Shown piece after piece: positions 1 through 45,609 of a DNA stretch of 45,609 nucleotides (positions are counted from its first letter, which is position 1; the number at the start of each line of letters is the position of its first letter). The stretch comes from a phage. The translations under genes and the position numbers were made by a program. The stretch is from NCBI GenBank assembly GCA_030873995.1, contig GCA_030873995.1_4701.1; one strand, 5' to 3'. Under the pieces are notes generated by a model that did no database searches, was not told the origin of the DNA, and was given only the letters and a program-made list of their open reading frames with translations.

Positions 1-270
1 AAAAAATTCAAACTTGCATCTGATAAGTTAGACAACAATATGGTAACTAAGCCTAAGCACTACGAGTTCTTTGATGGCGTAGAGGCAATCACTATCATTG
101 CCCGCAGTATGACCGAGAAGCAATTCGCTGGCTATTGCATGGGTAATGCTTTGAAGTACCGTCTACGTGCAGGTAAGAAATTCAACACTGAAGAAGATCT
201 GAAGAAAGCAGACTACTACAAAGAGTTATTCCAGAAGCATCGTCACGAATGTATTGATGAGGATATTTGA
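1..270 (+). CDS. nucleotide (dNMP) kinase, T7 gp1.7-like, C-terminal part; open to window start and in frame with 45376..45609
   Basis: Block HYEFFDGVEAITIIARSMTEKQFAGYCMGNALKYRLRAGKK matches the T7 gp1.7 C-terminus as recalled; no stop between position 1 and 270 in this frame. Confidence 0.55.
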   Translation, partial: KKFKLASDKLDNNMVTKPKHYEFFDGVEAITIIARSMTEKQFAGYCMGNALKYRLRAGKKFNTEEDLKKADYYKELFQKHRHECIDEDI

Positions 271-271
271 G

Positions 272-460
272 ATGGAAGATAAACTTTATCAAGGCTATTA
301 CGGTATCTTATATAAGATAAGCCAGAATGGTTCTGTATTGGCTTCTTATGATAAAGGTGAAAGATGGCAGGTAAGTGCTTTTGGCTCTAACTTATCACGC
401 TTTAAAGAGGAAATAGCTAAAGGCGCTATGCTGGAGGTGAAGGTAGATGAATATCTTTGA
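272..460 (+). CDS. hypothetical protein (62 aa)
   Basis: ATG at 272 preceded by GAGGA; ORF track 254..460 trimmed to the RBS-supported start. Confidence 0.4.
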   Translation: MEDKLYQGYYGILYKISQNGSVLASYDKGERWQVSAFGSNLSRFKEEIAKGAMLEVKVDEYL

Positions 461-1394
461 GTTCCTAGGTCTTCCAGAAGACCACCGCAATCACCCATTC
501 ATGCTGGTGAAGCATCGCGGTGAAGTTCCTGAGAAGAAATTAACTTTTCCATGTTATGCACAGGTGAAACGAGATGGTATCTTTTCTGCTGTTGTTGTTC
601 GCGCTGATGGTGTCGTTGGCATTTTTGGTCGCACTGGTAAGAAACTGGCAAACACTGAAGGCCTCGAACAAACCTTTGCTACCTTTCCGGTTGGCGTTTA
701 TCTTGGTGAGCTTCAGTCTATGGCCGTTGATATCTACCTTGAGGCGATCTCTGGGGTTGTGAACCCTAACCGCACCGAGCCTCTTGATTTCATAGGTCAG
801 CAGATTAAAGATAACCTGTATATCGACTTCTTCGATATGTTAACTATTAAGGCATTCCACGATGGATTCACTGATGTTTCTTATCTCAAACGTTACGATG
901 CTTTACATCGCCGCATCGGCGCTCATCTTAGCGGGTACAACGCTATCCTTCCTATTACTCCTTGCCATAATGAGCGAGAAGTTGAAGCGTTTGCGCAAGA
1001 GCAGATAGACGCAGGCCGAGAGGGCGCTGTGTTTAAACTGGACTGTGATTATGAAGCAGGCCATAAAGGTTATCGTCAGACTAAAGAAGTCCGTAAGGTA
1101 ACTTATGACCTTACTTGCATTGGCTTTGAAGAAGGTAAAGGCAAGTACAAAGGTAAGGTAGCTAACCTCATTTTCAAATGGAAAGAGGGCAAGACAATCA
1201 AAGCTATGTTAGGTAAAGGGTGGACTCATGCAGATGCAGAACAGATGTTCCACGACATTAAACATGGTGGACGATTGAATGTCATTGGTAAAATCTTTGA
1301 AGTCAAAGGTCTTCAGGATTCAAGCAAGGGCAACATTCGTCTGCCCAAAGCGGGAGAATTAAGACATGACAAAGATGAACCAGATTTCTTTTGA
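447..1394 (+). CDS. ATP-dependent DNA ligase
   Basis: 315 aa; KxDG adenylation motif (VKRDG), EGAVFK and basic KGK-rich C-terminal motifs; RBS GGAGGTGA. Confidence 0.7.
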   Translation: MNIFEFLGLPEDHRNHPFMLVKHRGEVPEKKLTFPCYAQVKRDGIFSAVVVRADGVVGIFGRTGKKLANTEGLEQTFATFPVGVYLGELQSMAVDIYLEAISGVVNPNRTEPLDFIGQQIKDNLYIDFFDMLTIKAFHDGFTDVSYLKRYDALHRRIGAHLSGYNAILPITPCHNEREVEAFAQEQIDAGREGAVFKLDCDYEAGHKGYRQTKEVRKVTYDLTCIGFEEGKGKYKGKVANLIFKWKEGKTIKAMLGKGWTHADAEQMFHDIKHGGRLNVIGKIFEVKGLQDSSKGNIRLPKAGELRHDKDEPDFF

Positions 1395-1581
1395 TAGTAT
1401 GAAGGCAACTCGTGCCGTTGAGGTAGCAGAAGCTATCTTTGAAACTTTATCTTGCGGCATGGAAGTGCCGTATACTTTATTGGCTGATGCAGAAGAACTT
1501 GGTCTTTCTGTAGAAGCTATCCAAGAGAAGGTTGAAGAACTCTATGGTACAGACGAAGAAGAAACCGACGATTTCATTTGA
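1366..1581 (+). CDS. hypothetical acidic protein (71 aa), C-terminus EEETDDFI
   Basis: ORF with GGGAG upstream; acidic tail ending in an aromatic residue. Confidence 0.4.
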   Translation: MTKMNQISFDSMKATRAVEVAEAIFETLSCGMEVPYTLLADAEELGLSVEAIQEKVEELYGTDEEETDDFI

Positions 1582-1585
1582 AGGG

Positions 1586-1714
1586 ATGGAGATGCTTGAG
1601 GTGATCCTCAGGCCTTCCTCACCAAAAGTAACTAAGACTCATGAAGAGTTATTAGTGGACGAAGTTAAACGTTACATTATGGATTGTGTCAAGGCACAAC
1701 TGGTAGTTCAATGA
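1586..1714 (+). CDS. small ORF (about 42 aa) whose stop overlaps the GNAT start (ATGA)
   Basis: ATG 1586 or 1592; stop TGA 1712-1714 overlaps ATG 1711; start uncertain. Confidence 0.25.
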   Translation: MEMLEVILRPSSPKVTKTHEELLVDEVKRYIMDCVKAQLVVQ

Positions 1715-2172
1715 TACGTCAAGCATCTTTCTTAGATATACCTGAGATTATTAATCTTGGTGACAAATATGTAGAAGAGGAAGTTAATGTTGTAGCACAC
1801 CACTCCCCTTCATGGAATGCAGAACAAAGCGCAGCAAACCTGTGTGCATCTCTTGTTCGAGATGATTTATTCTTATGGGTTGCTGTAGATGAGGGTAGTA
1901 TTGTAGGGTTCCTGTGGGCTGGATATCATGACTTAGCCCCTTGGACACAAGTGCGTGTTGCATCTGATATTCTTTTCTACATCGTACCAGAGAAGCGTGG
2001 CACTCTCTTAGGAATGAGGCTTATCAAAGCCTATAAGCAATGGGCTTTTGAGAAGGAATGTGCTGAAGTGAGGCTGTCTATTGCCTCTGGTATCAATGAA
2101 GAGCGTGTCGGGCGTATGTATGAGTTGTTAGGCTTCAAGACGTTCGGCACTGTGTATAACCTAAAACTTTAA
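1711..2172 (+). CDS. GNAT-family N-acetyltransferase (putative)
   Basis: 153 aa; acetyl-CoA motif-A-like PEKRGTLLGMRLI followed by conserved aromatic/acidic residues. Confidence 0.55.
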   Translation: MIRQASFLDIPEIINLGDKYVEEEVNVVAHHSPSWNAEQSAANLCASLVRDDLFLWVAVDEGSIVGFLWAGYHDLAPWTQVRVASDILFYIVPEKRGTLLGMRLIKAYKQWAFEKECAEVRLSIASGINEERVGRMYELLGFKTFGTVYNLKL

Positions 2173-2181
2173 GGAGGCAAT

Positions 2182-2391
2182 ATGGGTGTCGTGAAGAAGG
2201 CATTTAAAGCAATCGGTCTTGCATCTGAGACGCCGAAAATTGAGGCAGCTAAGGCTCCGGCGCAACAGCTAGAGCGTCAGCCTGAGACGGAAGCAGAAGA
2301 TGTAACGCTGGGTCAAGACGATGACACCACAACCACTTCTCGTGGTAAGCGTGGGCTTGTTCGTCCGGTTGCATCTAGTTTAGGAGTATAA
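2182..2391 (+). CDS. small virion protein, T7 gp6.7-like (putative)
   Basis: 69 aa, acidic with basic C-terminal SRGKRGLVRP; AAGGAGG RBS; directly upstream of portal. Confidence 0.45.
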   Translation: MGVVKKAFKAIGLASETPKIEAAKAPAQQLERQPETEAEDVTLGQDDDTTTTSRGKRGLVRPVASSLGV

Positions 2392-2392
2392 T

Positions 2393-3943
2393 ATGAGGCA
2401 AGACACCGACCTTGAATATGGTGGCAAGCGGTCTAAGATACCTAAGCTGTGGGAGAAGTTATCAACTAAGCGTAACCCATTTATGGATAGGGCTAAACAT
2501 TATGCCAGACTCACCTTGCCTTACCTTATGAATGAGGAGGGTGATAACAATACATCTCAAAACGGATGGCAAGGTGTCGGTGCTCAAGCCACTAACCACT
2601 TAGCTAACAAGTTAGCGCAAGTTCTCTTCCCTGCTCAACGCTCTTTCTTCCGAGTTGACTTGACAGCAAAAGGAGAGAAGATATTAAACAACAGAGGTCT
2701 TAAGAAGACCAAATTAGCTACGCTATTTGCTCAAGTAGAGACTGCTGCTATGAAGCAGTTAGAGCAGCGGCAGTTCCGCCCAGCGGTGGTGGAGTGCTTC
2801 AAGCATTTGATTGTTGCTGGCAACTGTATGTTGTACAAGCCAAGCAAGGGTGCAATCAGTGCGATACCGATGCATCACTATGTAGTTAATAGAGATGCCA
2901 ATGGTGAACTGCTGGATATTATCTTACTGCAAGAGAAGGCTCTCAAGACATTCGACCCTGCAACTCGCATGGCTATTGAAGTAGGCATGAAGGGTAAGAA
3001 GTGCAAAGACAGTGATAATGTAAAACTCTACACACACGCCAAGTATGAGGGTGAAGGTTTTTGGGAATTAAAGCAATCAGCAGATGATATTCCTATTGGT
3101 GAATCTAGCAGAATCAAGGCTGATAAACTCCCATTCATCCCTCTTACTTGGAAGAGGTCGTATGGGGAAGACTGGGGTCGCCCTCTTGCAGAGGATTATT
3201 CTGGGGATTTATTCGTAATCCAATTTCTGTCCGAAGCAGTTGCACGTGGCGCTGCTTTGATGTCCGACATTAAATACCTGATTCGTCCAGGTGCTCAGAC
3301 AGATGTAGACCATTTTGTTAACTCGGGAACGGGTGAAGTAATCACTGGCGTGGAAGAGGACATCCATATTGTACAATTAGGGAAGTATGCAGATCTAACA
3401 CCAATAAGTGCGGTGCTAGAAGTTTATACCCGCCGTATCGGCGTAGTCTTTATGATGGAGACTATGACGCGACGAGATGCAGAACGTGTAACTGCTGTAG
3501 AGATACAGCGAGATGCTCTTGAGATTGAGCAGAACATGGGTGGCGTGTATTCCCTCTTTGCTACGACCATGCAGACTCCCGTGGCTATGTGGGGTTTGCT
3601 TGATGCAGGTGACTCTTTCACTAGTGACCTAGTAGACCCTGTTATCATCACAGGCATTGAAGCGTTAGGTCGCATGGCAGAGTTGGATAAGCTGGCTAAC
3701 TTTGCTCAGTATATGGCATTACCTATGAGTTGGCCTGAGCCGGTACAGGCAGCAGTAAACTGGCCGGATTATATGGATTGGGTTCGTGGTCAGATCTCTG
3801 CTGAACTTCCATTCTTAAAGTCAGAAGAGCAGATGAAGCAAGAACAAGCACAGATGGCACAAGCACAGCAAGAGCAGATGCTTAATGAAGGAGTAGCTAA
3901 AGCTGTGCCGGGTGTCATTCAACAAGAACTTAAGGAGGCGTAA
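2393..3943 (+). CDS. portal (head-to-tail connector) protein
   Basis: 516 aa, T7 gp8-like size and position before scaffold and capsid; AGGAG RBS. Confidence 0.85.
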   Translation: MRQDTDLEYGGKRSKIPKLWEKLSTKRNPFMDRAKHYARLTLPYLMNEEGDNNTSQNGWQGVGAQATNHLANKLAQVLFPAQRSFFRVDLTAKGEKILNNRGLKKTKLATLFAQVETAAMKQLEQRQFRPAVVECFKHLIVAGNCMLYKPSKGAISAIPMHHYVVNRDANGELLDIILLQEKALKTFDPATRMAIEVGMKGKKCKDSDNVKLYTHAKYEGEGFWELKQSADDIPIGESSRIKADKLPFIPLTWKRSYGEDWGRPLAEDYSGDLFVIQFLSEAVARGAALMSDIKYLIRPGAQTDVDHFVNSGTGEVITGVEEDIHIVQLGKYADLTPISAVLEVYTRRIGVVFMMETMTRRDAERVTAVEIQRDALEIEQNMGGVYSLFATTMQTPVAMWGLLDAGDSFTSDLVDPVIITGIEALGRMAELDKLANFAQYMALPMSWPEPVQAAVNWPDYMDWVRGQISAELPFLKSEEQMKQEQAQMAQAQQEQMLNEGVAKAVPGVIQQELKEA

Positions 3944-4842
3944 TGTCTTTTGAAATTATTAATGAACCTGTAAGTCAGTCTGACGTTACTGAATCTAAGG
4001 AGGCTGCTGATGTTACTACTACCGACAACGATTCTACTGTTGATTCTTCTGGCAGCGATGTACAAGCTGACACAGGCAGTACAGATGTACAAGACACCAG
4101 AGGAGAAGATGCTGGAGAAGATGGAGCAGGAGCAGAGGCTGGTGGACAGGATGATAAATCTGAGCCAAATGACACCACAGATGCGCGGTTCTTCTTCGGT
4201 GAACAAGAAGTAGAGATTGAGATTCCTGATGACGTGTCAACTGCCTTGAAAGAGAAAGGTATTGATGCTATGCAGGTTGCCAAGGAGTTGTATGGCGAAG
4301 GTGGTAAATTTGAACTCAAGGAAGAGACAAAGCAGAAGTTGTATGATGCTTTTGGTAAGTTTGCTGTAGACGCCTACCTGAATGGCCTTAAGGCCTCCAA
4401 CGAAGCATTCATGCTCAAAGCTGAGACTCAAGCAAAAGAGGCGGAGGCTGCTGATGCTCAGCGCTTCACTGATATTGCATCTGAGGTTGGAGGGGAAGAA
4501 GGCTGGTCACGCCTTGAAGAGTGGGCGCTTGAAACCCTCTCGGATGAGGAGCTAACCGCGTTTAATGCTGTTATGGCCTCTGGCAACCAGTACCTGCAAC
4601 AATATGCTGTTCGTGAACTGGAAGGTCGCCGTAAGCAAGCGCAAGGGGACGATAAGCCGTCTCTGATTGAGCCATCAGCACCTGCTAAGGCTAATGAGGA
4701 TAACGGGCCATTAACTCGCGATCAGTATGTACATGCCATTGCAACTCTGAGCCAGAAGTATGGTAATGACCGTAAGGCTATGGCAGAAGCTCAGGCGAAA
4801 CTGGATGCCCGTCGCCGTGCTGGCATGGCTCGCGGTATCTAA
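3943..4842 (+). CDS. capsid assembly scaffolding protein
   Basis: 299 aa, very acidic, low-complexity N-terminus; start overlaps portal stop (TAATG); between portal and capsid. Confidence 0.75.
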   Translation: MSFEIINEPVSQSDVTESKEAADVTTTDNDSTVDSSGSDVQADTGSTDVQDTRGEDAGEDGAGAEAGGQDDKSEPNDTTDARFFFGEQEVEIEIPDDVSTALKEKGIDAMQVAKELYGEGGKFELKEETKQKLYDAFGKFAVDAYLNGLKASNEAFMLKAETQAKEAEAADAQRFTDIASEVGGEEGWSRLEEWALETLSDEELTAFNAVMASGNQYLQQYAVRELEGRRKQAQGDDKPSLIEPSAPAKANEDNGPLTRDQYVHAIATLSQKYGNDRKAMAEAQAKLDARRRAGMARGI

Positions 4843-4848
4843 TTCAGT

Positions 4849-4871
4849 ATTTACTGGACACTATAGAAGGG
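4849..4871 (+). promoter_or_regulatory. phage-RNAP promoter ATTTACTGGACACTATAGAAGGG (capsid promoter)
   Basis: Exact consensus; +1 G at 4866; followed by 5' hairpin GGGAGAAAAGTTCTCCC (4869..4885). Confidence 0.85.
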
Positions 4872-4921
4872 AGAAAAGTTCTCCCTAGTTATCAATTTGA
4901 TTTATAAGGAGATTATAACAC

Positions 4922-6130
4922 ATGTCTACACCGAATACTCTGACTAACGTTGCTGTATCTGCATCCGGTGAGGTTGACAGTCTTCTCATTGAGAAGTTTA
5001 ATGGTAAGGTGAATGAGCAGTACCTGAAAGGTGAGAACATTCTGTCTTACTTTGATGTACAAACTGTTACTGGCACTAACACAGTGAGCAACAAATATTT
5101 GGGCGAAACTGAGTTGCAGGTGCTAGCACCGGGTCAGTCTCCTAATGCCACCCCTACTCAGGCGGATAAAAACCAGTTGGTAATTGATACCACTGTCATT
5201 GCTCGTAACACTGTGGCTCACATCCACGATGTACAAGGTGACATCGATAGCCTGAAACCAAAACTGGCTATGAACCAAGCCAAGCAACTGAAACGTCTGG
5301 AAGACCAGATGGCAATTCAGCAGATGCTGTTAGGCGGTATTGCTAACACCAAGGCCAAACGTGACAAGCCGCGTGTTAAAGGGCATGGCTTCTCTATCAA
5401 CGTTAACGTAACTGAGAGTGAAGCACTGGCTAACCCTCAGTATGTTATGGCTGCGGTAGAGTATGCTCTGGAGCAACAGCTTGAGCAGGAAGTGGACATC
5501 TCTGATGTAGCTATCATGATGCCGTGGAAGTTCTTCAATGCTCTGCGTGATGCAGACCGAATTGTAGATAAGACTTACACTATCAGCCAGTCTGGTGCAA
5601 CCATTAATGGCTTCGTTCTCTCTTCTTATAACTGCCCTGTGATCCCGTCTAACCGGTTCCCTACCTTCGCTCAGAATCAGGCTCACCACCTGTTGTCTAA
5701 TGAAGATAACGGCTATCGTTATGACCCTATCGCAGAGATGAATGGTGCAGTTGCTGTTCTGTTCACTGCCGACGCACTGCTGGTGGGTCGTACCATTGAA
5801 GTGACTGGTGACATCTTCTATGAGAAGAAAGAGAAGACTTATTACATTGACACCTTCATGGCTGAGGGTGCAATCCCTGACCGTTGGGAAGCAGTGTCTG
5901 TAGTCACTACTAAGCGTAATGGTACTACTGGTGTCGCAGATGGAGAAGGCACAGACCACGCCACTGTTCTGTCCCGTGCGCAGCGTAAGGCTGTATATGT
6001 CAAGACCGCAGGTGCTGCGGCTGCATTCTCTGCTGCACCAGCAGGTATCCAAGCGGAAGACCTTGTAGCGGCGGTACGTGCTGTAATGGCAAATGACATC
6101 AAGCCGACTGCACTGAAACCTACTGAGTAA
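4922..6130 (+). CDS. major capsid protein
   Basis: 402 aa; own phage promoter with 5' hairpin upstream, strong hairpin terminator downstream; T7 gp10 position. Confidence 0.85.
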   Translation: MSTPNTLTNVAVSASGEVDSLLIEKFNGKVNEQYLKGENILSYFDVQTVTGTNTVSNKYLGETELQVLAPGQSPNATPTQADKNQLVIDTTVIARNTVAHIHDVQGDIDSLKPKLAMNQAKQLKRLEDQMAIQQMLLGGIANTKAKRDKPRVKGHGFSINVNVTESEALANPQYVMAAVEYALEQQLEQEVDISDVAIMMPWKFFNALRDADRIVDKTYTISQSGATINGFVLSSYNCPVIPSNRFPTFAQNQAHHLLSNEDNGYRYDPIAEMNGAVAVLFTADALLVGRTIEVTGDIFYEKKEKTYYIDTFMAEGAIPDRWEAVSVVTTKRNGTTGVADGEGTDHATVLSRAQRKAVYVKTAGAAAAFSAAPAGIQAEDLVAAVRAVMANDIKPTALKPTE

Positions 6131-6139
6131 TAACCTATG

Positions 6140-6175
6140 CCCTATCTACCTTGCGTAGGTAGGGTTCTTTTGTTT
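6140..6175 (+). terminator. late hairpin terminator after the capsid gene
   Basis: 10-bp stem CCCTATCTAC/GTAGGTAGGG, 5-nt loop, then TTCTTTTGTTT. Confidence 0.75.
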
Positions 6176-6185
6176 AGGAGGATTC

Positions 6186-6926
6186 ATGCCTTTAATTCAA
6201 AATACAAGTGATGTTGGACGTATCATGGCTGAGGCTTCCTTCAATATCATTGATAGCAAGCTGGAAGCAGTTAACCTGTGTATGCGAGCTATTGGTCGTG
6301 AGGGTGTGGATTCCCTTGACTCTGGCGACTTAGATGCTGAAGATGCTAACAAGATTATTGATATTGTCTCACAACGTTTCCAATACAATAAGGGCGGTGG
6401 TTGGTGGTTTAACAGAGAACCTAACTGGTTACTTAAACCTGACACAAATGGTGAAGTGAACATGCCAAACAATTGCCTTGCTGTTCTCCAATGCTATGCT
6501 CTGGGTGAACGTAAAGTCCCTATGACTATGCGCGCAGGTAAACTGTACTCTGTTTGGAATCACACTTTCGACATGTCAAAGTATGTGAATCAGGATGGGC
6601 GTATTAGGTTGACTTTGGTAACATTGCTGCCTTTTGAGCATCTACCTGCAAGCGTAATGCAAGCCATTGCCTATCAGGCTGCCGTAGAGTTTATTGTGTC
6701 TAAAGATGCAGATAAGACTAAACTACAAGCACACCAGCAGATTGCAGCACAATTGATGATTGATGTTCAGTCAGAGCAGTCTTCTCAGAAGAGACTTAAT
6801 ATACTTGTACATAACCCCACTCAGCGCAACTTTGGCATTATGGCAGGTGGCTCTCAGAATGTACCAGCGTTCTCCTATTCACCTTATGACACTTACCCTG
6901 TAAGGCCGTGGGAGGTTGATAGATAA
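6186..6926 (+). CDS. tail tubular protein A (gp11-like)
   Basis: N-terminal block IGREGVDSLDSGDLDAEDANKII...GGGWWFN resembles the T7 gp11 N-terminus as recalled. Confidence 0.75.
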   Translation: MPLIQNTSDVGRIMAEASFNIIDSKLEAVNLCMRAIGREGVDSLDSGDLDAEDANKIIDIVSQRFQYNKGGGWWFNREPNWLLKPDTNGEVNMPNNCLAVLQCYALGERKVPMTMRAGKLYSVWNHTFDMSKYVNQDGRIRLTLVTLLPFEHLPASVMQAIAYQAAVEFIVSKDADKTKLQAHQQIAAQLMIDVQSEQSSQKRLNILVHNPTQRNFGIMAGGSQNVPAFSYSPYDTYPVRPWEVDR

Positions 6927-9331
6927 TGGAAGTACAAGGCTCTTTAGGTCGTCAGATTCAAGGTATTAGCCAACAACCAGCAGCAGTGCGGTTAGATGGT
7001 CAATGTACTGATATGGTTAATATGGTTCCAGATGTAGTCAACGGTACACAATCTCGCATGGGAAGCACACACATTGCTAGGCTTCTTGATTCTGGTGACG
7101 AAAACATGGCAACACATCATTACCGCAGAGGTGATGGTGTAGAGGAATATTTCTTCATTATGAAGAAAGGTAGCGTGCCAGAAATATTTGACAAAGAAGG
7201 TCGTAAATGCACTGTGACCTCTCAGGATGAACCTATGGCCTATCTTGCTGAGGTTGTGAACCCGAGAGAAGACGTGCAGTTCATGACTATTGCTGATGTA
7301 ACATTTATGCTTAACAGGCGTAAAGTAGTGAAAGCTCGTAGTGATAAGTCTCCAAAGGTGGGAAACAAGGCTATTGTGTTTTCTGCCTACGGGCAGTATG
7401 GCACTTCGTACACTATCTCTATTAACGGCGAGCAAGCGGCGACCTTCAAAACTCCAGATGGAAGCGACCCTAGTCATGTAGAACAGATTCGCACTGAGTA
7501 CCTAGCAACTAAGCTATATGAGAGTTTACAGACATGGAGTAAAGCGTCACAGTACACCTTGCAAAGAGAAGGCACTAGTATCTACATTGAAACTAAAGAT
7601 GGTAGTGATTTCACTATTACTACTACAGATGGGGCCAAGGGTAAGGACTTGGTTGCCATAAAGAACCGAGTGTCATCTACAGACTTACTTCCCTCAAGAG
7701 CACCAGAAGGGTACAAGGTACAGGTGTGGCCTACAGGGAGTAAACCAGAATCTCGGTATTGGCTAGAGGCTGTACCTAAAGAGGGAGGTAACTTAGTTGC
7801 TTGGCAAGAAACTATTGCAGCAGATGTGTTACTTGGCTTTGATAAAGACACTATGCCTTATATTATAGAGCGTACAGGGATTGTCGGAGGTGTGGCACAG
7901 TTTAAGATACGACATGGCGATTGGGAAGACCGTAAGGTAGGCGATGACCTGACTAACCCTATGCCTTCCTTTATTGATGAAGATGTACCACAGGCGATTG
8001 GTGGTATGTTCATGGTGCAGAACCGTCTTTGTGTCACAGCAGGAGAAGCTGTCATAGCAACTAGGACTTCTCACTTCTTTGACTTCTTCCGCTTCTCCGC
8101 AGTGTCTGAGGTTGCAACAGATCCTTTTGATATTTTCTCAGATGCAAGTGAGGTCTACCAGCTCAAACATGCAGTAACCCTAGATGGGGCAACGATATTA
8201 TTCTCAGACACATCTCAGTTCATACTTCCTGGGGATAAAGTATTAGAGAAATCTAATGTCATACTCAAGCCTGCTACAACTTTCGAAGTGGATAATAGGG
8301 TGTCACCTGTGGCAACTGGTGAATCCGTGATGTTTGCTACAAGTGAAGGTGCTTACTCTGGTGTGCGTGAGTTTTATACCGACTCTTACAGCGACACTAA
8401 GAAAGCACAGGCTGTTACTAGTCATGTTAACAAGTTGATAGAAGGTAATATAACTCATATGGTTGCTAGCACTAATATCAACAGGTTACTTGTGGTAACA
8501 GACAGGGACCCTAATATTGTCTATTGCTATGACTGGTTGTGGCAAGGGACAGATCGTGTACAATCTGCATGGCATAAGTGGGTGTGGCCTAAAGATACTT
8601 TGATTCGCTCTATGTTCTATTCCTCAGAGGTATTGTATCTCCTTGTAGAACGAGGTAATACTGGTTTGTATCTAGAGGTGATGGATATGGGTGATGCTCT
8701 TACTTATGGTTTAGTTGACAGAATTAGACTGGATAGGCAAGCAGAGTTGATCTTCACCTATGATGCTAATACAGACCAGTGGGTTTCTAATGAGTTGCCT
8801 TGGAAGCCTACTGACCCAGCCTTACTTGAGTGTGTGATAATTCAAGGGTGGCCTGCTTATATTGGTGGTTCTTTTCATTTTGAATATGATGAAGCCAGTA
8901 ATAAGCTAATTACAACTTTTGATTTATCAGAAGAAGGCACTAATGCTATAGCTGTCGTAGGGCAGTTGTATCAGCAGGAGTTTGAGCCAACACAGGTCGT
9001 TATTCGAGATAACCAAGATAGAGTGTCCTACATAGATGTGCCAGTGGTAGGCCTAGTTCACCTTAACTTGGATAAATACCCTGACTTTGAAGTTCATATC
9101 AAGAACTTAAAGAGTGGCAAATTAAGAAAGGCTTTGGCATCTAACAGGAAAGGCGGGGCACTTAATAATGTTGTTGGTTATGTCAAGCCAGAAGAGGGGT
9201 CATTCAAATTTCCACTAAGATCCCTTAGTACAGATACTGTTTATCGTATCATTGTTAACTCCCCTCATACATTCCAACTCAGGGATATTGAGTGGGAAGG
9301 TTCGTATAACCCAACTAAGAGGAGGGTATAA
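6926..9331 (+). CDS. tail tubular protein B (gp12-like)
   Basis: 801 aa, size and position as T7 gp12. Confidence 0.8.
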   Translation: MEVQGSLGRQIQGISQQPAAVRLDGQCTDMVNMVPDVVNGTQSRMGSTHIARLLDSGDENMATHHYRRGDGVEEYFFIMKKGSVPEIFDKEGRKCTVTSQDEPMAYLAEVVNPREDVQFMTIADVTFMLNRRKVVKARSDKSPKVGNKAIVFSAYGQYGTSYTISINGEQAATFKTPDGSDPSHVEQIRTEYLATKLYESLQTWSKASQYTLQREGTSIYIETKDGSDFTITTTDGAKGKDLVAIKNRVSSTDLLPSRAPEGYKVQVWPTGSKPESRYWLEAVPKEGGNLVAWQETIAADVLLGFDKDTMPYIIERTGIVGGVAQFKIRHGDWEDRKVGDDLTNPMPSFIDEDVPQAIGGMFMVQNRLCVTAGEAVIATRTSHFFDFFRFSAVSEVATDPFDIFSDASEVYQLKHAVTLDGATILFSDTSQFILPGDKVLEKSNVILKPATTFEVDNRVSPVATGESVMFATSEGAYSGVREFYTDSYSDTKKAQAVTSHVNKLIEGNITHMVASTNINRLLVVTDRDPNIVYCYDWLWQGTDRVQSAWHKWVWPKDTLIRSMFYSSEVLYLLVERGNTGLYLEVMDMGDALTYGLVDRIRLDRQAELIFTYDANTDQWVSNELPWKPTDPALLECVIIQGWPAYIGGSFHFEYDEASNKLITTFDLSEEGTNAIAVVGQLYQQEFEPTQVVIRDNQDRVSYIDVPVVGLVHLNLDKYPDFEVHIKNLKSGKLRKALASNRKGGALNNVVGYVKPEEGSFKFPLRSLSTDTVYRIIVNSPHTFQLRDIEWEGSYNPTKRRV

Positions 9332-10056
9332 TGGCAGTAATGGCAACAGTAGGATCAAGCCTAGCCAGTATGTTCTCCAGTAGTGCAGGTGCTGCGGCTG
9401 CTAGTAGTGCTGCTGGTAGTGCCGCCGCTGGGAGTGGTGGTGTGCTTGGCTCTGTCGGAAGTTTCTTAGGTGGAAGCTCTGCTGGCTTTTCTAATGCAGG
9501 TTTGTTGTCTGCTGGACTACAAGGCTTAAACTTACTAGGCGGCCTATTCGGTGGACGAGATACCGCTAAGGCTATGCAGAAAGCACAAGAAGAAGAGTGG
9601 AGACAAAGGCTAGAAGCCACACGTGAAGCCTATTCTTCTGTGGCAAATGCAGAACGGTCTGCTGCAAAGCAATATCATTCTGACTTCCTTAATAATCAAA
9701 TTTCACTGATGCAGCAACGAGCGCAAGTTGCAGTAATGGCAGGTGCTACTGGAACAGGTGGTAGCTCCATCACATCCATGCTCAATGATTTGACGGCAGA
9801 AGGCGGTCGTAATCAGTCAACCATTATAGATAATTATGAGAATCAGCAAATCAGCTTTGCCAACCAGTTGAAGTCTATTCAACGCAGTGGACAGATGCAG
9901 ATGCGAACGTTTGACAAACCTTCCGCTTTGGGTACTTTGGTGAAAGGTATACCAAGCCTTGCATCTTCTTATGTCACCGGAAGTAAAGCAGGTATGGCGC
10001 TTGGCAAGGCTATCACTGAGTCTCGTACTTATTCATCAGGAACTAGAGGAGTTTAA
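9331..10056 (+). CDS. internal virion protein (gp14-like)
   Basis: 241 aa, Gly/Ala/Ser-rich N-terminus; first of three ejection-protein genes after tail tube B. Confidence 0.55.
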   Translation: MAVMATVGSSLASMFSSSAGAAAASSAAGSAAAGSGGVLGSVGSFLGGSSAGFSNAGLLSAGLQGLNLLGGLFGGRDTAKAMQKAQEEEWRQRLEATREAYSSVANAERSAAKQYHSDFLNNQISLMQQRAQVAVMAGATGTGGSSITSMLNDLTAEGGRNQSTIIDNYENQQISFANQLKSIQRSGQMQMRTFDKPSALGTLVKGIPSLASSYVTGSKAGMALGKAITESRTYSSGTRGV

Positions 10057-12999
10057 ATGGCAATTGAACGTCAAGCTGTACAAGGTTTAGAAAGAGTACA
10101 GTCAAGGGGTGCGCCAATGCCTATGTCTTTCACACCACGACAAGTGAGTATCTCAGGGGGCGCTGATGCCTCCGGTAGTAGATTTTTGGAAGACTTAGTA
10201 AACGCCGCAAGTAGTGTGGCTGATGTCACTACTGCTATCCTTAATCAGCAAGTAGAAGACGATAAGGTTCGCCAGATGGATAGGGCTTTGTCTGGCATGA
10301 TGCCTTCTGAGGATGCCACGGTAGGCGGTGCTCGTGCTCATATGCTGGTTAGTTTACAAAATGATGTAATCGCACAGACAACTGCGCTACAAGCAGAAGC
10401 ACAGCGATTTCAAGGTAGTGACGAGGATTGGGAAAACTATGTAGTTCAATCTCGTAATGAGGTACAAAATAGGTTATGGCAAAGTTATCCAGAGCTTCGT
10501 GGTGACAAAGATTCTATGAGGCTTGTCACTAACGCGTTCATGGAGCAGCAACCTAGAATTACTGCAACTAGAGCAGAGGCTAAACTTCGTCAAGAAGAAG
10601 AAGCACGAATGCAATCTATGCAGTCTCGTATTATCATGGCTACAAGGGACGTAGCGCCAGATGCCACTGGTGCAGCTCTTATCCAGCTACAAAAAGAAGC
10701 ACTGGCGATGGGTCTTAGTAAACCTGAGTTTGATCAAATGGTTGCTAAGATTGCATCTGAAAGAGCGGCAGTAGGAGATGATAGTCTTATTCAGGGAACC
10801 AAGGCATTGGTGGATGATAAGGGTGTCTCTTTGTATGACCGTGTTGGTGCTTTGCAAACTGGAGAAATTCAAGCTAACAGAACTTGGGCTGCTCAGAATC
10901 AGGTTGCCCTCTTCGAGAAGAAAGATGCAGCTATAAAGGCATTCGATGCAGGGCAACTTACTCGCGAAGAGTTACTTCAGGTGATGCAGAATCACAATGA
11001 ATTGACTGGTGGCACTGCTTGGTCTGATAGCGAGATCAAGGCTATCTTCGATAGGCAAGCTAAGGTTAATGCAGAGAAAGCAAAGCTAGAAGATCTTATT
11101 GCACGAGGTGAATCTGGGTCGCCTTTAGGCTTACAGGACATTAGTAAGGATGACAGAAAGACATATGCTGAAGCCTTAGTTAGTACCTACACTAAGCTGG
11201 CAGAAGATGAAATTGCCCGTACTGGTGCAACGGGAGAACAGGCTGAAGCTATTCGCGGTAGGTATGAGCAGATGCGTTATCTTAAATTGGGTCAACAGCT
11301 TATTGAAGACCCGATCATTAAGGAAAGGTATTCGTCGCTTATGCAGCTATCCTCTGCCAACCTCAAGGATATGAATGTTGAACCTGAAGCACTGCAAACT
11401 ATCATGCGAGCACGTGATTCTATTCCAGAGGATGCACGTCGTGCTGTTATGGGAGACAAAGAATATGCCTTTGTTGAGAACTATGACTTAGCAACTCGCA
11501 TGGGGTATAACACAGGTCAAGCTATTGAGTTTGCACAGAATGCCTCTCGCGGCGAGAAATTACAAGGTTCTGTGCTCAAAGAACTTAATGATGATGTAGA
11601 TGGAGTAGTTAGTGACATTGCAGGAGGCAGCTGGCTCACTTTTGGTGATAACATGAGTGAAATGGGACGTGACATTATGATGGAGGAGGCAAGTACAATT
11701 GCTAGAGCAATGAAGGTTGCAGGCCATAATAATGACACTATTAAGCGTCACCTTAAATCCTACCTTACAAGCCAGTATACACAATTATCAGAAGGTTTCT
11801 TTACTCAAGGTGTTCTTGTAAAAGGAGACATTCGTACGTTAGGAGATACTATAGGAGTAAACCAAGGAGACGTCCCAATTACTCTCCGTCAGTACCTAGA
11901 TAATAACAAACAAGCCCTGCTAGATGCATCAGGTGGGTTAGAGGAAGGCGACCTATATTTTGATGTAGATGCGAAGCGCGGCCTCTTTACTATACGTGCA
12001 GGCTCTGGTCGTGTGCCTGTTACACAGGCAATGCCTTTGTCTGAAATCAAAGGGCAATCCTTGCTTAAGCAACGGTATGATGCAGAGGTTAAAGCACGTG
12101 ATGAAGGGCGTAAGAACTTTGAAGCACAACAAATGCGAATGTGGGGCGCAGGTGGCTACCAAGCACAACCACCTGCAAAGACTACAGCCAAAACTGTAGG
12201 CTCACGTGGGATTGCTGACTTCTTAATGTCACCTGCCTTTGCATCAGGCGAGAATCTACCAGCAAACTTTGAGTTCGGATATAAGAGAAATAATATGGAC
12301 TTCTACAATTATGTAGCCAAGATGGAGAATAATGCCAATGTAGGTTTTGACCGAGTAGCTGGTGTTTATACACCATACAAAGATGCACATGGTCAGTCTG
12401 TAGGGTACGGTCACTTCCTTACTACTGAAGAGAAGAAGAACGGATACATTATGATTGGTACAGAGAAAGTGCCATTCACTCCGGGACAATCTCAATTAAC
12501 ACCAGAACGAGCCATGCGCCTTCTACAGCAAGACTTGAAGAGTCATGTGCCAAGTACTTCAGGATGGGCTGTTCCCTTCGAAGAGATGCACCCAGGTGTT
12601 CAGCGTGGCCTTATGGACTTGTCCTATAATTTAGGAAAAGGCGGGATCCAGAATGCTCCTAAGGCATACGCTGCATTTAAGGCTGGCAAGTTTACTGATG
12701 GCTTCATCGAGATGCTATCTACTGCATCTACTGAAGGCAAGCGCAGCACTGGATTGTTAGTTCGTAGGGCGGAAGCTTATAACCTTGCACAGAGTGGTGG
12801 TGCTATCCCTAAGATTAGTGAAGTGGAGACACGAGCAGATGGATCTATGTATGTGAAGTTTGCAGGACAGATGTCAGAGGCTTTCGTAAATAAATCAATC
12901 TACAATCAGATTGGTAAGGATGGGTGGATGCAAGTGTATCCTCCAAAGCAAGGTGCACTTGCACCTAACACTCAGATTGGTAGAATCAAACTGAGCTAG
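10057..12999 (+). CDS. internal virion protein (gp15-like) with C-terminal T4-lysozyme-like (GH24) domain
   Basis: 980 aa; region GQSVGYGHFLTTEE...GVQRGLMDLSYNLGKGG aligns to the T4 lysozyme core as recalled. Confidence 0.7.
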   Translation: MAIERQAVQGLERVQSRGAPMPMSFTPRQVSISGGADASGSRFLEDLVNAASSVADVTTAILNQQVEDDKVRQMDRALSGMMPSEDATVGGARAHMLVSLQNDVIAQTTALQAEAQRFQGSDEDWENYVVQSRNEVQNRLWQSYPELRGDKDSMRLVTNAFMEQQPRITATRAEAKLRQEEEARMQSMQSRIIMATRDVAPDATGAALIQLQKEALAMGLSKPEFDQMVAKIASERAAVGDDSLIQGTKALVDDKGVSLYDRVGALQTGEIQANRTWAAQNQVALFEKKDAAIKAFDAGQLTREELLQVMQNHNELTGGTAWSDSEIKAIFDRQAKVNAEKAKLEDLIARGESGSPLGLQDISKDDRKTYAEALVSTYTKLAEDEIARTGATGEQAEAIRGRYEQMRYLKLGQQLIEDPIIKERYSSLMQLSSANLKDMNVEPEALQTIMRARDSIPEDARRAVMGDKEYAFVENYDLATRMGYNTGQAIEFAQNASRGEKLQGSVLKELNDDVDGVVSDIAGGSWLTFGDNMSEMGRDIMMEEASTIARAMKVAGHNNDTIKRHLKSYLTSQYTQLSEGFFTQGVLVKGDIRTLGDTIGVNQGDVPITLRQYLDNNKQALLDASGGLEEGDLYFDVDAKRGLFTIRAGSGRVPVTQAMPLSEIKGQSLLKQRYDAEVKARDEGRKNFEAQQMRMWGAGGYQAQPPAKTTAKTVGSRGIADFLMSPAFASGENLPANFEFGYKRNNMDFYNYVAKMENNANVGFDRVAGVYTPYKDAHGQSVGYGHFLTTEEKKNGYIMIGTEKVPFTPGQSQLTPERAMRLLQQDLKSHVPSTSGWAVPFEEMHPGVQRGLMDLSYNLGKGGIQNAPKAYAAFKAGKFTDGFIEMLSTASTEGKRSTGLLVRRAEAYNLAQSGGAIPKISEVETRADGSMYVKFAGQMSEAFVNKSIYNQIGKDGWMQVYPPKQGALAPNTQIGRIKLS

Positions 13000-13002
13000 T
13001 GT

Positions 13003-13048
13003 TATACTCAAGGTTTGTCTCACATGTGAGACATGCCTTTATGAATGA
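13003..13048 (+). promoter_or_regulatory. RNase III-type processing site candidate
   Basis: GTTATACTCAAGG - extended hairpin around palindrome 13019..13034 - CCTTTATGAAT; same flanks recur at 39984..40021. Confidence 0.45.
13019..13034 (+). repeat. 16-bp perfect palindrome GTCTCACATGTGAGAC (copy 1)
   Basis: Read directly; flanks extend the stem. Confidence 0.9.
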
Positions 13049-13066
13049 CATTAATTAGGAGGTAAC

Positions 13067-16000
13067 ATGGTTGATAGTATTAACCAAAATTGGGTGGCGG
13101 TGACTCAACGCAAGTTACCGCCTACCTTCTCTCAAGTTGCTGAAGCAGAGCGTAAGGCCGAAGCACAGAGAGCTAATGACAAAGTATTCCAAACAGCCAT
13201 AGAGAGTGAGTGGGCTTTGTATGGTGGACAACGTGCCTATGAACGCCACACTACAGAGTTTGCTGAACAAGAAGGTTATGAAGTACCTGAATCAACTAAG
13301 GATGAACTATCCAAGTTGTATGGGTATGAAATAGCGCAAGACATAGTCAAGAATGTGAAGTCTCCAGAAGAGTTGCAATTCCGTATGTCTAATGCTGCTG
13401 CGGATAAAGACAGAGCAGACATCTTAGCACGTAATGGTTTCACAGGTTTCAGCGCACAGATTGCTGCTGGTATTCTTGACCCTGTAGGTTGGGCGGCTTC
13501 TCTAGTAGCTGCACCTGTAGCTGGTGCTGTCAAAGTAGGTCGTCTAGGTAGGATTATCAAGACGGCTGCCTTATCTGGTGCTGAAAATGCTGCATTAGAA
13601 GCTGTGCTTGCACAAGGTGATTACCAGCGAGGTGTCGATGATGTACTGGCTGCTGCCGGGTTTGGTATGATTATGGGCGGTACTATTGGCGCTGCAACTA
13701 GGGAACGCATAGCCAGTGCTGGTTCTCGTACAGCGGCAGAGAGAGCAGAGGCTGTATTTGATGACTTGGACACCGTAGTAAAAGGTGCTGATGAGTTTGA
13801 CTCGTCTGCTGCTCGTGCTGTACGTGAGGCCATGGAGTATGACGCGTATATGGCAGCACGTAATTATGAACCACTTCGTGCAAGAGAGGTGGATGCAGAT
13901 ATGGCAATTCTATCTCACACAGACAACTTGAAAGCCAATGCGTCGGTAAGGATGAGTGCTAGTGAGAAAGGACTACTGAAGAAACAGATACGCCAACTGG
14001 AAGCAGAAGCAGCCACACTTAAGGGGAAGAAGATAGATGCTGTAGCAGAGGCTGCCGCCGCTAAGGGTGCACCTAAATCTGCTGCGGACAGATTGGATTT
14101 AGATGTTCAGAAGAAAGCACTGGCACGTAGATTCGATGAACCACTTGCTGATTTACAAGCGCGTCTTGATGAGTTGAATGCCAAGTTATCTCGTGCGAAC
14201 AATGTAGGTAAGGCTAAGGAGGAGCTTAAGAGATTCTCATCGCTGTCCCGTGAAGATCAAATAAAGGAACTAGGTTTAGACGCACCAATGCGTAAGGTGG
14301 AGATGACCCGTGCTGTACGAGATGCAGTAGCTGCAATCCGTGCCGAACGTAAGAAGACACCTACCGAGATACATGCTGAACAAGCTGCAGAAGAGGTAAT
14401 CAAGCAAAAGGCAGATGACTCTATTGGTGCTAAACGTGTTGAAGGTTCAGAGATTGCAGGCGAGCAGTTTGACTTATCTAAAAACATGGAAGAACTTATG
14501 GATGACTTGGCACGAGAAGCATATCAGTCAGAGGTGCGGCCTATTAATCTTAAGGGTCTAGGTTCAGTGTCTTCTGTGATTCTTAACTCAGAGAATCCTG
14601 TGTTCCGAGGTCTAGGTCTTCGTCTGCTTGAAAACGCTCAAGGTGGTGCATACCAAGGTAAGACAGCTTCTATCTTATCAGATGTGTATGGCAACCTTAT
14701 TCGTCATGCAGAACGTAACAGGTACAATGATGGTTTCTCTCAATTCATCAAAGATAACAACCTACGTGCGGTAGATTATCTTAACCCTGCAACGACACGG
14801 GATTTCAATAATCAGATTTATACAGCAATTGTTCGTGGCATACCAGAAGATACACCTCGTGGTGTTAAACTGGCAGCAGAAGGTATCGCTGATAAACTCA
14901 AGAAAGCACTTGAGATTCGTAAGCAAGCAGGAGAGCATGGATTCGAAGATATACAATCTGCTAAGGATTACATCCCTGTTATCTATGACGGTATCAAGGT
15001 TACTGAGGCAGTTAACAAATTGGGGAGTAGTGAGGCTGTTATTCACTTACTATCCAAAGGTTACCAGACAGGTAAGTACAAACTTGGCAAGAAAGCTGCG
15101 GATGCCCTAGCAAAAGTACAGTACATTCGTGCATCGGACTCCACCCTCTCTAGTCGTGTTGCATTCGATAGGGTGGTATCCCAGCAGCAGCAGGCTCAAT
15201 TGATTGAGGATCTGAAGAAAGCAGGGGTACCAGACCATATCATTGATAATTTCATTGAAGGTACTGAATTAGCAGAAATGGCTGAATCGGTATCCAATCG
15301 AGCTAAAGCTAGTATGGGTATTAATACGCAAGCCGAATATGGCGGTTTGAAGGTGCAGGATTTGCTTAATACAAACGTAGGGGAGCTAGCGGAGAACTAC
15401 GGCAAAGAGGCAGCGGGTGGTGCTGCATTGGCTGCTATGGGTTTCCCTACTCGCCAATCTGTGCTGAACGCAATAGATGCCGCAGAACGCGCAGGCCGCA
15501 ATATGGCGGGGTCAAATGCTAAGGCAATCAAACAGCTTAGGTCTGAGGCAGAAATGCTCAGAGATGCCGTTAAGTTAATTTACGGCAACACTATCGACGC
15601 CGACCCTAACTCTGGAATTGTCAGGGGTACTCGACGTGTCCGTGAGATTACAGGGTTGTTACGATTAGGCCAAATGGGCTTCGCTCAGATACCTGAACTG
15701 GCACGTGCAATCTCTAAGATGGGACTAGGGACTGTGCTGAAGTCTGTACCTGCCACTAAGTTCTTACGTTCGAGAGCGGCTCGTAAAGGTGGCACTGCTC
15801 AGGGTGAGTTGCTTGAACCTGAACTGCGAGAAATGGAGGAACTCTTAGGTTATATCGGGGAGGATAACTGGCTCACAGGGTGGAATGTCCGTCATGATGA
15901 GTTCGGAGAAACTGCGGATAACCTAGGTAAGCTGTCTGCTATTATTGATAACGGATTAGCTATGGGTAGTAGAATCAACACAATACTATCTGGTTTTAAA

Positions 16001-16870
16001 GCAGTACAAGGTGGCTCAGAGAAGATTATAGCTCGCTCTATCAATAAGCGACTAAAGCAACATTTGATGGGGGAGCGACAGTTACCCAAAGCAGATCTTG
16101 AAGAAGTTGGCCTAAGTGAAGATGTCATGAAGAGACTTAAGCGTCACTTTGATGATAACCCAATGTACGCTGATTACAAAGGTGAAAAAGTTCGTATGAT
16201 GAACTTTGATGCTATGGAGCCAGACCTGAGAGAGACAGTGGGTGTTGCTGTGCGAAGAATGTCAGGACGTCTTATTCAGCGTAACTTCATAGGAGATGAA
16301 GGTATCTGGATGAATAAATGGTGGGGCAAGGCATTGACCCAGTTTAAGTCATTCTCTATTGTCTCTATTGAGAAACAGCTAATCCATGATTTACGAGGAG
16401 ATAAGATTCAGGCTGCACAGATCCTTGCATGGTCTACCTTACTAGGCTATGCATCTTATGCACTACAGATGCAGATGCAAGCAATTGGTAGGGAGGACAG
16501 AGACAAGTTCTTGAGGGATAAGTTCGAGACACAGAATATCGCTATGGGTGTCTTTAATAAACTCCCACAAGTTGCAGGCTTCGGTCTTGCTGGTGATGCT
16601 TTGGCAACATTTGGCCTAATGCCAGACTCTATGATGCAAGCGCCTGGACGTATGGGGTTCCGTCAGCAAGGGTTTGGTGATTTGGTAGCAGGTGCTGGTG
16701 TAATCAGTGATACAGTTAATTTGTCACAAGCACTAGTTAAGTACGCCAACGGAGATGATGATGTCTCTACTCGGCAGTTGGTGGACAAGGTTCGTCGCCT
16801 TGTTCCTTTGGCAAATACTATTGGTGTAGGTCAGATGACTAAAGCCAGTGTAGACTTATTGGAGGATTGA
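13067..16870 (+). CDS. internal virion (core/ejection) protein, gp16-like
   Basis: 1267 aa, position and size as T7 gp16; AGGAGG RBS. Confidence 0.7.
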   Translation: MVDSINQNWVAVTQRKLPPTFSQVAEAERKAEAQRANDKVFQTAIESEWALYGGQRAYERHTTEFAEQEGYEVPESTKDELSKLYGYEIAQDIVKNVKSPEELQFRMSNAAADKDRADILARNGFTGFSAQIAAGILDPVGWAASLVAAPVAGAVKVGRLGRIIKTAALSGAENAALEAVLAQGDYQRGVDDVLAAAGFGMIMGGTIGAATRERIASAGSRTAAERAEAVFDDLDTVVKGADEFDSSAARAVREAMEYDAYMAARNYEPLRAREVDADMAILSHTDNLKANASVRMSASEKGLLKKQIRQLEAEAATLKGKKIDAVAEAAAAKGAPKSAADRLDLDVQKKALARRFDEPLADLQARLDELNAKLSRANNVGKAKEELKRFSSLSREDQIKELGLDAPMRKVEMTRAVRDAVAAIRAERKKTPTEIHAEQAAEEVIKQKADDSIGAKRVEGSEIAGEQFDLSKNMEELMDDLAREAYQSEVRPINLKGLGSVSSVILNSENPVFRGLGLRLLENAQGGAYQGKTASILSDVYGNLIRHAERNRYNDGFSQFIKDNNLRAVDYLNPATTRDFNNQIYTAIVRGIPEDTPRGVKLAAEGIADKLKKALEIRKQAGEHGFEDIQSAKDYIPVIYDGIKVTEAVNKLGSSEAVIHLLSKGYQTGKYKLGKKAADALAKVQYIRASDSTLSSRVAFDRVVSQQQQAQLIEDLKKAGVPDHIIDNFIEGTELAEMAESVSNRAKASMGINTQAEYGGLKVQDLLNTNVGELAENYGKEAAGGAALAAMGFPTRQSVLNAIDAAERAGRNMAGSNAKAIKQLRSEAEMLRDAVKLIYGNTIDADPNSGIVRGTRRVREITGLLRLGQMGFAQIPELARAISKMGLGTVLKSVPATKFLRSRAARKGGTAQGELLEPELREMEELLGYIGEDNWLTGWNVRHDEFGETADNLGKLSAIIDNGLAMGSRINTILSGFKAVQGGSEKIIARSINKRLKQHLMGERQLPKADLEEVGLSEDVMKRLKRHFDDNPMYADYKGEKVRMMNFDAMEPDLRETVGVAVRRMSGRLIQRNFIGDEGIWMNKWWGKALTQFKSFSIVSIEKQLIHDLRGDKIQAAQILAWSTLLGYASYALQMQMQAIGREDRDKFLRDKFETQNIAMGVFNKLPQVAGFGLAGDALATFGLMPDSMMQAPGRMGFRQQGFGDLVAGAGVISDTVNLSQALVKYANGDDDVSTRQLVDKVRRLVPLANTIGVGQMTKASVDLLED

Positions 16871-17829
16871 TGAGTTACACATTCACTGAACATACAGCGA
16901 ATGGCACTCAAACTACTTTCCCCTTCCGGTTCGCTGGGAGAGACAAGGGGTACTTGAGGGCTTCTGATATTTTAGTTGAAGTAAGAAATGATGGCGTGTG
17001 GAACACGGTAAGTGGTTGGACACTTACAGGTACTAACCAGATAACCTTTAATGTACCGCCAGCGGCAAATACAAAACTTCGTATCAGGCGCGTTGTAGAG
17101 AAAGAAGAACCTTACGCCGAGTTTGACCGTGGTGTAACCTTGGATATGAAATCTCTCAATAACTCCTTTATACATCTTTTGGAAGTATCTCAGGAGCTAC
17201 TGGATGGTTTCTATCCAGATGGTTACTTTGTAAAGCAAGATGTATCTTGGGGTGGACATAAGATTACTGATTTGGCTGATGGCACAAATCCGGGAGATGC
17301 AGTAAATAAAGGACAGCTTGATTCCATCGACAAGAAGCATACAGATTGGAACGCCAAACAGGACATTGAGATTGCTGGTCTTAAAGCTGGTATGACTTCT
17401 GGTATTGCGCACAGAACTGTTCCTTGGTACACGATAGCCCAAGGTGGTGAGATTTCCGTAAAGCCCCCTTATGAATTTCAAGATGCACTAGTTTTCCTTA
17501 ATGGGGTATTGCAGCACCAAATTGTAGGCGCATACTCTATAAGCAACAACACTATCACTTTCGCAGAGCCGCTTGTGGCTGGTACAGAGGTGTATGTGTT
17601 GGTAGGTAGTCGTGTTGCTACATCTGAACCTAATATTCAGTTAGAGTTGAATTTTGACTTAGTAGAAGGCCAACAAGTAGTAAAGATTGGCTCTGCATTT
17701 AAGTATATTGAGGTTTATCTTGATGGACTATTACAACCTAAACTTACTTATCGGGTAGATGGTGACACTGTTACTTTCTCAGAGGGAGTGCCAGAATGCC
17801 GGATGACTGCTAAGATTATCACAGAATAA
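16870..17829 (+). CDS. tail fiber adaptor (gp17 N-terminal-domain-like)
   Basis: 320 aa resembling only the N-terminal tail-attachment domain of T7 gp17; no receptor-binding part. Confidence 0.7.
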   Translation: MSYTFTEHTANGTQTTFPFRFAGRDKGYLRASDILVEVRNDGVWNTVSGWTLTGTNQITFNVPPAANTKLRIRRVVEKEEPYAEFDRGVTLDMKSLNNSFIHLLEVSQELLDGFYPDGYFVKQDVSWGGHKITDLADGTNPGDAVNKGQLDSIDKKHTDWNAKQDIEIAGLKAGMTSGIAHRTVPWYTIAQGGEISVKPPYEFQDALVFLNGVLQHQIVGAYSISNNTITFAEPLVAGTEVYVLVGSRVATSEPNIQLELNFDLVEGQQVVKIGSAFKYIEVYLDGLLQPKLTYRVDGDTVTFSEGVPECRMTAKIITE

Positions 17830-17838
17830 GGAGGTGGG

Positions 17839-17991
17839 ATGATTAACTCCGAACTGGTAGATAATGGTGTGAAGCTTGCGCCACCTGCACTCGTATCAGG
17901 TGGGTACTTCCTCGGTATCAGTTGGGATAACTGGCTCGTAATTATGACCCTTATTTACACAGTAATGCAAAATGGGTTGGTTTATTTATGA
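17839..17991 (+). CDS. holin, T7 gp17.5-like
   Basis: 50 aa, one TM segment; GGYFLGISWDNWLVIMTLIYTVMQNG resembles the T7 gp17.5 core as recalled; AAGGAGGTGGG RBS. Confidence 0.6.
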   Translation: MINSELVDNGVKLAPPALVSGGYFLGISWDNWLVIMTLIYTVMQNGLVYL

Positions 17992-18027
17992 GAAGGTCCA
18001 GACTATAAAGAAGAGGAGAAAAGCTAA

Positions 18028-18459
18028 ATGTACTCAGAAGTTGAAAGAGCAGGATACATCATAAGAGAAGATGGTGTTATCTTGAGCAAGAAGGGACAAC
18101 CGATGGTTGGTGCTATTCGTGAAAGAGGATACCGCACAGTAACATTAAGGATAGATAATAAATCCAAGACTTATAAAGTACATAGGTTGACTGCATGGAA
18201 GCATGTGCCGAACCCTCATAACTATAAGGTTGTTAACCATAAAGACCGCAACCCATCTAATTGCCATAAAGATAACCTAGAGTGGTGCACTCAACAGGAA
18301 AACACTATACATGCACACTATGGTTGTCTTGACATACAAGATAAAATAGATGAAGCCAAAGCATTAAGAAGCCAAGGCTGGTCTTATCCTAAAATCGGTA
18401 AATACTTTGGGTTAGACCATAAGACTGTTTGGTATTGGATTAATGGGAGAAGAACTTGA
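18028..18459 (+). CDS. HNH homing endonuclease
   Basis: 143 aa; motif HKDRNPSNCHKDNLEWCTQQEN; inserted between holin and terminase small subunit. Confidence 0.75.
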   Translation: MYSEVERAGYIIREDGVILSKKGQPMVGAIRERGYRTVTLRIDNKSKTYKVHRLTAWKHVPNPHNYKVVNHKDRNPSNCHKDNLEWCTQQENTIHAHYGCLDIQDKIDEAKALRSQGWSYPKIGKYFGLDHKTVWYWINGRRT

Positions 18460-18755
18460 GCGTACATAACAAACATGCAGCTACAGAAGACGAGGTTGGC
18501 ATTCTGCATGGTGCTATTACCAAAATCTTCAATAAGAAAGCACAGGCAATACTGGACACTATAGAAGAAGACCCTGATGCAGCACTACATTTAGTCTCTG
18601 GTAAAGACATTGGTGCTATGTGTAAGTGGGTACTGGATAACGGCATCACTGCTACACCTGCTGCACAGCAGGAAGAGTCCAAGTTATCTAAGCGCCTCAA
18701 GGCTATCCGAGAGGCATCCAGTGGTAAGATAATTCAATTCACTAAGGAGGATTGA
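18456..18755 (+). CDS. terminase small subunit (gp18-like), start codon uncertain (TTG)
   Basis: 99 aa ORF immediately upstream of and overlapping the terminase large subunit. Confidence 0.5.
   Translation: MSVHNKHAATEDEVGILHGAITKIFNKKAQAILDTIEEDPDAALHLVSGKDIGAMCKWVLDNGITATPAAQQEESKLSKRLKAIREASSGKIIQFTKED
18547..18569 (+). promoter_or_regulatory. phage-RNAP promoter inside the terminase small subunit gene
   Basis: CAATACTGGACACTATAGAAGAAG; matches consensus from -14 to +6, diverges at -17 to -15. Confidence 0.55.
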
Positions 18756-20653
18756 TGGCTAAGGCAAGAGAATCACAAGCGGAGGCTCTTGCCAGATGGG
18801 AGATGCTACAGGAGTTACAGCAGACCTTTCCTTACACAGCGGAAGGTTTGCTTCTCTTTGCAGACACAGTTATTCATAACTTGATTGCAGGCAACCCTCA
18901 TCTGATTCGTATGCAGGCTGATATCTTGAAGTTCCTATTCTACGGACACAAGTACCGCCTCATCGAAGCGCCTCGTGGTATCGCTAAGACAACACTATCA
19001 GCAATCTATACGGTATTCCGTATTATTCATGAACCGCATAAGCGTATCATGGTTGTGTCCCAAAACGCCAAGCGAGCAGAGGAAATCGCAGGTTGGGTAG
19101 TTAAAATCTTCCGTGGCTTAGACTTTCTTGAGTTTATGCTGCCGGATATCTACGCTGGGGACCGTGCATCCGTTAAGGCGTTTGAGATTCATTACACCCT
19201 ACGTGGTAGTGATAAGTCTCCTTCTGTATCCTGTTACTCAATCGAAGCAGGTATGCAGGGTGCTCGTGCTGATATTATTCTAGCGGATGACGTAGAGTCG
19301 ATGCAGAATGCTCGTACGGCAGCGGGCCGTGCCTTGCTTGAGGAACTGACTAAGGAGTTTGAATCTATCAACCAGTTTGGGGATATCATTTACCTTGGTA
19401 CACCTCAGAACGTAAACTCTATCTACAACAACCTACCTGCTCGTGGTTACTCTGTTCGTATCTGGACTGCGCGTTACCCTTCAGTAGAGCAAGAGCAATG
19501 TTATGGCGACTTCCTTGCACCTATGATTGTTCAAGATATGAAGGACAACCCAGCACTTCGCTCAGGGTACGGGTTGGATGGTAATAGTGGTGCACCTTGT
19601 GCCCCTGAAATGTATGATGATGAAGTCCTGATTGAGAAGGAAATCTCTCAGGGTGCTGCTAAGTTCCAGCTTCAGTTCATGCTTAACACTCGCATGATGG
19701 ATGCTGACAGATACCCATTACGCCTGAACAATCTAATCTTCACCTCGTTTGGTACAGAGGAAGTCCCTGTGATGCCTACGTGGAGTAATGATTCCATAAA
19801 CATCATTGGTGATGCACCTAAGTATGGTAACAAGCCTACGGATTTCATGTACAGACCTGTAGCTCGCCCATACGAATGGGGTGCTGTCTCCCGCAAGATT
19901 ATGTATATTGACCCTGCGGGTGGTGGTAAGAACGGAGATGAGACGGGTGTAGCCATCATATTCCTGCACGGCACATTCATTTATGTGTATCAGTGCTTTG
20001 GTGTACCTGGCGGATACCGAGAGTCGTCCCTGAATCGCATTGTGCAGGCCGCAAAGCAGGCGGGTGTTAAAGAGGTATTCATTGAGAAGAACTTTGGTCA
20101 TGGAGCGTTTGAGGCGGTAATTAAGCCGTACTTTGAACGAGAGTGGCCTGTAACTCTGGAAGAGGATTACGCCACCGGACAGAAAGAGTTGCGTATCATT
20201 GAGACGCTGGAGCCGCTCATGGCAGCCCATAGGCTTATCTTCAATGCAGAGATGGTGAAGTCAGACTTTGAGTCGGTACAGCACTATCCGCTTGAACTAC
20301 GCATGTCCTACAGTCTTTTCAATCAAATGTCGAACATAACGATTGAGAAGAACAGCCTCCGGCACGATGACCGCCTAGACGCCCTGTATGGCGCTATACG
20401 GCAATTAACTTCTCAGATAGACTATGACGAGGTTACACGGATTAATCGCCTCAGAGCGCAGGAGATGCGCGATTACATCCATGCTATGAATACACCTCAT
20501 CTACGCAGGGCAATGCTATATGGAGATTACGGTACTGAGCGAAGAGTGACCAACACTTCCGTAGCGATGCAGCAGCGAGTTTACGGGCAGAACTGCCGAA
20601 ATAAATCGGCAAGCAGAAATACACTTTCTGCAAGGATTTCAAGGACTTATTAA
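18755..20653 (+). CDS. terminase large subunit
   Basis: 632 aa, T7 gp19-like; AAGGAGG RBS; start overlaps upstream stop. Confidence 0.9.
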   Translation: MAKARESQAEALARWEMLQELQQTFPYTAEGLLLFADTVIHNLIAGNPHLIRMQADILKFLFYGHKYRLIEAPRGIAKTTLSAIYTVFRIIHEPHKRIMVVSQNAKRAEEIAGWVVKIFRGLDFLEFMLPDIYAGDRASVKAFEIHYTLRGSDKSPSVSCYSIEAGMQGARADIILADDVESMQNARTAAGRALLEELTKEFESINQFGDIIYLGTPQNVNSIYNNLPARGYSVRIWTARYPSVEQEQCYGDFLAPMIVQDMKDNPALRSGYGLDGNSGAPCAPEMYDDEVLIEKEISQGAAKFQLQFMLNTRMMDADRYPLRLNNLIFTSFGTEEVPVMPTWSNDSINIIGDAPKYGNKPTDFMYRPVARPYEWGAVSRKIMYIDPAGGGKNGDETGVAIIFLHGTFIYVYQCFGVPGGYRESSLNRIVQAAKQAGVKEVFIEKNFGHGAFEAVIKPYFEREWPVTLEEDYATGQKELRIIETLEPLMAAHRLIFNAEMVKSDFESVQHYPLELRMSYSLFNQMSNITIEKNSLRHDDRLDALYGAIRQLTSQIDYDEVTRINRLRAQEMRDYIHAMNTPHLRRAMLYGDYGTERRVTNTSVAMQQRVYGQNCRNKSASRNTLSARISRTY

Positions 20654-20674
20654 TTACTGGACACTATAGAAGGA
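20652..20674 (+). promoter_or_regulatory. phage-RNAP promoter after terminase
   Basis: AATTACTGGACACTATAGAAGGA; +1 G at 20669. Confidence 0.8.
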
Positions 20675-20805
20675 AGGCCCAGATAATAAGAGAAATAACA
20701 AGGATAATATAGTTAACCTAGGTTATATAGGTTACTATAGTATGGGTGTACTCCTGTACACCCTATTCCTACTTACTATTTACTTATATGTATAAGGAGT
20801 ATTAG

Positions 20806-21087
20806 ATGGCTAATGATTATAGTGATCAACCTTTAACTGGTCGATATGACCGTAAGCAGATTACACCGACCAGTGAGGCATTAATGCTCCCTGTTGTTAC
20901 AGAGGAGTCTATTACGAAGAAAGCCAATGTTATCAATGATGCAACCAAATCTGGTAAACAGAAAGCAGCAATGGTATGTCGTCCTGTAGGTGGCACTCTT
21001 GAGGTTGCCATTGCTACTGGTAGCAAAGAGGATGCAGATTGGTTGTCTGTTAAAATGGACAGCGTTGGTCTTATTACACCGGCTTAA
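20806..21087 (+). CDS. hypothetical protein, tandem paralog A
   Basis: 93 aa; shares SGKQK(A/G)AMV...(V/I)AIA(T/R)GS...D.W with 21105..21392; AAGGAG RBS. Confidence 0.5.
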   Translation: MANDYSDQPLTGRYDRKQITPTSEALMLPVVTEESITKKANVINDATKSGKQKAAMVCRPVGGTLEVAIATGSKEDADWLSVKMDSVGLITPA

Positions 21088-21104
21088 TAAAAGGAGAAGA
21101 TAAT

Positions 21105-21392
21105 ATGTCTAAGTATGGCGATGCAGGTACGACTACTGGTCAGGTTTTTCGTGTAAAAGCAGTACAAACTATTGCAACTGCAATTCCTATGCCTATCGTG
21201 GCAGAAGCTGACCTTAAAAAGAAAGATCATCCAATTAATATTGAACACCTATCTGGTAAGCAGAAAGGTGCTATGGTGGTTGTAGATAAAGGAGATAGCC
21301 TTTATATTGCTATTGCGCGTGGCTCTGCACCAACTGACAAGTGGGATGCAACTACTATGGAGGTGACACCTGTCACTCCAGAAGGGGATTAA
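21105..21392 (+). CDS. hypothetical protein, tandem paralog B
   Basis: 95 aa, paralog of 20806..21087; AAAGGAG RBS. Confidence 0.5.
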   Translation: MSKYGDAGTTTGQVFRVKAVQTIATAIPMPIVAEADLKKKDHPINIEHLSGKQKGAMVVVDKGDSLYIAIARGSAPTDKWDATTMEVTPVTPEGD

Positions 21393-21394
21393 TA

Positions 21395-21739
21395 ATGCTT
21401 AACAAATACTTCAAGCGTAAAGAGTTCGCTTGCCGTTGTGGGTGCGGTACATCCACTGTTGATGCTGAATTACTACAGGTAGTCACAGATGTGCGTGAGC
21501 ACTTTGGTTCTCCTGTAGTTATCACTTCGGGGCATCGCTGTGCTAAGCACAATGCTAATGTAGGAGGAGCTAAGAACTCCATGCATCTTACTGGTAAGGC
21601 TGCTGACATTAAGGTACGAGGCATCTTACCTTCTGATGTACATAAGTATCTTACTGATAAGTACCAAGGCAAGTATGGTATTGGTAAGTATACCTCCTTT
21701 ACTCATATTGATGTACGTAACGGGTGTGCACGATGGTAG
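21395..21739 (+). CDS. endolysin, peptidase M15 family
   Basis: 114 aa; zinc-peptidase signature SGHRCAKHN...SMHLTGKAADI; start trimmed from ORF 21341 to the RBS-supported ATG. Confidence 0.8.
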   Translation: MLNKYFKRKEFACRCGCGTSTVDAELLQVVTDVREHFGSPVVITSGHRCAKHNANVGGAKNSMHLTGKAADIKVRGILPSDVHKYLTDKYQGKYGIGKYTSFTHIDVRNGCARW

Positions 21740-21847
21740 GTTGTGTTGCATGGTGTGAACGCATGGTTGCTAAGGCTTCAGAGGAAGGCAACTATGAAGA
21801 TTGGCAGAACTACTCAACTTTATTAGCTCAATGGAAAGGGAGATGCA

Positions 21848-21997
21848 ATGAAAAAGCTGTTCAAATCTAAGAAGGTTGTAGGTGCACTAGTTGCATTGGC
21901 AATTGCTCTTGTTTCTGTAGGTCTTGGTGTAGACCTTGGCTCTGGCACGGAATCCTCTGTGACAGACGTGGTCTGCCAAGTGATCACCTGTGAATAA
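21848..21997 (+). CDS. small membrane protein (49 aa), lysis-associated candidate
   Basis: Not in the 60-aa track; N-terminal TM helix; AAAGGGAG RBS; lies between endolysin and spanin candidates. Confidence 0.45.
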   Translation: MKKLFKSKKVVGALVALAIALVSVGLGVDLGSGTESSVTDVVCQVITCE

Positions 21998-22211
21998 GTT
22001 TCTAGAAGTGCTGGCAGGTCTTATTGGCCTGCTTGTCTCTGCTAAGAAGAAACAAGAAGAGAAGGAGGCACAAAGTGAAGCGAATCATGTTAGTGACAAT
22101 CCTGCTGATTGGTTCGCTGACCACTTCCGGGTGTCAGCAGGCGTTACCAGAGAAAGCAATGGTGAAACCTCTGAGGCCGACGCTGACGGAAGTTTACGAG
22201 GTAGACGATAA
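21990..22211 (+). CDS. i-spanin candidate (GTG start)
   Basis: 73 aa, N-terminal TM followed by charged region; overlaps the o-spanin gene; weak start signal. Confidence 0.35.
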   Translation: MNKFLEVLAGLIGLLVSAKKKQEEKEAQSEANHVSDNPADWFADHFRVSAGVTRESNGETSEADADGSLRGRR

Positions 22212-22284
22212 GGTCTGCTTTAGTAAGCCTGACGCTACAAAATTAGGTTTGTATATTCTTTCGCTAGAACGCGGATATAATTAA
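22075..22284 (+). CDS. o-spanin lipoprotein
   Basis: Lipoprotein signal VKRIMLVTILLIGSLTTSGC with lipobox Cys; GGAGG 7 nt upstream of GTG 22075 (alternative ATG 22087). Confidence 0.6.
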   Translation: MKRIMLVTILLIGSLTTSGCQQALPEKAMVKPLRPTLTEVYEVDDKVCFSKPDATKLGLYILSLERGYN

Positions 22285-22313
22285 TACATAGCTTTATGTA
22301 TCAGTGTCTTACG

Positions 22314-22336
22314 ATTTACTGGACACTATAGAAGAG
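22314..22336 (+). promoter_or_regulatory. phage-RNAP promoter for the tailspike genes
   Basis: ATTTACTGGACACTATAGAAGAG exact consensus; +1 G at 22331. Confidence 0.85.
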
Positions 22337-22415
22337 GTAAGATAGCGCCGTTCTTTTGAGCGGCCTATTACTAGCCAATCTTCATAGGGAGGGTTGGAAA
22401 GTAATAGGAGATAGC

Positions 22416-24314
22416 ATGGCTAAATTAACCAAACCTAATACTGAAGGAATCTTGCATAAAGGACAATCTTTGTATGAGTACCTTGATGCGAGAGTTTTAA
22501 CATCAAAGCCGTTTGGTGCTGTAGGTGACGCCACTACTGATGATACGGAGGTTATAGCTGCTTCATTAAACTCTCAGAAAGCTGTCACAATCTCAGACGG
22601 TGTATTCTCTAGCTCTGGTATTAATAGTAATTACTGTAACTTAGACGGTAGAGGTAGTGGGGTGCTAAGTCACCGTTCCAGTGCAGGTAACTACTTAGTA
22701 TTTAACAATCCACGTACAGGTCGCTTAAGTAATATTACGGTAGAAAGTAATAAGGCGACTGATACAACTCAGGGACAGCAGGTATCTCTTGCTGGTGGAA
22801 GTGATGTTACTGTAAGTGACGTTAACTTCTCAAACGTTAAAGGTACTGGTTTCAGTTTAATCGCATACCCTAATGATGCGCCACCTGATGGACTTATGAT
22901 TAAAGGCATTCGAGGTAGCTATTCAGGCTATGCTACTAATAAGGCAGCCGGATGCGTACTTGCTGACTCCTCAGTTAACTCCCTCATAGATAACGTCATT
23001 GCTAAGAGCTACCCTCAGTTCGGAGCAGTAGAGTTGAAAGGTACAGCCAGTTACAACATAGTCAGTAATGTTATAGGGGCAGATTGCCAGCATGTAACTT
23101 ACAACGGCACTGTAGGGCCAATAGCCCCTTCTAATAACCTTATCAAGGGGGTGGTGGCTAATAACCCTAAGTATGCAGCGGTTGTTGCAGGCAAAGGAAG
23201 TACGAACTTAATCTCAGACGTGCTCGTAGATTACTCAACTTCTGATGCTAGGCAGGCTCATGGTGTTACAGTAGAGGGTTCTGATAACGTCATAAATAAT
23301 GTGCTTATGTCAGGATGTGATGGTACTAACTCTTTAGGACAAGGGCAGACTGCTACAATTGCACGCTTTAGAGGTACAGCTAATAACAACTATGCGTCTG
23401 TATTTCCTAGCTACAGTGCTACAGGTGTTATTACTTTCGAATCCGGCTCTACCCGTAACTTCGTAGAGGTAAAGCACCCTGGCAGGAGAAACGACCTTCT
23501 CAGTTCTGCTAGTACTATTGACGGTGCAGCTACTATTGACGGCACTAGTAATAGTAACGTAGTGCACGCACCTGCCTTAGGGCAGTACATAGGTAGTATG
23601 TCAGGTAGGTTCGAATGGCGGATTAAGTCCATGTCACTCCCTTCAGGTGTTCTTACTTCTGCTGATAAGTACAGAATGCTTGGAGATGGTGCTGTGTCAT
23701 TAGCTGTAGGTGGTGGCACTTCTTCTCAAGTTCGCCTATTTACTTCTGATGGTACTTCTCGGACAGTGTCCCTCACCAACGGTAACGTGCGTCTTTCTAC
23801 CAGTAGCACAGGCTTTTTGCAGTTAGGTGCTGATGCAATGACCCCAGACAGTACTGGTACATACGCATTAGGTTCCGCCAGTCGAGCATGGTCTGGCGGT
23901 TTTACTCAAGCAGCATTCACTGTTACCTCAGATGCTCGGTGTAAAACAGAACCTCTTACTATCTCAGATGCCTTACTAGATGCTTGGTCTGAAGTTGACT
24001 TTGTGCAGTTTCAGTATTTGGATCGTGTTGAGGAGAAGGGTGCAGACTCAGCTAGATGGCACTTTGGCATCATCGCTCAGCGAGCTAAGGAGGCCTTCGA
24101 ACGTCACGGTATAGATGCACATCGCTATGGCTTCTTGTGCTTCGACAGTTGGGATGATGTATACGAGGAAGATGCCAATGGCTCTCGTAAACTGATTACA
24201 CCAGCAGGTTCCCGCTACGGTATTCGTTACGAGGAAGTACTGATATTAGAGGCTGCGTTGATGCGGAGGACTATTAAGCGTATGCAGGAAGCACTAGCTT
24301 CCCTGCCTAAGTAA
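22416..24314 (+). CDS. tailspike 1 with C-terminal intramolecular chaperone (peptidase S74-like) domain
   Basis: 632 aa; N-terminal FGAVGDATTDDT beta-helix signature; C-terminal SDARCK...WHFGIIAQ autoproteolytic motif; promoter 22314 upstream. Confidence 0.75.
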   Translation: MAKLTKPNTEGILHKGQSLYEYLDARVLTSKPFGAVGDATTDDTEVIAASLNSQKAVTISDGVFSSSGINSNYCNLDGRGSGVLSHRSSAGNYLVFNNPRTGRLSNITVESNKATDTTQGQQVSLAGGSDVTVSDVNFSNVKGTGFSLIAYPNDAPPDGLMIKGIRGSYSGYATNKAAGCVLADSSVNSLIDNVIAKSYPQFGAVELKGTASYNIVSNVIGADCQHVTYNGTVGPIAPSNNLIKGVVANNPKYAAVVAGKGSTNLISDVLVDYSTSDARQAHGVTVEGSDNVINNVLMSGCDGTNSLGQGQTATIARFRGTANNNYASVFPSYSATGVITFESGSTRNFVEVKHPGRRNDLLSSASTIDGAATIDGTSNSNVVHAPALGQYIGSMSGRFEWRIKSMSLPSGVLTSADKYRMLGDGAVSLAVGGGTSSQVRLFTSDGTSRTVSLTNGNVRLSTSSTGFLQLGADAMTPDSTGTYALGSASRAWSGGFTQAAFTVTSDARCKTEPLTISDALLDAWSEVDFVQFQYLDRVEEKGADSARWHFGIIAQRAKEAFERHGIDAHRYGFLCFDSWDDVYEEDANGSRKLITPAGSRYGIRYEEVLILEAALMRRTIKRMQEALASLPK

Positions 24315-24398
24315 GCAACAGGCAGTGCGTAAGCACTGCTTTCACGCAACTTTTCTTAAAGGTTATCATGGTGGTAGCCTTTCAGAAAAGGAGGTTAC

Positions 24399-26582
24399 AT
24401 GCTTCAAAGATTAGGGGCAATGTTTGTTCGGTACAAAAATAAAGTAGGTAATGCTATCGAGCGTACACTACAAAGTAAATTACAGGATGTAGTAAGTGTA
24501 AAGGATTATGGCGCTATTGGTGATGGAGTATATCGTTCACTTGGTGCTAAATTTACCACGTTAAGTATGGCACAAGTAGTATACCCGCATGCGGAAAGTT
24601 TAACTCAATCGCAAGATTGGGCGGCTATTCAGGCTGCACTTAATTCTCACTCAAAAGTGTACATTCCAGCAGGTAAGTACATGCTATCTGATACCATTGA
24701 GATGCGCGGCGGTCAAACTCTGCAAGGTGACGGTATTGATTCTTGGGTTGCAGGTTATGCTGGGTTTGTAAAAGATAATCAAGGCACTCACCTCATAATG
24801 GTGGGAGATGGAAATAAGAAGTATACATTAGATCATGTATCTAACTTCGATGTAGAAGGTGGTGTCATAGACAACCCAGCGAAGAGTGATGCTTATACTG
24901 CCACTGCACCTTCCCCTAATTACTCATTTACTAACTTCACTAACGCTAACGCCTCTGGTGCACAACGTGCTACATTGAAACCTTTCAGCGTAGCATTACG
25001 TTGCACAGGTCACGGTGGTGTTTATCTTCGTGACTTCCGTATTGTGCCTAATCACAGAGGGCAAGAAGGTTATAAGGATGAGTTGTCAACTGCATTAGGG
25101 GACGCATGGGATGTAGGTATTTGGCTGGAGAATACATCTGACTCAGTGTTATCTTCTGTGCAAGCAGTTGGTTACTGGCGTATTGCAGGTGTTATGAAGA
25201 CTTGTATTCCACAAGAGGGTTCCTTTGTTGGTGGAGAGCGTGATAGGATATACAATTGCACATTACAAGGTTATCGTGGTTTCTTAGCACGTTCGCATGA
25301 TACTTACCAAGTAGAAGAAGTATCAGGTAACACTGTATCGATTAAGTGGTCTGCATCTCACACTTTCGAACCTTCTGGTAAAGTTCGTATCCAAGGGAAA
25401 GACCGTAGTTATACTAGCCTGTCTGTATCTGGTGACAAATTAGTCTTCAATGGTATTGACGATGTATCAGGTATTAATACCAATAGCTATGTGAGAGTTT
25501 CAGGGTCTTCATTCGGAATGTCTGCTACTCAACTAAATAACACATACATCGCTGCATTAAACCATCATGCTCGCTTGCCAGCAACCTCTAATCTTTTAGA
25601 TAATAGGTTTTCTACTTCGGCAGCTTGCTATGAAGTTGCAGGTGAACCAATTCGTGCCATAAAATTATCTAACTGTACTGTCATTACTTGGGATGACATC
25701 TTAGGTATGACTGGTGGTATTCGGGATTTCCAGACGACAGATACTTACTTCGAGTCTCAGCCTTTCCGTACTTCTGTGCAAGGCTTGGCAAGCACCACAC
25801 AACCTGCTGGTTCTCGCATGATTGCACTTCGTGGACGTCAAGGTTCTAAAACTACAGGATATCAAGCTATCGGTTGTACTTATGGGCCAGGTGTAGACTT
25901 AAGTCCTCGTTATGAAAGCGATGTATCTCGTTACACAACTTCAGGTGGTATGTTCAATCCAAGAGAAGATTTGAACACAACTAAGCAGTTACCAATGAGG
26001 CAAGACGCTACTGAGCTATCTTCTACTTCTGACTTATTCCTTACACATGCTGTAGGGCGGAAGGCCTATGTTGGCGCTACCTCTGGTGATGCAACGCTTC
26101 AATCTAGAACTGGATCATTGAATATCCAATCAGGACTTCGTGTACGGATTGGTGGCACTGATGGTAGTGGTTGGTATATTGCTGACAGTGCTAAGTTGAC
26201 ACCTACTGCTGACAATGCAAGGGCTTGTGGACAGCCTAATGGACGATGGACTGTTGTCTATGCTGTTAATGGTACAATCCAGACTTCTGATGGTAGATTC
26301 AAGGAAATCCTTGAGATTGAACAGGCAGAACTTGATGCTGGTCTTGAATTATCAGCAAACCTAATTAAGTATCGGTGGAATGGGGAAGATAAAATTCACT
26401 TTGGTTGCATAGCACAAGAAGTGATGTTAATACTGGAGAAACATGGCCTAGACCCATTACAATATGATATGGTTCAGTATGATGAGGAGGCAGACATCTT
26501 TGGGGTAAACTATGCTGAACTCAACAGCTTCTGTATTGCAGCATTATCGAGGAAGTTAAATGCCATTAATAAAATCAGTTAA
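24399..26582 (+). CDS. tailspike 2 with C-terminal intramolecular chaperone (peptidase S74-like) domain
   Basis: 727 aa; VKDYGAIGDG signature; C-terminal SDGRFKE...HFGCIAQE; AAGGAGG RBS. Confidence 0.75.
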   Translation: MLQRLGAMFVRYKNKVGNAIERTLQSKLQDVVSVKDYGAIGDGVYRSLGAKFTTLSMAQVVYPHAESLTQSQDWAAIQAALNSHSKVYIPAGKYMLSDTIEMRGGQTLQGDGIDSWVAGYAGFVKDNQGTHLIMVGDGNKKYTLDHVSNFDVEGGVIDNPAKSDAYTATAPSPNYSFTNFTNANASGAQRATLKPFSVALRCTGHGGVYLRDFRIVPNHRGQEGYKDELSTALGDAWDVGIWLENTSDSVLSSVQAVGYWRIAGVMKTCIPQEGSFVGGERDRIYNCTLQGYRGFLARSHDTYQVEEVSGNTVSIKWSASHTFEPSGKVRIQGKDRSYTSLSVSGDKLVFNGIDDVSGINTNSYVRVSGSSFGMSATQLNNTYIAALNHHARLPATSNLLDNRFSTSAACYEVAGEPIRAIKLSNCTVITWDDILGMTGGIRDFQTTDTYFESQPFRTSVQGLASTTQPAGSRMIALRGRQGSKTTGYQAIGCTYGPGVDLSPRYESDVSRYTTSGGMFNPREDLNTTKQLPMRQDATELSSTSDLFLTHAVGRKAYVGATSGDATLQSRTGSLNIQSGLRVRIGGTDGSGWYIADSAKLTPTADNARACGQPNGRWTVVYAVNGTIQTSDGRFKEILEIEQAELDAGLELSANLIKYRWNGEDKIHFGCIAQEVMLILEKHGLDPLQYDMVQYDEEADIFGVNYAELNSFCIAALSRKLNAINKIS

Positions 26583-26709
26583 GCAAAGTGCTGTACGCCA
26601 GAACACAGAAGAACTTATTCAATCAGGACGTAACCCTAAGCAGGCTTATGCCATTGCCAAGGATGTACAACGTCGTGCCTTGAAGAAACCTTCTGCATCT
26701 TCTGCGTAA
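26560..26709 (+). CDS. small basic ORF (49 aa) overlapping the tailspike 2 stop
   Basis: ATG 26560 with AGGAAG 4 nt upstream; not in the 60-aa track. Confidence 0.3.
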   Translation: MPLIKSVKQSAVRQNTEELIQSGRNPKQAYAIAKDVQRRALKKPSASSA

Positions 26710-26843
26710 GCAGGTTAATATCTTAGTGTACACAAGGGTAGACTTATGATAGCTCACAGCACACCTCTGAGTGCCGCTCTGGATTCTATGAATTGTTCCC
26801 TGACTATCTAGGTCTGCTCTTAGTGTATTCCAAAGGAGGTGAC

Positions 26844-26999
26844 ATGATTTGGATTCATACGTATGGTGTAGGGCCATTCAAGCAGAATGTACTCAGGAAG
26901 ATTCATGAGTCCGAGGAATCAGCCTTAGCCAGCCAGAAGGTACTTGGTGGAACTATCCAGTGCTACATGAAGAAGCCACAAGGCTTTGATTTAGGGTAA
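26844..26999 (+). CDS. hypothetical protein (51 aa) at the right end of the gene map
   Basis: ATG 26844 with AAAGGAGGTGA RBS; track ORF 26793 trimmed. Confidence 0.5.
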   Translation: MIWIHTYGVGPFKQNVLRKIHESEESALASQKVLGGTIQCYMKKPQGFDLG

Positions 27000-27686
27000 C
27001 CAAAGGTGGTCACAAAGTAACCAAAGTCAAAATTTTGATGTAGGCGTGTGTGAGGTGTCTCGCCCTCGCCCTCGCCGGGTTGTCCCCATAGGGTGGCCTG
27101 AGGGAATCCGTCTTCGACGGGCAGGGCTGATGTACTCCTTGCCTAGTACAAGGGAGGCGGAGTGAACGCCTGGGACGGCCTAGGGAATGGCTTAGTGGTG
27201 GACAAGGTGATTACCTTAGTGAAGCCTCTTAGTGCATTCCTTAGGCCATTCAGGGCGTTTATGAGGTATTGACAGGGTGGATGGGTGTGGGCTATCTGTT
27301 CGTTTCGCTACGCTTCACTCACTGCTCCTCACTTCGTTCGTCGCTGCGGTAGCCTGATGTGTACCTTAGGTTATTACTTGATGGATAGCTTAGGTTAGCC
27401 TTAGTGGATTACCTTAGTTAAAGCCTTAGTGCTTCACTTAGTATCAGCTTAGTAGTGTACCTTAGTCAGACTTAGTGTCTTCTCTTAGTGATTGCATAGC
27501 TAAAGCTATAAGATGCAAATAGGTCGCGGTCGGTAGACCGCTAAAGAAAGAGAATGGTAATAAGATGCAGTAGGAGGAACACCAGAAACCTAGCCAACCT
27601 AAGCTATCCTAGCTCTATATCTATTGCTTTTCCTTAGTCTAACACGTTAGACAACCTATCTTATTCTTAGTGATGGTAACTTAGTG

Positions 27687-27715
27687 TTGACAAGATAATC
27701 TTAGTGTAATACTAT
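27687..27715 (+). promoter_or_regulatory. sigma70-type early promoter candidate
   Basis: TTGACA, 17-bp spacer, TACTAT; first strong host-type promoter after the repeat-rich terminal region. Confidence 0.55.
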
Positions 27716-27787
27716 GCATCACGTAGGCGGTGCTGAGGCACCTAGTAGCCAGCTAGTAAGGCATACGAAGAGACTAGCGCTTACATT

Positions 27788-27800
27788 GCTCTTTAACAAT
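27788..27800 (+). promoter_or_regulatory. rrn-type boxA element (copy 1)
   Basis: GCTCTTTAACAAT identical to the rrn boxA core; about 65 nt after the predicted start of promoter 27687. Confidence 0.6.
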
Positions 27801-27858
27801 TTGCTTAGTGTAACCTATGTATGCCGTGGTTAATTACTTATTGAATGAGGTATTAACT

Positions 27859-28038
27859 ATGACATTAAACAACCGTGAACTATCCGTTCTCTTCACTCTG
27901 TTGTGCTACATGATTCGTAACAACGAATTGCTTACAGACGATGAGTTAGCCTTGTATCACCGCTTTCTTAACGAAGGTTGGACCGATACAGTTAATCAAT
28001 ACCGTAACATGATAGATGAGTTGAGGGAGGGTAAATAA
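27859..28038 (+). CDS. early hypothetical protein (59 aa)
   Basis: First ORF after a sigma70-like promoter and boxA; TGAGGT RBS. Confidence 0.5.
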   Translation: MTLNNRELSVLFTLLCYMIRNNELLTDDELALYHRFLNEGWTDTVNQYRNMIDELREGK

Positions 28039-28262
28039 TGTATCAACATGAGGTATTCTTTGAATCAGCTAGCGAAGCTATTCGCTTCCGTGATGATATG
28101 ATGCAAGCTGGTGTAGGCGTTGATGTGTATCACTATTTGATAGATTACGACACTGAATATCACCGAGTTACCTTAGTATCTGAGTATGACAACCAAGTCA
28201 TTACTGAGTATCTAGGCAGTGAAGATTACGATTACGATGAAGTAATCACGACAAATCTCTAA
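28038..28262 (+). CDS. early, highly acidic hypothetical protein (74 aa)
   Basis: TAATG coupling to the upstream ORF; GGAGGG RBS; 17 Asp/Glu against 3 Arg. Confidence 0.55.
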   Translation: MYQHEVFFESASEAIRFRDDMMQAGVGVDVYHYLIDYDTEYHRVTLVSEYDNQVITEYLGSEDYDYDEVITTNL

Positions 28263-28270
28263 ATTAACTG

Positions 28271-28299
28271 TTGACAGCCACGGCATACAAGGTTACATT
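28271..28299 (+). promoter_or_regulatory. sigma70-type early promoter candidate 2
   Basis: TTGACA, 17-bp spacer, TACATT. Confidence 0.4.
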
Positions 28300-28332
28300 A
28301 AGCATCAAGACGGCGACGTCTTTAAACATCCC

Positions 28333-28345
28333 GCTCTTTAACAAT
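28333..28345 (+). promoter_or_regulatory. rrn-type boxA element (copy 2)
   Basis: GCTCTTTAACAAT; preceded by hairpin AGACGGCGACGTCT (28308..28321). Confidence 0.6.
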
Positions 28346-28391
28346 ACGGTTTGTGTCTTGATAGGCTAACTAACTAACTAAGGTAATTATC

Positions 28392-28502
28392 ATGAAAGGT
28401 TTAATTTGTGTAGAACGTATGATCAATGGTAAACTTGAAATATTACCACTGGAAAACCAATCTAGCTTCAAAGAGTGGTATGGCTGTTTCTCACTGATTT
28501 AA
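28392..28502 (+). CDS. possible tiny ORF (36 aa) between the second and third boxA
   Basis: ATG with AAGGT upstream; no other support. Confidence 0.2.
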   Translation: MKGLICVERMINGKLEILPLENQSSFKEWYGCFSLI

Positions 28503-28544
28503 AGTAAAGGCTGGCACTAGTCAGCCTATCAAGGCGCAAACCAA

Positions 28545-28557
28545 GCTCTTTAACAAT
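28545..28557 (+). promoter_or_regulatory. rrn-type boxA element (copy 3)
   Basis: GCTCTTTAACAAT; preceded by hairpin AGGCTG-8nt-CAGCCT (28509..28528); upstream of ocr. Confidence 0.6.
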
Positions 28558-28653
28558 TTAGATGGTAGCTTCTTAGTCTGGATAGGTTAAACCTAGGGTA
28601 TTCTTTTGAGTACCCTATAATGTAACCTAACTAACTAAATGAGGATTAATAAC

Positions 28654-29013
28654 ATGGCTATGTCTAATATGACTTACTCTCAGGTTTACAACAACGCTCA
28701 TGCTGCATTAGTTGAACGTATCTGGAATGATGCTATTGATTGTATTGATAACGCACATGATGCAATCCATGATGTGGCGGATAGTGCTGTACCAATCTAT
28801 TATGCTGACATCTTCTCCGTGATGGCGAGTGAAGGAATTGATCATTTCTTCGAAGACTCCGGCCTGATGCCAGACACTAAGGATGTAACGGTAGTATTGC
28901 AAGCCCGTATCTATGAGCAACTCACAATTGATCTATGGGAACGTGTTCAGTATATGATTGTTGAATACATCAACTCCGCCGAATATTTAGAAGAAGAAGA
29001 AGAGGAAGAATAA
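28654..29013 (+). CDS. ocr: Ocr (T7 gp0.3) DNA-mimic anti-restriction protein
   Basis: MAMSNMTY...[49 protein letters not shown] closely matches T7 Ocr as recalled; poly-Glu tail; GAGGA RBS. Confidence 0.9.
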
Positions 29014-29014
29014 G

Positions 29015-29128
29015 ATGGAAAAGCTATACAACTTTATCTTTTCAGACGGTGTAACCCTGAAGTGTTCCCTACGATTCGCACAAATTCGTGAGGAAGTACT
29101 AGGCACTACATACAAACTATTTAGCTGA
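29015..29128 (+). CDS. small ORF (37 aa) directly after ocr
   Basis: ATG 2 nt after the ocr stop; no homology recognised. Confidence 0.35.
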   Translation: MEKLYNFIFSDGVTLKCSLRFAQIREEVLGTTYKLFS

Positions 29129-29141
29129 CACTATAAGAGAA
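29119..29141 (+). promoter_or_regulatory. variant phage-RNAP promoter candidate with A at +1
   Basis: ATTTAGCTGACACTATAAGAGAA; three mismatches at -12 to -10; lies in the early region upstream of the RNAP gene. Confidence 0.4.
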
Positions 29142-29204
29142 GGCTTAACAAGGCGTTGCTACGGTAGCGCCTGATTAAACTTTCACTTACTAGGAGTTAA
29201 GACT

Positions 29205-29432
29205 ATGGATTTAGATAGCATCATTATGGCATTTGCTCTTATTGGCTTAAGCTGGTGCTCCTATCACCTTTACCGTGAGTTCTTATTTGATAAAGCTAAA
29301 CGCAAACTAAGAAAGGAAGGCGGTAATTACCTTTGTGTAAGAGGTGGGCTTGTAGAATACATTGCACCTAACGGCACGGAATGCGCCATTAGCAAAGATG
29401 CATTTATAGAAACGTGGCATTACATCAAGTAA
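29205..29432 (+). CDS. early small membrane protein (75 aa)
   Basis: AGGAG RBS; N-terminal TM helix IIMAFALIGLSWCSY. Confidence 0.55.
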   Translation: MDLDSIIMAFALIGLSWCSYHLYREFLFDKAKRKLRKEGGNYLCVRGGLVEYIAPNGTECAISKDAFIETWHYIK

Positions 29433-29495
29433 CTAGCCTATAGCCTACCTGAGTGGGCTATGTGATATTTACTTACACTATATAAGGTGACTATT

Positions 29496-30419
29496 ATGAC
29501 TACTGAAAACACCCTCCTGTCTGTTCGTGAAGCTGCAACCGCTGAAATCAAGCAGCACTTAGACAATATCGGCACTTCTTACATCAAAGTTGGCGCTTGT
29601 CTGAATGAATTACGCGGTGATTTCGAAGGTCAAAAAGACTTTTTAGCTTATGTAGAATCAGAGTTTGGCATCAAGAAAGCACAATGCTACAAGCTGATGA
29701 GTGTAGCCCGTGTCTTTGAAGGAGACGAACGCTTTAAAGGTGTGGCTATGCGTGTAATGCTGGCGCTTGTTCCTTTCGCTGATGAAAATATAATCATGGA
29801 GAAGGCCGCAGAACTCGCCGCAGCTGGCAAGCTGGACACTAATGCCGTAAATGCCCTGATTGATCCTAAGAAAGAGACAAAGGCCGAGACGGTACAATCT
29901 AAGGCTGAGACAGTAAAACCGCAGGAGAACGCGACTGAGGCCGCAGAAACTATGCAAGGACATGCAACCTTTGAGGATTTCATCTTAGAGAAGGCGAAGG
30001 AGGAGTTACAAAGTGTGCCGCCAGTAAGTGAGTCGGGTAACGACGAATCCGCACCGTGGGAAGATGAAAGCAAGCCGGAAGGCACAAAGGCAGCACCGCT
30101 GGATAACACGGTTAATACCGAAAACGCCGCTATTGCTGGTCTGCTGGCACAAATTAAAGCACTGACCGAGCAATTACAGGCAGCTAATGACCGCATTGCC
30201 TCCTTAAGCAGCGCACGCGAAAGCAAGAAAGCAGCCGCGCCTATGCTGCCGCAATTCAAATCTTCCTGCTTCTATGCTCGCTTAGGTTTAAGCGCTGAGG
30301 AGGCAACGAAGAAAACAGCAGTTAACAAGGCACGCCGCGAACTGGTTAAGCTAGGCTACGGCGAAGGCCATGAAGCATGGCCCTTAATCTCTGAGGCAGT
30401 AGAAGAATTAACTAAGTAA
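29496..30419 (+). CDS. early protein of unknown function (307 aa) immediately upstream of the RNAP gene
   Basis: AAGGTG RBS; Ala/Glu-rich low-complexity middle; occupies the T7 gene 0.7 position but has no kinase motifs. Confidence 0.6.
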   Translation: MTTENTLLSVREAATAEIKQHLDNIGTSYIKVGACLNELRGDFEGQKDFLAYVESEFGIKKAQCYKLMSVARVFEGDERFKGVAMRVMLALVPFADENIIMEKAAELAAAGKLDTNAVNALIDPKKETKAETVQSKAETVKPQENATEAAETMQGHATFEDFILEKAKEELQSVPPVSESGNDESAPWEDESKPEGTKAAPLDNTVNTENAAIAGLLAQIKALTEQLQAANDRIASLSSARESKKAAAPMLPQFKSSCFYARLGLSAEEATKKTAVNKARRELVKLGYGEGHEAWPLISEAVEELTK

Positions 30420-30482
30420 CCTTATCGGTGGCATCTTCTTAGGTGTCACCTATTAAGGTTTCTTTCACTAGGAGTAAACAAG

Positions 30483-33110
30483 ATGCAAGACCTACACGCT
30501 ATTCAACTTCAACTTGAAGAAGAAATGTTTAACGGAGGTATCCGTCGCTTTGAAGCGGACCAACAACGCCAGATTGCATCCGGTAATGAATCCGACACGG
30601 CATGGAATCGCCGCTTATTGTCTGAGTTAATCGCGCCAATGGCTGAAGGCATTCAGGCATACAAGGAAGAGTATGAAGGTAAAAGAGGCCGTGCACCGCG
30701 TGCATTAGCTTTCATTAACTGCGTAGAAAACGAAGTGGCAGCATATATCACGATGAAAATCGTTATGGATATGCTGAACACGGATGTAACCTTGCAGGCT
30801 ATAGCCATGAATGTAGCTGACCGCATTGAGGACCAAGTACGTTTTAGCAAGCTGGAAGGTCACGCCGCCAAATACTTTGAGAAAGTTAAGAAGTCACTTA
30901 AGGCAAGTAAGACTAAATCATATCGCCATGCGCACAACGTAGCGGTCGTGGCTGAGAAGTCAGTAGCTGACCGTGACGCTGATTTCTCTCGCTGGGAGGC
31001 GTGGCCTAAAGATACCTTGCTACAAATCGGTATGACCTTGCTAGAAATACTGGAAAATAGTGTATTCTTCAATGGTCAGCCTGTCTTTCTTCGCACCTTG
31101 CGCACTAATGGTGGCAAGCATGGCGTTTACTACTTACAGACTAGCGAACACGTGGGTGAATGGATAACTGCATTTAAAGAGCACGTAGCTCAGCTGAGTC
31201 CAGCCTATGCGCCTTGCGTTATTCCTCCTCGTCCGTGGGTTTCTCCGTTTAATGGTGGCTTCCATACCGAGAAAGTGGCGAGTCGTATTCGTCTGGTTAA
31301 AGGAAACCGCGAGCACGTCCGCAAGCTGACCAAAAAGCAAATGCCAGCGGTTTACAAGGCTGTTAACGCTTTGCAGGCGACTAAGTGGCAGGTTAATAAA
31401 GAGGTTTTGCAGGTAGTAGAGGACGTTATCCGTCTCGACCTTGGTTATGGTGTGCCTTCCTTTAAACCGCTCATCGACCGTGAGAACAAGCCAGCTAATC
31501 CAGTGCCGTTAGAGTTCCAGCACCTGCGAGGCCGTGAACTTAAAGAGATGCTAACGCCGGAACAATGGCAAGCCTTCATCAACTGGAAAGGCGAATGTAC
31601 CAAGCTGTATACCGCTGAAACTAAGCGCGGCAGCAAGTCGGCGGCAACCGTTCGTATGGTCGGGCAGGCCCGTAAATACAGCCAGTTTGACGCAATATAC
31701 TTCGTGTATGCACTGGATAGCCGTTCACGCGTTTATGCGCAATCTAGCACGCTCTCGCCGCAATCAAACGACTTAGGCAAGGCATTGCTCCGTTTTACCG
31801 AAGGGCAGCGTCTTGATAGCGCTGAGGCGCTTAAGTGGTTTTTGGTGAACGGGGCGAATAACTGGGGTTGGGATAAGAAAACTTTTGACGTGCGCACCTC
31901 TAACGTGCTGGATGGCGAATTTCAAGACATGTGCCGCGACATTGCAGCCGATCCGCTGACCTTCACTCAATGGGTAAATGCTGATTCCCCTTACGGCTTC
32001 CTTGCATGGTGCTTTGAATATGCGCGTTATCTGGATGCACTGGATGAAGGCACGCAAGACCAATTCATGACGCACCTACCCGTCCATCAAGACGGTAGTT
32101 GCTCTGGTATCCAGCACTATAGCGCGATGTTACGCGATGAAGTAGGTGCGAAAGCAGTAAACCTTAAGCCTTCTGACTTCCCTCAAGATATTTATGGCGC
32201 GGTTGCGCAGGTTGTTATCCAGAAGAATTACGCCTACATGAATGCAGACGATGCAGAGACTTTCACATCTGGAAGCGTCACACTTACAGGTGCAGAACTG
32301 CGTAGCATGGCTAGTGCGTGGGATATGATAGGAATAACTCGCGGATTGACCAAAAAGCCCGTAATGACACTACCTTATGGCAGCACACGTCTAACCTGCC
32401 GTGAATCAGTGATTGATTATATCGTTGATTTGGAAGAAAAAGAGGCCCAACGAGCTATTGCGGAAGGGCGTACCGCCAATCCTGTACACCCTTTTGATAA
32501 TGACCGTAAGGACAGCCTGACACCTAGCGCAGCTTATAACTATATGACAGCTTTAATCTGGCCTTCTATTTCGGAAGTGGTTAAAGCTCCTATAGTGGCA
32601 ATGAAAATGATTCGTCAGCTTGCCCGTTTCGCAGCTAAAAGGAATGAAGGCTTAGAGTATACCTTGCCTACTGGCTTCATCTTGCAACAAAAGATTATGG
32701 CTACTGATATGCTCCGCGTATCCACTTGCCTGATGGGAGAAATCAAGATGAGTCTACAGATTGAAACGGACGTAGTGGATGAAACGGCTATGATGGGCGC
32801 TGCTGCTCCTAACTTTGTGCATGGTCATGATGCCAGTCACCTTATCTTAACAGTCTGCGACCTTGTTGATAAAGGGATTACATCTATCGCAGTCATTCAT
32901 GATTCTTTCGGTACTCACGCAGGCCGTACAGCCGATCTTCGTGATAGCTTAAGGGCAGAAATGGTGAAGATGTATCAAGGCCGTAATGCCCTGCAAAGCC
33001 TGTTAGATGAGCATGAAGAACGCTGGTTAGTAGACACCGGAATCCAAGTGCCAGAGCAAGGAGAGTTTGACCTTAACGAAATCTTAGTATCTGACTATTG
33101 CTTCGCATAA
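30483..33110 (+). CDS. single-subunit DNA-dependent RNA polymerase (T7/SP6 type)
   Basis: 875 aa; [17 protein letters not shown] and HDSFGT catalytic motifs; C-terminus ends CFA. Confidence 0.95.
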
Positions 33111-33118
33111 TATTAATA

Positions 33119-33149
33119 GGCCATTCCTTCGGGAGTGGCCTTTTCTTTT
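33119..33149 (+). terminator. intrinsic terminator after the RNAP gene (early terminator analog)
   Basis: 9-bp stem GGCCATTCC/GGAGTGGCC with UUCG tetraloop, then TTTTCTTTT. Confidence 0.8.
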
Positions 33150-33183
33150 ACCTACTACCGGTAACATTTCATTAACATAAAGT

Positions 33184-33199
33184 GTCTCACATGTGAGAC
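33184..33199 (+). repeat. 16-bp perfect palindrome (copy 2), abuts promoter 33202
   Basis: Read directly. Confidence 0.9.
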
Positions 33200-33201
33200 T
33201 T

Positions 33202-33224
33202 ATTTACCGGACACTATAGGATAG
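33202..33224 (+). promoter_or_regulatory. phage-RNAP promoter (origin-flanking, upstream copy)
   Basis: ATTTACCGGACACTATAGGATAG; C at -11; palindrome 33184..33199 abuts it. Confidence 0.75.
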
Positions 33225-33364
33225 CCGTCGGAGACGGGAAAGAAAGGGAAGATAAAGGATATAAAGGAAGTAATAGGTATTAAAGGTTATATAGGTTATC
33301 TAGGAATACCTATTACCTTCTTCTTTCCTCTTATTACCACTTAGAGGAAGGGCAGATCTAGGTT
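33225..33364 (+). other. candidate primary origin of replication: AT/purine-rich repeat region between twin phage promoters
   Basis: GAAAGAAAGGGAAGATAAAGGATATAAAGGAAG and AGGTTATATAGGTTA repeats with a long imperfect inverted repeat; same arrangement as the T7 primary origin. Confidence 0.45.
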
Positions 33365-33380
33365 GTCTCACATGTGAGAC
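33365..33380 (+). repeat. 16-bp perfect palindrome (copy 3), abuts promoter 33386
   Basis: Read directly. Confidence 0.9.
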
Positions 33381-33385
33381 TTCGT

Positions 33386-33408
33386 ATTTACCGGACAGTA
33401 TAGATAAG
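33386..33408 (+). promoter_or_regulatory. phage-RNAP promoter (origin-flanking, downstream copy)
   Basis: ATTTACCGGACAGTATAGATAAG; G at -5; palindrome 33365..33380 abuts it. Confidence 0.6.
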
Positions 33409-33433
33409 ACTAACTTACTTTGGAGATTTAACC

Positions 33434-33562
33434 ATGCGTAACTTTGAGAAGATGACCCGTAAAGCTAACCGTTTTGACATGGAAGAAGGGCAGAAGAAAG
33501 GCAAGAAGCTGAATAAACCTGTCCGTGACCGTGCATCTAAACGCGCTGCGTGGGAGTTCTAA
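33434..33562 (+). CDS. T7 gp1.1-like small basic protein
   Basis: 42 aa MRNFEKMTRKANR... matches the T7 gp1.1 N-terminus as recalled; same position after RNAP and twin promoters. Confidence 0.6.
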   Translation: MRNFEKMTRKANRFDMEEGQKKGKKLNKPVRDRASKRAAWEF

Positions 33563-33565
33563 GTT

Positions 33566-35554
33566 ATGGCTATTATTCAGAATGTACCGTGTCCTGCTTG
33601 CCAAAAGAACGGACATGATATTACTGGCAATCATTTAATGATCTTTGACGACGGGGCAGGGTACTGTAACCGTGGTCACTTCCATGATAACGGTAAACCT
33701 TATTACCACAAGCCGGAAGGTGGCATCGAGATAACCGAGTTACCTATTACTGGCAATATCAAATATACACCTTCTCAATTCAAAGAAATGGAGAAGGAAG
33801 GGAAGATAAGCGACCCTAAGCTACGCGCCATCGCACTTGGTGGTATGCGTATGAAAGACCGTTGGGAGGTTATGAATGAGCAAGAAAGGGCAGACCAAGA
33901 AGCAGAGTGGAAACTTGATGTTGAATGGTTCCTCACGCTTAAGCGTAAGAACCTTGTATCCCGTCACATTCGAGGTGACATCGCAGCAATGTACGATGTG
34001 CGCGTTGGACACGATGAAGAGGGAAGAGTCAACCGTCACTATTATCCACGATATGAAAAGGGTGTGTTTGTTGGAGCAAAATGCCGGACGTTGCCGAAGG
34101 ATTTTAAGTTCGGACACCTAGGTAAACTCTTTGGTATGCAAGACCTTTTCGGTATGAACACTTTGTCTCACGTGTTAGACAAGGGGAGACGAAAGGATTG
34201 CTTGCTTATTGTAGGCGGTGAACTTGATGCACTAGCAGCGCAGCAGATGCTCCTTGATTCTGCCAAAGGTACTAAGTGGGAAGGTCAGCCATACCATGTA
34301 TGGTCTGTCAATAAAGGTGAGTCTTGCCTTGAAGAGATAGTGCAAAACCGTGAGCACATAGCCCAATTCAAGAAGATTATATGGGGCTTTGATGGCGACG
34401 AGGTGGGGCAGAAGCAGAACCAACAAGCTGCTCGCCTGTTTCCTGGCAAATCCTACATCCTCGAATATCCATCTGGTTGCAAAGATGCTAACAAGGCATT
34501 GATGGCTGGCAAGGCTAAAGAGTTTGTAGATGCATGGTTTAATGCCAAGTCATCTGATGAAGTCTTTGGTAGCCAGATTAAATCTATCGCATCTCAAAGG
34601 GATAAGCTCAAGGCTGCACGTCCAGAGCAAGGACTATCATGGCCTTGGCCTAAGCTGAACAAGGTAACGCTAGGTATTCGTAAGAACCAACTTATCATTG
34701 TAGGCGCAGGCTCTGGTGTAGGTAAGACTGAGTTCCTTCGTGAAGTAGTTAAGCACCTCATTGAAGAACACGGTGAATCTGTAGGCATCATTTCTACAGA
34801 AGACCCGATGGTCAAGGTGTCCCGTGCTTTTATCGGCAAGTGGATTGATAAGCGTATTGAGTTACCGCCAACCAACGACCCGAAAGAAGATGGATACCGT
34901 GAGGTGTTCGACTACACCGAGGAAGAGGCTAACGCCGCCATTGATTATGTAGCTGATACAGGTAAGCTGTTTGTAGCTGACCTAGAGGGTGACTATTCGA
35001 TGGAAAAGGTAGAGCAAACTTGCCTAGAGTTTGAGGCTATGGGCATTTCTAATATCATCATTGATAACTTAACGGGGATTAAATTAGATGAGCGTGCTTT
35101 TGGTGGGAAGGTTGGTGCACTTGATGAATGCGTCAAGCGGATTGGTACTATCAAAGACCGACACCCGGTTACTATATTCCTTGTATCACACCTTACACGT
35201 CCTCCGGCAAACCGTACCCAACACGAAGAAGGTGGCGAGGTTATCCTTTCTGACTTCCGAGGTTCAGGCGCTATCGGATTCTGGGCATCTTACGCCTTGG
35301 GGATTGAGCGTAATACAAGAGCTGAAACGCTTGATGAACGGACTACCACGTACATCTCATGTGTCAAAGACCGCGACCAAGGTATCTACACTGGAACCAA
35401 GGTCATGCTTAAGGGTGACATTCAAACCGGACGTTTAATGGAACCACAAGCCCGTACTAAGTCATTTGATACAGGTGAAGCAAGGCAACAAGAAGTGCCG
35501 GATTTACCGGACACTATAGAAGAGACAACTTTTGACGATGAACAGGAGTTTTAA
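33566..35554 (+). CDS. DNA primase/helicase (gp4-like)
   Basis: 662 aa; N-terminal Cys4 zinc ribbon, Walker A GAGSGVGKT; acidic C-terminus ending DDEQEF. Confidence 0.9.
   Translation: MAIIQNVPCPACQKNGHDITGNHLMIFDDGAGYCNRGHFHDNGKPYYHKPEGGIEITELPITGNIKYTPSQFKEMEKEGKISDPKLRAIALGGMRMKDRWEVMNEQERADQEAEWKLDVEWFLTLKRKNLVSRHIRGDIAAMYDVRVGHDEEGRVNRHYYPRYEKGVFVGAKCRTLPKDFKFGHLGKLFGMQDLFGMNTLSHVLDKGRRKDCLLIVGGELDALAAQQMLLDSAKGTKWEGQPYHVWSVNKGESCLEEIVQNREHIAQFKKIIWGFDGDEVGQKQNQQAARLFPGKSYILEYPSGCKDANKALMAGKAKEFVDAWFNAKSSDEVFGSQIKSIASQRDKLKAARPEQGLSWPWPKLNKVTLGIRKNQLIIVGAGSGVGKTEFLREVVKHLIEEHGESVGIISTEDPMVKVSRAFIGKWIDKRIELPPTNDPKEDGYREVFDYTEEEANAAIDYVADTGKLFVADLEGDYSMEKVEQTCLEFEAMGISNIIIDNLTGIKLDERAFGGKVGALDECVKRIGTIKDRHPVTIFLVSHLTRPPANRTQHEEGGEVILSDFRGSGAIGFWASYALGIERNTRAETLDERTTTYISCVKDRDQGIYTGTKVMLKGDIQTGRLMEPQARTKSFDTGEARQQEVPDLPDTIEETTFDDEQEF
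35502..35524 (+). promoter_or_regulatory. phage-RNAP promoter embedded in the primase/helicase C-terminal coding tail
   Basis: ATTTACCGGACACTATAGAAGAG, encodes DLPDTIEE. Confidence 0.75.
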
Positions 35555-35715
35555 TGGAAATTATTAAACCAGTATTGAATATCGGTATTGAGATCCTATT
35601 CATGCTTGTGATCGCAGATTATGCTGCACGATATGGCTTCAAGAAAGCAGTGAAACTTATCGTTGCATCTGGTTTTATGATGTCAATGTTCTTTATTGTA
35701 ACACGCCTTATCTAG
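35554..35715 (+). CDS. small membrane protein (53 aa)
   Basis: TAATG coupling to the primase/helicase stop; two hydrophobic segments. Confidence 0.45.
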   Translation: MEIIKPVLNIGIEILFMLVIADYAARYGFKKAVKLIVASGFMMSMFFIVTRLI

Positions 35716-35732
35716 TGTATTTATCAGGGCTT

Positions 35733-35748
35733 GTCTCACATGTGAGAC
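35733..35748 (+). repeat. 16-bp perfect palindrome (copy 4), extended stem
   Basis: Read directly. Confidence 0.9.
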
Positions 35749-35787
35749 AGGCTCTTATTAAGTACATTAAATAACTGGAGATTGATT

Positions 35788-36471
35788 ATGTATAAATTAG
35801 TATTGAATGTAGGTGATTATGTTCGTAACATCAATGAAGCCTCACGTCGTTATCGTTGCCGTGGTGTAGTGGCTCGTGTAAGTGAGAACATGTATCATGT
35901 AGAATATGATGATGGTATTAAGGCTTCTTATCACAAGAAAACCGCACATAAATATCTTGAAAAGGTTGTAGAGGTAAACAATCAATGTAAGTGCATACAT
36001 GATGAGGTTTGCGATAAATGTGCTCGCCAGATGCTTAAGAATTTCCTAGCCCCTCTTTATTATGGTGCTGGTCCTCAAACACTAGCAGAGTACATGGCAG
36101 AAAAGAAAACCACACTCAAGAAAGAGCGTCGCAATGTAATCACTGGTAAGACTCAAAGTGGGATGATTAAGCAATGTGGCACTGCATTAGGTGTTACACA
36201 GTTCAATACTCGTGCATTGGGTAAATCCACAGGGCAAGCTATGGTGAAAATTGGTGAAGCTATGATGCACCCAAATGTGCCTGTGCGAATCTTGGATGTT
36301 GACCATGCAATCACAGAGCATGGCACACCACGGCGTGTAGCTAATAATCATTTCGCCGACACTATAGAAGGTATTATTCGTAAGCAAGGGTTGAAGGGTC
36401 TTCACATCTTAAATGGTGAAGAATTACTGTACCTACCTATCGTTACTGAAGAAACATACGTGAATATCTAA
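35788..36471 (+). CDS. hypothetical protein (227 aa)
   Basis: GGAG RBS before ATG 35788; Cys cluster CKCIHDEVCDKC; contains a degenerate promoter-like site. Confidence 0.55.
   Translation: MYKLVLNVGDYVRNINEASRRYRCRGVVARVSENMYHVEYDDGIKASYHKKTAHKYLEKVVEVNNQCKCIHDEVCDKCARQMLKNFLAPLYYGAGPQTLAEYMAEKKTTLKKERRNVITGKTQSGMIKQCGTALGVTQFNTRALGKSTGQAMVKIGEAMMHPNVPVRILDVDHAITEHGTPRRVANNHFADTIEGIIRKQGLKGLHILNGEELLYLPIVTEETYVNI
36350..36372 (+). promoter_or_regulatory. degenerate promoter-like site inside CDS 35788..36471
   Basis: ATTTCGCCGACACTATAGAAGGT; four mismatches at -13 to -10. Confidence 0.25.
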
Positions 36472-36481
36472 GGAGTTAATC

Positions 36482-36700
36482 ATGACTAAGGTATTAATTT
36501 ATATGCGTGGACCTCATAAATGCTATGCAGTTGTAGCACCAAATGGCGTTAAGCCTTATCGTACTTCAAAAAGATTGGCATTAATAGGTGCTAGTAGTAG
36601 TGCAAGTTTCCAAATGGAACTTTTTGGTCATTGGACTGAAAGGCAATTCCGTGAGGATTTTAAAGTCATTGGCAGTTTCATGGTGAAATATGCAGAATAA
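36482..36700 (+). CDS. hypothetical protein (72 aa)
   Basis: AAGGAG RBS. Confidence 0.5.
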   Translation: MTKVLIYMRGPHKCYAVVAPNGVKPYRTSKRLALIGASSSASFQMELFGHWTERQFREDFKVIGSFMVKYAE

Positions 36701-36866
36701 ACATAGTCTTAGAATGTTCGATGGTCATGAAGACCTGCAAGCCAAGATTACTAACCAAGCCTTCCTGTTCGCACAGTTAACTATGGCTGAGGCCAAGAAG
36801 AATAGTCTCACTCGTGAACAGGTTATCAAGGAAAGTGAAGTGAAACGTAAGATTCGCAGTCGATAA
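36690..36866 (+). CDS. small ORF (58 aa)
   Basis: Overlaps the upstream stop; followed by an extended hairpin; below track threshold. Confidence 0.3.
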   Translation: MQNKHSLRMFDGHEDLQAKITNQAFLFAQLTMAEAKKNSLTREQVIKESEVKRKIRSR

Positions 36867-36876
36867 GTCAAGGGTT

Positions 36877-36892
36877 GTCTCACGTGTGAGAC
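36877..36892 (+). repeat. 16-bp near-palindrome GTCTCACGTGTGAGAC (copy 5), extended stem
   Basis: Read directly. Confidence 0.9.
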
Positions 36893-36923
36893 AGCCTTTT
36901 ATCATGTTGATTGGAGGTGCATT

Positions 36924-37031
36924 ATGCCACGTGATTATGATTCTGATTGGGACTACTATGACTCAATGAATCCAAAACCAGAACGTTCAGATGATTACTA
37001 CGAAACAGAGGCAATGTATGAAAACTATTAA
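36924..37031 (+). CDS. small acidic Tyr/Asp-rich peptide (35 aa)
   Basis: GGAGGTG RBS; MPRDYDSDWDYYDS... Confidence 0.35.
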   Translation: MPRDYDSDWDYYDSMNPKPERSDDYYETEAMYENY

Positions 37032-37236
37032 AGTCAGTAAGGTTTGCTCTTGCGGTAAAGGTTATCGCAGTCGTATTGATGGTAAGTGTGGACATTGTAG
37101 GTCTAAGAAAGAGGCTGCTTTGTTTGACAAGTACCACAATGAATTAGCCTATAACTACCCACATCTAACACCTAATTCTTTATTAGGGCTTGGTTATAGG
37201 GCTAAATACTTTGGAGCAATCTATGAAATCAATTGA
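37018..37236 (+). CDS. small zinc-ribbon-like protein (72 aa)
   Basis: CSCG...CGHC motif; AGAGG RBS; overlaps the DNAP start. Confidence 0.45.
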   Translation: MKTIKVSKVCSCGKGYRSRIDGKCGHCRSKKEAALFDKYHNELAYNYPHLTPNSLLGLGYRAKYFGAIYEIN

Positions 37237-39769
37237 TTGGAAGAAGGAGGCAGAAGGTCGTATCCTCGTGATGGATGCGGAAGCTAAAGGACTCCTTGAC
37301 GCTATCCGATATGGACACCGTGAAGATGTGCATATCATTTGCTGCATGGATTTGCTTACTACCGAGGAGTTTCTCTTCTTTGACCCGTATGAGATGCGTG
37401 ACCCTGAAGCAAGAGAACGCCTGAAGGAATGGGAAGGTCATCAAGATGGAACCTTGGTTGACGGTGTTAACTTCCTGAAGCACTGTGAGGCTATTGTGTC
37501 GCAGAACTTCCTAGGGTATGACGGTCTTCTCTTTGAGAAAGCATTCCCTGATATTTGGAAAGGCTTTAACTATACCGAGAAGCGCGGTAAGGGCAGACTC
37601 CGTGCTGACCTGTGTCCGGTGCGAGTCATGGATACGCTGGTGATGAGTCGCCTGTTAAACCCCGATAGACGCCTTCCTCCGCAAGCATATGCCAAAGGTA
37701 TGGGTAACGTCGCCCCTCACTCAATTGAGGCGCACGGCATCCGTATAGGTCGCTATAAACCGGAGAACGAGGACTGGTCTAAACTAACTGACCACATGGT
37801 TCACCGTGTACGTGAGGACGTGGCGATTGGTCGTGACTTGTTCCTCTGGCTCTTTAACGGGGAATGGATGGAGCACAAACGCCGTGGCGTGAATAAACGC
37901 ACGGGCCTAGGCATTGAGACAGCCTTCCACATGGAGTCCATTGTGGCGCTGGAGATGAGCCGTCAGGCCGAGCGCGGGTTCCGTCTGGACATCGACAAGG
38001 CTTTGGCCCGATGCGAAGAATTGGACGCTAAGATTGATGAGACAGTCGCAGCGTTCCGCCCTCACATGCCTATGCGTATCAAGTCTAAACCTTTTAAACC
38101 GGAAGAAAAGAATGAAGTATGCCAACGCGCAAATGAGTATGGAGCTAGCAACAATATACCTACTGTCCTTGACCCCTCACACTTTCTTCATGCCGAGAGA
38201 CGAGGAGATCGCAAGACAGTATGGAGTGTCACTACTAAGTCTGGTGATTGGTCGGCTAGTGTCAAGAAAGACTTTCCTCACCTTAGAGGAAACCGTAATG
38301 ACACGCCAAGTATCAAGTGGATTGGTGCTTACTCGCCTGTTACTTTCGAAGAGATTCCCTTGGGTAACAGGGATACAGTTAAGCAAGTGCTCTATGATTA
38401 TGGATGGAAAGGTGTTGAATTTAACGATACCGAGCAAGCGCATCTCGATGAGTATGGCGTATTACCAAAACCTTGGAGTGGAAAGATAAATGAAAAGTCT
38501 CTTACTTTATGGCAAGAGAGAGCCGCACGTGAAGGTAAAACAGTACCCGATTGGTGCTTGGGTATCGCTGCATGGTACATACTCGTATCCCGTCGTGGTC
38601 AGATACTCAACCGTGGTGACGTTGAAGCCTTCAACGAGAAGGGAACGTGGCCCTCGCAGGCTGGTGTACGAAAGTGTCGCGGCCTTGTACCTGTAGCATT
38701 CAACAAGGAGCTAGGAATCAATGCGCAGCAATACTACGAAAGGTACGGATGCTGGCCTACGTCAGACAAGGATGACGGGGAGTGGCGTGTTCCAGCTGTT
38801 GCTATTAGCATTGGCACTTCTACGTTCCGTATGCGTCATCGTAACGTGGTTAATATTCCTGCCCGTGGCTTGTATCCTTTACGTGATTTATTCATAGCAG
38901 GTAAAGGCAAGCTAATCCTTGGTTGTGACGGTGCAGGTCTTGAACTGCGCGTCCTGTCTCACTTCATGAATGACCCTGAGTACCAAGAGATTGTATTGCA
39001 TGGTGACATCCATACACATAACCAGATGAAGGCTGGTCTTCCTAAGCGTGACATGGCGAAGACGTTTATATACGCTTTCCTCTATGGCTCTGGTATAGCC
39101 AACCTTGCAGCAGTATGTGGTGTTACCGAGGAAGAAATGAAGGAAGTTGTGGCAAGATTCGAGATTGAACTGCCGTCTCTTGCACGTCTTCGTGAGAATG
39201 TTATCGCACAAGGTAACAAGTTTGGCTACCTGCAAGCACCTGATGGGCATTGGGGTCGCATCCGCATGTCTGGTGGTGAACTTAAAGAGCACACGATGCT
39301 TAACGTATTACTCCAGATGACTGGCTCTTTGTGTATGAAATATGCATTAGTCAAGGCATTTGCAGTAATGCGCAAGGAAGGTGTAGCCTTGGATGCTATG
39401 GGAAATCCTTGTGGTGTGGCTAACGTGCATGATGAAATCCAGATGGAAGTTCCTGAAGAGGAGGTCTTGTATCTTAACTACGACCTACCTTTCACCTTAG
39501 ATGGGTTCGAAACAGAGAAGGCTGCCGTGCAAGCAGTGTTCGATGCAGAGGAGAAACGTGTTCATGTGGATTCTGAAGGACGTATGTGGTCTGCTGCAAA
39601 CCTCGTTAGTGTTGATGCTGATGCTGGTGTATTGCATTGCCAGCGCCGTTATCACCGTGCAGGTCATATCATTGCCGACGCCATGACTTGGGCAGGGCAG
39701 TATCTGAAGATGCGTTGCCCGATGGCAGGCGAATATAAGATTGGCGCAAGTTGGAAGGAAACACACTGA
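37223..39769 (+). CDS. DNA polymerase (family A, gp5-like) with 3'-5' exonuclease domain
   Basis: Exo motif VMDAEAKGL; pol motifs DGAGLELR, RDMAKTFIYAFLYGSG, VHDEIQ; start placed at RBS-supported ATG 37223. Confidence 0.9.
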   Translation: MKSIDWKKEAEGRILVMDAEAKGLLDAIRYGHREDVHIICCMDLLTTEEFLFFDPYEMRDPEARERLKEWEGHQDGTLVDGVNFLKHCEAIVSQNFLGYDGLLFEKAFPDIWKGFNYTEKRGKGRLRADLCPVRVMDTLVMSRLLNPDRRLPPQAYAKGMGNVAPHSIEAHGIRIGRYKPENEDWSKLTDHMVHRVREDVAIGRDLFLWLFNGEWMEHKRRGVNKRTGLGIETAFHMESIVALEMSRQAERGFRLDIDKALARCEELDAKIDETVAAFRPHMPMRIKSKPFKPEEKNEVCQRANEYGASNNIPTVLDPSHFLHAERRGDRKTVWSVTTKSGDWSASVKKDFPHLRGNRNDTPSIKWIGAYSPVTFEEIPLGNRDTVKQVLYDYGWKGVEFNDTEQAHLDEYGVLPKPWSGKINEKSLTLWQERAAREGKTVPDWCLGIAAWYILVSRRGQILNRGDVEAFNEKGTWPSQAGVRKCRGLVPVAFNKELGINAQQYYERYGCWPTSDKDDGEWRVPAVAISIGTSTFRMRHRNVVNIPARGLYPLRDLFIAGKGKLILGCDGAGLELRVLSHFMNDPEYQEIVLHGDIHTHNQMKAGLPKRDMAKTFIYAFLYGSGIANLAAVCGVTEEEMKEVVARFEIELPSLARLRENVIAQGNKFGYLQAPDGHWGRIRMSGGELKEHTMLNVLLQMTGSLCMKYALVKAFAVMRKEGVALDAMGNPCGVANVHDEIQMEVPEEEVLYLNYDLPFTLDGFETEKAAVQAVFDAEEKRVHVDSEGRMWSAANLVSVDADAGVLHCQRRYHRAGHIIADAMTWAGQYLKMRCPMAGEYKIGASWKETH

Positions 39770-39885
39770 TGGATAGGCTTGACATTGTTTACCTATTCTT
39801 CACTTTCTTTCTTACACTCCTTATGCTTGCTTGTTATGGGAGTATGAGACTAGATATACCTGATGAAGAAGAGGGTTACGACTAA
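39769..39885 (+). CDS. tiny membrane peptide (38 aa), paralog 1
   Basis: ATG overlaps the DNAP stop (TGATG); hydrophobic core then acidic DIPDEEEGYD tail. Confidence 0.4.
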   Translation: MDRLDIVYLFFTFFLTLLMLACYGSMRLDIPDEEEGYD

Positions 39886-39983
39886 TGCAAACTGCTTTTA
39901 TTATTCTTGGTATCATATTATTTATGGTAGTATTCTGGGCTTTCTCTGGCATTGACCCAGATTGTGATGGTAACTACGACTGA
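39885..39983 (+). CDS. tiny membrane peptide (32 aa), paralog 2
   Basis: TAATG coupling; hydrophobic core then GIDPDCDGNYD tail similar to 39769..39885. Confidence 0.4.
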   Translation: MQTAFIILGIILFMVVFWAFSGIDPDCDGNYD

Positions 39984-40021
39984 GTTATACTCAAGGTCAC
40001 TTACGAGTGGCCTTTATGAAT
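39984..40021 (+). promoter_or_regulatory. RNase III-type processing site candidate
   Basis: GTTATACTCAAGG - hairpin GGTCACT-TACG-AGTGGCC - CCTTTATGAAT. Confidence 0.45.
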
Positions 40022-40051
40022 AACTTACTCCCACACATTTTGTCTAACATG

Positions 40052-40074
40052 ATTTACTGGACACTATAGAAGGA
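40052..40074 (+). promoter_or_regulatory. phage-RNAP promoter
   Basis: ATTTACTGGACACTATAGAAGGA exact consensus; +1 G at 40069. Confidence 0.85.
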
Positions 40075-40138
40075 AAGCCTAGGTAATCTAGGTTTATAAG
40101 GTAGTATGGGTAATTAAGTAAATATAGGAGATATAAAT

Positions 40139-40516
40139 ATGTCAATGGTAACTACTCTGGTATTCGTAGCTCAATACTTTCGTGGTTTGGCTAACAAGTT
40201 CAAAGCTAAGGCTATCAAAGCTATTGAGTCTCGCATTGAAGCAGTACATGCAGAGCAGTTTGAAGTTGAAGAACATCGTAGTTCTCAAATGATTGACTGC
40301 CACAATCGCTACTATGCATCTCGTGATGACCTTAATGCACGCCAAGTCAAAGAGGTTGAAGAGATGCTGGCACGTCACCAGCAAGAGCGAGACAGCCTGA
40401 AAGCTGAATTTGAAGAGAACAAGGCATCCATCGCCCTTGTACATCAAGCCGCATCTGACAGCCTGAAGAAAGAGATTGTTATGCTGGAAATTGAGTTAGA
40501 CAACCTGACCAAATAA
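40139..40516 (+). CDS. hypothetical coiled-coil protein (125 aa)
   Basis: Own promoter at 40052 and AT-rich leader with GGAG RBS. Confidence 0.55.
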   Translation: MSMVTTLVFVAQYFRGLANKFKAKAIKAIESRIEAVHAEQFEVEEHRSSQMIDCHNRYYASRDDLNARQVKEVEEMLARHQQERDSLKAEFEENKASIALVHQAASDSLKKEIVMLEIELDNLTK

Positions 40517-40537
40517 TTACTGGACACTATAGAACAA
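40515..40537 (+). promoter_or_regulatory. phage-RNAP promoter
   Basis: AATTACTGGACACTATAGAACAA; +1 G at 40532. Confidence 0.8.
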
Positions 40538-40593
40538 TAGGTCGACTTAGTTCGGCCTATGATTGTGTAGTGTAACAATAGGAGACTAAATAA

Positions 40594-41400
40594 ATGGCAC
40601 GTGGTGATTTTGATTTTGGTGCTCAGGTTACTAAAGCTGAAGGTAAGGTTTTTAAGAACCCTGAAGTTGGTGATCATGAAGCAGTAATCTCTGGCATCAT
40701 TCATGTGGGTTCCTTCCAAGATATCTTTAAGAAAGGTAATACCACTGAAGTTAAGAAGCCAGCAAACTTTGTTCTTGTTAAGATTGTACTGATGGGTGAC
40801 GATGACAAGAACGAAGATGATTCTCGCATGGAACAATGGATGGCTGTTCCTCTGAAGTCTGGTGATAAGGCAACACTGACTAAGTTCCTGAATGCAGTTG
40901 ACCCCAAAGAATTGCTTGGTGGCTTCGATGATTTTATCGGGGAATGCCTGACTGCAACTATGGTTGGCTCTGGTGACAAGAATGACGATGGTTCATTCAA
41001 GTATGTTAACTGGAAAGGATTCGGTGGTATGCCTGACAAGCTTAAGAAACTTGTCATTGCTCAGGTTGAAGAAGAGGGTCTGTCTATGACAGGTCACATC
41101 ACCTTCGACAAGCTGACCAAAGAAATCCTTGATGACATTCCTGCTAACTTGGTACGCCAATACTTCCTTAATGAAACACCTCGTGGTAAGAACCTGTCTG
41201 TTGCTGGTTCTCACGTAGAAGCAATCATTAAAGCTGCTCGTGAAGAAGACCCAGAGTGGAAGAAGGCTAAGAAGAAAGACGAGGAAGATGCTACCCCAGC
41301 TAATCGTAAATCTCTGGATACTGGTGAGTCTGTTCCGCAGGAAGTACCTGAAGCAGAAGATACTCCTGCACCGGAGATGGATGAGGACGCGGAATACTAA
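40594..41400 (+). CDS. hypothetical protein with acidic C-terminal tail (possible ssDNA-binding protein)
   Basis: 268 aa; own promoter 40515; AGGAG RBS; C-terminus EMDEDAEY resembles gp2.5-type acidic tails. Confidence 0.55.
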   Translation: MARGDFDFGAQVTKAEGKVFKNPEVGDHEAVISGIIHVGSFQDIFKKGNTTEVKKPANFVLVKIVLMGDDDKNEDDSRMEQWMAVPLKSGDKATLTKFLNAVDPKELLGGFDDFIGECLTATMVGSGDKNDDGSFKYVNWKGFGGMPDKLKKLVIAQVEEEGLSMTGHITFDKLTKEILDDIPANLVRQYFLNETPRGKNLSVAGSHVEAIIKAAREEDPEWKKAKKKDEEDATPANRKSLDTGESVPQEVPEAEDTPAPEMDEDAEY

Positions 41401-41409
41401 GGAGGGAGA

Positions 41410-41628
41410 ATGAAAGTACAAATCGTAACCCTGCACTGCAAGAAGGGTATCACAACGCTTGGAGGTGGCACTTTCCACTCTTTCTCCGAAGGGGAGATTT
41501 ATGCTGACCTGCACTACATCTGGCGCGACGGACAGCACGTGGTGAACTACAGCGACCCAGCTACGGGGAAACGCCACGGCGTATCGCTTCCGGCGCATGA
41601 CATTGCTCAGGTGAACACAGTTTTATAA
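41410..41628 (+). CDS. hypothetical protein (72 aa)
   Basis: AAGGAGGGAG RBS. Confidence 0.55.
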   Translation: MKVQIVTLHCKKGITTLGGGTFHSFSEGEIYADLHYIWRDGQHVVNYSDPATGKRHGVSLPAHDIAQVNTVL

Positions 41629-41629
41629 A

Positions 41630-41645
41630 GTCTCACGTGTGAGAC
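41630..41645 (+). repeat. 16-bp near-palindrome GTCTCACGTGTGAGAC (copy 6), 15 bp upstream of promoter 41661
   Basis: Read directly. Confidence 0.9.
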
Positions 41646-41660
41646 AAATTGGTGTCCGGT

Positions 41661-41683
41661 ATTTACTGGACACTATAGAAGAG
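41661..41683 (+). promoter_or_regulatory. phage-RNAP promoter
   Basis: ATTTACTGGACACTATAGAAGAG exact consensus; palindrome 41630..41645 upstream. Confidence 0.85.
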
Positions 41684-41733
41684 AAGAATTTTAATCGGCG
41701 ATAATGCCATAACCAACAAAAGGAGAATTTAAT

Positions 41734-42105
41734 ATGTTCAAGATTGAAACTATCGTAAACCGTGTTGTTAAAGGTGCTGCTCTGGTATCCGTTGAGTCTT
41801 TCATTATCGTCGATGAAGCTGATCAACTGGTAGCTGGTACTAAGGCTTACGATACCCGTGAAGAAGCTCAGGCTAAGATTGACAGCATGGGTAACTTCGC
41901 TGCTGGTCTGGAGTTCGCTCGTGCTTGCTTCCCTGAGCAGGCTGACAAAGCTCAGATTGGTAAGGCTAATATCGTAGCTGAATATCTGGATTGGGTTGCT
42001 GCTGGTAAACCAGTGAAAGAAGTTAAGGCTGCTGAAGAAGCTGAAGCTCCAGCAGAAGAAGTAGCTGCACCGGAAACTCCGGTAAGCGAAGAGGAAGAAT
42101 TTTGA
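41734..42105 (+). CDS. hypothetical protein with acidic C-terminal tail ending EEEEF
   Basis: 123 aa; own promoter 41661; AAAGGAG RBS. Confidence 0.6.
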   Translation: MFKIETIVNRVVKGAALVSVESFIIVDEADQLVAGTKAYDTREEAQAKIDSMGNFAAGLEFARACFPEQADKAQIGKANIVAEYLDWVAAGKPVKEVKAAEEAEAPAEEVAAPETPVSEEEEF

Positions 42106-42169
42106 TAATAGCAGGTGTTGCCTCTGTTAGTCCTGGTTGACTATCACGCTCATCTCATCTAATGCCCTG

Positions 42170-42196
42170 TCTGCCTTAGTGTAGGCAGGGTCTTTT
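42170..42196 (+). terminator. hairpin plus T-run, terminator candidate
   Basis: 7-bp stem with 6-nt loop followed by TCTTTTG. Confidence 0.35.
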
Positions 42197-42222
42197 GCGT
42201 AATAGTTATTGGAGAATGAATT

Positions 42223-42513
42223 ATGCCGACTATTGAAGAACGTTTCCTGATTCACGTGAGCTTCTCATCCATACATCTTGGTTATCTTATCACTATTCTC
42301 TTAGGTGAAGAGATTTATCTGCATAACCACTTAATACCAGAGTATGTATGTCACCGAGATAAGATACACCCTACTAATTGGGCGAAAGAGTGGCTGCGTG
42401 AACATGTGCTGAAGGAGTGGCCTACATGCGACCAAACTTCGACTTCGGAGCTACAGTATCGGAAGACAATAACCTGTTGCTGTGGCCGACTGAAGGTAAT
42501 CGAATCGCTTTAA
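42223..42513 (+). CDS. hypothetical protein (96 aa), 3' end overlaps the exonuclease start
   Basis: GGAGAA RBS; preceded by a hairpin terminator candidate. Confidence 0.4.
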   Translation: MPTIEERFLIHVSFSSIHLGYLITILLGEEIYLHNHLIPEYVCHRDKIHPTNWAKEWLREHVLKEWPTCDQTSTSELQYRKTITCCCGRLKVIESL

Positions 42514-43451
42514 TAGATGCTGATATGTTACCCTATATTGTAGGATATACTATCAGTGACATGACTTATGTACGAGCCACAACTCGTGTTAAGTCAGGAC
42601 AAGTCCCATCAATCAAGGATACACCTGAATGTAAGCAAGCATGTGACCGTGTGAACTCCTTGCTTAACTCTTGGGTGTATGCAGCAGAGTGCGATGCAGC
42701 TAAGTTATTCATGACGAAATCAGAAGCTAACTTCCGTGTTCGCCTAGCATTCACCAAGCCTTACAAGGGTCAACGTAAGACCGAGAAGCCTCCATTCTTC
42801 TATGAATTGCGAGAGCATCTCTTAGAGGTTCATGGTGCAATCTTGGCTGATGGTGAGGAAGCAGATGACCTAATGAGCATCGCACAATGGGACAGCCATC
42901 GCCGCTTCCAGCAAGATACAGGTAACGAGTTCCCTATCGGTAGTCCAGAGCATAAAGCATTCTCTGATACTTGCATCGTTTCCTTAGATAAGGATTTGAT
43001 GATTGTTCCCGGTTGGCATCTACAGCCGGGAGGTGAGAAGAAATGGGTAGAGCCTATGGGTTGGCTTGAGCTACGCCGCAAGGCTAATGGTCAAGTGAAA
43101 GACCTTAAAGGTGCTGGCCTCATGTTCCACTATGCACAGATGATTATTGGTGATGACATAGATAATTATGCTGGCATACCGGGACGTGGTGCTAAATATG
43201 CCTATGCTCTTCTCAAAGACTGTAAGACAGAGAAAGAATTGTACATGGCAGTGCTTGGTGCATACAAGGCTAAGTTCGGTCATGGACAAGTTAAGATTAA
43301 GAATTACCGAGGTGGTTATCGTATCGGCAAAGCCTTTGACCTGATGCTTGAATGTGGTCGCCTAGCTCACATGGCAAGATTCAAAGGGGACATATGGCGG
43401 GCCGATAAGAACCCAATCTTGTGGGGAGATGACGATGGATGGATGCATTGA
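42426..43451 (+). CDS. 5'-3' exonuclease (gp6-like, FEN family)
   Basis: Motifs RIALIDADML, GEEADDLMSIA, SLDKDLMIVPG, GDDIDNYAGIPG; GAAGGAG RBS before ATG 42426. Confidence 0.8.
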   Translation: MRPNFDFGATVSEDNNLLLWPTEGNRIALIDADMLPYIVGYTISDMTYVRATTRVKSGQVPSIKDTPECKQACDRVNSLLNSWVYAAECDAAKLFMTKSEANFRVRLAFTKPYKGQRKTEKPPFFYELREHLLEVHGAILADGEEADDLMSIAQWDSHRRFQQDTGNEFPIGSPEHKAFSDTCIVSLDKDLMIVPGWHLQPGGEKKWVEPMGWLELRRKANGQVKDLKGAGLMFHYAQMIIGDDIDNYAGIPGRGAKYAYALLKDCKTEKELYMAVLGAYKAKFGHGQVKIKNYRGGYRIGKAFDLMLECGRLAHMARFKGDIWRADKNPILWGDDDGWMH

Positions 43452-43872
43452 CCATGGGTGTAAAGGTTATGGCATGGGCTACGCTACTGCCTTCTATAAA
43501 GGTAGATGTGGTAAGAAGAAATATACCACTAAGCACAGGCTAGTTTACTGTAAGCACCATAACATTCACCCTGAAGATTTGCCTAAAGATATTGTTATTA
43601 GGCACAAATGTGATAATGCACGTTGTATCAATCCTTTACATTTAGAGTCTGGTACACATCAAGATAACATGAAGGACATGGCTGTCCGTGGCAGAGCCTA
43701 CAAAGGAGGGATGCCAGGAGAAAAGAATGGCAGATGTGTGCTTTCTGATTTACAAGTAGCAGAATTACGCGCCTTACGTGCTAAAGGGTTTACTTGTAAA
43801 GCTCTAGCTGAACGGTATGGCATAGGTACTACTCAAGTATCTAGACTAGCAAGAGGAGAACAACGTGCGTAA
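43435..43872 (+). CDS. HNH endonuclease with C-terminal helix-turn-helix
   Basis: HKCDNARCINPLHLESGTHQDN motif; GGGGAG RBS before ATG 43435. Confidence 0.7.
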   Translation: MDGCIDHGCKGYGMGYATAFYKGRCGKKKYTTKHRLVYCKHHNIHPEDLPKDIVIRHKCDNARCINPLHLESGTHQDNMKDMAVRGRAYKGGMPGEKNGRCVLSDLQVAELRALRAKGFTCKALAERYGIGTTQVSRLARGEQRA

Positions 43873-44275
43873 GATGAAGCAATCTGAACTTGGTGAAGTT
43901 CGTGATATACTGTGTGAAAGACAAGGTTGGCGTTGCCCTATTTGTGGAGGTCATTTAAAACTTATCTCTAAAGCAAATAGGGTCGTTGACCATTCACACG
44001 ATAATGTAGGTGCAGTCCGTGGTGTATTATGCCGTGGGTGCAATGGAGGTATCGGCAAGATAGAAGCGTATGCACAGTCGTATTGTAAGGCTGGCAATAA
44101 TACGCTTGAGGTTATCAAAGTTCTACGTAATCTTGCGGACTACTTAGAACTCCATCGCACACCGCAGACAGAGTGGATTTATTACAAACATCAAACGGAG
44201 GCAGAGAAACGAGAGGCTAAGAATCGTAAGGCTCGCCTTGCTTATGCAAGAAAGAAGGAGGCTAAGAGTGGCTAA
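43865..44275 (+). CDS. recombination endonuclease VII-like (Holliday junction resolvase)
   Basis: CPICGG...VVDHSHDN...RGVLCRGCNGG signature. Confidence 0.75.
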   Translation: MRKMKQSELGEVRDILCERQGWRCPICGGHLKLISKANRVVDHSHDNVGAVRGVLCRGCNGGIGKIEAYAQSYCKAGNNTLEVIKVLRNLADYLELHRTPQTEWIYYKHQTEAEKREAKNRKARLAYARKKEAKSG

Positions 44276-45275
44276 ACTTCGTAGCCTTTATAAAGACTCC
44301 GAGGTGCTTGATGCAATCGAGCAAGCTACCGACGAGAAAGGTAATGTTAACTATAATGAGATGGCGAAGATCCTATCTAGCCACCCTGTGGGTAAGAAGA
44401 TCACCCGTCAACTTGCTCGGTATTGGCATGGTCAATTTAAGAAGACCAAGAAGAATGGCGATTACTACCAGACTCTTCTGCAAGAGGATAAGCGTATCAA
44501 AGAAGAGCGTAAGCTCAGGACTCCTGACCGCTACGAGGATTTGGCTATTGTACCATTGCCTGACTCGCCTCATCGAAGTGTACTGGTAATCCCTGATACT
44601 CATGCACCTTATGAGCACCCAGATACCCTAGAGTTCCTTGCAGCCGTGGCGGCACGTTACCGTCCAGACACAGTGGTACACCTAGGAGATGAGGCAGACA
44701 AACATGCCCTGTCATTCCACGATTCGGACCCAAATCTGGATAGTGCTGGCATGGAGCTAGAGAAGGCTCGTGTCTTCATGCACAAGTTGCACAAGATGTT
44801 CCCTGTGATGCGCCTGTGTCATTCTAATCACGGCTCTATGCACTTCCGTAAGGCAAGCGCCAAGGGTATTCCAGTGCAATATCTTCGCACCTACCGTGAA
44901 GTCTTTTTCCCAAATGGAGGTGGCGACCAGTGGGATTGGCAGCATACACATGTTCTTGAGTTGCCGAATGGTGAACAAGTGGCATTCAAGCATCAACCTG
45001 CTGGCTCTGTCCTAGCAGATGCAGCGCATGAGCGTATGAACCTTGTGTGTGGTCACTTGCACGGTAAGATGTCTGTGGAGTACGCACGTAATACACATGA
45101 ACAGTATTGGGCTGTGCAAGGTGGCTGCTTAATTGATGAGTCATCCCGTGCATTTGCCTATGGGCGTGAGTCTAAATACAAGCCAGCATTAGGTTGTGTG
45201 GTTATTCTGGAGGGTGTACCTCATATTGTCCCGATGCAAACCAATAGCGACAACCGTTGGATTGGCAAGATTTAG
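44268..45275 (+). CDS. calcineurin-like metallophosphoesterase with about 100-aa N-terminal extension
   Basis: Motifs IPDTH, GDEAD, SNHG, GHLHG; AAGGAGG RBS 7 nt before GTG 44268. Confidence 0.65.
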   Translation: MAKLRSLYKDSEVLDAIEQATDEKGNVNYNEMAKILSSHPVGKKITRQLARYWHGQFKKTKKNGDYYQTLLQEDKRIKEERKLRTPDRYEDLAIVPLPDSPHRSVLVIPDTHAPYEHPDTLEFLAAVAARYRPDTVVHLGDEADKHALSFHDSDPNLDSAGMELEKARVFMHKLHKMFPVMRLCHSNHGSMHFRKASAKGIPVQYLRTYREVFFPNGGGDQWDWQHTHVLELPNGEQVAFKHQPAGSVLADAAHERMNLVCGHLHGKMSVEYARNTHEQYWAVQGGCLIDESSRAFAYGRESKYKPALGCVVILEGVPHIVPMQTNSDNRWIGKI

Positions 45276-45292
45276 TTGACACTATAGAACAA
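45270..45292 (+). promoter_or_regulatory. phage-RNAP promoter, SP6-like variant
   Basis: ATTTAGTTGACACTATAGAACAA; differs from the local consensus at -12 and -10. Confidence 0.6.
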
Positions 45293-45375
45293 AGGGCTAG
45301 GTAAGACTTTATCGGCTGGCGTATCCAAATGATATTGCACTAGCCCTTGATTGTATAGTGAATGGAGGATTCAAT

Positions 45376-45609
45376 ATGTCACACTATGAATGTAAGAAGT
45401 GTCATAAGCGTTATGATTACTGTACTTGTGGTCAAGAGAAAACATCTTTTAAAGTTGGAGACAAGGTATTTCGTAATGAAAAAGATTCGATTCCTTGGAA
45501 TCAATACTGCAAAGAAGCTGGTATTGACCCTGATAGCCCTGTAACCATAGATGATATTGATGGCATTAACTTGTGCTTTCGTGAGGTGAGGGGTACAGGT
45601 TGGGATTCC
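45376..45609 (+). CDS. nucleotide kinase gp1.7-like, N-terminal Cys-rich part; runs off the window end in frame with 1..270
   Basis: GGAGG RBS; Cys-rich N-terminus (CKKCH...CTCG); no stop before the window end; promoter 45270 upstream. Confidence 0.5.
   Translation, partial: MSHYECKKCHKRYDYCTCGQEKTSFKVGDKVFRNEKDSIPWNQYCKEAGIDPDSPVTIDDIDGINLCFREVRGTGWDS

Follow-up and report, generated by a model that had tools for sequence, protein, structure and literature searches.

Does a phage that makes its own single-subunit RNA polymerase (RNAP) also transcribe the gene for that enzyme from a promoter of its own? The question is raised by a short promoter-like element, referred to here as the A-start site, that has A at its predicted start and overlaps the end of gene 4 in the window, by which we mean the whole stretch of 45,609 nucleotides of phage DNA that was analyzed (GenBank assembly GCA_030873995.1). 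The window is a circularly permuted Vectrevirus genome (a K1-5/K1E-like coliphage of the Autographiviridae, Molineuxvirinae, related to SP6), with the conventional left end of the genome at about window position 27058, and its 27- to 33-kb segment is 91 to 97% identical to many Vectrevirus Escherichia phages. The A-start site is the leftmost phage promoter and the sole one 5' of the early terminator, and from its sequence, its placement, and its conservation we consider it likely that positions 29119 to 29136 are a functional promoter for the phage's own RNAP. The features discussed are collected in Table 1.

Table 1. Features at and around the A-start site, in window coordinates. A hyphen within a promoter sequence, here and in the text, stands immediately before +1.
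Feature	Coordinates	Strand	Details
ocr	28639-29013		5' of gene 4 and of the A-start site
Gene 4	29015-29128	+	37 aa; PHROG 11746; agrees with the K1-5 annotation
Gene 4 TGA stop	29126-29128		Occupies -10 to -8 of the promoter; apparent from the sequence itself
Promoter-like element, -17 to -1	29119-29135	+	ATTTAGCTGACACTATA; 18.5 bits
Predicted start and initially transcribed sequence	29136-29141	+	AGAGAA, with +1 A at 29136; from the fixed promoter register
Stem-loop near the 5' end of the predicted transcript	29139-29184	+	Begins at +4; MFE -22.9 kcal/mol, z = -4.4
Lower stems of the stem-loop	29139-29143 with 29180-29184 (outer); 29145-29148 with 29175-29178 (AU)		2x2 internal loop above
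Top of the stem-loop	29151-29159 with 29164-29172 (upper stem); 29160-29163 (loop)		9-bp upper stem; UACG loop
Gene 5	29205-29432	+	75-aa membrane protein; first gene of the predicted unit
Second conserved hairpin	29439-29462	+	Between gene 5 and gp6; without a proper U tract
gp6	29496-30419	+	307 aa; always 5' of the RNAP gene
RNAP gene	30483-33110	+	Single-subunit RNAP, 875 aa; PHROG 414, E = 1e-289
Intrinsic terminator	33118-33141	+	10-bp stem, UUCG loop, then T tract; end of the early unit
First consensus-type (G-start) promoter	33202-33218	+	3' of the terminator
Variant promoter 45270	45270-45286	+	ATTTAGTTGACACTATA-GAACAA; 25.5 bits; SP6 homologue at 17428

Nine G-start sites, all on the plus strand, define the window's own promoter consensus, ATTTAC(T/C)GGACACTATA-GAAG. 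The A-start site, in which the A at 29136 is followed by GAGAAGG, departs from this consensus in having G for C at -12, T for G at -10, and AG for GA at +1/+2. Within the binding region (-17 to -5), 10 of 13 positions match, the mismatches being -12, -11, and -10, and the C at -11 is also present in two canonical sites. The TATA unwinding element (-4 to -1, at 29132 to 29135) is invariant in 15 aligned relatives, and the +1 base is a purine, but not the usual G. We built a promoter profile from the nine sites and scored both strands (∼91,000 positions; background mean of -39.9 with a standard deviation of 10.3). The A-start site ranks 12th, with only the nine canonical sites (32 to 39 bits), the variant promoter at 45270, and a tenth G-start site at 33386 above it, and the best clearly non-promoter position scores 10.7 bits. 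Core matches lie almost only on the plus strand (15 observed versus 4 expected), and a consensus scan reports no host sigma-70 promoter at the A-start site. The initial annotation had described an off-consensus copy of the phage promoter with A at +1 at this place, and both the sequence and its rank in the profile bear this out.

The placement of the site invites the same reading. It lies on the plus strand at a gene boundary, is co-directional with the genes around it, and is followed by a leader and a Shine-Dalgarno (SD) sequence, with the gene 5 ATG 69 nt 3' of +1. The coordinates of the open reading frames confirm that the genes for a membrane protein, a 307-aa protein, and the RNAP follow, as first annotated. 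No other site between the left end and the terminator exceeds 3 bits with the nine-site profile, and all G-start promoters are 3' of the early terminator, so that the A-start site is the only phage promoter 5' of it; the earlier suggestion that this position would permit the RNAP to transcribe its own gene therefore stands. The order of terminator, palindrome, and first G-start promoter is conserved in seven lineages, and the window shares it with SP6, K1-5, PP1, K13PH07C1S, PM85, and phiEa1H.

A simple sequence of events can be proposed from this layout. Host RNA polymerase would first read the early region from sigma-70 promoters, making the phage RNAP, which would then bind the A-start site and initiate with ATP at 29136 (AGAG). 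The transcript would at once fold into a stable stem-loop from +4, and transcription would continue through gene 5, gp6, and the RNAP gene as far as the terminator, the predicted outcome being that the RNAP gene is transcribed autogenously, with positive feedback. Promoter strength is probably kept low by the off-consensus -12 and -10 positions and by the A start, given the preference of these RNAPs for G. For SP6 RNAP, G is the preferred base at +1 (PMC10783517, PMC7429497), and T7 RNAP has a high Km for the initiating nucleotide (PMC11617373), because of which an A start should weaken a promoter of this type. The hairpin between gene 5 and gp6 (homologous hairpins are found in K1-5, SP6, K13PH07C1S, and phiEa1H) might act as an attenuator, stopping transcripts short of gp6 and the RNAP gene. 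Since the consensus promoters are all beyond the terminator, the A-start site would be the only starting place from which newly made RNAP could pass it. By analogy with T7 phiOL, for which such a role has been proposed, we tentatively suggest a handover during transcription-driven genome entry, in which the RNAP would start in DNA already internalized and carry transcription and entry past the early terminator; we hold this with distinctly less confidence than promoter function itself.

A weak promoter for the phage RNAP inside an early operon that the host transcribes, 5' of the RNAP gene and with a suboptimal start, could instead act as a roadblock, with RNAP parked on a poorly clearing A-start promoter so as to block host RNA polymerase and limit RNAP synthesis. 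Such an arrangement is without precedent among T7/SP6-type systems in the literature consulted for comparison, and the co-directional 5' hairpin and the SD-gene layout fit a productive promoter; we regard it as the most improbable of the readings considered here.

Part of the unusual sequence is accounted for by gene 4. The T at -10 is there because it is the first base of the gene 4 TGA stop, and the consensus G at this position would abolish that stop; the -10 deviation is not obviously a matter of regulatory design. Stop codons overlap the early sites of relatives also, with TAG at -10 to -8 in L024, TAA at -17 to -15 in K13PH07C1S, and, in Pectobacterium phage PP1, where the upstream gene is unrelated, the TAA of that gene at -15 to -13. 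The variant promoter at 45270 has the TAG stop of the open reading frame at 44238 to 45275 as its positions -14 to -12, the G at -12 being the last base of that frame. The initial annotation took 45270 for a second variant, closer to the SP6 sequence; a variant it is, but over -17 to -1 it and the site at 29119 are each one mismatch (-11) from the SP6 consensus, and 45270 is nearer overall only through its G start. The AATT variants (-17 to -14) of the promoters at 20652 and 40515 embed TAA stops. We note that the promoter variants at 20652, 40515, 45270, and 29119, as well as those in L024, L027, and L031, coincide with the stops of upstream reading frames, and dual coding appears to mould promoter sequence throughout the genomes of these phages. 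Since the -12 to -10 deviations are largely dual-coding constraints, they provide no evidence for a designed promoter class. The conserved hallmark of the A-start site is the +1 A, not these deviations: the +1 A is intergenic, unpaired in the predicted fold, and retained while -17 to -5 diverges, and the ∼60 other promoter sites listed across the lineages all have a G start.

The same overlap raises the prospect that the site is a fossil, promoter-like and functionless, that is kept because it shares the last codons and the stop of gene 4 and adjoins an RNA hairpin under selection of its own. The stop fixes positions -10 to -8, so that the gene 4 overlap explains part of the conservation and counts to that extent against promoter function; the site also fits its own consensus less well than do the canonical sites, and a decayed promoter-like sequence is present nearby, at 29466. 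However, the positions past the stop codon, from -7 to +3, are still invariant, and the comparisons with relatives below bear further on this reading.

The site is identical in K1-5 and K1E, and the homologous position in SP6 reads AGTTATGTGACACTATA-AGAT. With gp6 as the query, IMG/VR yielded 19 loci (64 to 97% protein identity), in all 19 of which the element is present at the end of gene 4 with AGA at +1 to +3; the other promoter-like sites within these loci have a G start without exception. The 101-nt region around the site matches 78 GenBank phage records. AGA occupies +1 to +3 in the early sites of Vectrevirus, the SP6-type phages, L024, PP1, K13PH07C1S, and ECBP5, the last an Escherichia coli phage from outside the subfamily in which a single variant of the phage's promoter, AATAAGACACTACAATA-AGAATAG, starts with A and lies 5' of the early region. 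Counting against the promoter, some phages are without the early site: it is absent from this place in Proteus phage PM85 and Erwinia phage phiEa1H, and AS51, a Vibrio phage, offers no more than a weak candidate, at 42294, 5' of its early region. Lineages without the early site have a G-start promoter near the left end (∼214 in PM85, ∼769 in phiEa1H, and 720 in Achelous). A scan of IMG/VR with the 14-mer TGACACTATAAGAG hit more than 120 contigs, most of them unrelated; these are chance matches and uninformative.

Early sites also vary together with the polymerases that would use them. The consensus is ATTTGTGTTGCACTATA-G in L024, where the early site is AATTATGTAGCACTATA-AGAG; PP1 has AATTAGGGCGGACTATA-GAA as its consensus and AATAAAGGCGGACTATA-AGAG as its early site, and Klebsiella phage K13PH07C1S has TAAT(A/T)GTGGCGAGTATA-GAA and TAATTGTGGCGAGTATA-AGAT, respectively. 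Thus, in the four lineages with different polymerase cores (SP6-type, L024, PP1, and K13PH07C1S), the early site bears the lineage's own core, and it is in exactly the lineages with divergent cores that the RNAP differs in the segment aligned with the specificity loop. When early sites were scored against the profile of every lineage (a cross-scoring matrix), four of the five scored best on their own (SP6, 21.1 bits; L024, 22.8; PP1, 24.1; K13PH07C1S, 27.9). The exception is Vectrevirus, whose early site keeps SP6-like -12 and -10 positions and scores 18.7 bits on its own profile versus 25.4 bits on that of SP6. This better match to the SP6 profile counts against the promoter reading, as the Vectrevirus RNAP may use its own early site poorly. 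Co-variation with the polymerase is nonetheless the strongest argument for a real promoter, and a functionless relic would not be expected to carry the own-lineage core in L024, PP1, and K13PH07C1S, given the many positions at which those cores differ.

Two further promoter-like sequences touch on polymerase specificity. At 36350 to 36366, ATTTCGCCGACACTATA-GAAGG lies inside the open reading frame at 35782 to 36471; its homologue in L024 (16684) keeps GACACTATA, whereas L024's own promoters have TTGCACTATA, and because the 36350 sequence does not track polymerase specificity, it may not be a promoter. The Vectrevirus-type relative L016 has a promoter at 3657 to 3673 (ATTTAGGTGACACTATA-GAAGAG) that is identical to the SP6 consensus and lies in the place homologous to window 22314. 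The RNAP of L016 is 97% identical to that of the window and has the same specificity-loop segment, which suggests cross-recognition or recent recombination.

The predicted transcript begins with a stem-loop that is itself strongly conserved. Across 15 sequences, 97.9% of the cells in the stem alignment are paired and both sides have changed in 7 of 13 pairs, compared with 30 to 48% paired in slid controls, and conservation extends to the unpaired flanks UUAACA and GAUUAA. The sequence after the hairpin at 29151 to 29172, GATTAAAC, has no T run, and the terminator scan does not report this hairpin; lacking a U tract, it is not an intrinsic terminator. Rfam has no family match for the stem-loop, the only hit, to a miRNA hairpin, being below threshold and due to chance. 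Stable 5' hairpins also lie 3' of several other intergenic promoters in the window. PM85 and phiEa1H have a hairpin here but no promoter, and PP1 has the promoter but no hairpin, which shows that the two elements are separable.

These observations bear on two of the alternatives. Retention of the hairpin alone in PM85 and phiEa1H is what would be expected if the promoter-like sequence were a relic beside a selected RNA structure; PP1, however, has an A-start site despite an unrelated upstream gene (SAMase-like) and no hairpin, and with the invariance of -7 to +3 and the lineage-specific cores, we consider the relic unlikely. Alternatively, the stem-loop could be the functional unit, a processing or stability element of the RNase III type between genes 4 and 5 in early transcripts made by the host polymerase, with initiation by the phage RNAP marginal. 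The strong stem covariation, the conserved flanks, and the presence of the hairpin without the promoter in two phages accord with this, and the predicted duplex (∼18 bp, a 2x2 internal loop, and conserved loop nucleotides, set against ∼20 bp for the RNase III type) is reminiscent in shape of the early RNase III sites of T7. Such an element would, however, leave the lineage-specific promoter core and the conserved +1 A unexplained, PP1 has the promoter without the hairpin, and there is no Rfam match. As the sole explanation it seems quite improbable, somewhat more so than the relic; since promoter and hairpin are separable, an RNA element would be complementary to a promoter and not exclusive of it.

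The site could also be a replication promoter that primes an origin, in the manner of T7 phi1.1A/1.1B or of the secondary origin at phiOL, and not serve gene expression. As the leftmost phage promoter, it has its position in common with T7 phiOL, which has a replication role. There is, however, no AT-rich tract or repeat array 3' of the site, where a gene starts 69 nt past +1, and cumulative GC skew changes monotonically and does not inflect near 29 kb. Better origin candidates are the tandem promoters and palindromes at 33184 to 33402, and we consider priming from the A-start site very improbable. The tandem promoters (33202 to 33218 and 33386 to 33402) lie immediately 3' of the RNAP terminator, each with a palindrome on its 5' side, and recall the arrangement of phi1.1A/1.1B at the primary origin of T7. 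The second of them, ATTTACCGGACAGTATA-GATAAG, has G at -5.

The 16-bp palindrome GTCTCACATGTGAGAC has up to nine copies in the window when three or fewer mismatches are allowed (0.23 expected), four of them exact (13017, 33184, 33365, and 35733) and the others with one mismatch (36877 and 41630), two (34165), or three (27637 and 2216). Several copies are just 5' of promoters (33202, 33386, and 41661), and one is near a sigma-70-like early promoter at 27687. In SP6, PP1, K13PH07C1S, and PM85 (GTCCAAC..GTTGGAC), and also in phiEa1H, the interval from the RNAP terminator to the first promoter contains related palindromes. They may be protein operators, origin elements, or RNA hairpins.

The genes between the A-start site and the RNAP gene differ in their conservation. 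The gene 5 slot (29205 to 29432; the same slot in L006 to L024) is a variable cassette between the early promoter and hairpin on one side and gp6 on the other, with at least five unrelated small reading frames across relatives, mostly with hydrophobic N termini, and no reading frame at all in L014 to L016 and K13PH07C1S. The gp6 gene is directly 5' of the RNAP gene in 214 phage records from the Molineuxvirinae, the Colwellvirinae, and others, with identity down to ∼30%. It has no Pfam or PDB relative, and a role as a T7 0.7-like kinase was rejected, there being no Pfam or PDB support and the kinase being a separate gene in Vibrio phage AS51. Just 5' of gp6, the sequence TATTTACTTACACTATATAAGG (29466 to 29487) resembles a decayed phage promoter; its counterpart in K1-5 is ATTTACTTAACACTATA-T, in register, other relatives have indels, and SP6 is degenerate. 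The minus strand of SP6 (L025) has ATGACACTATA-GG at 2378 to 2394, in a hairpin 3' of gene 6, a promoter-core look-alike made by one hairpin arm.

A wider proposal is that the single A-start promoter represents, in SP6-like phages, a distinct conserved regulatory class, ATP initiated and either autogenous or concerned with genome entry, whose output would track the ATP and not the GTP pool, or in which NAD-type cofactors would start and cap the RNAP mRNA. Its members may include Vectrevirus, Zindervirus, Axomammavirus, several unclassified Molineuxvirinae, and Gajwadongvirus ECBP5. In vitro, NAD-capped RNA is already made from phi2.5 of T7. We regard the class, in this full form, as doubtful.

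Should the site be active, SP6-, K1-5-, and K1E-type phages would carry a natural "autogene" under a deliberately weak, A-initiated promoter, with a bearing on the early-to-middle switch and on models of genome entry in these phages, and likewise on how therapeutic K1 phages and K1E/SP6 polymerase expression systems are engineered. It would be a clean natural case for the tuning of single-subunit RNAP promoters through the identity of +1, next to promoter variants moulded by the embedded stop codons of upstream genes. Genome annotation would be affected too: the site is unmarked in the GenBank records examined, none of which has a promoter annotation there, and one paper implies that K1E has no such promoter, using the words "unlike phages gh-1 and K1E" of a promoter 5' of the RNAP gene in phiA318 (PMC4099482); both points weigh against the promoter. 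In the literature covered here, the literal sequence TGACACTATAAGA has no match. Twelve promoters have been counted in SP6 (PMC11880802), a number equal to the 11 G-start sites plus the A-start site that we find in the SP6 genome.

The kind of element described here is already known, from variant promoters of single-subunit RNAPs, the A-initiating phi2.5, the leftmost phiOL, and the autoregulation idea for phiA318. Compared with the SP6 consensus promoter ATTTAGGTGACACTATA-GAAG, the A-start site has one mismatch (-11) over -17 to -1 and the same TATA unwinding element; unlike it, the site begins with AG and not GA, and the consensus of its own phage is ATTTACTGGACACTATA. For phiA318, a promoter (phi-A8) was predicted 5' of the kinase and RNAP genes and the idea of autoregulation published (PMC4099482). 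We rejected phi-A8 as a precedent: the sequence (AS51 1741 to 1754) matches its own consensus poorly, and it lies inside the gp6 homologue, unlike the A-start site at the end of gene 4.

Among T7 promoters, phi2.5 lies in the DNA-metabolism region 3' of gene 1 and so is not placed for autogenous transcription, and to our knowledge it is not conserved as the single A-start site of a genome. The likeness to T7 class II promoters that was first drawn for this locus holds insofar as phi2.5 is a natural promoter for a phage RNAP and has an A start (PMC10783517), but the nearer T7 counterpart is phiOL (PMC6171733). The off-consensus sequence and the A start may point, indirectly, to the lower strength and separate timing that would mark a weak, middle-period promoter of the class II type. 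Like the A-start site, phiOL is the leftmost phage promoter and is 5' of the RNAP gene; it has a non-canonical specificity triplet (AAC for GAC) and is regarded as weakly used, and a link with RNAP-mediated genome entry has been drawn for it (PMC6171733). These parallels make phiOL, by analogy, the closest match that we see to the A-start site. T7 phiOL precedes the host promoters and the entire early region and has a G start, whereas the A-start site is within the early operon, between genes 4 and 5, and starts with A. The phiOL-like arrangement, with a promoter at the left end, is that of PM85, phiEa1H, and Achelous.

Follow-up and report, generated by a model that had tools for sequence, protein, structure and literature searches.

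In phage T7, the gene directly upstream of the RNA polymerase (RNAP) gene, gene 1, is gene 0.7, which ends 70 bp before gene 1 and encodes gp0.7, a Ser/Thr kinase that also serves in host-transcription shut-off. Other described proteins with which the locus studied here invites comparison are the ParB/KorB-type DNA-binding proteins and SV40 large T antigen. We analyzed a stretch of phage DNA of 45,609 nucleotides (contig GCA_030873995.1_4701.1 of assembly GCA_030873995.1; hereafter the window), in which a gene for a 307-amino acid (aa) protein stands at the place of gene 0.7. The original prediction had assigned this gene to the gene 0.7 position and had noted the lack of kinase and P-loop motifs in its product, and both statements held: the RNAP gene starts 63 bp downstream, as in the T7 layout, and Pfam gave only sub-threshold coiled-coil matches, with no kinase family even at E ≤ 1. 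BLASTP against T7 gp0.7 detected no similarity (best E 8.7 over 10 residues) and the fold of T7 gp0.7 differs from that of the 307-aa protein, so that the likeness to gp0.7 is positional only.

The source phage is a Vectrevirus of the K1E/K1-5 group of SP6-like Autographiviridae. The gene and its immediate surroundings are as follows.

29119-29135, plus strand: phage-RNAP promoter ATTTAGCTGACACTATA, upstream of a 75-aa ORF, the 307-aa gene and the RNAP gene
29484-29489, plus strand: ribosome-binding site AAGGTG, read from the sequence, 6 nt 5' of the ATG
29496-30419, plus strand: gene for the 307-aa protein (SP6 gp7/K1E gp6 homologue; phrog_4571), from the ORF and the sequence
30483-33110, plus strand: single-subunit RNAP gene (875 aa), the conserved downstream neighbor

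The reading frame runs from an ATG at 29496 to a TAA ending at 30419. The program-made ORF list places the start at a GTG at 29487; because this GTG lies within the ribosome-binding site and homologues begin with MTTEN, we take 29496 to be the true start. The gene is 99% identical to its counterpart in Escherichia phage vB-Eco-KMB14, and a megablast search returned 71 phage records matching it over at least 80% of its length. SP6 gene 7 shares 64% identity with the 307-aa protein, and in K1E numbering, where the RNAP gene is gene 7 (PMC4099482), the protein would be gp6. It matches phrog_4571, a family of unknown function, over its full length (E 7.5e-130; residues 1-307 on profile positions 1-287 of 289). 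By tblastn, homologues occur in 214 phage records, and the hosts of these phages include Escherichia, Klebsiella, Salmonella, Proteus, Erwinia, Pectobacterium, Vibrio, Pseudomonas, Marinomonas, Aeromonas, and Shewanella. At E ≤ 1e-3, 338 protein clusters matched, and 468 family members emerged when 1.84 billion representatives of 50%-identity clusters were searched with a profile. The gene is thus clearly no chance ORF. The gene is conserved in at least two subfamilies, where it is annotated as hypothetical or misnamed. An endolysin or a CW_7 cell-wall-binding repeat, as suggested by a match to 5i8l and by some GenBank names, was considered and rejected for want of any significant lysozyme, CW_7 or catalytic-domain match.

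The association with the RNAP gene is also conserved, since in 44 of the 45 loci examined the gp7 homologue is followed, at a distance of approximately 70-1500 bp, by the start of an RNAP homologue. In the window, the 307-aa gene belongs to the early region, downstream of sigma-70-like promoters (27687 and 28271) and of the phage promoter at 29119, and a strong terminator is found only after the RNAP gene (33118-33141). The phage-promoter pattern matched 12 times on the plus strand and 13 times on both strands, against 1.8 matches expected by chance. A promoter-like sequence just before the gene (ATTTACTTACACTATA, 29467-29482) carries a 1-nt deletion relative to the consensus and is not conserved in SP6, and we claim no promoter there.

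We next turn to the protein itself. A single-sequence structural model was unusable (pLDDT 51) and was replaced by an AlphaFold2 model built from a 43-sequence alignment, in which a variable acidic stretch lies between two conserved blocks. The model was confident for residues 10-125 and 250-307, and the following parts were recognized.

29523-29870, plus strand: N-terminal all-helical predicted DNA-binding domain, residues 10-125, of the ParB/KorB helix-turn-helix type and DUF3102-like (model, pLDDT ~85)
29676-29717, plus strand: predicted recognition helix, residues 61-74, KKAQCYKLMSVARV, with the putative specificity residues Q63, Y65 and K66
29871-30110, plus strand: disordered acidic linker, residues 126-205, with an ESAPWED motif (pLDDT <50; length varies among homologues)
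30126-30215, plus strand: four-heptad zipper, residues 211-240, a probable dimerization element (long model helix 205-246; heptad pattern)
30240-30416, plus strand: invariant PxLPQF motif and degenerate J domain, residues 249-307 (compact, pLDDT >90)

The helix-turn-helix consists of helices 46-57 and 61-74, a register that rests on the AlphaFold2 model. This N-terminal domain had been missed in the original prediction. The low-complexity linker, by comparison, had been described correctly: it is rich in Ala, Glu, Thr, and Lys over residues ~126-205, variable in length and predicted to be disordered. Of 136 representatives, 24 (~18%) carry its acidic-aromatic motif, which reads ESAPWED here and DD[IV]PFD in homologues from Vibrio phages. 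Motifs of this kind recall the acidic-aromatic tails of SSB, T7 gp2.5 and gp4, and we regard the motif as a lead towards the replisome and nothing more. In the zipper, the a and d positions read from the sequence are I213, L216, I220, L223, L227, A230, I234, and L237, of which L223 is nearly invariant in the alignment. The sub-threshold Pfam matches over this segment were weak hits to the SlyX and DivIC coiled coils; these, together with matches to SMC and Rad50, were dismissed as generic coiled-coil noise. The PxLPQF motif just before the J-like domain is kept family-wide.

The C-terminal domain required closer comparison. The segment FYARLGLSAEEATKKTAVNKARRELVKL, which the original prediction had likened to a J-domain helix lacking the HPD tripeptide, corresponds to residues 259-286 and lies in the most conserved and best-modeled region (pLDDT >90). 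The C-terminal 59 residues model as the helical J fold. Between helices II and III, HPD is absent; the loop, which is shortened, reads L-G-Y-G-E-G-H (286-292) with Y288-G289-E290 in place of HPD, and a profile alignment to the J domain of RabJ has a gap of 6 residues at LLHPDK. Members of the SP6/Vibrio group have G-Y-G-x-G-H as the loop, with G287, Y288 and H292 invariant. The window protein does not match Pfam DnaJ (PF00226) even at E ≤ 1. Distant relatives do exceed the Pfam threshold of 27.8 bits (P0281, 43.7 bits; P0278, 31.7 bits), and others fall slightly below it (P0197, 26.0 bits; P0235, P0213, and P0214). In the wider family, the C-termini grade from GYGxGH through IYTAATN and HYNPDTN/HYTPETN to a true HPD (LYHPD in P0278 and IHHPDK in P0281). 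Because these distant relatives keep HPD and pass the DnaJ threshold, the J-likeness reflects homology and not chance, and on sequence grounds the C-terminal domain is a descendant of J domains, a statement of common descent and not of membership of the J-domain proteins. The suspected J-likeness was therefore right in kind, whereas the protein, with HPD missing, does not qualify as a J-domain protein. Since HPD has been lost in favor of Y-G-E, DnaK activation is improbable and the domain probably no longer fires the DnaK ATPase; it likely serves as a protein-contact module for a putative partner. The HPD-keeping relatives were found only on contigs shorter than 2 kb, and IMG/VR scans with them gave nothing useful.

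The clue to what the N-terminal domain may bind came from the DNA. A 16-bp perfect palindrome, GTCTCACATGTGAGAC, was first spotted directly upstream of both phage promoters located after the RNAP gene. The window contains six copies whose half-sites are perfect (GTCTCAC-NN-GTGAGAC) and two variants, approximately eight sites in all, against a chance expectation of 0.23 matches at ≤3 mismatches. The sites, to which no strand is assigned, are listed below.

13017-13032: palindrome GTCTCACATGTGAGAC, intergenic, between two genes for internal virion proteins in the late region; syntenic SP6 copy at 30569
27637-27652: variant palindrome GTCTAACACGTTAGAC (GTCTAAC..GTTAGAC), near the left genome end, before a sigma-70-like early promoter
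33184-33199: palindrome GTCTCACATGTGAGAC, ending 2 bp before the promoter at 33202-33218; syntenic SP6 copy at 6093 with its core switched
33365-33380: palindrome GTCTCACATGTGAGAC, ending 5 bp before the promoter at 33386-33402; syntenic SP6 copy at 6264
34165-34180: imperfect copy GTCTCACGTGTTAGAC, within the primase/helicase gene, where it codes for S202-H203; SP6 copy at the same codons (7071)
35733-35748: palindrome GTCTCACATGTGAGAC, intergenic, after the primase/helicase gene; syntenic SP6 copy at 8547
36877-36892: palindrome GTCTCACGTGTGAGAC, intergenic; syntenic SP6 copy at 9383
41630-41645: palindrome GTCTCACGTGTGAGAC, ending 15 bp before the promoter at 41661-41677; syntenic SP6 copy at 14255

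None of the six perfect copies lies within a gene, although intergenic DNA makes up only 9.7% of the window (P ~8e-7), and three of them stop 2, 5 and 15 bp short of position -17 of a phage promoter. The copies at 33184 and 33365, each before a promoter, flank a 165-bp purine-rich non-coding stretch just after the RNAP gene. At the left end, the variant palindrome precedes one further feature.

27687-27715: sigma-70-like early promoter, with its -35 hexamer 34 bp after the variant palindrome at 27637

SP6 (493), VEN (571) and Pseudomonas phages (~440) have syntenic copies of this site ahead of their early genes. Half of the sites in the window are away from promoters and several lie just past stop codons, so that a purely transcriptional-operator role would not cover all of them. 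No complementarity extends past the 16-17-bp core, and a long RNA hairpin or terminator was rejected on this ground.

The palindromes are not peculiar to this phage. Among 40 homologue-bearing loci from IMG/VR, a multi-copy palindrome of the form GTCnnAC-N2/3-GTnnGAC occurs in almost all of those that include the region downstream of the gene; L201 has too little downstream sequence for a judgment. In the reverse direction, an IMG/VR scan with the window palindrome gave, among the matches listed, at least 12 stretches with at least two sites, and 11 of 12 were from SP6-like phages. T7, which has no homologue of the gene, has no such set; its top palindrome occurs in 2 copies, and shuffled genomes reached at most 2. 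One subgroup of homologues, with the recognition helix KSQAFR (L061 and L202), showed no clear palindrome. SP6 has nine copies syntenic with those of the window, in which the flanks are conserved and every core is switched to GTC(T/C)AAC; the copy within the primase gene is switched as well, and the encoded residues change accordingly. The heptamer of the window is kept across phages of E. coli, Erwinia, Vibrio, and Pseudomonas. In the literature searched we found no account of the palindromes or of the function of SP6 gp7/K1E gp6, and the short heptamer GTCCAAC gave chance matches only; a mention in the original SP6 and K1-5 genome papers is possible. The palindrome family and its link to the gp7 homologues are new here.

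Which protein reads these sites? The phage RNAP was considered as the reader and rejected, because palindrome type does not follow promoter type: near-identical promoters in SP6 and the window go with different palindromes, whereas VEN combines a different promoter with the half-site of the window. The half-site class instead follows the predicted recognition helix of the gp7 homologue (residues 61-74 in the window numbering), as set out below by residue, half-site and locus.

Q63/Y65/K66: GTCTCAC, 22 of 22 loci, including Erwinia, Vibrio and Pseudomonas phages and L054
N66 or H66: GTC(C/T)AAC, the SP6 clade (75-77% identical to the window), L196 and L198
S66 or A66: GTCTGAC, L197 and L199
D66: GTCCGAC, L200
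Y63/R66: GTCTACA, L051-L053
W63/R66: GTCTAGT, L046 and L048
S65: GTTTCAC, L036 and L037

Some of the loci that combine K66 with GTCTCAC are just 41-53% identical to the window in the DNA-binding domain. L196, L197, L199, and L200 form one clade, and within this clade residue 66 alone thus changes together with base 5 of the half-site. Furthermore, N66 is paired with A at base 5 in three independent lineages (the SP6 clade, L196 and L198, according to the identity table). Residue 66 of gp7 predicted half-site class better than any other of the 1771 alignment columns from gp7, RNAP and primase (NMI 0.75, against 0.65 for the best column in RNAP and 0.62 in primase), an association that is partly inherited, with few site classes and approximately seven independent class switches. 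The primase columns S202/H203, which scored 0.60, are the very residues coded by the in-gene site. Lys with G and Asn with A are classic base contacts. A predicted residue/base code thus links the protein and the palindromes.

Taking the computed domain folds, the site family, the co-variation of site and protein and the synteny with the RNAP gene together, we consider it likely that the 307-aa protein is a sequence-specific, dimeric operator-binding protein that acts on the phage's own genome in a KorB-like manner, in the control of transcription and/or replication. From these observations we infer dimerization, binding itself and a regulatory outcome as follows. The ParB/KorB-type helix-turn-helix would read one half-site, GTCTCAC, with K66 of the recognition helix reading base 5, and the zipper would pair two chains, giving a dimer on the 16-bp GTCTCAC-NN-GTGAGAC. 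The predicted targets number approximately eight: one variant at the left genome end, ahead of the host-RNAP early promoters, two flanking the promoter pair just after the RNAP gene, one within the primase gene, the remaining ones intergenic in the DNA-metabolism region, and one in the late region. By analogy with KorB on plasmid RK2, the protein would be a global operator-binding regulator or organizer, made early alongside the RNAP. As an outcome, it might exert feedback on the early promoters, tune the adjoining middle promoters, or mark the replication start region, the last of which we consider because two sites flank the promoter pair where T7 has its primary origin. The J-derived domain without HPD may contact a putative partner rather than activate DnaK.

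This last outcome leads to an alternative in which replication is the main task. According to it, the protein would bind the palindromes that bracket the post-RNAP promoters as an origin-binding or replication-accessory protein, and help to load or remodel the replisome through the J-derived domain and the linker motif. The sites at 33184 and 33365 precede promoters on either side of the purine-rich non-coding region, the same position relative to gene 1 that is held in T7 by phi1.1A/B, a region that forms the T7 primary origin. Most sites lie among replication genes, although sites are also found upstream of early promoters and in the late region, and the literature searched gave no mapped origin for this phage group. 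The linker motif resembles the tails of SSB, T7 gp2.5 and gp4 but is carried by only ~18% of representatives. Likewise, a true HPD J domain occurs in distant relatives, and the layout, with a J domain and an origin-binding domain as in SV40 large T antigen, is reminiscent of DnaJ/DnaK-dependent initiators, yet HPD is absent here. We regard this alternative as rather unlikely as a separate account, and it overlaps with the operator-binding reading rather than excluding it.

More speculative is a DNA-tethered remodeling adaptor derived from a J domain, which would have recruited DnaK in the HPD-bearing ancestors and a new partner, the phage RNAP or the replisome, in the SP6/K1E types, so as to switch transcription or start replication. 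We think this unlikely. If true, SV40 large T antigen would have a counterpart among bacterial viruses, one with a simple, re-programmable one-residue code (residue 66/base 5).

The protein had originally been put forward as a candidate host-takeover factor, a reading in which the J-like domain would act as a decoy or inhibitor of DnaK/DnaJ or be aimed at another host protein, while DNA binding would localize or buffer it. It is an early gene in the gene 0.7 position with real J-domain ancestry, and a phage precedent exists in Rki of RB43, a J-domain protein reported to act on DnaK and sigma-32 (PMC3486835). However, the window protein has no HPD and no Pfam DnaJ match at E ≤ 1, PADLOC gave no match, and the sole target identified is phage DNA, by prediction. 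A tight co-evolution with cis sites of the phage would also be unexpected for a purely host-directed effector. The proposal thus found no support, as the evidence, namely a palindrome that tracks the recognition-helix residue, points to phage DNA, and we judge it quite improbable. Finally, it is highly improbable that the palindromes act at the RNA level, as short 3' hairpins, weak terminators or processing sites unrelated to the protein, and that their co-variation with residue 66 is a phylogenetic coincidence: several copies do lie 2-20 bp from an upstream stop codon, some of them followed by T-rich sequence, and a terminator scan flags two, but the stems are merely 6-7 bp with loops of 2-4 nt, the copies are identical within the genome and switch together between lineages instead of showing compensatory variation, phages of E. 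coli, Erwinia, Vibrio, and Pseudomonas share the heptamer, copies occur within coding regions at conserved codons, and the N66-A5 pairing arose three times independently.

Phage therapy and biocontrol make wide use of phages of the SP6/K1E/K1-5 type and of their Klebsiella, Erwinia, Proteus, Vibrio, and Pseudomonas relatives, and a standard RNA polymerase comes from SP6. With the operator-binding reading, a conserved early gene of these phages gains a testable function, comprising a predicted DNA site, a reading residue and eight genomic targets. If the reading is true, it would reveal a genome-wide control layer in T7-like phages that T7 itself is without; the SP6 annotation, for its part, lists no T7-lysozyme-type amidase. 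It would also offer natural orthogonal protein/operator pairs beside SP6-type promoters for synthetic biology, and would document a J domain that lost HPD and was then re-purposed.

We lastly compared the 307-aa protein with known systems beyond T7. With KorB of RK2 and the DNA-binding domains of ParB, Spo0J, Noc, and SopB it shares the helix-turn-helix fold, a likeness that is structural only and judged from the model, and, by computation, the trait of multi-copy palindromic sites (six perfect and two variant). A profile of the N-terminal domain run against all PDB sequences retrieved no ParB, KorB or Noc (the top matches were spurious odorant-binding proteins), and a whole-protein sequence search of the PDB gave chance matches only (beta-lactamase). 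The CTP-binding ParB/Srx N-terminal domain is absent, as the protein starts 9 residues before the DNA-binding domain and Pfam finds neither ParBc nor ParB-N. Unlike ParB/KorB, the protein has a putative zipper for dimerization after a long disordered linker, and a J-derived C-terminal domain; unlike KorB, it belongs to a lytic phage in which a single-subunit RNAP reads the promoters. DUF3102 (PF11300), a family of no known function, is a possible further relation of the N-terminal domain: weak matches occur in 16 of 28 relatives, all below the threshold of 24.4 bits (best E 5.7e-4), Pfam gives no DUF3102 match on the window protein, UniRef names two relatives DUF3102, and the closest BFVD structures include phage proteins of this family. 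The comparison with SV40 large T antigen is a functional analogy only, as its domain order is reversed, its DNA-binding fold is unrelated, and the 307-aa protein has neither a helicase nor HPD. Among these systems, the 307-aa protein is best read as an operator protein of a T7-like lytic phage in which a helix-turn-helix is joined to a degenerate J domain.

Copies of the palindrome (GTCTCAC-NN-GTGAGAC in the window), the proposed target of the 307-aa gp7 homologue, were found inside coding sequence in the window as well as in other phages:

Window 34165-34180: palindrome copy within the primase/helicase gene, also present in SP6
L005 4636, L037 12656 and L024 12380 (viral loci compared with the window): palindrome copies within coding sequence; in other phages, such a copy occupies a constant position of the RNAP gene

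These in-gene copies sit at conserved codons, and the encoded residues vary along with the half-site class of the palindrome. The palindrome thus restricts which amino acids are encoded at these places. Ahead of the early promoters (window 27637-27652) stands a GTCTAAC variant, the rest of the genome using the GTCTCAC form, and the SP6 copy at the matching position is likewise of mixed form. The variant could represent an autoregulatory site that is weaker by design. Three GTCTCAC-type palindromes were also observed within about 100 bp on an unrelated viral contig (L144 2411-2512), and no gp7 homologue was found within the 14.8 kb of that contig examined.

A palindrome also precedes each of the two phage-RNAP promoters at 33202 and 33386, between which lies a purine-rich non-coding stretch of about 165 bp (window 33219-33364). 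The stretch contains a 12-bp stem, its overall folding being just modest (z -1.85), and it occupies the position that the primary origin (phi1.1A/B) has in T7.

Upstream of the 307-aa gene, a 10-pair hairpin separates it from the 75-aa ORF (window 29439-29462; about 2375-2400 in the compared locus L001). SP6 has a hairpin in the equivalent place with other stem bases (TATAGCC...GGCTATG against TATAGTG...CACTATG), and because the stem changes are compensatory, the comparison suggests an RNA processing or regulatory site. The adjacent ATTTACTTACACTATA (window 29467-29482), which overlaps the ribosome-binding region, is similar to the phage promoter consensus minus 1 nt. This promoter-like sequence is not conserved in SP6, and it is therefore probably vestigial or a chance match.

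Homologues of the 307-aa protein are labeled "endolysin," "andolysin," "periplasmatic protein" or "similar to DNA polymerase" in public records, and that of Vibrio phage phiA318 was called "gene 0.3?" by position (PMC4099482); the present analyses found no grounds for any of them. Many distant homologues (P0163-P0262, 340-512 aa) carry an additional N-terminal region of 70-200 residues, which has a conserved ARTKxAF motif and gave no Pfam match; the window protein lacks this region. Its disordered linker contains a short acidic-aromatic motif, ESAPWED (residues 184-190, window about 30045-30065), which takes the form DD[IV]PFD in the Vibrio-phage homologues; such a linker motif occurs in 24 of the 136 family representatives. 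The motif is similar to the C-terminal tails of SSB and T7 gp2.5/gp4, which bind replisome proteins.

Follow-up and report, generated by a model that had tools for sequence, protein, structure and literature searches.

The stretch of DNA analyzed here (referred to as the window; 45,609 nt) represents a Vectrevirus genome in circular permutation, which resembles those of phages K1-5 and K1E. When the ends of the K1-5 genome were mapped onto the window, the module under study was found at 13.4-13.8% from the left end of the unit genome. It is ordered as follows: the RNA polymerase (RNAP) gene, a terminator, palindrome 1, promoter P1, a 5-bp hairpin, AGG repeats, a pyrimidine-rich arm, palindrome 2, promoter P2 and a homolog of gene 1.1 (Table 1). 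All the elements named in the initial annotation of the window were located where it had placed them. The gene following the module, which had been described as gp1.1-like, proved to be a true gene 1.1 homolog, as its product matches the corresponding PFAM family and shares 56% identity with T7 gp1.1 (tblastn). The terminator has a stem of 10 bp, of which 6 are G-C pairs, and continues into TTTCTTTT. It is annotated as such in MK373771 and was recovered in all lineages, with a stem sequence that differs from lineage to lineage. The conserved block that overlaps its end is near-invariant in the Vectrevirus, Zindervirus and Klebsiella-phage clades and is missing from Acadevirus and from the lineages L039-L044.

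Table 1. Position and description of the features of the module, its flanks and the two related modules (window coordinates)
Feature	Position	Strand	Description
RNAP gene, upstream flank	30483..33110	+	ORF of 875 aa; Pfam RNA_pol 4e-89, RPOL_N 1.5e-31
Terminator	33118..33151	+	Intrinsic; hairpin 33118-33141 and T-run; closes early (RNAP) gene
Conserved block TACCTACTACCGGTAACATTTCATTAACA	33149..33179	+	Holds inverted repeat-unit copy: TACCTAYTACC, complement of GGTAATAGGTA
Palindrome 1, GTCTCACATGTGAGAC	33184..33199	+	Perfect, 16 nt; 2 nt upstream of P1
Promoter P1, ATTTACCGGACACTATAG	33202..33219	+	SP6-type; exact member of 12-copy promoter family
5-bp hairpin CCGTC-GGA-GACGG	33225..33237	+	+7 to +19 of P1 transcript
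Purine-rich direct-repeat array	33238..33305	+	G/A-rich lead-in, then six AGG-core units at 33255-33305
Pyrimidine-rich arm	33305..33343	+	Period-10 TATTACCTCT units; imperfect pairing with repeat array
Third hairpin, CTTTCCTCT / AGAGGAAGG	33323..33351	+	MFE structure
Palindrome 2	33365..33380	+	Same sequence as palindrome 1; precedes P2 by 5 nt
Promoter P2, ATTTACCGGACAGTATAG	33386..33403	+	SP6-type; G for C at -5; followed by 30-nt leader
gp8, gp1.1-like gene	33434..33562	+	Basic protein of 42 aa; Pfam Phage_1_1 8e-16
Primase-helicase gene, downstream flank	33566..35554	+	Pfam DnaB_C, Toprim_2; same annotation in relatives
Related module	20652..20740	+	Promoter and AGG-core repeats; promoter overlaps end of T7-type large terminase gene
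Related module	40052..40140	+	Promoter and AGG-core repeats spaced 10, 9, 9; ~280 nt downstream of DNA polymerase gene

The twin promoters reported in the initial annotation belong to one family, P1 and P2 constituting two of the 12 promoter matches in the window, where only 0.03 were expected by chance. On sequence grounds both are genuine phage promoters. By analogy with the SP6 promoter, transcription from P1 probably starts at the G at 33219. Within each lineage the P1 and P2 sites are alike and carry the lineage's own promoter type, and these types differ between lineages. A second promoter at the P2 site was present in all lineages, in most of them as a consensus variant.

The palindromes were present as described. 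They are not specific to an origin, but belong to a genome-wide family of hairpins found at eight syntenic sites. In total 9 copies with at most 3 mismatches were found in the window, against 0.23 expected. Palindrome 1 precedes P1 in every lineage examined, and palindrome 2 is confined to the Vectrevirus/Zindervirus/Klebsiella-phage clade and is missing in Acadevirus and L039-L044. In single-stranded form GTCTCACATGTGAGAC would make a 6-bp stem with a 4-nt loop. In a comparison of 30 copies, one stem position was occupied by UA, UG or CG pairs and another by AU or CG. Three palindrome copies possess 7-bp stem extensions with G.U pairs, in which the changes are compensated relative to SP6. Two types of core, GTCTCAC..GTGAGAC and GTCCAAC..GTTGGAC, occur side by side within K1-5 and within SE29. 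Given this coexistence, the self-complementarity of each copy and the U.G intermediates on the + strand, we rejected the idea that the palindromes are operators of a co-evolving dimeric protein. The maintained self-complementarity and the U.G intermediates mark them as base-paired hairpins. The 5-bp hairpin at +7 of the P1 transcript was found in 18 of 18 distinct sequences and is 100% paired in these. Its third pair is variously GC (10), AU (4), UA (3) or CG (1), and its covariation score was matched by none of 500 shuffles. Since leaders with a 5' hairpin are common both in these phages and in T7, the +7 hairpin is not specific to an origin.

The six AGG-core units are spaced 9, 10, 9, 9 and 9 nt apart (TRF period 9) and form the densest cluster of WAGGWW in the window (6 per 80 nt versus 0.3 expected). 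An inventory of 14 lineages showed that all of them carry several units and that 50 of the 75 spacings are 9 or 10 nt; in most lineages the first unit lies at +27/+28 from P1. The units vary outside AGG, and the AGG(T/A) core is kept where the promoters differ. The latter observation led us to dismiss a role of the repeats as RNA polymerase decoys. They are also unlikely to be CsrA sites, as binding of CsrA requires GGA, which is lacking from the AGGTA found in most lineages. A search of viral contigs for the combination of hairpin and repeat away from the RNAP locus returned the same phages and one chance match in a high-G+C contig. With respect to base composition, the initial annotation had described about 140 bp as A/T- and purine-rich. 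As far as A+T is concerned, this holds for a 100-bp core (33250-33349), whose A+T content of 70% is in the top 0.17% of windows, but the whole 140 bp (33224-33363) reaches only 61% (top 10%). The excess of purines is confined to the left half (76%, top 0.09%), the right half being rich in pyrimidines.

The long imperfect inverted repeat noted earlier was borne out by two arms of 18 nt (33264-33281 and 33305-33322) that are 89% complementary. The predicted fold, an imperfect duplex of ~23 bp, has an energy of -23 kcal/mol (z = -2.7) that was equalled by 3 of 200 shuffles. Each of the 14 lineages yielded a predicted long hairpin, with z ranging from -2.7 to -7.2, but these folds share no consensus register. 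Given a covariation term of about zero and an RNAalifold consensus energy of only -4.25 kcal/mol, we do not claim a conserved RNA structure. The structural signals all reside on the + strand, which is the mRNA strand. In 10 of 14 lineages its fold is the better one of the two strands, and at the non-Watson-Crick positions of the folds G.U on the + strand (49) outnumbers A.C (6), a count that is biased because the folding algorithm favors G.U pairs. At the third hairpin, GGAAGGGCAGA is conserved in Vectrevirus and SP6, and 3' of the hairpin lies a conserved GGGCAG (33350-33355) that includes the only GCA of the element (33352-33354). We take GCA to be the SP6 primase recognition site (Tseng et al. 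2000), but a lone copy carries no weight as such, since a trinucleotide is expected by chance. Searching Rfam 15 yielded no match near the gathering score; the best one was to mir-5 on the minus strand (24 bits versus a threshold of 75, E = 0.039), and all others had E > 0.6.

These structural signals would fit functions at the level of RNA equally well. The P1-P2 spacer might constitute a structured 5' leader or processing signal for the gp8 and primase-helicase messages, with replication starting elsewhere or at any promoter. The +7 hairpin would then guard the 5' end, the long hairpin would be cut by host RNase III or shield the RNA, and the palindromes would serve as intercistronic 3' hairpins. 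The long hairpin occupies the same position as a hairpin in T7, where the space between the two promoters also folds (z = -2.7). Processing sites of the T7 R1.1 type have a transcript hairpin of some 20 bp or longer, in many cases with an internal loop; here ~23 bp of imperfect duplex were predicted, and a long hairpin in all 14 lineages. RNase III does not depend on a positive sequence consensus (PMC1540722). The preponderance of G.U over A.C, the better folding of the + strand, the common occurrence of 5' hairpins in the leaders of this phage and of T7 and the compensated stem extensions of the palindromes point in the same direction. On the other hand, the long hairpin lacks a consensus register and covariation, the G.U excess is affected by the bias mentioned, and no Rfam family was matched (best E = 0.04). 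Moreover, conservation is much stronger in the AGG array than in the 3' arm, and at another promoter, 40052 (see below), such an array stands without a hairpin partner, so that pairing fails to explain either the repeats or their 9-10-nt spacing. For the same two reasons the array has a function of its own. Altogether, we consider an exclusive role in RNA structure or processing unlikely, yet of appreciable probability.

The module architecture was found in 37 of 37 distinct sequences, covering every Molineuxvirinae lineage sampled and including lineages in which the RNAP C-terminus is only 75-77% identical and the promoters are different. The spacer of the window shares 75-82% identity with that of SP6, as compared to 41% and 55% for the 4-fold sites in the flanking genes; relative to K1-5 the respective values are 98% and 78-83%. 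Judging from these identities, the whole spacer is under strong purifying selection across the subfamily. In relatives with HNH-gene insertions the unit running from P1 to the pyrimidine arm was left intact, and repeat phase, repeat number and distance from P1 have been kept while the promoters of the lineages diverged. The data thus weigh against the simplest explanation, in which the module contains tandem promoters and nothing else, the origin lies elsewhere (e.g. near the DNA polymerase gene) and the repeats are tolerated products of slippage. Slippage readily generates short A+T-rich repeats, and Dobbins et al. 2004 reportedly placed a bidirectional origin of SP6 at the DNA polymerase gene (PMC4837284). 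Nevertheless, the spacer is far more conserved than synonymous sites, the repeat geometry persists across lineages with diverged promoters, and the skew of the SP6 genome does not change at the polymerase gene. An arrangement of tandem promoters only is accordingly regarded as improbable.

Two other promoters of the window, at 20652 and 40052, are followed by related arrays. The 15-mer AGGTTATATAGGTTA, which the initial annotation had reported as shared with the leader of the former, occurs in the window only at 20720-20734 and 33284-33298, and a shared word of this length was obtained in none of 300 shuffles. The genome's most A+T-rich window of 140 bp starts at 20681 in the same leader, and in SP6 six AGG units, with spacings of 18, 10, 10, 10 and 9 nt, come after the syntenic promoter at 37773. 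Likewise, the related repeats proposed for the leader of 40052 turned out to be AGG units at regular spacing, and the site is syntenic with SP6 12542; no long hairpin was predicted on folding of this leader. The 40052 array follows the DNA polymerase gene, where an SP6 origin has reportedly been proposed (PMC4837284). In all, arrays of 9-10 nt periodicity were found at exactly three of the 12 promoters and at the three syntenic promoters of SP6, with significant words shared between them. The three sites are located at 13%, 28% and 85% of the genome, and the arrays at 20652 and 40052 lie in ordinary 5' UTRs.

A distribution of this kind could also reflect binding sites. More explicitly, the AGG units, the inverted copy upstream of P1 and the inverted copies downstream might be recognized by a conserved DNA-binding factor that turns the three promoters on or off at the transition from middle to late expression, without any role in replication. 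The direct repeats with nearly helical spacing, the invariant core and the fixed start relative to P1 in most lineages are compatible with such a function, as are the inverted unit upstream of P1 and the confinement of the arrays to three promoters that are syntenic in two genera. The repeats do not follow the changes in promoter specificity, so any AGG-binding factor would have to be one that the subfamily or its hosts have conserved throughout. Several points speak against this reading: neither a candidate for the factor nor a known motif for its binding was identified, the sequence of the units differs outside AGG, and a spacing of 9-10 bp drifts round the helix over six units. Furthermore, to our knowledge phages of the T7 group do not use repeat-binding regulators, but regulate via the binding of lysozyme to the polymerase and via genome entry. 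A purely regulatory array therefore appears quite unlikely, be it marginally less so than the tandem promoters on their own.

Finally, P1 could give rise to a discrete non-coding RNA of ~165-175 nt with three hairpins that ends at palindrome 2 and a U-rich tail and acts in trans, for instance as a sponge that captures an RNA-binding protein of the host, or 30S subunits, with its many Shine-Dalgarno-like AGG motifs. Palindrome 2 together with the adjoining TTCGTATTT has a terminator-like score, the transcribed spacer contains 7-9 AGG motifs that resemble the phage's own ribosome-binding sites (e.g. ATAGGAG), and conservation is strong over the entire transcribed spacer. However, in Acadevirus and L039-L044, where palindrome 2 is lacking, P1 would read into P2 and gp8; the AGGTA units of most relatives do not contain the GGA needed by CsrA; the other two arrays are found in ordinary 5' UTRs; and an Rfam match is absent. 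We consider such an RNA very improbable.

On the basis of position, composition and conservation, and by analogy with T7, we regard the region as the SP6/K1-5-group counterpart of T7 phi1.1A/phi1.1B. It would be the first module downstream of the early terminator that controls middle genes, and most likely serves as an origin at which transcription primes replication. Our confidence in this reading falls a little short of even. Its plausibility derives from the T7-like position and flanks, the A+T-rich core, the conservation and the presence of AGG arrays at three syntenic sites. Of the features of a T7-type origin, the region combines a predicted promoter directed into it, an A+T-rich stretch downstream of P1 and a site flanked by the RNAP gene and the gene 1.1 homolog. 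An origin and an RNA-level role (processing or a structured leader) may coexist at the same sequence. GC and AT skew, calculated both cumulatively and in 1-kb windows for T7 and SP6, rose steadily without inflection; considering that the known origin of T7 is invisible to skew too, this is uninformative on the origin. Our search of the literature on phages of the SP6 group (K1-5, K1E, SP6) recovered no mapped origin or replication data, although the genome papers on SP6 and K1-5 may comment on the spacer.

Should the module act as an origin, the phage RNA polymerase would start at P1 (33219) and the nascent RNA would fold the +7 hairpin. Transcription would subsequently enter a purine-rich and A+T-rich non-template tract, where the purine-rich RNA could stay hybridized to the pyrimidine-rich template and be extended rightward by the phage DNA polymerase. 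The displaced + strand can be envisaged to self-fold via the inverted repeat and the palindrome, and to take up the primase-helicase encoded downstream, the priming of which would provide for leftward synthesis. P2 would mainly drive gp8 and the primase-helicase gene. The combination of a promoter and an AGG array at 40052 and 20652 would make these sites secondary origins, as the initial annotation had suggested. A role of the RNA as a stabilized or processed leader would be compatible with this scheme, as T7 combines both at the same place.

The AGG array has the at least three tandem direct repeats, the conserved core and the regular spacing that characterize iterons. In a stricter variant of the origin reading the repeats would be true iterons for a conserved trans-acting factor, marking the three promoter-proximal sites as origins. 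We think this very doubtful. If there is such a factor, gp8 would be the obvious candidate, which is a guess; we know of no function of the gp1.1 family in T7.

Phages of the K1-5, K1E and SP6 type are used for therapy and in capsule-targeting work, and are the source of SP6 RNA polymerase. The analysis provides a 225-bp origin candidate and two candidate secondary sites, and resolves the module into parts that can be studied one by one: the promoter, the 5' hairpin, the repeat array, the pyrimidine arm and the palindrome. If the array is necessary, transcription-primed origins of the T7 type can carry a sequence-specific component and a function might be assigned to the gp1.1 family; if the repeats are true iterons, a promoter and A+T-rich DNA do not suffice for an origin in this branch of the T7 supergroup, and a sequence-specific element is required as well. 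If the spacer serves the RNA alone, as a leader or as a signal for processing, the module is an ordinary one. Even then it matters when this spacer is deleted or recoded in engineered phages, since it is more conserved than the synonymous sites of the surrounding essential genes.

The primary origins of T7 are formed by phi1.1A and phi1.1B and the secondary ones by phiOR and phi6.5, and no T7 origin can do without a phage promoter (PMC8373140). When the primary origins are deleted T7 uses the secondary ones (PMC8373140), so that a viable deletion would by itself not be decisive against an origin here. In T7, phi1.1A (5848) and phi1.1B (5923) precede gene 1.1 (6007), which puts the promoters at 14.6-15% of the genome. 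The claim of the initial annotation that the region mirrors the T7 primary origin stands for the flanks, the position, the twin promoters and the A+T-rich core. In both phages the RNAP gene lies upstream and gene 1.1 (here its homolog) downstream, at a comparable distance from the left end; two tandem rightward promoters enclose a hairpin-forming sequence; replication genes follow; and the A+T content of our core (70%) is close to that of the phi1.1B leader (74%, top 0.2-0.3%). The claim does not stand for the order of the elements. The A+T-rich stretch lies between the promoters here and after both of them in T7; here only 30 nt of leader follow P2. Further differences are the purine-strand repeats of 9-10 nt, present here only, the T7 leader containing four TTAAG words instead; the palindromic hairpin before each promoter; and the terminator between the RNAP gene and the module, the early terminator of T7 being located after gene 1.3. 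In addition, origin function has been proven experimentally for T7, whereas it is proposed here from sequence. We know of no requirement for 9-10-bp repeats in T7 origins, and the T7 model therefore leaves the best-conserved feature, the AGG repeats, unexplained.

At the level of sequence, no homology to the T7 origin regions was detected beyond marginal 10-12-mers. The word ACCTTCTTCC is common to K1-5 and T7 (2 of 500 shuffles), but the comparison with SP6 was not significant; the leader of P2 and that of T7 agree at 11 of 12 positions in one word (9 of 500 shuffles); and AGGTTACTATA, shared with the phiOR leader (21 of 500 shuffles), was not significant, with no such similarity for SP6. All of these were too weak and inconsistent to be accepted as evidence of homology.

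The inter-promoter hairpin of T7 (phi1.1A-phi1.1B) is presumably the R1.1 RNase III site (Dunn & Studier 1983), which carries no annotation in the T7 record analyzed. Like R1.1, the long hairpin spans about two helical turns and is situated on the mRNA strand, exactly between two promoters that follow the RNAP gene. Unlike R1.1, it is built from repeats, can adopt several registers, lacks covariation and has unequally conserved arms, and it is a candidate cleavage site. The proposed secondary sites resemble phiOR and phi6.5 in that an A+T-rich leader comes after a phage promoter, and the place of 20652 behind the T7-type terminase gene corresponds to that of phiOR behind gene 19; they differ in the AGG-core repeats within the leader and in the fact that 40052 follows the DNA polymerase gene and not the exonuclease gene. 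With the iteron origins of plasmids and lambdoid phages the module shares tandem direct repeats at near-helical spacing, an A+T-rich segment and adjoining inverted repeats, but its units measure 9-10 nt as compared to the usual 17-22, only the AGG core is fixed, and no initiator protein is known. There is also a parallel with RNA-primed origins, such as that of ColE1 (RNA II) and the mitochondrial light-strand promoter with its conserved sequence blocks, the mitochondrial polymerase being T7-like. In these, too, a promoter leads into a G/purine-rich non-template tract, and a non-template strand of this composition favors persistent RNA-DNA hybrids.

Over the 341 bases around the locus, the window is 99.7% identical to Escherichia phage EEc2. 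Some 75 further genomes of Vectrevirus (Autographiviridae, Molineuxvirinae), K1-5 and K1E among them, reach 93-99% identity, and SP6-like phages of Salmonella and related phages of Klebsiella around 70%. K1-5 has a direct terminal repeat of 234 bp, which occurs only once in the window (27060-27293); the assembly is therefore circularly permuted, and its terminal repeat has collapsed. Mapping of the K1-5 ends places the locus at 6125-6349 in genome coordinates, at a distance of 13.4-13.8% of the genome from the left end. All elements listed in the initial annotation (RNAP gene, terminator, palindromes, promoters and gp1.1-like gene) were recovered, as specified in the table. In eight annotated records nothing is marked within the spacer between the RNAP gene and gp8 except the terminator, and the module is neither annotated nor described in the records and literature searched (the K1-5 and SP6 primary genome papers excepted). 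The sequence itself became public with the sequencing of the K1-5 and SP6 genomes.

Features of the RNAP-gp8 spacer and its flanks, with positions in the window
Feature	Position	Remarks
RNAP ORF	30483-33110	
Terminator hairpin	33118-33141	
Palindrome 1	33184-33199	perfect, 16 nt
P1, SP6-type promoter	33202-33219	
Small hairpin	33225-33237	
AGG array	33255-33305	direct repeats with AGG core
Long inverted repeat, arms	33264-33281, 33305-33322	
Pyrimidine arm	33305-33343	
Palindrome 2	33365-33380	repeat copy of palindrome 1
P2, SP6-type promoter	33386-33403	
gp8 gene	33434-33562	42 codons; Pfam Phage_1_1 match 8e-16; 56% identity to T7 gp1.1
Primase-helicase gene	downstream of gp8 gene	

Several features go beyond the initial description. 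At +7 to +19 the P1 transcript contains a small hairpin of 5 bp (CCGTC-GGA-GACGG), for which pairing is possible in 18 of 18 distinct versions from relatives, the third pair being G-C, A-U, U-A or C-G depending on the lineage; its covariation score was reached by none of 500 shuffles. The AGG array is phased, with six AGG-core units at spacings of 9, 10, 9, 9 and 9 nt, and one inverted copy of the repeat unit lies upstream of P1, within a conserved block at 33149-33179. The reported 140 bp of A/T- and purine-rich DNA had to be narrowed down: the whole spacer is just 61% A+T (top 10% of windows), but the 100-bp core at 33250-33349 reaches 70% (top 0.17%), and the left half is 76% purine (top 0.09%) whereas pyrimidines prevail in the right half. 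Among 100-bp windows, A+T content peaks at 71% in 35736-35835, a stretch that begins right at the 35733 palindrome, in the gap separating the primase-helicase gene from the gene that follows. Two promoter subclasses were discerned, ATTTACCGGACAC at the three promoters that surround the genes for gp8 and the primase-helicase (33202, 33386 and 35502) and A(T/A)TTACTGGACAC at most others (compared set 4849, 20652, 22314, 40052, 40515 and 41661), which by analogy may be the counterpart of the T7 class II and class III promoters. The start of P1 is GGAT, versus the usual GAAG.

To describe conservation, RNAP-to-gp8 spacers were gathered from GenBank (18 records) and IMG/VR (25 contigs), yielding 37 distinct sequences that include Acadevirus (Proteus phages) and three lineages with differing promoter sequences and an RNAP C-terminus that is 75-77% identical. 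In all 37 the order is kept: terminator, palindrome, promoter, small hairpin, AGG-core units, pyrimidine-rich stretch, second promoter and gene 1.1 homologue. Across the collected lineages each spacer carries multiple AGG-core units, for the most part 9-10 nt apart, and in most lineages the first repeat begins at +27 or +28. Within each lineage the sequences at the P1 and P2 sites are alike, and from lineage to lineage they differ, an argument for both being real promoters. Compared with SP6, spacer identity is 75-82%, against 41% and 55% at the 4-fold sites of the RNAP and primase-helicase genes, respectively; compared with K1-5 it is 98%, against 78% and 83%. Judged from these comparisons, the spacer is strongly constrained, and this contradicts the improbable view that the locus consists of mere tandem promoters. 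In several relatives homing-endonuclease genes have been inserted downstream of the pyrimidine arm or of P2, leaving the unit from P1 to the arm unbroken. The spacer is in fact an insertion hot spot: UAB_Phi78, PM 93 and VEc3 (NC_047899) carry HNH endonuclease genes after P2, in PST_H2 an insert of around 350 bp separates the pyrimidine arm from palindrome 2, and SE29 has an additional palindrome-promoter unit.

The long inverted repeat reported initially was confirmed (18-nt arms, 89% complementary, hairpin fold z = -2.7), and a long imperfect hairpin is predicted in every lineage (z of -2.7 to -7.2 versus shuffles). The alignment-based consensus fold of this hairpin was weak (-4.25 kcal/mol) and had no covariation term. 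Within the SP6/Klebsiella group the AGG array on the 5' side hardly varies and the 3' arm is variable, and for the array that follows promoter 40052 a pairing partner is lacking altogether. We conclude that the AGG array has a function of its own, apart from pairing, and that the pairing of the two spacer halves is a looser, register-free property. A regulatory array bound by protein is conceivable, but we give it a small share. On the + strand most non-canonical positions in the folds are G.U (49 versus 6 A.C), and the + strand folds better than the - strand in 10 of 14 lineages; given that G.U pairs are favoured by the folding algorithm, this hints no more than weakly at a + strand structure (RNA or displaced DNA).

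The palindromes had been noted as bracketing the AT-rich repeats of the probable origin, but their link to an origin is unspecific, as the family is spread over the genome: the window has eight 16-nt copies, namely palindromes 1 and 2 and those at 13017-13032, 27637-27652, 34165-34180, 35733-35748, 36877-36892 and 41630-41645. In Vectrevirus and Zindervirus genomes the sites are syntenic: the window copies match eight of the nine SP6 copies (493, 6093, 6264, 7071, 8547, 9383, 14255, 17752 and 30569) and also the copies in K1-5 and SE29, two genomes in which the core types GTCTCAC..GTGAGAC and GTCCAAC..GTTGGAC coexist. Each copy is self-complementary, with U.G intermediates on the + strand and compensatory pair changes at two stem positions, and at three intergenic copies the flanks extend the stem by around 7 bp with G.U pairs, differences from SP6 being compensated. 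Together this marks the palindromes as hairpins held by base pairing, with constraint on the apex sequence. The most plausible reading is that of intercistronic RNA hairpins that terminate transcription weakly, protect 3' ends or signal processing/stability; palindromes 1 and 2 scored terminator-like in a terminator scan. Palindrome 2 is confined to the Vectrevirus/Zindervirus/Klebsiella-phage clade, and its lack in several lineages weakens the already improbable reading of the module as a discrete non-coding RNA. The copy at 34165-34180 lies inside the primase-helicase ORF, around codon 200, and is kept in four genomes (SP6 7071, K1-5 6983, SE29 7753 and the window), in SP6 with an ATG directly upstream; it may be a candidate for an internal start like that of T7 gene 4B, or for a pause/processing site.

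The stem of the P1 hairpin recurs inside the terminal repeat (27108-27120, CCGTC-TTC-GACGG) and at the same place in CrRp3 (325-351, CCGTC-GGA-GACGG); two such stem matches occurred in none of 100 shuffles. The stretch 27215-27700, which runs from just within the terminal repeat out past its right end, contains 17 of the 64 CTTAG words of the window, ten of them spaced 10-13 nt at 27389-27484, and a complementary CCTA-rich stretch (27583-27662) forms the densest minus-strand WAGGWW cluster. The T7 terminal repeat is flanked by short repeat arrays, which the CTTAG cluster recalls.

Of the twelve window promoters, exactly three (33202, 40052 and 20652) are followed by AGG units at 9-10-nt spacing, and arrays of this kind are also found after the three syntenic SP6 promoters (6118, 12542 and 37773). 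The leaders of the array-bearing promoters share longer words than shuffles yield, and both the shared 15-mer and the TAGG repeats downstream of promoter 40052, which had suggested secondary origins, are indeed present. Promoter 20652 overlaps the 3' end of a T7-type large terminase gene, the position of phiOR in T7, and no other 140-bp stretch of the genome is as rich in A+T as its leader (20681-20820, 71%). Promoter 40052 lies around 280 nt downstream of the DNA polymerase gene. According to PMC4837284, Dobbins et al. 2004 suggested a bidirectional replication origin at the SP6 DNA polymerase gene. Skew profiles gave no signal there or elsewhere; the known origin of T7 was equally invisible.

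In the T7 record, phi1.1A (5848) and phi1.1B (5923) lie between the end of gene 1 (5822) and the start of gene 1.1 (6007). Folding of the sequence between these promoters gives a hairpin (z = -2.7) that we take to be the R1.1 RNase III site (as reported by Dunn & Studier 1983), and it is the phi1.1B leader that forms the A+T-rich stretch (70-74% A+T). By position, P1 and P2 match phi1.1A and phi1.1B, the long hairpin matches R1.1 and the 30-nt P2 leader matches the A+T-rich leader; the A+T-rich repeats of the window thus occupy the place of the T7 processing hairpin and not that of its A+T-rich region. The main rival, a role in RNA only as a structured or processed, R1.1-like leader, is considered rather unlikely, and an RNA role and an origin role are compatible. 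In T7, phi1.1A/phi1.1B are the primary origins, every origin requires a T7 promoter, and phiOR and phi6.5 serve as secondary origins once the primary ones are deleted, so that T7 survives their loss (PMC8373140). P1 and the A+T-rich core, which is as unusual in the window as the 74% phi1.1B leader is in T7, fit the minimal T7 definition of a promoter followed by downstream A+T-rich DNA. We tentatively favour a T7-type transcription-primed origin, in which P1 would fire into the purine-rich, A+T-rich repeat array, because it fits the positional homology, the composition, the deep conservation and the three-site pattern. The proposed mirroring of the T7 primary origin holds for position and for the combination of promoter and A+T-rich DNA, but the element order differs and sequence homology between the module and the T7 origin regions was not detectable; the phased AGG array, the best-conserved feature, has no counterpart in the T7 origin model. 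The main value of the module is that it defines exact parts for origin mapping, and we regard it as a variant of the T7 origin/promoter region to which a repeat array and a set of hairpins have been added.

Follow-up and report, generated by a model that had tools for sequence, protein, structure and literature searches.

[quoted passage not shown] SP6, K1-5 and K1E belong to the classical phages; laboratories use SP6 RNA polymerase as a standard reagent, and the K1 and Klebsiella relatives are candidates for phage therapy. The initial annotation had likened the tails to those of T7 gp4 and gp2.5, and had proposed that one of two orphan proteins, designated here gp16-like and gp18-like, is probably the SSB, while the other may compete for the polymerase site. 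The features considered are listed in Table 1.

Table 1. Coordinates of the genes, terminal peptides and transcription signals discussed in the text
Feature	Position	Strand	Remarks
ATP-dependent DNA ligase	447..1394	+	Pfam ligase domains
Small protein after ligase, K1E gp25 homolog	1366..1581	+	end EEETDDFI
Ligase short C-terminal tip	1374..1391	+	DEPDFF
Primase/helicase, K1E gp9 homolog	33566..35554	+	662 aa; Pfam and K1E annotation
Primase/helicase tip	35534..35551	+	DDEQEF
Family A DNA polymerase, K1E gp13 homolog	37223..39769	+	presumed docking partner
SP6-type promoter upstream of gp16-like gene	40517..40537	+	core GACACTATAGAA at 40523..40534
gp16-like OB-fold protein	40594..41400	+	268 aa; SSB candidate
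gp16-like N-terminal peptide	40609..40623	+	FDFGA
gp16-like conserved tip	41365..41397	+	PAPEMDEDAEY
16-bp palindrome, gp17/gp18-like promoter interval	41630..41645	.	GTCTCACGTGTGAGAC; one of ~7 intergenic copies
SP6-type promoter dedicated to gp18-like gene	41661..41681	+	ATTTACTGGACACTATAGAAG; core GACACTATAGAA at 41669..41680
gp18-like small acidic protein	41734..42105	+	123 aa
gp18-like tip	42085..42102	+	SEEEEF
Intrinsic-terminator-like hairpin and U-run directly 3' of gp18-like gene	42164..42197	+
5'-3' exonuclease, K1E gp20 homolog, distant T7 gp6 homolog	42426..43451	+
Exonuclease N-terminal peptide	42438..42452	+	FDFGA; same motif as gp16-like

Enrichment and conservation of acidic C-terminal tips

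The four C-termini quoted in the initial annotation (DDEQEF, PAPEMDEDAEY, SEEEEF and EEETDDFI) are exact by translation. Counting as a tip any end with at least four acidic and no basic residues among the last eight and a terminal F, Y or W, a criterion chosen post hoc, we found tips on 3 of the 46 window proteins, against a frequency of 2.3e-4 when internal 8-mers of that proteome are scored (binomial P ~2e-7, with the criterion set after seeing the data). Conservation among homologs serves as a control independent of this criterion. The pattern [D/E]-x-E-[F/Y]-COOH is kept on the primase-helicase, gp16-like and gp18-like proteins in nine phages that represent at least five genera, drawn from Molineuxvirinae, Colwellvirinae, Gajwadongvirus and unclassified Autographiviridae. 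The primase-helicase, which ends TTFDDEQEF here, is F-terminal in all nine, with E-F in eight and A-F in Ulina01, and carries a hydrophobic residue ~7-10 positions ahead of the terminal F. Among gp16-like homologs (n = 45, 35-98% identity), 98% have a terminal aromatic and 96% an acidic residue at -2. Close homologs of gp18-like end EEEF in 120 of 120 cases; a minority of the gp18-like family either has no F at the end or extends 1-6 residues beyond it.

What is conserved is the very end of the protein. Representatives of clusters at 50% identity keep the terminal F in most cases, while the linker is hypervariable, and when the gp16-like and gp18-like families are compared by hhalign, only the last seven residues align. 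Since the tails of distant gp16-like homologs have a net charge of only -2 to -4, conservation is limited to the tip. In phiKMV, no protein bears such a tip, though a positional analog of gp16-like is present. The tails are not random ends: as had been proposed, they are conserved C-terminal motifs like those of T7 gp4 and gp2.5.

The smaller cases are of unequal standing. The protein encoded at 1366..1581 does have an acidic end, but its last residue is Ile and the Phe is penultimate; its positional counterparts in other lineages have acidic ends and no terminal aromatic, and it is a weak member of the set. This part of the initial annotation did not hold; its reading of the other tails and of the promoters was borne out, and its SSB proposal is very probably right, docking onto the polymerase being an analogy with T7 and competition by gp18-like a hypothesis. 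The ligase tip DEPDFF is a fifth case, absent from the initial list: in 74% of 120 ligase homologs the last residue is F/Y and follows D or D-V, forming a shorter D-(V)-[F/Y] end that T7 ligase lacks. Other acidic ends in the window, those of Ocr (...EEEEEEE) and of ORF 40..270 (...IDEDI), have no aromatic.

Such ends might be a chance outcome of how acidic early and middle phage proteins are overall, a reading that fits the aromatic-free acidic runs of Ocr and 40..270 and the unconserved aromatic of 1366..1581. For the three main proteins, however, it is contradicted by the conservation data, in which the terminal aromatic persists across 25-98% identity as adjoining linker positions vary and the same three proteins are affected in nine phages, as well as by the enrichment; we regard it as very improbable.

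The gp16-like protein as candidate SSB

The gp16-like protein consists of an OB core (residues ~20-145), a helical subdomain (~148-230), a disordered linker and the tip. Its OB fold has a ssDNA-binding protein as best match among solved structures. The fold, the location in the replication module, the high codon bias described below and the lack of any other SSB among the window proteins scanned back the earlier suggestion that one of the orphans is the SSB, and we conclude that gp16-like is very probably the phage SSB, with ssDNA binding as its predicted activity.

BLASTP of gp16-like against T7 gp2.5 returned E = 1.7, and neither gp16-like nor gp18-like shows direct homology to gp2.5. Pfam profiles, including those of gp2.5-type and PF00436 SSBs, did not match the window gp16-like protein or 42 homologs, and scans of all members of both families yielded scattered sub-threshold matches only. 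Single-sequence and profile searches of gp16-like against PDB sequences produced noise (antibody light chains, MltB, ribosomal P0), and the OB core has no specific resemblance to gp2.5 (1JE5) or to the Enc34 SSB. We did not accept phiKMV gp21 as a sequence homolog (hhalign E = 0.008, probability 5%); the link to phiKMV-type phages consists of Foldseek matches to a LUZ19-like protein only. Nearly all gp16-like records and named cluster members inspected are labeled 'hypothetical protein', and phrog_862 is of 'unknown function'. The literature searched, a set without the SP6 and K1-5 genome papers (Dobbins 2004; Scholl 2004), contained no SSB assignment for SP6-like phages.

In organization, a close parallel is T7 gp2.5, where an OB-fold core is likewise followed by a disordered acidic tail with an obligatory terminal aromatic (Phe232); both are middle genes of Autographiviridae replication modules with high expression, predicted for gp16-like from codon usage, and in both phages the helicase bears a matching tail. 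The OB core is also structurally similar to PrgE of plasmid pCF10 (PDB 8S4S), which binds DNA through an OB fold and is related to the SSBs of lactococcal phages; identity is 15%, and sequence homology was not found. PrgE differs in its length of 144 aa, in having no long acidic tail described and in binding both dsDNA and ssDNA. In PrgE/lactococcal-phage-type SSBs an N-terminal tail binds the neighboring subunit; residues 1-18 of gp16-like are disordered in the AF2 model (pLDDT below 50).

Expression signals and the gp18-like protein

The claim that both orphans have their own promoters is correct: SP6-type cores lie just upstream of the two genes and belong to a set of 11 in the window, against 0.29 expected. 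The hairpin behind the gp18-like gene is the top terminator-like site in the scanned interval 33000..45609 (-18.3 kcal/mol, z = -3.7). The E. coli codon adaptation index (CAI) is 0.668 for gp18-like (rank 1), 0.494 for gp16-like (rank 2) and 0.478 for the capsid; Nc, which needs no reference weights, agrees (34.9 for gp18-like, the genome minimum, and 41.3 for gp16-like). Judged by codon usage, both proteins are apparently very highly expressed, gp18-like apparently more so than any other gene of the phage.

The gp18-like protein has a domain of ~95 residues (a beta-hairpin and three helices), a disordered Ala/Pro/Glu linker and the tip, with both globular domain and tail acidic. By fold it is not an SSB. 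Neither sequence profile nor fold gave a significant match to a known family, and the single sequence had zero matches among PDB sequences. Two further origins were considered and rejected: a duplicated gp16-like helical subdomain, for which hhalign aligns the terminal seven residues only, and homology to T7 gp5.5 (no similarity; hhalign probability 0.1%).

T7 gp5.5, an abundant inhibitor of H-NS encoded between genes 5 and 6, nevertheless resembles gp18-like in map position, size class and terminal Phe; it differs in sequence and in its REVF end, which is not an acidic tail. A host-aimed role for gp18-like, as an abundant acidic effector that mimics the host SSB tip (DDDIPF), thereby occupying the host proteins that interact with SSB, or acts like gp5.5, is a possibility, albeit one that we consider doubtful. 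A codon bias that tops the genome, above the capsid, suits a titrating rather than a catalytic role; the acidic domain and tail make DNA binding unlikely; there is no known fold; and the gene lies between DNA polymerase and exonuclease, like T7 genes 5.3-5.9. As in the phage proteins, the host tip closes a disordered linker and alone is conserved within the tail, and a basic, hydrophobic pocket presumably reads it; it too is acidic and ends in Phe (PMC5872125). Bacterial SSB differs in that a single hub protein bears the tip, where here several do, in ending I-P-F rather than E-F, and in its PF00436 domain, which has no counterpart here; and the E-F tip of gp18-like is nearer to those of the phage helicase and SSB candidate than to the host IPF. 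Gene content also argues for another target. The gp16-like gene occurs in 216 and the gp18-like gene in 213 phage records, with a nearly identical taxon breakdown, and the order DNA polymerase, gp16-like, gp18-like, exonuclease is conserved; contigs carrying distant gp18-like homologs, only 1.1-1.4 kb long, have a gene order consistent with it. This co-inheritance across phages of Vibrio, Marinomonas, Pseudomonas and Escherichia hosts points to a phage-internal partner.

A presumed docking site and a proposed mechanism

The window primase-helicase resembles T7 gp4 in joining Toprim primase and DnaB-like helicase domains in one chain (Pfam DnaB_C 1.3e-14; Toprim_2 3.2e-4, just below cut-off), in its acidic F-terminal tail (DTDF in T7, DDEQEF here) and in the hydrophobic residue before the terminal F (W...F in T7). 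[quoted passage not shown] The window polymerase aligns to T7 gp5 at 28% identity, with a thumb insertion where T7 has its thioredoxin-binding domain. The receiving patch K587/K589/R590/R591 (KWKRRW, T7 587-592), however, falls in a segment that all four aligned polymerases, SP6-like and related, have deleted or replaced, and the window polymerase shows no evident conservation of the T7 thumb-loop lysines. The receptor site must therefore differ from that of T7 and need not be on the polymerase; by analogy with T7, the tips may dock onto the phage DNA polymerase.

The account that we favor, and hold to be reasonably probable, is that an acidic-tip peptide code operates in the replication module, with gp16-like as the SSB, the tips sharing one replisome hub and gp18-like acting as a tail carrier. 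The observations behind it concern sequence features and their conservation, folds, gene order and signs of expression; that gp16-like binds ssDNA, which partner the tips dock on and that they compete for it are inferred from these. The code would be a short acidic C-terminal tip with a Phe or Tyr end, of the kind found at the end of bacterial SSB and of T7 gp4 and gp2.5, borne behind a flexible linker on the primase-helicase, gp16-like and gp18-like, and reduced to a shorter D-[F/Y] end on the ligase. The tips would most likely all fit a single basic, hydrophobic pocket of the hub, most probably on the DNA polymerase, where helicase, SSB and gp18-like may bind in a mutually exclusive and exchangeable manner. 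As an apparently very abundant, free-standing tail carrier, gp18-like might modulate access to the hub or bring the ligand of its globular domain to it. Against this account stand the missing T7 patch, the low net charge of distant gp16-like tails, the gp18-like homologs that deviate at the terminal F, and phiKMV, where such tips are absent.

Within this scheme, gp16-like would be an SSB in the style of T4 gp32 and T7 gp2.5, with a peptide for interactions at its N-terminus, a core whose OB fold binds ssDNA, and an acidic tail that may both shield the DNA-binding surface and recruit partners. In T4 gp32 the N-terminal peptide confers cooperativity, the core is a zinc-containing OB variant and the C-terminal domain serves protein interaction; there is no terminal-aromatic tip, and the protein has no homology to gp16-like. 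The three-module logic proposed for gp16-like follows gp32, which has three domains including an acidic C-domain (PMC5892887).

Alternatively, the tails could be mainly electrostatic shields of a protein's own DNA-binding surface, acting within or between copies of that protein and not as docking peptides for a common partner, serving autoinhibition and ssDNA turnover, their likeness across proteins being convergence on a generic acidic end. The T7 gp2.5 tail does compete with ssDNA at the OB surface and speeds dissociation (PMC10359462), and in the AF2 model of gp16-like the last ~18 residues have a pLDDT of 57-61 against 42-46 for the linker, a weak hint of folding back. Yet gp18-like has no evident DNA-binding surface to shield, both functions coexist in T7, and conservation concerns not net charge but the final two to seven residues, in which the terminal aromatic is obligatory, a pattern typical of a peptide that fits a pocket. 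We therefore judge a mainly shielding role to be improbable.

An N-terminal peptide common to gp16-like and the exonuclease

An N-terminal FD[F/Y]G[A/G] motif is common to gp16-like and the 5'-3' exonuclease in 9 of 9 phages, an observation that is new relative to the initial annotation. Among gp16-like proteins at 25-78% identity, F6 and G9 never vary and D7 almost never does. The shared peptide, together with the position of gp16-like 1 kb upstream of the exonuclease in every phage examined and the annotation of T7 gp2.5 as both ssDNA-binding and annealing protein, would suit a protein that is mainly the recombination partner of the exonuclease, for annealing or loading, with replication relying on the host SSB. 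The predicted stoichiometric expression and the helicase-like tail fit a replisome component better, and the two roles are compatible, as in gp2.5; a mainly recombinational role seems unlikely to us.

A bolder reading, advanced only tentatively, is that two short-peptide codes wire replication and recombination in SP6-like and related phages, with gp18-like as a new free-standing 'tail protein'. The first would be the C-terminal [D/E]-x-E-[F/Y] on the primase-helicase, SSB and gp18-like, shortened on the ligase; the second, the N-terminal FD[F/Y]G[A/G]x[V/L/I] on the SSB and the 5'-3' exonuclease. The latter could be an SSB self-association peptide that the exonuclease has copied in order to dock on SSB-coated DNA, and gp18-like might tune or adapt the hub, or hijack the readers of the host SSB tip.

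Significance for SP6-like phages

The SP6, K1-5 and K1E genomes were annotated without an SSB, a gap that assignment of the OB-fold protein would fill. The identity of this gene matters for interpreting escape mutants in SP6-like phages because phage SSBs trigger several bacterial defense systems, such as DARNA and Retron-Eco8. The motif common to SSB and exonuclease offers a directly testable model for recruitment of a flap or recombination nuclease to SSB-coated DNA. With these tips, exchangeable acidic tails as conceived for T7 would apply also where the replisome polymerase is without the T7 receptor patch, making SP6-like phages and T7 a natural comparison for the evolution of the hub. 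Finally, gp18-like, a conserved and apparently extremely abundant orphan with the same tip, is a target that may prove to be a new replisome regulator or a host-takeover factor.

Acidic C-terminal tips and their conservation

The initial annotation had listed four proteins as ending in an acidic tail with a terminal aromatic residue, and all four quoted C-termini were recovered, namely those of the primase/helicase (gp9), the gp16-like and gp18-like proteins, and the gp25-like ORF 1366..1581. For this last ORF the acidic end stood; the terminal aromatic residue was not upheld and is lacking in its positional counterparts elsewhere. Using a rule of at least 4 acidic and 0 basic residues within the last 8, closed by F/Y/W, we found a tip in 3 of the 46 window proteins, whereas matching 8-mers inside the same proteome occur at a frequency of 2.3e-4 (binomial P ~2e-7). 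Because this rule was chosen post hoc, conservation is the real test of the tips. The Ocr-like anti-restriction protein (28639..29013) ends in LEEEEEEE, with seven glutamates and no aromatic residue, so acidic ends by themselves are common in this proteome.

Of 45 gp16-like homologs (35-98% identity), 98% close with an aromatic residue and 96% carry an acidic one at position -2; the longer motif P-A-P-x-[M/L]-D-x-x-x-E-[Y/F] is conserved too. EEEF forms the end of 120/120 close gp18-like homologs; a search of 1.84 billion proteins yielded 26 gp18-like cluster representatives, 22 of them full-length (25-78% identity), most of which retain the terminal F behind a hypervariable Ala/Pro/Glu linker. 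We also compared nine phages: the window phage, K1E, Vibrio AS51, Marinomonas CPP1m, Pseudomonas MR4, Pseudomonas Ulina01, Aeromonas Tola, Edwardsiella WAG25P1 and Klebsiella 6939. The primase-helicase has a terminal F in 9/9 (E-F in 8/9, A-F in Ulina01), the gp16-like protein ends in E-[F/Y] and the gp18-like protein in [E/T/A/Q]-F, followed in Ulina01 by two extra residues and one, respectively.

Across the nine phages the DNA ligase terminates in D-(V/F)-[F/Y], and a terminal F/Y is present in 74% of its homologs (n = 120), whereas the T7 ligase has no such end. Since the ligase tip adjoins motif VI, it may belong to the fold instead of being a free peptide; the ligase may be a fourth tip carrier, or its end may simply be part of the ligase OB domain. 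No acidic tips were found in the phiKMV helicase, ligase or positional analog of the gp16-like protein, which indicates that the tip code is lineage-specific. This analog, gp21 (349 aa), has its own promoter, lies between the polymerase and exonuclease genes and has an Ala/Pro/Val-rich, non-acidic tail without a terminal aromatic residue; a LUZ19-like relative came up as a Foldseek hit (E = 6e-10).

A candidate single-stranded DNA-binding protein

No Pfam family covers the gp16-like protein, which falls into phrog_862, labelled 'unknown function'. Its AlphaFold2 model, built from 42 homologs (mean pLDDT 80, core >90), predicts a beta-barrel with OB-fold strand-helix order. A 60%-identical Klebsiella-phage homolog is named SSB in one UniRef entry, the other names seen being 'hypothetical', and no SSB-family match was found among the other window proteins scanned. 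This OB-fold family, which has no sequence link to T7 gp2.5, is very probably the SSB that the annotations of SP6-like and related phages lack.

Genomic context and expression signals

Over the 8.5-kb region, identity to the Vectrevirus phages EEc2, KMB14, VEc3 and K1E is 94-98%, and the gene order follows that of K1E from gene 9 through gene 18, with all genes on the + strand. The window represents a circularly permuted genome of ~45.6 kb, with the nucleotide kinase gene divided between its two ends. The HNH endonuclease ORF is probably a homing-endonuclease insertion, because K1E has no gene at that position. A comparison of window 40517..40593 with K1E 14396..14695 shows that K1E gene 15.5, located between genes 15 and 16, is missing from the window, where the gene 15 stop codon directly abuts the promoter of the gp16-like gene.

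Features of the window and of the compared phiKMV locus (K1E numbering for gp9, gp16, gp18 and gp25)
Feature	Position	Strand	Remark
Nucleotide kinase gene, split	1..270 and 45291..45609		40..270 is C-terminal part only
DNA ligase	447..1394		C-terminus DEPDFF at 1374..1391
gp25	1366..1581	+	hypothetical protein in K1E
gp9, primase/helicase	33566..35554	+	
gp16	40594..41400	+	hypothetical protein in K1E
gp16-like, N-terminus	residues 1-18		disordered (AlphaFold2 model)
gp16-like, beta-barrel	residues ~26-144		OB-fold strand-helix order (AlphaFold2 model)
gp16-like, helical subdomain	residues ~148-230		AlphaFold2 model
gp16-like, tail			disordered; last ~18 residues slightly above linker in pLDDT (AlphaFold2 model)
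FD[F/Y]G[A/G]x[V/L/I] peptide, gp16-like	40609..40623		
FD[F/Y]G[A/G]x[V/L/I] peptide, exonuclease	42438..42452		
Consensus promoter of gp18-like gene	41661..41681		
gp18	41734..42105	+	hypothetical protein in K1E
Terminator-like hairpin	42164..42191		directly 3' of gp18-like gene; -18.3 kcal/mol, z = -3.7
HNH endonuclease ORF	43429..43872		147 aa; between exonuclease and endonuclease VII genes
16-bp perfect palindrome GTCTCAC(A/G)TGTGAGAC	13017; intergenic: 33184, 33365, 35733, 36877, 41630		
Degenerate palindrome copies	27637 and 34165		
phiKMV gp21	L011 (phiKMV locus) 14042..15091		349 aa

The earlier claim that both orphan genes have promoters of their own held, with SP6-type cores at 40523 and 41669; 11 such cores were observed in the window against 0.29 expected. 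The expression signals of the gp18-like gene are extreme: it is also preceded by an AAGGAG ribosome-binding site, and the hairpin that follows it is the best terminator-like site within the scanned 33000..45609. This gene shows the strongest codon bias of the genome (CAI 0.668, compared with 0.478 for the capsid gene) and the lowest Nc among all genes (34.9); Nc and the capsid-referenced measures are independent of the E. coli CAI weights. The gp16-like gene ranks second by E. coli CAI, third by capsid-referenced CAI, and has the fourth-lowest Nc. The two genes were found in 216 (gp16-like) and 213 (gp18-like) phage records with a nearly identical host breakdown, in every case between the polymerase and exonuclease genes. 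On these sequence features, the gp18-like protein is apparently an abundant orphan of unrecognised fold that shares its tip with the helicase and the gp16-like protein.

The palindrome occurs in six exact copies, with an expectation of 0.05 matches at the two-mismatch search setting. The five copies placed relative to genes are intergenic, and the copy at 41630 precedes a phage promoter by ~30 nt. The repeat might act in RNA, as a processing or pause hairpin, or serve as a protein-binding site.

An N-terminal motif common to the gp16-like protein and the exonuclease

The gp16-like protein begins with MARGDFDFGAQV and the 5'-3' exonuclease, whose true start is 42426, with MRPNFDFGATVS. All nine phage loci contain the pattern F-[D/N]-[F/Y]-G-[A/G] exactly two times, always at these two N-termini (loci compared besides the window: L001, L003-L005, L007-L010 and L013), with a chance expectation of ~0.035 over three frames of the window; searches of the T7 and phiKMV loci did not find it. 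The variant tends to follow lineage, FDFGA being paired with FDFGA and FDYGG with FDYGG, and in a metagenomic relative the arrangement recurs with FDAGA. The two copies use different synonymous codons, which indicates constraint at the protein level. F6 and G9 are among ten invariant gp16-like residues (25-78% identity) and D7 is nearly invariant; F6 and G9 sit within a segment that AlphaFold2 models as disordered.

[quoted passage not shown] Alternatively, both N-terminal peptides may have a third protein as their target, for example the gp18-like protein.

Docking hypothesis and the polymerase

The gp2.5 and gp4 proteins of T7 carry acidic tails with a terminal Phe that bind the polymerase (PMC12339929; bioRxiv 10.64898/2026.02.22.705581), and the gp2.5 tail and ssDNA are rivals for gp2.5's own OB surface (PMC10359462). 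T7-style tail logic is the most economical reading for the window phage: a flexible linker would hold out the E-F tip, to be received by a pocket of basic and hydrophobic character on a replisome hub, and this pocket would be common to several tip-bearing proteins. By this analogy, we infer from the conserved tip that docking would take place on the polymerase. The window polymerase (37223..39769) and three related polymerases lack the 14-residue segment that contains the T7 receptor residues K587/K589/R590/R591, and the window polymerase has an insertion of similar length where T7 has its thioredoxin-binding domain. Compared with T7 gp5, it also has ~35 extra residues before that insertion and a further ~60-80-residue insertion near its C-terminus.

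Docking tips of this acidic, C-terminal kind are already known on SSBs and on helicases. New or unannotated are a polymerase without the T7 receptor patch, the same tip on an apparently abundant orphan, the gp18-like protein, with a shortened version on the ligase, the N-terminal motif common to the gp16-like protein and the exonuclease, and, through the OB-fold family, a candidate SSB assignment for SP6-like and related phages.

What the first reader, a model, noticed from the sequence alone, without database searches (positions are those of the whole stretch)
36924..37236. Acidic Tyr/Asp-rich 35-aa peptide and zinc-ribbon protein just upstream of the DNA polymerase
The peptide (MPRDYDSDWDYYDSM...) has a strong RBS and sits where T7 encodes small host-interference proteins. 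The overlapping 72-aa ORF has a CxC...CxxC zinc ribbon. Both are candidate host-factor inhibitors.
Basis: inference. Interest (0 to 1): 0.35.

Follow-up and report, generated by a model that had tools for sequence, protein, structure and literature searches.

The report
Two small accessory genes before polymerase
Both small open reading frames are real, conserved genes of K1E/SP6-like phages, already annotated elsewhere as hypothetical proteins gp11.5 and gp12; close relatives lack one or both, so they are optional extras, and their function is still unknown.

Summary
The window is a Vectrevirus (K1E/SP6-like coliphage). The 35-aa acidic peptide (36924-37031) and the 72-aa CxC...CxxC protein (37018-37236) are orthologues of K1E gp11.5 and gp12, which are annotated as hypothetical proteins and placed in function-unknown PHROGs.

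Both are under purifying selection. pN/pS is about 0.3 for gp11.5, with an invariant DSDW motif, and 0.13 for the gp12 zinc ribbon. Each is translationally coupled by a 14-nt overlap, gp11.5 to gp12 and gp12 to the DNA polymerase.

Both are optional. In relatives the slot in front of the polymerase holds nothing, gp11.5 alone, gp11.5 plus gp12, gp11.5 plus an HNH endonuclease, or another small acidic ORF. gp12 is bracketed by a 19-nt direct repeat, and relatives without gp12 carry a single copy of it.

The gp12 ribbon defines a small family of about 66 clusters that includes phage N4 gp13. It has no structural or functional match. Its helical half evolves fast.

No target can be identified. 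My best guess is that these are binding modulators: gp11.5 as an acidic decoy peptide and gp12 as a basic zinc-ribbon adaptor. They are not core replisome parts. The T7 comparison is positional only. Interest is modest.

The parts
36859..36915 (+). Conserved two-tier RNA hairpin (lower stem, internal loop, 13-bp upper stem at 36870-36899) between gp11 and the gp11.5 ribosome-binding site. It resembles an RNase III site or a terminator and marks the 5' edge of the variable slot.
   Evidence: MFE -28.8 kcal/mol, z = -3.5. The same architecture occurs in all SP6-like loci examined, including those without gp11.5. 23 pairs are predicted and 9 show compensatory changes.
36913..36918 (+). Shine-Dalgarno sequence GGAGGT of gp11.5, 5 nt before the ATG.
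   Evidence: Read from the sequence. It is conserved in relatives. In loci that lack gp11.5 the same SD drives the polymerase directly.
36924..37031 (+). gp11.5: a 35-aa acidic, Tyr/Trp-rich peptide (orthologue of K1E gp11.5, phrog_15473). It has an N-terminal motif (Y/F/W)DSDW(D/N)(Y/F), a Pro/Lys linker and an acidic/aromatic C-terminal patch.
   Evidence: The AF2 model has low confidence (pLDDT 58), consistent with disorder or folding on binding.
37011..37029 (+). Direct repeat, copy 1 (GCAATGTATGAAAACTATT). It spans the end of gp11.5 and the start of gp12.
   Evidence: Genomes without gp12 keep a single copy of this type fused to the polymerase start.
37018..37236 (+). gp12: a 72-aa basic 4-Cys zinc-ribbon protein (orthologue of K1E gp12, phrog_12821). 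The conserved ribbon is residues 1-29, the variable helical half residues 30-64, and the C-terminal strand overlaps the polymerase RBS and start.
37216..37234 (+). Direct repeat, copy 2 (GCAATCTATGAAATCAATT; 16 of 19 identical to copy 1). It spans the end of gp12 and the start of the polymerase.
37223..39769 (+). DNA polymerase (K1E gp13 orthologue), translationally coupled to the preceding ORF.

Best explanation
The region holds two real protein-coding accessory genes in a variable cassette slot. The slot lies between a conserved RNA hairpin and the DNA polymerase gene of a K1E/SP6-like phage. The genes are probably expressed on the polymerase mRNA, and each start codon lies 11 nt before the previous stop, so they are translationally coupled (shown by sequence).

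gp11.5 is a 4.5-kDa peptide with net charge -8 that is probably disordered. Its conserved DSDW(D/N)(Y/F) motif and its acidic/aromatic patch most likely bind a basic surface on another protein, one that normally binds nucleic acid or an acidic tail. That would make it a decoy or competitor (inferred).

gp12 is a protein with net charge +8. It has a strongly conserved CxC...CxxC zinc ribbon shared with phage N4 gp13 and with proteins in the replication modules of other podophages. It also has a rapidly diverging two-helix half. It most likely acts as a small zinc-ribbon adaptor: the ribbon contacts a conserved partner or nucleic acid, and the variable half sets specificity (inferred).

Close relatives replicate without one or both genes. 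I therefore think they modulate host, defence or replication factors and are not core replisome parts. The targets are unknown.
For: - Coding and selection: (pN/pS 0.29-0.36 for gp11.5; 0.13 for the gp12 ribbon against 0.63 for the helical half). The SD and start are conserved.
- Annotated orthologues and PHROG membership.
- Coupling geometry.
- Optional nature and slot variability: gp12 is precisely absent in AAPEc6, whose flanks are 98% identical. gp11.5 is absent in L016-L018. An HNH gene sits in the same slot in L014, L015 and Sem4. Alleles of gp12 that are 56-65% identical sit in the same slot next to a 95% identical polymerase.
- Family breadth: 66 clusters, with invariant C10 C12 G15 S18 D21 C24 C27 R28, including N4 gp13 and Drulisvirus VLC5_14.
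- Structure: the gp12 AF2 model is confident (pLDDT 89) and the peptide model is not (pLDDT 58).
- Charges.
Against: - There is no experimental or homology-based functional evidence for either protein. Pfam, NCBIfam, PADLOC, PDB sequence and Foldseek searches are all empty.
- Part of the C-terminal conservation of both ORFs is forced by overlap with the next gene's RBS and start.
- SP6 has replaced the DSDW half of the peptide, so that motif is not universally required.
- One gp12 cluster has C12S.
- Translation has not been shown directly.
Confidence: 0.45

Rival explanations
1. gp11.5 acts on the phage's own replisome. As a free-standing analogue of the acidic C-terminal tails of T7-type helicase and ssDNA-binding protein, it would bind basic patches on the DNA polymerase, or the DNA-binding cleft of the phage SSB. 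Being made in step with the polymerase through translational coupling, it would tune replisome assembly.
For: - Its position is immediately 5' of the polymerase, with an overlap, in nearly all SP6-like loci.
- A small acidic ORF sits in this position even in more distant lineages (L019, L021, L026, L033).
- Replication-region proteins in this window carry acidic tails that end in an aromatic residue: helicase ...DDEQEF, the 268-aa protein ...MDEDAEY and the 123-aa protein ...SEEEEF.
- There is a local resemblance to the T7 gp2.5 tail: PRDEES-WDEDDEES against PRDYDSDWDYYDS.
Against: - The resemblance is marginal. 106 of 2000 composition-preserving shuffles score as well. There is nothing for the gp4 tail, and BLASTP finds no alignment.
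- L016-L018 have a 93-95% identical polymerase N-terminus without the peptide.
- The last residue (Y, C or F) is dictated by polymerase codon 4 and is not selected independently. Other lineages end in N or E.
Confidence: 0.2
2. gp11.5 is mainly a translational-coupling leader ORF. Its strong SD loads ribosomes that terminate and reinitiate at the weakly signalled downstream start (gp12 or the polymerase). The peptide itself would have little or no function.
For: - The start-before-stop overlap is invariant.
- The downstream SD (GAGG/GGAG) lies inside the upstream ORF.
- Where the peptide is absent, the same strong SD drives the polymerase directly.
- The C-terminal residues are constrained by the overlap.
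Against: - pN/pS is 0.29 in codons 1-16, which lie far from the overlap.
- DSDW is invariant despite synonymous changes (GAT/GAC; TCT/TCA/TCG).
- Variation is biased to the third codon position, across lineages whose polymerase N-terminus is only 77-83% identical.
Confidence: 0.15
3. gp12 is a selfish or neutral passenger cassette. It would be moved in and out of the slot by recombination at the 19-nt repeats, like the HNH homing endonucleases found at the same site, and would give the phage no specific benefit.
For: - Presence and absence are patchy among near-identical genomes.
- A nearly identical gp12 (93%) occurs in the Salmonella phage UAB_Phi78.
- Flanking direct repeats are present.
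- HNH genes occupy the same slot.
Against: - Purifying selection on the ribbon is strong (pN/pS 0.13).
- Eight positions are invariant across about 23 distant homologues.
- The family recurs in early or replication regions of unrelated podophages, including N4.
- The protein has no nuclease or recombinase features.
Confidence: 0.1
4. One or both ORFs are chance reading frames and are not translated.
For: Short ORFs are abundant in the six-frame list. There are no direct translation data.
Against: Conservation, codon-position pattern, SD sequences, PHROG families and a confident fold for gp12 all argue against this.
Confidence: 0.02

Closest known systems
Escherichia phage K1E gp11.5 (YP_424984) and gp12 (YP_424985); PHROGs phrog_15473 and phrog_12821
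   Same: They are orthologues. They have the same lengths (35 and 72 aa), the same order and overlaps in front of the DNA polymerase, 89% and 97% identity, and full-length PHROG matches.
   Different: Nothing substantive differs. These entries are annotated only as hypothetical proteins and no function has been tested.
Phage N4 gp13 (61 aa, early region) and Drulisvirus VLC5_14 (74 aa, between primase and helicase)
   Same: They share the CxCG(K/R)G(Y/F)xSxxDxxCxxCR(T/S)K zinc ribbon. All are small stand-alone basic proteins in early or replication regions of virulent podophages.
   Different: The C-terminal halves are unrelated and the genomic neighbours differ. N4 gp13 overlaps the DUF4326 gene gp12. 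These proteins are also uncharacterised.
Acidic C-terminal tails of T7 gp2.5 (SSB) and gp4 (helicase-primase), which bind basic patches of T7 DNA polymerase (function from established T7 literature, from my own knowledge)
   Same: Both are acidic segments rich in Asp, Glu and Ser, with Trp and a terminal aromatic residue, in a replication-module context. There is a local resemblance to the gp2.5 tail.
   Different: gp11.5 is a free peptide and not a tail. The similarity is barely above composition (p about 0.05) and is absent for gp4. The terminal aromatic residue is not independently conserved.
T7 genes 4.3, 4.5 and 4.7 (small non-essential genes between the helicase and polymerase genes)
   Same: They occupy the same relative position, between the primase/helicase and DNA polymerase genes, and are small and non-essential.
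   Different: There is no sequence similarity. The T7 proteins are basic (net +4 to +6) and 70-135 aa long. T7 has no zinc ribbon there.
Small acidic DNA-mimic inhibitors of phages (T7 Ocr; T7 gp5.9, 52 aa) (properties from my own knowledge)
   Same: They are very acidic small phage proteins that could occupy DNA-binding surfaces.
   Different: gp11.5 matches no known family in any library searched. At 35 aa it is shorter, has no confident fold and is unusually rich in tyrosine.

Membership tests
K1E gp11.5 family (phrog_15473) | Full-length profile match of a roughly 35-aa protein | tested here: met
   E = 8.1e-22, residues 1-35 against profile positions 1-35 of 35. 89% identity to K1E gp11.5.
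K1E gp11.5 family (phrog_15473) | Position directly 5' of gp12 or the DNA polymerase, with a start/stop overlap | tested here: met
K1E gp12 family (phrog_12821) | Full-length profile match of a roughly 72-aa protein | tested here: met
   E = 3.4e-48, residues 1-72 of 72. 97% identity to K1E gp12.
Four-cysteine zinc ribbon | Two Cys pairs (CxC and CxxC) conserved across homologues | tested here: met
   C10, C12, C24 and C27 are invariant in 23 homologues. One cluster has C12S.
Four-cysteine zinc ribbon | Zinc-ribbon fold in a structural model, and similarity to solved ribbons | tested here: inconclusive
   The AF2 model is confident (pLDDT 89). Residues 7-29, which carry the four Cys, are modelled almost without regular secondary structure. 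Foldseek against the PDB gives no match with E < 6. A profile search of the PDB gives only E = 0.17, to the TiaS ribbon.
Four-cysteine zinc ribbon | Bound zinc ion | not testable with these tools
   Needs metal analysis of purified protein.
T7-type acidic C-terminal replisome tails (functional analogy) | Order-specific sequence similarity to the gp2.5 or gp4 tails | tested here: inconclusive
   gp2.5 tail: score 37 against a shuffle mean of 27.6; 106 of 2000 shuffles score as high or higher. gp4 tail: no better than shuffles. BLASTP finds no alignment.
T7-type acidic C-terminal replisome tails (functional analogy) | The acidic segment is the C-terminus of a replisome protein and ends in an essential aromatic residue | tested here: not met
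   gp11.5 is a separate ORF. Its last residue varies (Y, F, C, N, E), and in the K1E group it is set by the overlapping polymerase codon.
T7-type acidic C-terminal replisome tails (functional analogy) | Binds the DNA polymerase | not testable with these tools
   No complex prediction or experiment was available.
T7 gp4.3 / gp4.5 / gp4.7 | Sequence homology | tested here: not met
   tblastn of both ORFs against T7 9000-16600 finds only noise (best E = 0.1, on the wrong strand). The net charge of gp11.5 is opposite to theirs.
Known anti-defence or defence proteins (PADLOC-DB) | Profile match | tested here: not met
   No family at E <= 1 for either protein.

The most novel reading that the evidence does not exclude
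The slot in front of the polymerase is a counter-defence or host-takeover cassette site. On this reading gp11.5 would be one of the smallest phage decoys known: a 35-aa acidic, Tyr/Trp-rich mimic of ssDNA or of SSB-type acidic tails that blocks a host DNA-binding or SSB-tail-binding factor. gp12 would found a new family of zinc-ribbon adaptors (with N4 gp13) whose hypervariable helical half tracks a host target. That family is contextually tied to the predicted viral NAD/ADP-ribose counter-defence network, through fusions to SLOG/DprA-like domains and adjacency to DUF4326 (PMC9503650).
Probability: 0.15. Interest if true: 0.6.

Novelty: already known. Interest (0 to 1): 0.27.

Why it matters
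As found, this is a routine result: two annotated hypothetical genes of a well-sampled phage genus. It still has practical value.

Nature supplies near-isogenic phages with and without gp12, such as EEc2 and AAPEc6, and with and without gp11.5. Host-range and defence-panel comparisons are therefore cheap ways to find a phenotype.

A function for the gp12 ribbon would also annotate N4 gp13 and about 66 protein clusters in therapeutic Klebsiella, E. coli and Pseudomonas podophages. A target for the 35-aa peptide would add a very small, synthesisable inhibitor.

Tried and rejected
- Function by homology. Pfam, NCBIfam and PADLOC gave nothing, and PHROGs gave only function-unknown families.
- Function by structure. 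The gp12 AF2 model is good, but Foldseek against the PDB has no hit below E = 6, and BFVD returns only uncharacterised phage proteins. PDB sequence and profile searches gave only insignificant hits: TiaS ribbon E = 0.17 and kexin E = 0.21. The peptide model has low confidence.
- Wider relatives of the peptide. A padded 41-aa query found only two 35-aa clusters.
- Homology to T7 acidic tails or to T7 genes 4.3-4.7. Rejected or marginal.
- Literature. Only a gene table lists gp11.5 and gp12 as unknown (PMC4837284). Nothing was found on N4 gp13, and the two phage-essentiality preprints do not mention SP6-like phages.
- Rfam. No family matches anywhere in the window.
- The simple terminator scan did not flag the 36870 hairpin, because its U-run is interrupted.
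- A programmed frameshift fusing the peptide to the polymerase was considered and dropped. In gp12+ phages the downstream frame is gp12, not the polymerase, and I saw no slippery site.
- The 81-aa start at 36991 for gp12 was rejected. It is not conserved (L010 has only the 72-aa start), and it lacks an SD.

Full report
**Identity of the window**

The 1.3 kb around the finding is 100% identical to Escherichia phages EEc2, EEc4 and vB-Eco-KMB14, and 91% identical to K1E. 85 phage records match it, almost all Vectrevirus (Autographiviridae, Molineuxvirinae, the K1E/SP6-like group). In EEc2 and K1E the two ORFs of the finding are annotated CDSs. In K1E they are gene 11.5 (35 aa) and gene 12 (72 aa), lying between gp11 and the DNA polymerase gp13. 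All are listed as hypothetical proteins.

**Observation check**

- The peptide ORF runs from ATG 36924 to TAA 37031. GGAGGT lies 5 nt upstream.
- The zinc-ribbon ORF starts at ATG 37018, with GAGG 6 nt upstream, and ends at TGA 37236.
- The polymerase starts at ATG 37223.
- Each downstream ATG therefore lies 11 nt before the upstream stop codon. This is the usual geometry of translational coupling.
- gp11.5 has 11 Asp/Glu, 3 Lys/Arg, 7 Tyr and 1 Trp (pI 4.05). gp12 has 13 Lys/Arg and 5 Asp/Glu (pI 9.5), with Cys at 10, 12, 24 and 27.

The description is accurate.

**Are they real genes?**

tblastn finds the peptide in 71 phage records, and full-length gp12 in 35.

I fetched 31 IMG/VR loci through the polymerase N-terminus, plus GenBank loci, and obtained 18 distinct gp11.5 alleles.

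- Variable columns by codon position are 21/21/33 of 38.
- pN/pS is 0.36 overall, and 0.29 for codons 1-16, which do not overlap another gene.
- The core DSDW is invariant while its codons vary synonymously.
- The motif (Y/F/W)DSDW(D/N)(Y/F) persists in lineages whose polymerase N-terminus is only 77-83% identical (L022, L024, L032).

For gp12, pN/pS differs along the protein:

| Region | pN/pS | Note |
|---|---|---|
| Ribbon, codons 1-29 | 0.13 | Strong purifying selection |
| Helical half, codons 30-64 | 0.63 | Relaxed or diversifying |
| Last 8 codons | 0.49 | pS only 0.06, because they also encode the polymerase RBS and start |

Both are therefore protein-coding genes under selection. Part of the C-terminal conservation of each ORF (EAMYENY in gp11.5, FGAIYEIN in gp12) is imposed by the overlapping downstream start. 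The last residue of gp11.5 (Y, C or F) simply follows polymerase codon 4.

**A variable slot**

Upstream of gp11.5 lies a two-tier hairpin (36859-36915). It folds at -28.8 kcal/mol (z = -3.5) and is present in every SP6-like locus examined. Of its 23 predicted pairs, 9 show compensatory changes.

Between this hairpin and the polymerase, relatives carry:

- nothing, so that the strong SD drives the polymerase directly (L016-L018);
- gp11.5 alone (AAPEc6, VEc3, UTI89UKE2 and many IMG/VR loci);
- gp11.5 plus gp12 (this window, K1E, CrRp3, UAB_Phi78);
- gp11.5 plus a divergent gp12 allele, 56-65% identical (Mt1B1_P10, L041-L043);
- gp11.5 plus an HNH endonuclease (L014, L015, Sem4);
- gp11.5 plus an unrelated Cys-rich ORF (L024);
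- a different small acidic ORF (SP6-type 53 aa that keeps only the C-terminal half; L021; L026/L033).

gp12 is bracketed by a 19-nt direct repeat, at 37011-37029 and 37216-37234, with 16 of 19 positions identical. Genomes without gp12 have one copy of the first type, fused to the polymerase start: MKTIDW instead of MKSIDW. AAPEc6 lacks gp12 although its flanks are 98% identical to the window. Gain or loss is therefore recent, and it is consistent with recombination between the repeats.

Compared with L041, nucleotide identity is:

- 93-100% through gp11.5 and the ribbon;
- 45-50% in 37088-37207;
- 92% again at the polymerase junction.

The polymerase protein is 95% identical. So gp12 is a mosaic: a constant ribbon joined to a swappable or fast-evolving helical half.

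**What gp12 is related to**

- A profile search of 1.84 billion representative proteins found only 66 clusters. Most are 48-96 aa stand-alone proteins.
- Across 23 of them, C10, C12, G15, S18, D21, C24, C27 and R28 are invariant.
- Members include phage N4 gp13 (61 aa, early region, overlapping the DUF4326 gene gp12) and Drulisvirus VLC5_14 (between primase and helicase). tblastn also finds the ribbon in LIMElight, Pseudomonas phi-2 and G7C-like phages.
- Three members carry a C-terminal SLOG/DprA-like domain. These Pfam hits are below threshold.
- DUF4326 and viral SLOG domains have been proposed to process NAD/ADP-ribose-derived molecules (PMC9503650). This is only a weak contextual lead.
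- AlphaFold2 gives a confident model (pLDDT 89) with an N-terminal strand, a cysteine-bearing region with little regular structure, two helices and a C-terminal strand.
- Foldseek finds nothing in the PDB, and only uncharacterised phage proteins in BFVD. PDB profile, Pfam, NCBIfam and PADLOC searches are empty.

**What gp11.5 resembles**

- It belongs to phrog_15473 (function unknown).
- It has only two 90% clusters in the 5.8-billion-protein collection, and no PDB relative.
- Its AF2 model has low confidence (pLDDT 58) with two tentative short helices. This fits a peptide that is disordered or folds on binding.
- Its N-terminus looks like the T7 gp2.5 acidic tail (PRDEES-WDEDDEES against PRDYDSDWDYYDS). 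In addition, the helicase, a 268-aa protein and a 123-aa protein of this window end in acidic tails with a terminal Phe or Tyr.
- The resemblance is marginal. 106 of 2000 composition-preserving shuffles score as well, the gp4 tail gives nothing, and BLASTP reports no alignment.
- It therefore stands as a mechanistic lead ("works like an acidic decoy") and not as evidence of family membership.

**The T7 comparison**

T7 genes 4.3, 4.5 and 4.7 occupy the same relative position and are annotated as non-essential. They are basic proteins of 70-135 aa, and the T7 segment 9000-16600 shows no similarity to either ORF. The analogy is positional only.

**Mechanism**

What is shown:
- coding potential under selection;
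- strong or adequate SDs;
- coupled overlaps;
- accessory status;
- a conserved 4-Cys ribbon with a variable half.

What is inferred:
- gp11.5 binds a basic surface as a decoy;
- gp12 is a zinc-ribbon adaptor that binds nucleic acid or protein;
- both modulate host, defence or replication factors.

Close relatives with nearly identical polymerases lack one or both genes. I therefore rate a core replisome role as less likely than a conditional, host-dependent role, but the target is unknown. The rivals that remain open are a replisome-tuning role for gp11.5, a coupling-only role for gp11.5, and a neutral or selfish cassette status for gp12. Chance ORFs are effectively excluded.

**Verdict**

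- The genes themselves are already annotated in public records as hypothetical proteins.
- This analysis adds four things: the cassette-slot structure with its 19-nt repeats; the definition of the gp12 ribbon family, which includes N4 gp13; the mosaic evolution of gp12; and the conserved hairpin.
- Interest is modest.

Noticed in passing
window 36859-36915 (upper stem 36870-36899); also 35720-35761 and 13010-13039: A family of sequence-related hairpins (core TTGTCTCAC..GTGAGACA), each just upstream of an SD and start codon. The one before gp11.5 is a two-tier structure with 9 of 23 pairs showing compensatory changes across SP6-like phages. It is present even where gp11.5 is absent. It looks like a T7-type RNase III processing site or a phage-RNAP terminator. 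Rfam has no match.
   Followed up: partly
window 37011-37029 and 37216-37234: A 19-nt direct repeat (16 of 19 identical) brackets gp12. Phages without gp12 have one hybrid copy, so the polymerase N-terminus reads MKTIDW instead of MKSIDW. This is consistent with cassette gain or loss by recombination between the repeats.
   Followed up: yes
L014 2035-2514, L015 2035-2514, L039 (Sem4) 1271-1756: In some Vectrevirus genomes an HNH homing endonuclease gene (159-161 aa) occupies exactly the slot that gp12 occupies here. It overlaps the end of gp11.5 and the polymerase start.
   Followed up: partly
window 37088-37207 compared with L041: The helical half of gp12 is only 45-50% identical at DNA level between phages whose flanking DNA is 92-100% identical. 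This is a sharp mosaic boundary inside a 72-codon gene.
   Followed up: partly
window 33566-35554, 40594-41400, 41734-42105: Three replication-region proteins end in acidic tails with a terminal aromatic residue: helicase ...TTFDDEQEF, a 268-aa protein ...PEMDEDAEY and a 123-aa protein ...PVSEEEEF. The 268-aa protein (phrog_862, function unknown) may be the unannotated gp2.5-like ssDNA-binding protein.
   Followed up: no
window 4852, 18550, 20655, 22317, 33205, 33389, 35505, 36353, 40055, 40518, 41664, 45273 (+ strand): SP6-type phage promoter-like sequences (TACNGGACACTATAG and variants). 19 matches were found against 4.2 expected. The site at 35505 precedes gp9.5/gp10, and a weaker one at 36353 lies inside gp10. 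None lies between the hairpin and gp11.5.
   Followed up: no
L024 2286-2504: One SP6-like metagenomic phage carries a different Cys-rich basic ORF (..KICILCKGEWDGVRCKCGHYRGRK..; CxxC...CxC) in the gp12 slot. It may be a distant or convergent zinc-binding analogue.
   Followed up: no
L035 (phage N4) 1146-1692: N4 gp13, a gp12-like zinc ribbon, overlaps the 3' end of N4 gp12, a DUF4326 protein. Three gp12-like ribbons elsewhere are fused to SLOG/DprA-like domains. This is a weak contextual link to predicted NAD/ADP-ribose-processing phage proteins.
   Followed up: partly

Follow-up and report, generated by a model that had tools for sequence, protein, structure and literature searches.

The closest described relatives of the locus analyzed here are two very small genes located after the DNA polymerase gene of phages K1-5, K1E, and SP6, i.e., gp13.5 of K1-5/K1E and gp14 of K1-5/K1E, the latter corresponding to SP6 gp15. 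The window, i.e., the whole 45,609-nt stretch of phage DNA analyzed in this work (GenBank assembly GCA_030873995.1, contig GCA_030873995.1_4701.1), represents a Vectrevirus (a K1-5/SP6-like E. coli phage) and is about 98% identical to phage LL11. It carries counterparts of both genes, named here P1 (gp13.5) and P2 (gp14/gp15), which belong to the same family, with 76–100% identity, occupy the same slot after the polymerase gene, and do not differ substantively from the K1-5, K1E, and SP6 entries. It should be stressed that these genes are already known: as hypothetical proteins, they have figured in annotations since 2004, so that they are not unannotated novelties. As the gp13.5, gp14, and gp15 entries are described as "hypothetical protein" or "unknown", membership in this family gives no function, and in the literature found, the genes are listed as "unknown", with nothing on function. 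At present, the result is an ordinary one, namely a pair of hypothetical genes already known from SP6/K1-5-like phages.

Two further types of small membrane proteins may be compared with P1 and P2. MgrB, MgtS, and AcrZ are small regulators that cross the membrane once and act on bacterial membrane proteins. The likeness to this type consists in a size below 50 residues, a single transmembrane helix, and a short tail, which is functional in these regulators, while P1 and P2 differ in being phage-encoded, strongly acidic, and devoid of the usual basic flank, and show no Pfam/NCBIfam similarity. The second type comprises HK97 gp15 and T4 Imm/Sp, which, like P1 and P2, are small, dispensable inner-membrane phage proteins of variable presence, and which alter the infected envelope, as P1 and P2 may do; however, they are larger, come from prophages or early genes, and are not homologous to P1 and P2. 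We know of no exclusion phenotype in SP6-like phages.

Genetic Organization of the Locus

The DNA polymerase gene (family A, 848 aa; PHROG 17, E-value 3.4e-122) occupies positions 37223–39769 of the + strand and ends with a TGA codon at 39767–39769. Its start at 37223 was set by homology to the LL11 gene (2547 nt), as the longest ORF begins with a TTG at 37190. P1 (39769–39885, + strand; PHROG 15860, E-value 1.6e-26) extends from an ATG at 39769–39771 to a TAA at 39883–39885 and encodes a 38-aa single-helix peptide, MDRLDIVYLFFTFFLTLLMLACYGSMRLDIPDEEEGYD. P2 (39885–39983, + strand; PHROG 4539, E-value 2.9e-17) extends from an ATG at 39885–39887 to a TGA at 39981–39983, and its product is a 32-aa single-helix peptide, MQTAFIILGIILFMVVFWAFSGIDPDCDGNYD. 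The preliminary description had chained two ORFs of 38 and 32 aa to the polymerase stop, and its coordinates were confirmed: the polymerase/P1 junction reads TGATG and the P1/P2 junction TAATG, each with a 1-base overlap. Both starts are preceded, 9 nt upstream, by Shine-Dalgarno-like sequences on the + strand, namely AAGGA at 39755–39759, within the last polymerase codons (W-K-E-T-H), for P1, and GAGGG at 39871–39875, within the P1 tail codons, for P2. The LL11 annotation marks ribosome binding sites at positions equivalent to both of them.

A 1-base overlap (TGATG, TAATG, or TAGTG) was found in every intact relative, while the stop (TGA/TAA/TAG) and start (ATG/GTG) codons vary, and the internal Shine-Dalgarno-like sequence is retained in every intact copy. 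The translational coupling proposed earlier stands, in silico, on this overlap in all intact relatives; it is, however, not distinctive, as a 1-base overlap of this kind occurs at 7 of the 54 gene junctions annotated in LL11. Since the overlap is common in the genome, it is a poor indicator of any special functional tie with the polymerase. A polymerase-P1 fusion produced by a programmed −1 frameshift was also considered and rejected: the P1 frame becomes open only at 39751, no X XXY YYZ slippery site is present at 39751–39769, and the arrangement is missing in P2-only and peptide-free phages.

The nearest upstream SP6-type phage promoter core (ACACTATAGAAG, exact match) is located at 36359–36370 on the + strand, and no exact core was found between 36359 and 40061. 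It is likely the start of the transcript with the polymerase gene, P1, and P2, the last two being placed on the middle (DNA-metabolism) transcript. In the whole window, 20 promoter-core matches with at most two mismatches were identified vs. 5.05 expected. A search for sigma-70 promoters gave no signal above chance. Another SP6-type phage promoter (ATTTACTGGACACTATAGAAGGAAAG, 40052–40077, + strand, with an exact core at 40061–40072) begins the next unit (gene 40139–40516).

Upstream of the latter promoter, we identified a conserved extended RNA hairpin (39978–40030, + strand) with a folding energy of −19.7 kcal/mol (z −3.09; none of 200 shuffled sequences reached this stability). Its inner stem, AAGGTCACT-TACG-AGTGGCCTT, spans 39993–40014, and the P2 stop codon lies within the outer stem. 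The hairpin is kept in relatives with and without P1/P2, always 9 nt past the last stop codon. As no T-run follows it on the 3' side, a processing/stability element or a phage-RNAP pause/terminator is likelier than a classical intrinsic terminator; a search of the + strand for the intrinsic-terminator pattern gave no match. The position of the last stop exactly 9 nt before the inner hairpin, within the outer stem, whichever ORF is the last, might mean that translation itself matters and the peptides do not, the ribosomes being kept on the mRNA up to the hairpin (influencing its stability or access for processing), or that the ORFs are neutral filler; the frequent loss of both genes would agree with this. 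However, peptide-free phages have the polymerase stop in the same position, so a spacer ORF is unnecessary, and the amino acid sequences are conserved at polymerase-like stringency, with invariant tail residues encoded by varying synonymous codons, which makes such an explanation highly unlikely.

Coding Capacity and Selection

The in-frame pN/pS ratios of P1 (0.17) and P2 (0.23) are close to that of the polymerase C-terminus (0.20), whereas in the other two frames of P1/P2 the values range from 0.70 to 1.08. Within the peptides, the ratio amounts to about 0.11 (P1) and 0.07 (P2) for the tails vs. 0.29 and 0.36, respectively, for the helices, and synonymous changes are present at the tail codons for invariant residues. 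Over about 25% amino acid divergence, intact copies contain no indels. This showed that P1 and P2 code for protein and are subject to purifying selection, which is strongest on the acidic C-terminal 9–12 residues. An alternative-frame ORF (39863–39955, 30 aa) stays open in relatives, yet it was rejected as non-coding, given its out-of-frame pN/pS of 0.7–1.1.

As a chance control, ATG-initiated ORFs of 25–60 aa in six frames were compared with those of 100 Markov-1 random genomes. A TM-like segment combined with an acidic, K/R-free tail was found in exactly two ORFs of the genome, P1 and P2, while the mean expectation per random genome is 0.01, i.e., such ORFs are about 200 times rarer by chance. 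The shortness of the ORFs and the omission of P1 by some annotators (e.g., in vB_EcoP_B, R4596, and CC1) could be taken to mean that P1 and P2 are not genes but open frames that arose by chance in T-rich DNA and were conserved through another DNA/RNA role. The selection test already contradicts this, the signal being specific to the annotated frame; the two ORFs seen against 0.01 expected and the lack of indels in intact copies at this level of divergence speak against it as well, and Rfam gave no relevant match within 39600–40200. We regard the non-genic explanation as extremely improbable, and P1 and P2 are almost certainly real, translated genes.

Helices, Tails, and Topology

The preliminary description presented each peptide as a single hydrophobic helix followed by an acidic tail, with which hydropathy and AlphaFold2 agree. 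The best 19-residue Kyte-Doolittle means are 2.25 for P1 and 2.68 for P2, AlphaFold2 (run on single sequences) predicts helices at residues 3–28 of P1 and 2–20 of P2, with both tails disordered and modeled at low confidence, and the net charges are −6 and −4, respectively. The helices of both peptides have the bilayer-spanning length (at least about 18–20 residues) that is characteristic of small inner-membrane proteins in general, and there are good grounds for considering P1 and P2 membrane peptides.

The tail formula given previously, DxPDxxxGYD, is exact in P1 (DIPDEEEGYD), whereas P2 (IDPDCDGNYD) has only xPDx[DE]xxYD-COOH in common with it. The invariant tail residues are P31, D32, E33, E35, G36, Y37, and D38 in P1 and D24, P25, D26, D28, G29, N30, Y31, and D32 in P2. 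Profile-profile alignment of P1 and P2 covered 9 columns (44% identity, E-value 0.054) and gave no support for paralogy outside the 9-residue tail. P1 and P2 probably arose by tandem duplication and then diverged, and their functions would overlap.

The P2 stretch D24-P-D26-C-D28-G29 fits the DxDxDG motif of EF-hand-like calcium-binding loops, and its Pro at loop position 2 is shared with lanmodulin; the phmmer search of PDB linked the P2 tail weakly (E-values of 0.8–1.1) with lanmodulin-type sequences. Membership of P2 in the EF-hand group was rejected, as its chain stops at loop position 9 and therefore has no position-12 Glu, and P1 does not have the motif; profile searches and Pfam yielded no EF-hand match. 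The resemblance was retained as a lead at the level of the motif.

Regarding orientation, both peptides are labeled "TMD N in C out" in the LL11 record. In P2 there are no K/R residues, and acidic residues are its only charged topology determinants. R27, located directly after the helix in most P1 variants, favors the C-in orientation; P1 variants with Q27 have no positive charge on the C side of the helix, and in several variants the sole positive charge is found at the N-terminus.

Distribution and the Variable Slot

The tblastn search (E-value limit of 10) revealed P1 in 68 phage records, and in 67 of these the match extends over at least 80% of the peptide (the profile match spans residues 1–38 of 38). 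P2 matches were found in 69 phage records, including SP6 gp15 (90.6% identity). In LL11, CPT_LL11_019 differs from P1 by one residue and CPT_LL11_020 is identical to P2. The preliminary description had made its proposal depend on conservation in related phages, and this conservation proved to be strong. As far as similarity searches indicate, the family is confined to Vectrevirus/Zindervirus phages. A concatenated P1+P2 protein query returned P1 clusters only, and an exhaustive representative search for P2 returned one cluster. Degenerate DNA patterns of the tails were used as a further search for homologs; the P1 tail pattern detected in a Methanospirillum MAG was rejected as a chance match, since the stretch that it terminates is not hydrophobic and is broken by stop codons upstream. 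Neither peptide had a match in Pfam, NCBIfam, or PDB, with no homology to a characterized protein, and none of the PADLOC defence/counter-defence families was matched at E-values up to 10.

Throughout the family, P1 adjoins the SP6-type DNA polymerase gene on its downstream side, with the one exception of NTNC80A, in which an HNH gene is inserted between the polymerase gene and P1, and P1 persists with a new N-terminus. P2 is found in the interval from the stop codon of the polymerase gene (or of P1) to the conserved hairpin. The polymerase stop and the hairpin bound a slot, which in relatives also contains genes for a nucleotidyltransferase and an 86–95-aa protein as well as HNH genes.

Among the sampled phages, whose polymerase C-termini are about 90% to 99.5% identical to that of the window, close relatives show all four states, i.e., both genes, P1 alone, P2 alone, and none. 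On the tree of the polymerase 3' end, at least four state changes are needed for each gene, and decayed copies were found in ULINTec6, Mt1B1_P10, L007, and P0009. This frequent natural loss indicates that both genes are dispensable; P1 and P2 are separable, dispensable cassettes, and we assign them with high confidence to accessory genes. Frequent loss may also reflect a very small contribution to fitness. According to a preprint, hotspot accessory genes commonly function in defence or counter-defence (bioRxiv 10.1101/2024.10.15.618418).

Proposed Role of P1 and P2

The best explanation that we can offer, and to which we give about an even chance, is that P1 and P2 are accessory membrane peptides made by reinitiation, whose C-out tails act on the envelope. 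Ribosomes ending the polymerase would reinitiate on P1 and then on P2, and the peptides would be made during the replication phase, up to polymerase-like levels. Insertion into the inner membrane would be N-in/C-out and probably Sec-free; P2 has no positive charge, and the sole one of several P1 variants is N-terminal. The membrane potential would drive the short acidic tails outward, and the conserved tails would be exposed at the periplasmic face. There the tail would be the effector, bound to a host envelope protein or to divalent cations, and the envelope of the infected cell would be modified in a way that is helpful only in some hosts or conditions, e.g., by keeping out a second phage, weakening a membrane-based defence, or modulating the activity of a transporter or sensor. 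Taken separately, action of the tail on a target in the host envelope is the more tentative element, which we consider possible and somewhat doubtful. By analogy, the mode of action would most likely be the binding of a larger membrane protein in the style of MgrB, MgtS, or AcrZ. P1 and P2 may at most be candidates for the membrane-targeted host inhibitors that the preliminary description had suggested.

The pair constitutes a clean test case for phage microproteins, as an invariant acidic tail of 9 residues is what remains as the candidate functional part. For comparison, there are natural phages with both, either, or neither gene, and the cassettes may be removed or added with the flanking signals undisturbed. 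As Vectrevirus phages are employed against pathogenic E. coli, K1 included, effects of the peptides on host range, exclusion, or evasion of defence would be of practical relevance.

Holins, pinholins, and antiholins belong, like P1 and P2, to the small membrane proteins of phages and have one or more transmembrane helices, and the size and single hydrophobic helix of P1 and P2 resemble those of small pore-forming or depolarizing peptides. The peptides could accordingly be imagined to perturb the membrane or time lysis, oligomerizing like holins, antiholins, or type I toxins and altering the membrane potential or the triggering of a pinholin/SAR endolysin; in the related phage KBNP1315, lysis by a depolarization-sensitive pinholin/SAR-endolysin route was reported (PMC4640515). 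However, P1 and P2 are localized in the DNA-metabolism module, and mid-infection depolarization with a SAR endolysin would cause premature lysis. Moreover, holins are typically basic at the cytoplasmic C-terminus, while the tails of P1 and P2 are strongly acidic, and selection is strongest on the tail and not on the helix, which favors specific binding over a bulk disruption of the membrane. We consider a role of this kind unlikely. The assignment of P1 and P2 as the holin or pinholin itself was rejected, as they lie outside the lysis cassette, their tails carry charges of −4 to −6 with no basic C-terminus, and a separate holin homolog is encoded at 21848–21997 (PHROG 4712); the LL11 holin and spanins are also distant on the map.

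Comparison with Replisome-Docking Tails

In T7, gp4 and gp2.5 bind to gp5 through acidic tails that end with Phe, and phage phi29 organizes its replication with small membrane proteins. P1 and P2 share with the T7 gp4 helicase and gp2.5 SSB a short, very acidic C-terminal tail with an aromatic residue near the end and a position in the replication module, but their tail is placed on a membrane helix, is predicted to be periplasmic, and has Asp as the last residue. This likeness allows another explanation, in which N-out/C-in tails imitate the acidic C-terminal tails that helicase and SSB of the T7 type use for docking on the DNA polymerase, and anchor or titrate the newly synthesized polymerase at the inner membrane, as a tether or decoy. 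In the analyzed genome, the primase/helicase ends with ...TTFDDEQEF, a 268-aa protein with ...EMDEDAEY, and a 123-aa protein with ...VSEEEEF, which suggests that an acidic tail with a terminal aromatic residue is a theme of the replication module. P1 (...DEEEGYD) and P2 (...DCDGNYD) are both encoded directly 3' of the polymerase gene, coupling would supply their co-synthesis with the polymerase, and R27 is C-terminal to the helix in most P1 variants.

Nevertheless, several observations are difficult to reconcile with such a tether. The genuine examples in the window end with F or Y, whereas P1 ends with GYD and P2 with NYD, so that with Asp as the last residue and the aromatic one penultimate, the defining terminal aromatic is missing. 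Many close relatives with polymerase C-termini at least 90% identical have neither peptide, NTNC80A retains P1 though its link with the polymerase is broken, and, the slot being a general accessory hotspot, adjacency is weak evidence. The topology note of LL11 indicates C-out, and the Q27 variants of P1 do not have the C-side positive charge. A tether or decoy of the replisome thus seems improbable, and the narrower proposal, that reinitiation directly behind the polymerase yields membrane-anchored mimics of helicase/SSB docking tails, by which the polymerase is captured or tethered at the inner membrane, seems more improbable still. If true, such mimics would be an optional, cassette-encoded way to localize or throttle a T7-type replisome. 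Another very small membrane ORF (35554–35715), likewise coupled to the stop codon of the primase/helicase gene, was also observed and would fit the docking-tail-mimic scheme.

Organization and distribution of the P1 and P2 genes

The analyzed DNA represents the complete genome, circularly permuted, of a Vectrevirus (Autographiviridae, Molineuxvirinae) resembling K1-5, K1E, and LL11; the + strand carries every long ORF. Downstream of the family A DNA polymerase gene (37223-39769, +; stop codon TGA at 39767-39769), two small ORFs are located, i.e., P1 (39769-39885, +; 38 aa, MDRLDIVYLFFTFFLTLLMLACYGSMRLDIPDEEEGYD) and P2 (39885-39983, +; 32 aa, MQTAFIILGIILFMVVFWAFSGIDPDCDGNYD), in a region showing 98.3% identity to phage LL11. 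The polymerase gene and P1, as well as P1 and P2, are joined by one-base overlaps (TGATG and TAATG, respectively). The sequences AAGGA (39755-39759, +) and GAGGG (39871-39875, +) are each placed 9 nt upstream of the respective start codon, and ribosome binding sites are annotated at the equivalent positions of LL11. Re-reading of the sequence showed that the coordinates, lengths and overlaps in the preliminary description were correct, and that the tail motif claimed there for both products, DxPDxxxGYD, is exact in P1 but fits P2 only loosely; common to both tails is xPDx[DE]xxYD-COOH (9-column alignment, E 0.054).

Both proteins belong to hypothetical families, P1 matching PHROG 15860 (E 1.6e-26) and P2 PHROG 4539 (E 2.9e-17). 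In GenBank they are named gp13.5 and gp14 in K1-5 and K1E, gp15 in SP6 and CPT_LL11_019/020 in LL11, and in the UAB_Phi78 genome paper the P2 homolog was entered as 'Unknown' (PMC4837284). The literature search found no paper on the function of P1 or P2; they are already known as hypothetical proteins, and the evidence assigns no function to them. Homologs of P1 were found in 68 phage records (hosts: E. coli, Citrobacter, Raoultella, and K. aerogenes) and those of P2 in 69 (E. coli and Salmonella). A large protein collection contained just nine P1 clusters (the contig is about 44-45 kb long for eight of them and 15.8 kb for the ninth), and a representative library of 1.84 billion proteins contained one P2 cluster. 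Degenerate DNA patterns of both tails retrieved nothing but this phage group from IMG/VR and metagenomes; among 185,579 prokaryotic genomes, the P2 pattern gave no match and the sole P1 match was treated as chance. Searches of Pfam, NCBIfam, PADLOC, and PDB gave no match, except for a non-significant lanmodulin/EF-hand likeness of the P2 tail (DPDCDG, E 0.8), which was not reproduced with the family profile.

Coding evidence

Within the window, 180 ATG-initiated ORFs of 25-60 aa were found in all six frames, 12 of them with a TM-like 19-residue segment, and only P1 and P2 combine such a segment with an acidic, K/R-free tail (0.01 ORFs of this type expected from Markov-1 random genomes vs. 2 observed). 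Selection was analyzed on sets of distinct nucleotide sequences (13 for P1 and 12 for P2) gathered from phages in GenBank and contigs in IMG/VR, and no indels occurred in any intact copy. In the annotated frame, the pooled pN/pS values were 0.17 (P1) and 0.23 (P2); the remaining two frames gave 0.70-1.08, and the 125 codons at the end of the polymerase gene gave 0.20. The tails were the most constrained (about 0.11 for P1 codons 25-38 and about 0.07 for P2 codons 21-32; helices, 0.29 and 0.36, respectively). Invariant residues are P31, D32, E33, E35, G36, Y37, and D38 in P1 and D24, P25, D26, D28, G29, N30, Y31, and D32 in P2, with synonymous codons varying at several of these tail positions.

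As this constraint is frame-specific and centred on the tail, P1 and P2 are, judging by their conservation, real protein-coding genes, with the acidic tail as the part under selection. The initial observation of two tiny chained ORFs after the polymerase gene is confirmed, and the selection data contradict both the view that they are non-genes and the view that their translation matters but the product does not. A 30-aa ORF in another frame (39863-39955, +) spans the P1/P2 junction and is open in many relatives. Its selection statistics were near neutral in both alternative frames, so that its open frame probably just reflects the constraints acting on P1 and P2.

Cassette behaviour within a variable slot

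The main new point is the cassette behaviour of the two genes. Among the sampled phages, whose polymerase C-termini are about 90-99.5% identical to that of the window, all four presence/absence states were found: both peptides (K1-5, LL11, and the window), P1 only (CrRp3-like L009, R4596, Raoultella P3a, and CC1), P2 only (SP6, UAB_Phi78, Kenya-K30, mutPK1A2, and L011) and neither (L010, L012, L013, L015, KpnP_VR702, and IME184). The peptides are therefore dispensable, and the polymerase 3' ends, arranged in a neighbour-joining tree, imply at least four gains/losses per gene. Decayed copies were also observed, i.e., P1 with a +4-nt frameshift in ULINTec6 or a nonsense codon four residues short of the end in Mt1B1_P10, a frameshifted variant in P0009, and a P2 remnant in L007 that has acquired several frameshifts and lost its stop. 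In NTNC80A, an HNH endonuclease gene is located between the polymerase gene and P1, which is retained with a new N-terminus. The ends of all three ORFs share ACTRA (...ACACACTGA, ...TACGACTAA, and ...TACGACTGA); short direct repeats of this kind would permit the DNA between them to be deleted or duplicated, a familiar process in T7-type phages.

Further genes occupy this slot in other relatives (L004, L006, L007, L012, L013, L015, L017, L018, L024, L045, and L048), encoding a 194-aa nucleotidyltransferase (PHROG 1614), HNH homing endonucleases or an 86-95-aa protein that weakly matches PHROG 35123. The stretch from the polymerase stop to the gene at 40139 is thus a variable accessory hotspot. 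The latter gene (40139-40516, +; 125 aa, PHROG 7450) is widely labelled 'polysaccharide chain length determinant protein', which looks like a propagated, unsupported annotation, as Pfam gave no support for it (best match UPF0242, E 0.0035, below its cutoff).

A distant clade (L031-L036), in which the polymerase C-termini are about 52% identical, also has a pair of tiny hydrophobic ORFs, one of 30 aa (MTLYDITGGLLLVLLNLALIWTLGSYIFKE) and the next of 32 aa (MSIWFYVQATVLISVTLFIWGFIIVASFQNSN), directly after the polymerase gene, about 12-206 nt past its stop; a 249-aa ORF comes next. The members of this pair have no acidic tails, PHROG match or detectable homology to P1/P2.

Expression context

SP6-type promoter cores (ACACTATAGAAG) are present at 36359 and 40061 and none in between, thus the polymerase gene, P1 and P2 lie on one transcript. 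The one-base overlap is kept in every intact relative, although the stop (TGA, TAA, TAG) and start (ATG, GTG) codons vary, which is consistent with termination-reinitiation. The proposed coupling is supported to this extent, but its geometry is not special: 7 of 54 LL11 junctions have the same overlap (others have 4-nt overlaps), and the arrangement is ordinary for this genome.

Downstream of P2, an extended hairpin (39978-40030, +; -19.7 kcal/mol, z -3.1) includes the P2 stop codon in its outer stem and is not followed by a T-run. It is conserved 9 nt past the last ORF, be that polymerase, P1 or P2, with the last stop within the outer stem; where both peptides are missing, the polymerase stop exactly adjoins it (...CACTGA followed by GTTATACTC). 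It may be an RNase III-type processing/stability element or a phage-RNAP pause site.

Topology and possible role

Each peptide has a single strongly hydrophobic segment (Kyte-Doolittle mean 2.25 for P1 and 2.68 for P2), and AlphaFold2 run on single sequences predicted helices at residues 3-28 (P1) and 2-20 (P2) with low-confidence tails. The earlier reading of membrane peptides is partly borne out, as regards coding and the helix with its tail; translation and membrane insertion are what we infer. P2 lacks lysine and arginine. P1 carries R3 and usually R27, the latter being replaced by Q in several variants, and is devoid of positive charge in NTNC80A. Both genes carry the remark 'TMD N in C out' in the LL11 record. 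Given the positive-inside rule and the export of short acidic flanks by the membrane potential, as in YidC substrates, N-in/C-out is the likelier, though not settled, topology.

We propose that P1 and P2 are small inner-membrane accessory proteins, which would be synthesized in the replication phase via reinitiation after the polymerase gene and whose conserved acidic tail would most likely be exposed on the periplasmic side. Candidate ligands of the tail are divalent cations and components of the host envelope, and the benefit could be conditional, e.g., exclusion, defence evasion, or transporter or sensor modulation.

Alternatively, cytoplasmic tails could mimic replisome docking tails and so tether or titrate the polymerase. 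Acidic tails closed by an aromatic residue are present on three replication-module proteins of this genome and resemble the T7 gp4/gp2.5 docking tails, i.e., those of the primase/helicase (C-terminal part, 35435-35554, +; ...TTFDDEQEF), a 268-aa protein that may be the SSB (40594-41400, +; PHROG 862; ...EMDEDAEY) and a 123-aa protein (41734-42105, +; PHROG 4429; ...VSEEEEF). However, the last residue of P1 and P2 is non-aromatic, both genes are often lost and the slot is variable in general, which weakens this explanation. Membrane perturbation or timing of lysis is likewise less probable, considering where the genes lie, that their tails are acidic and that a separate holin is encoded elsewhere. 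The envelope-directed accessory role appears preferable.

A further ORF (35554-35715, +; hypothetical family PHROG 15806, E 2.5e-38) encodes 53 aa including two hydrophobic segments and seems to be absent from LL11, since just 76 nt are present at the equivalent position. Its start falls on the final nucleotide of the stop codon of the primase/helicase ORF (33566-35554); this is a second tiny membrane-type ORF that overlaps a replication gene by one base.
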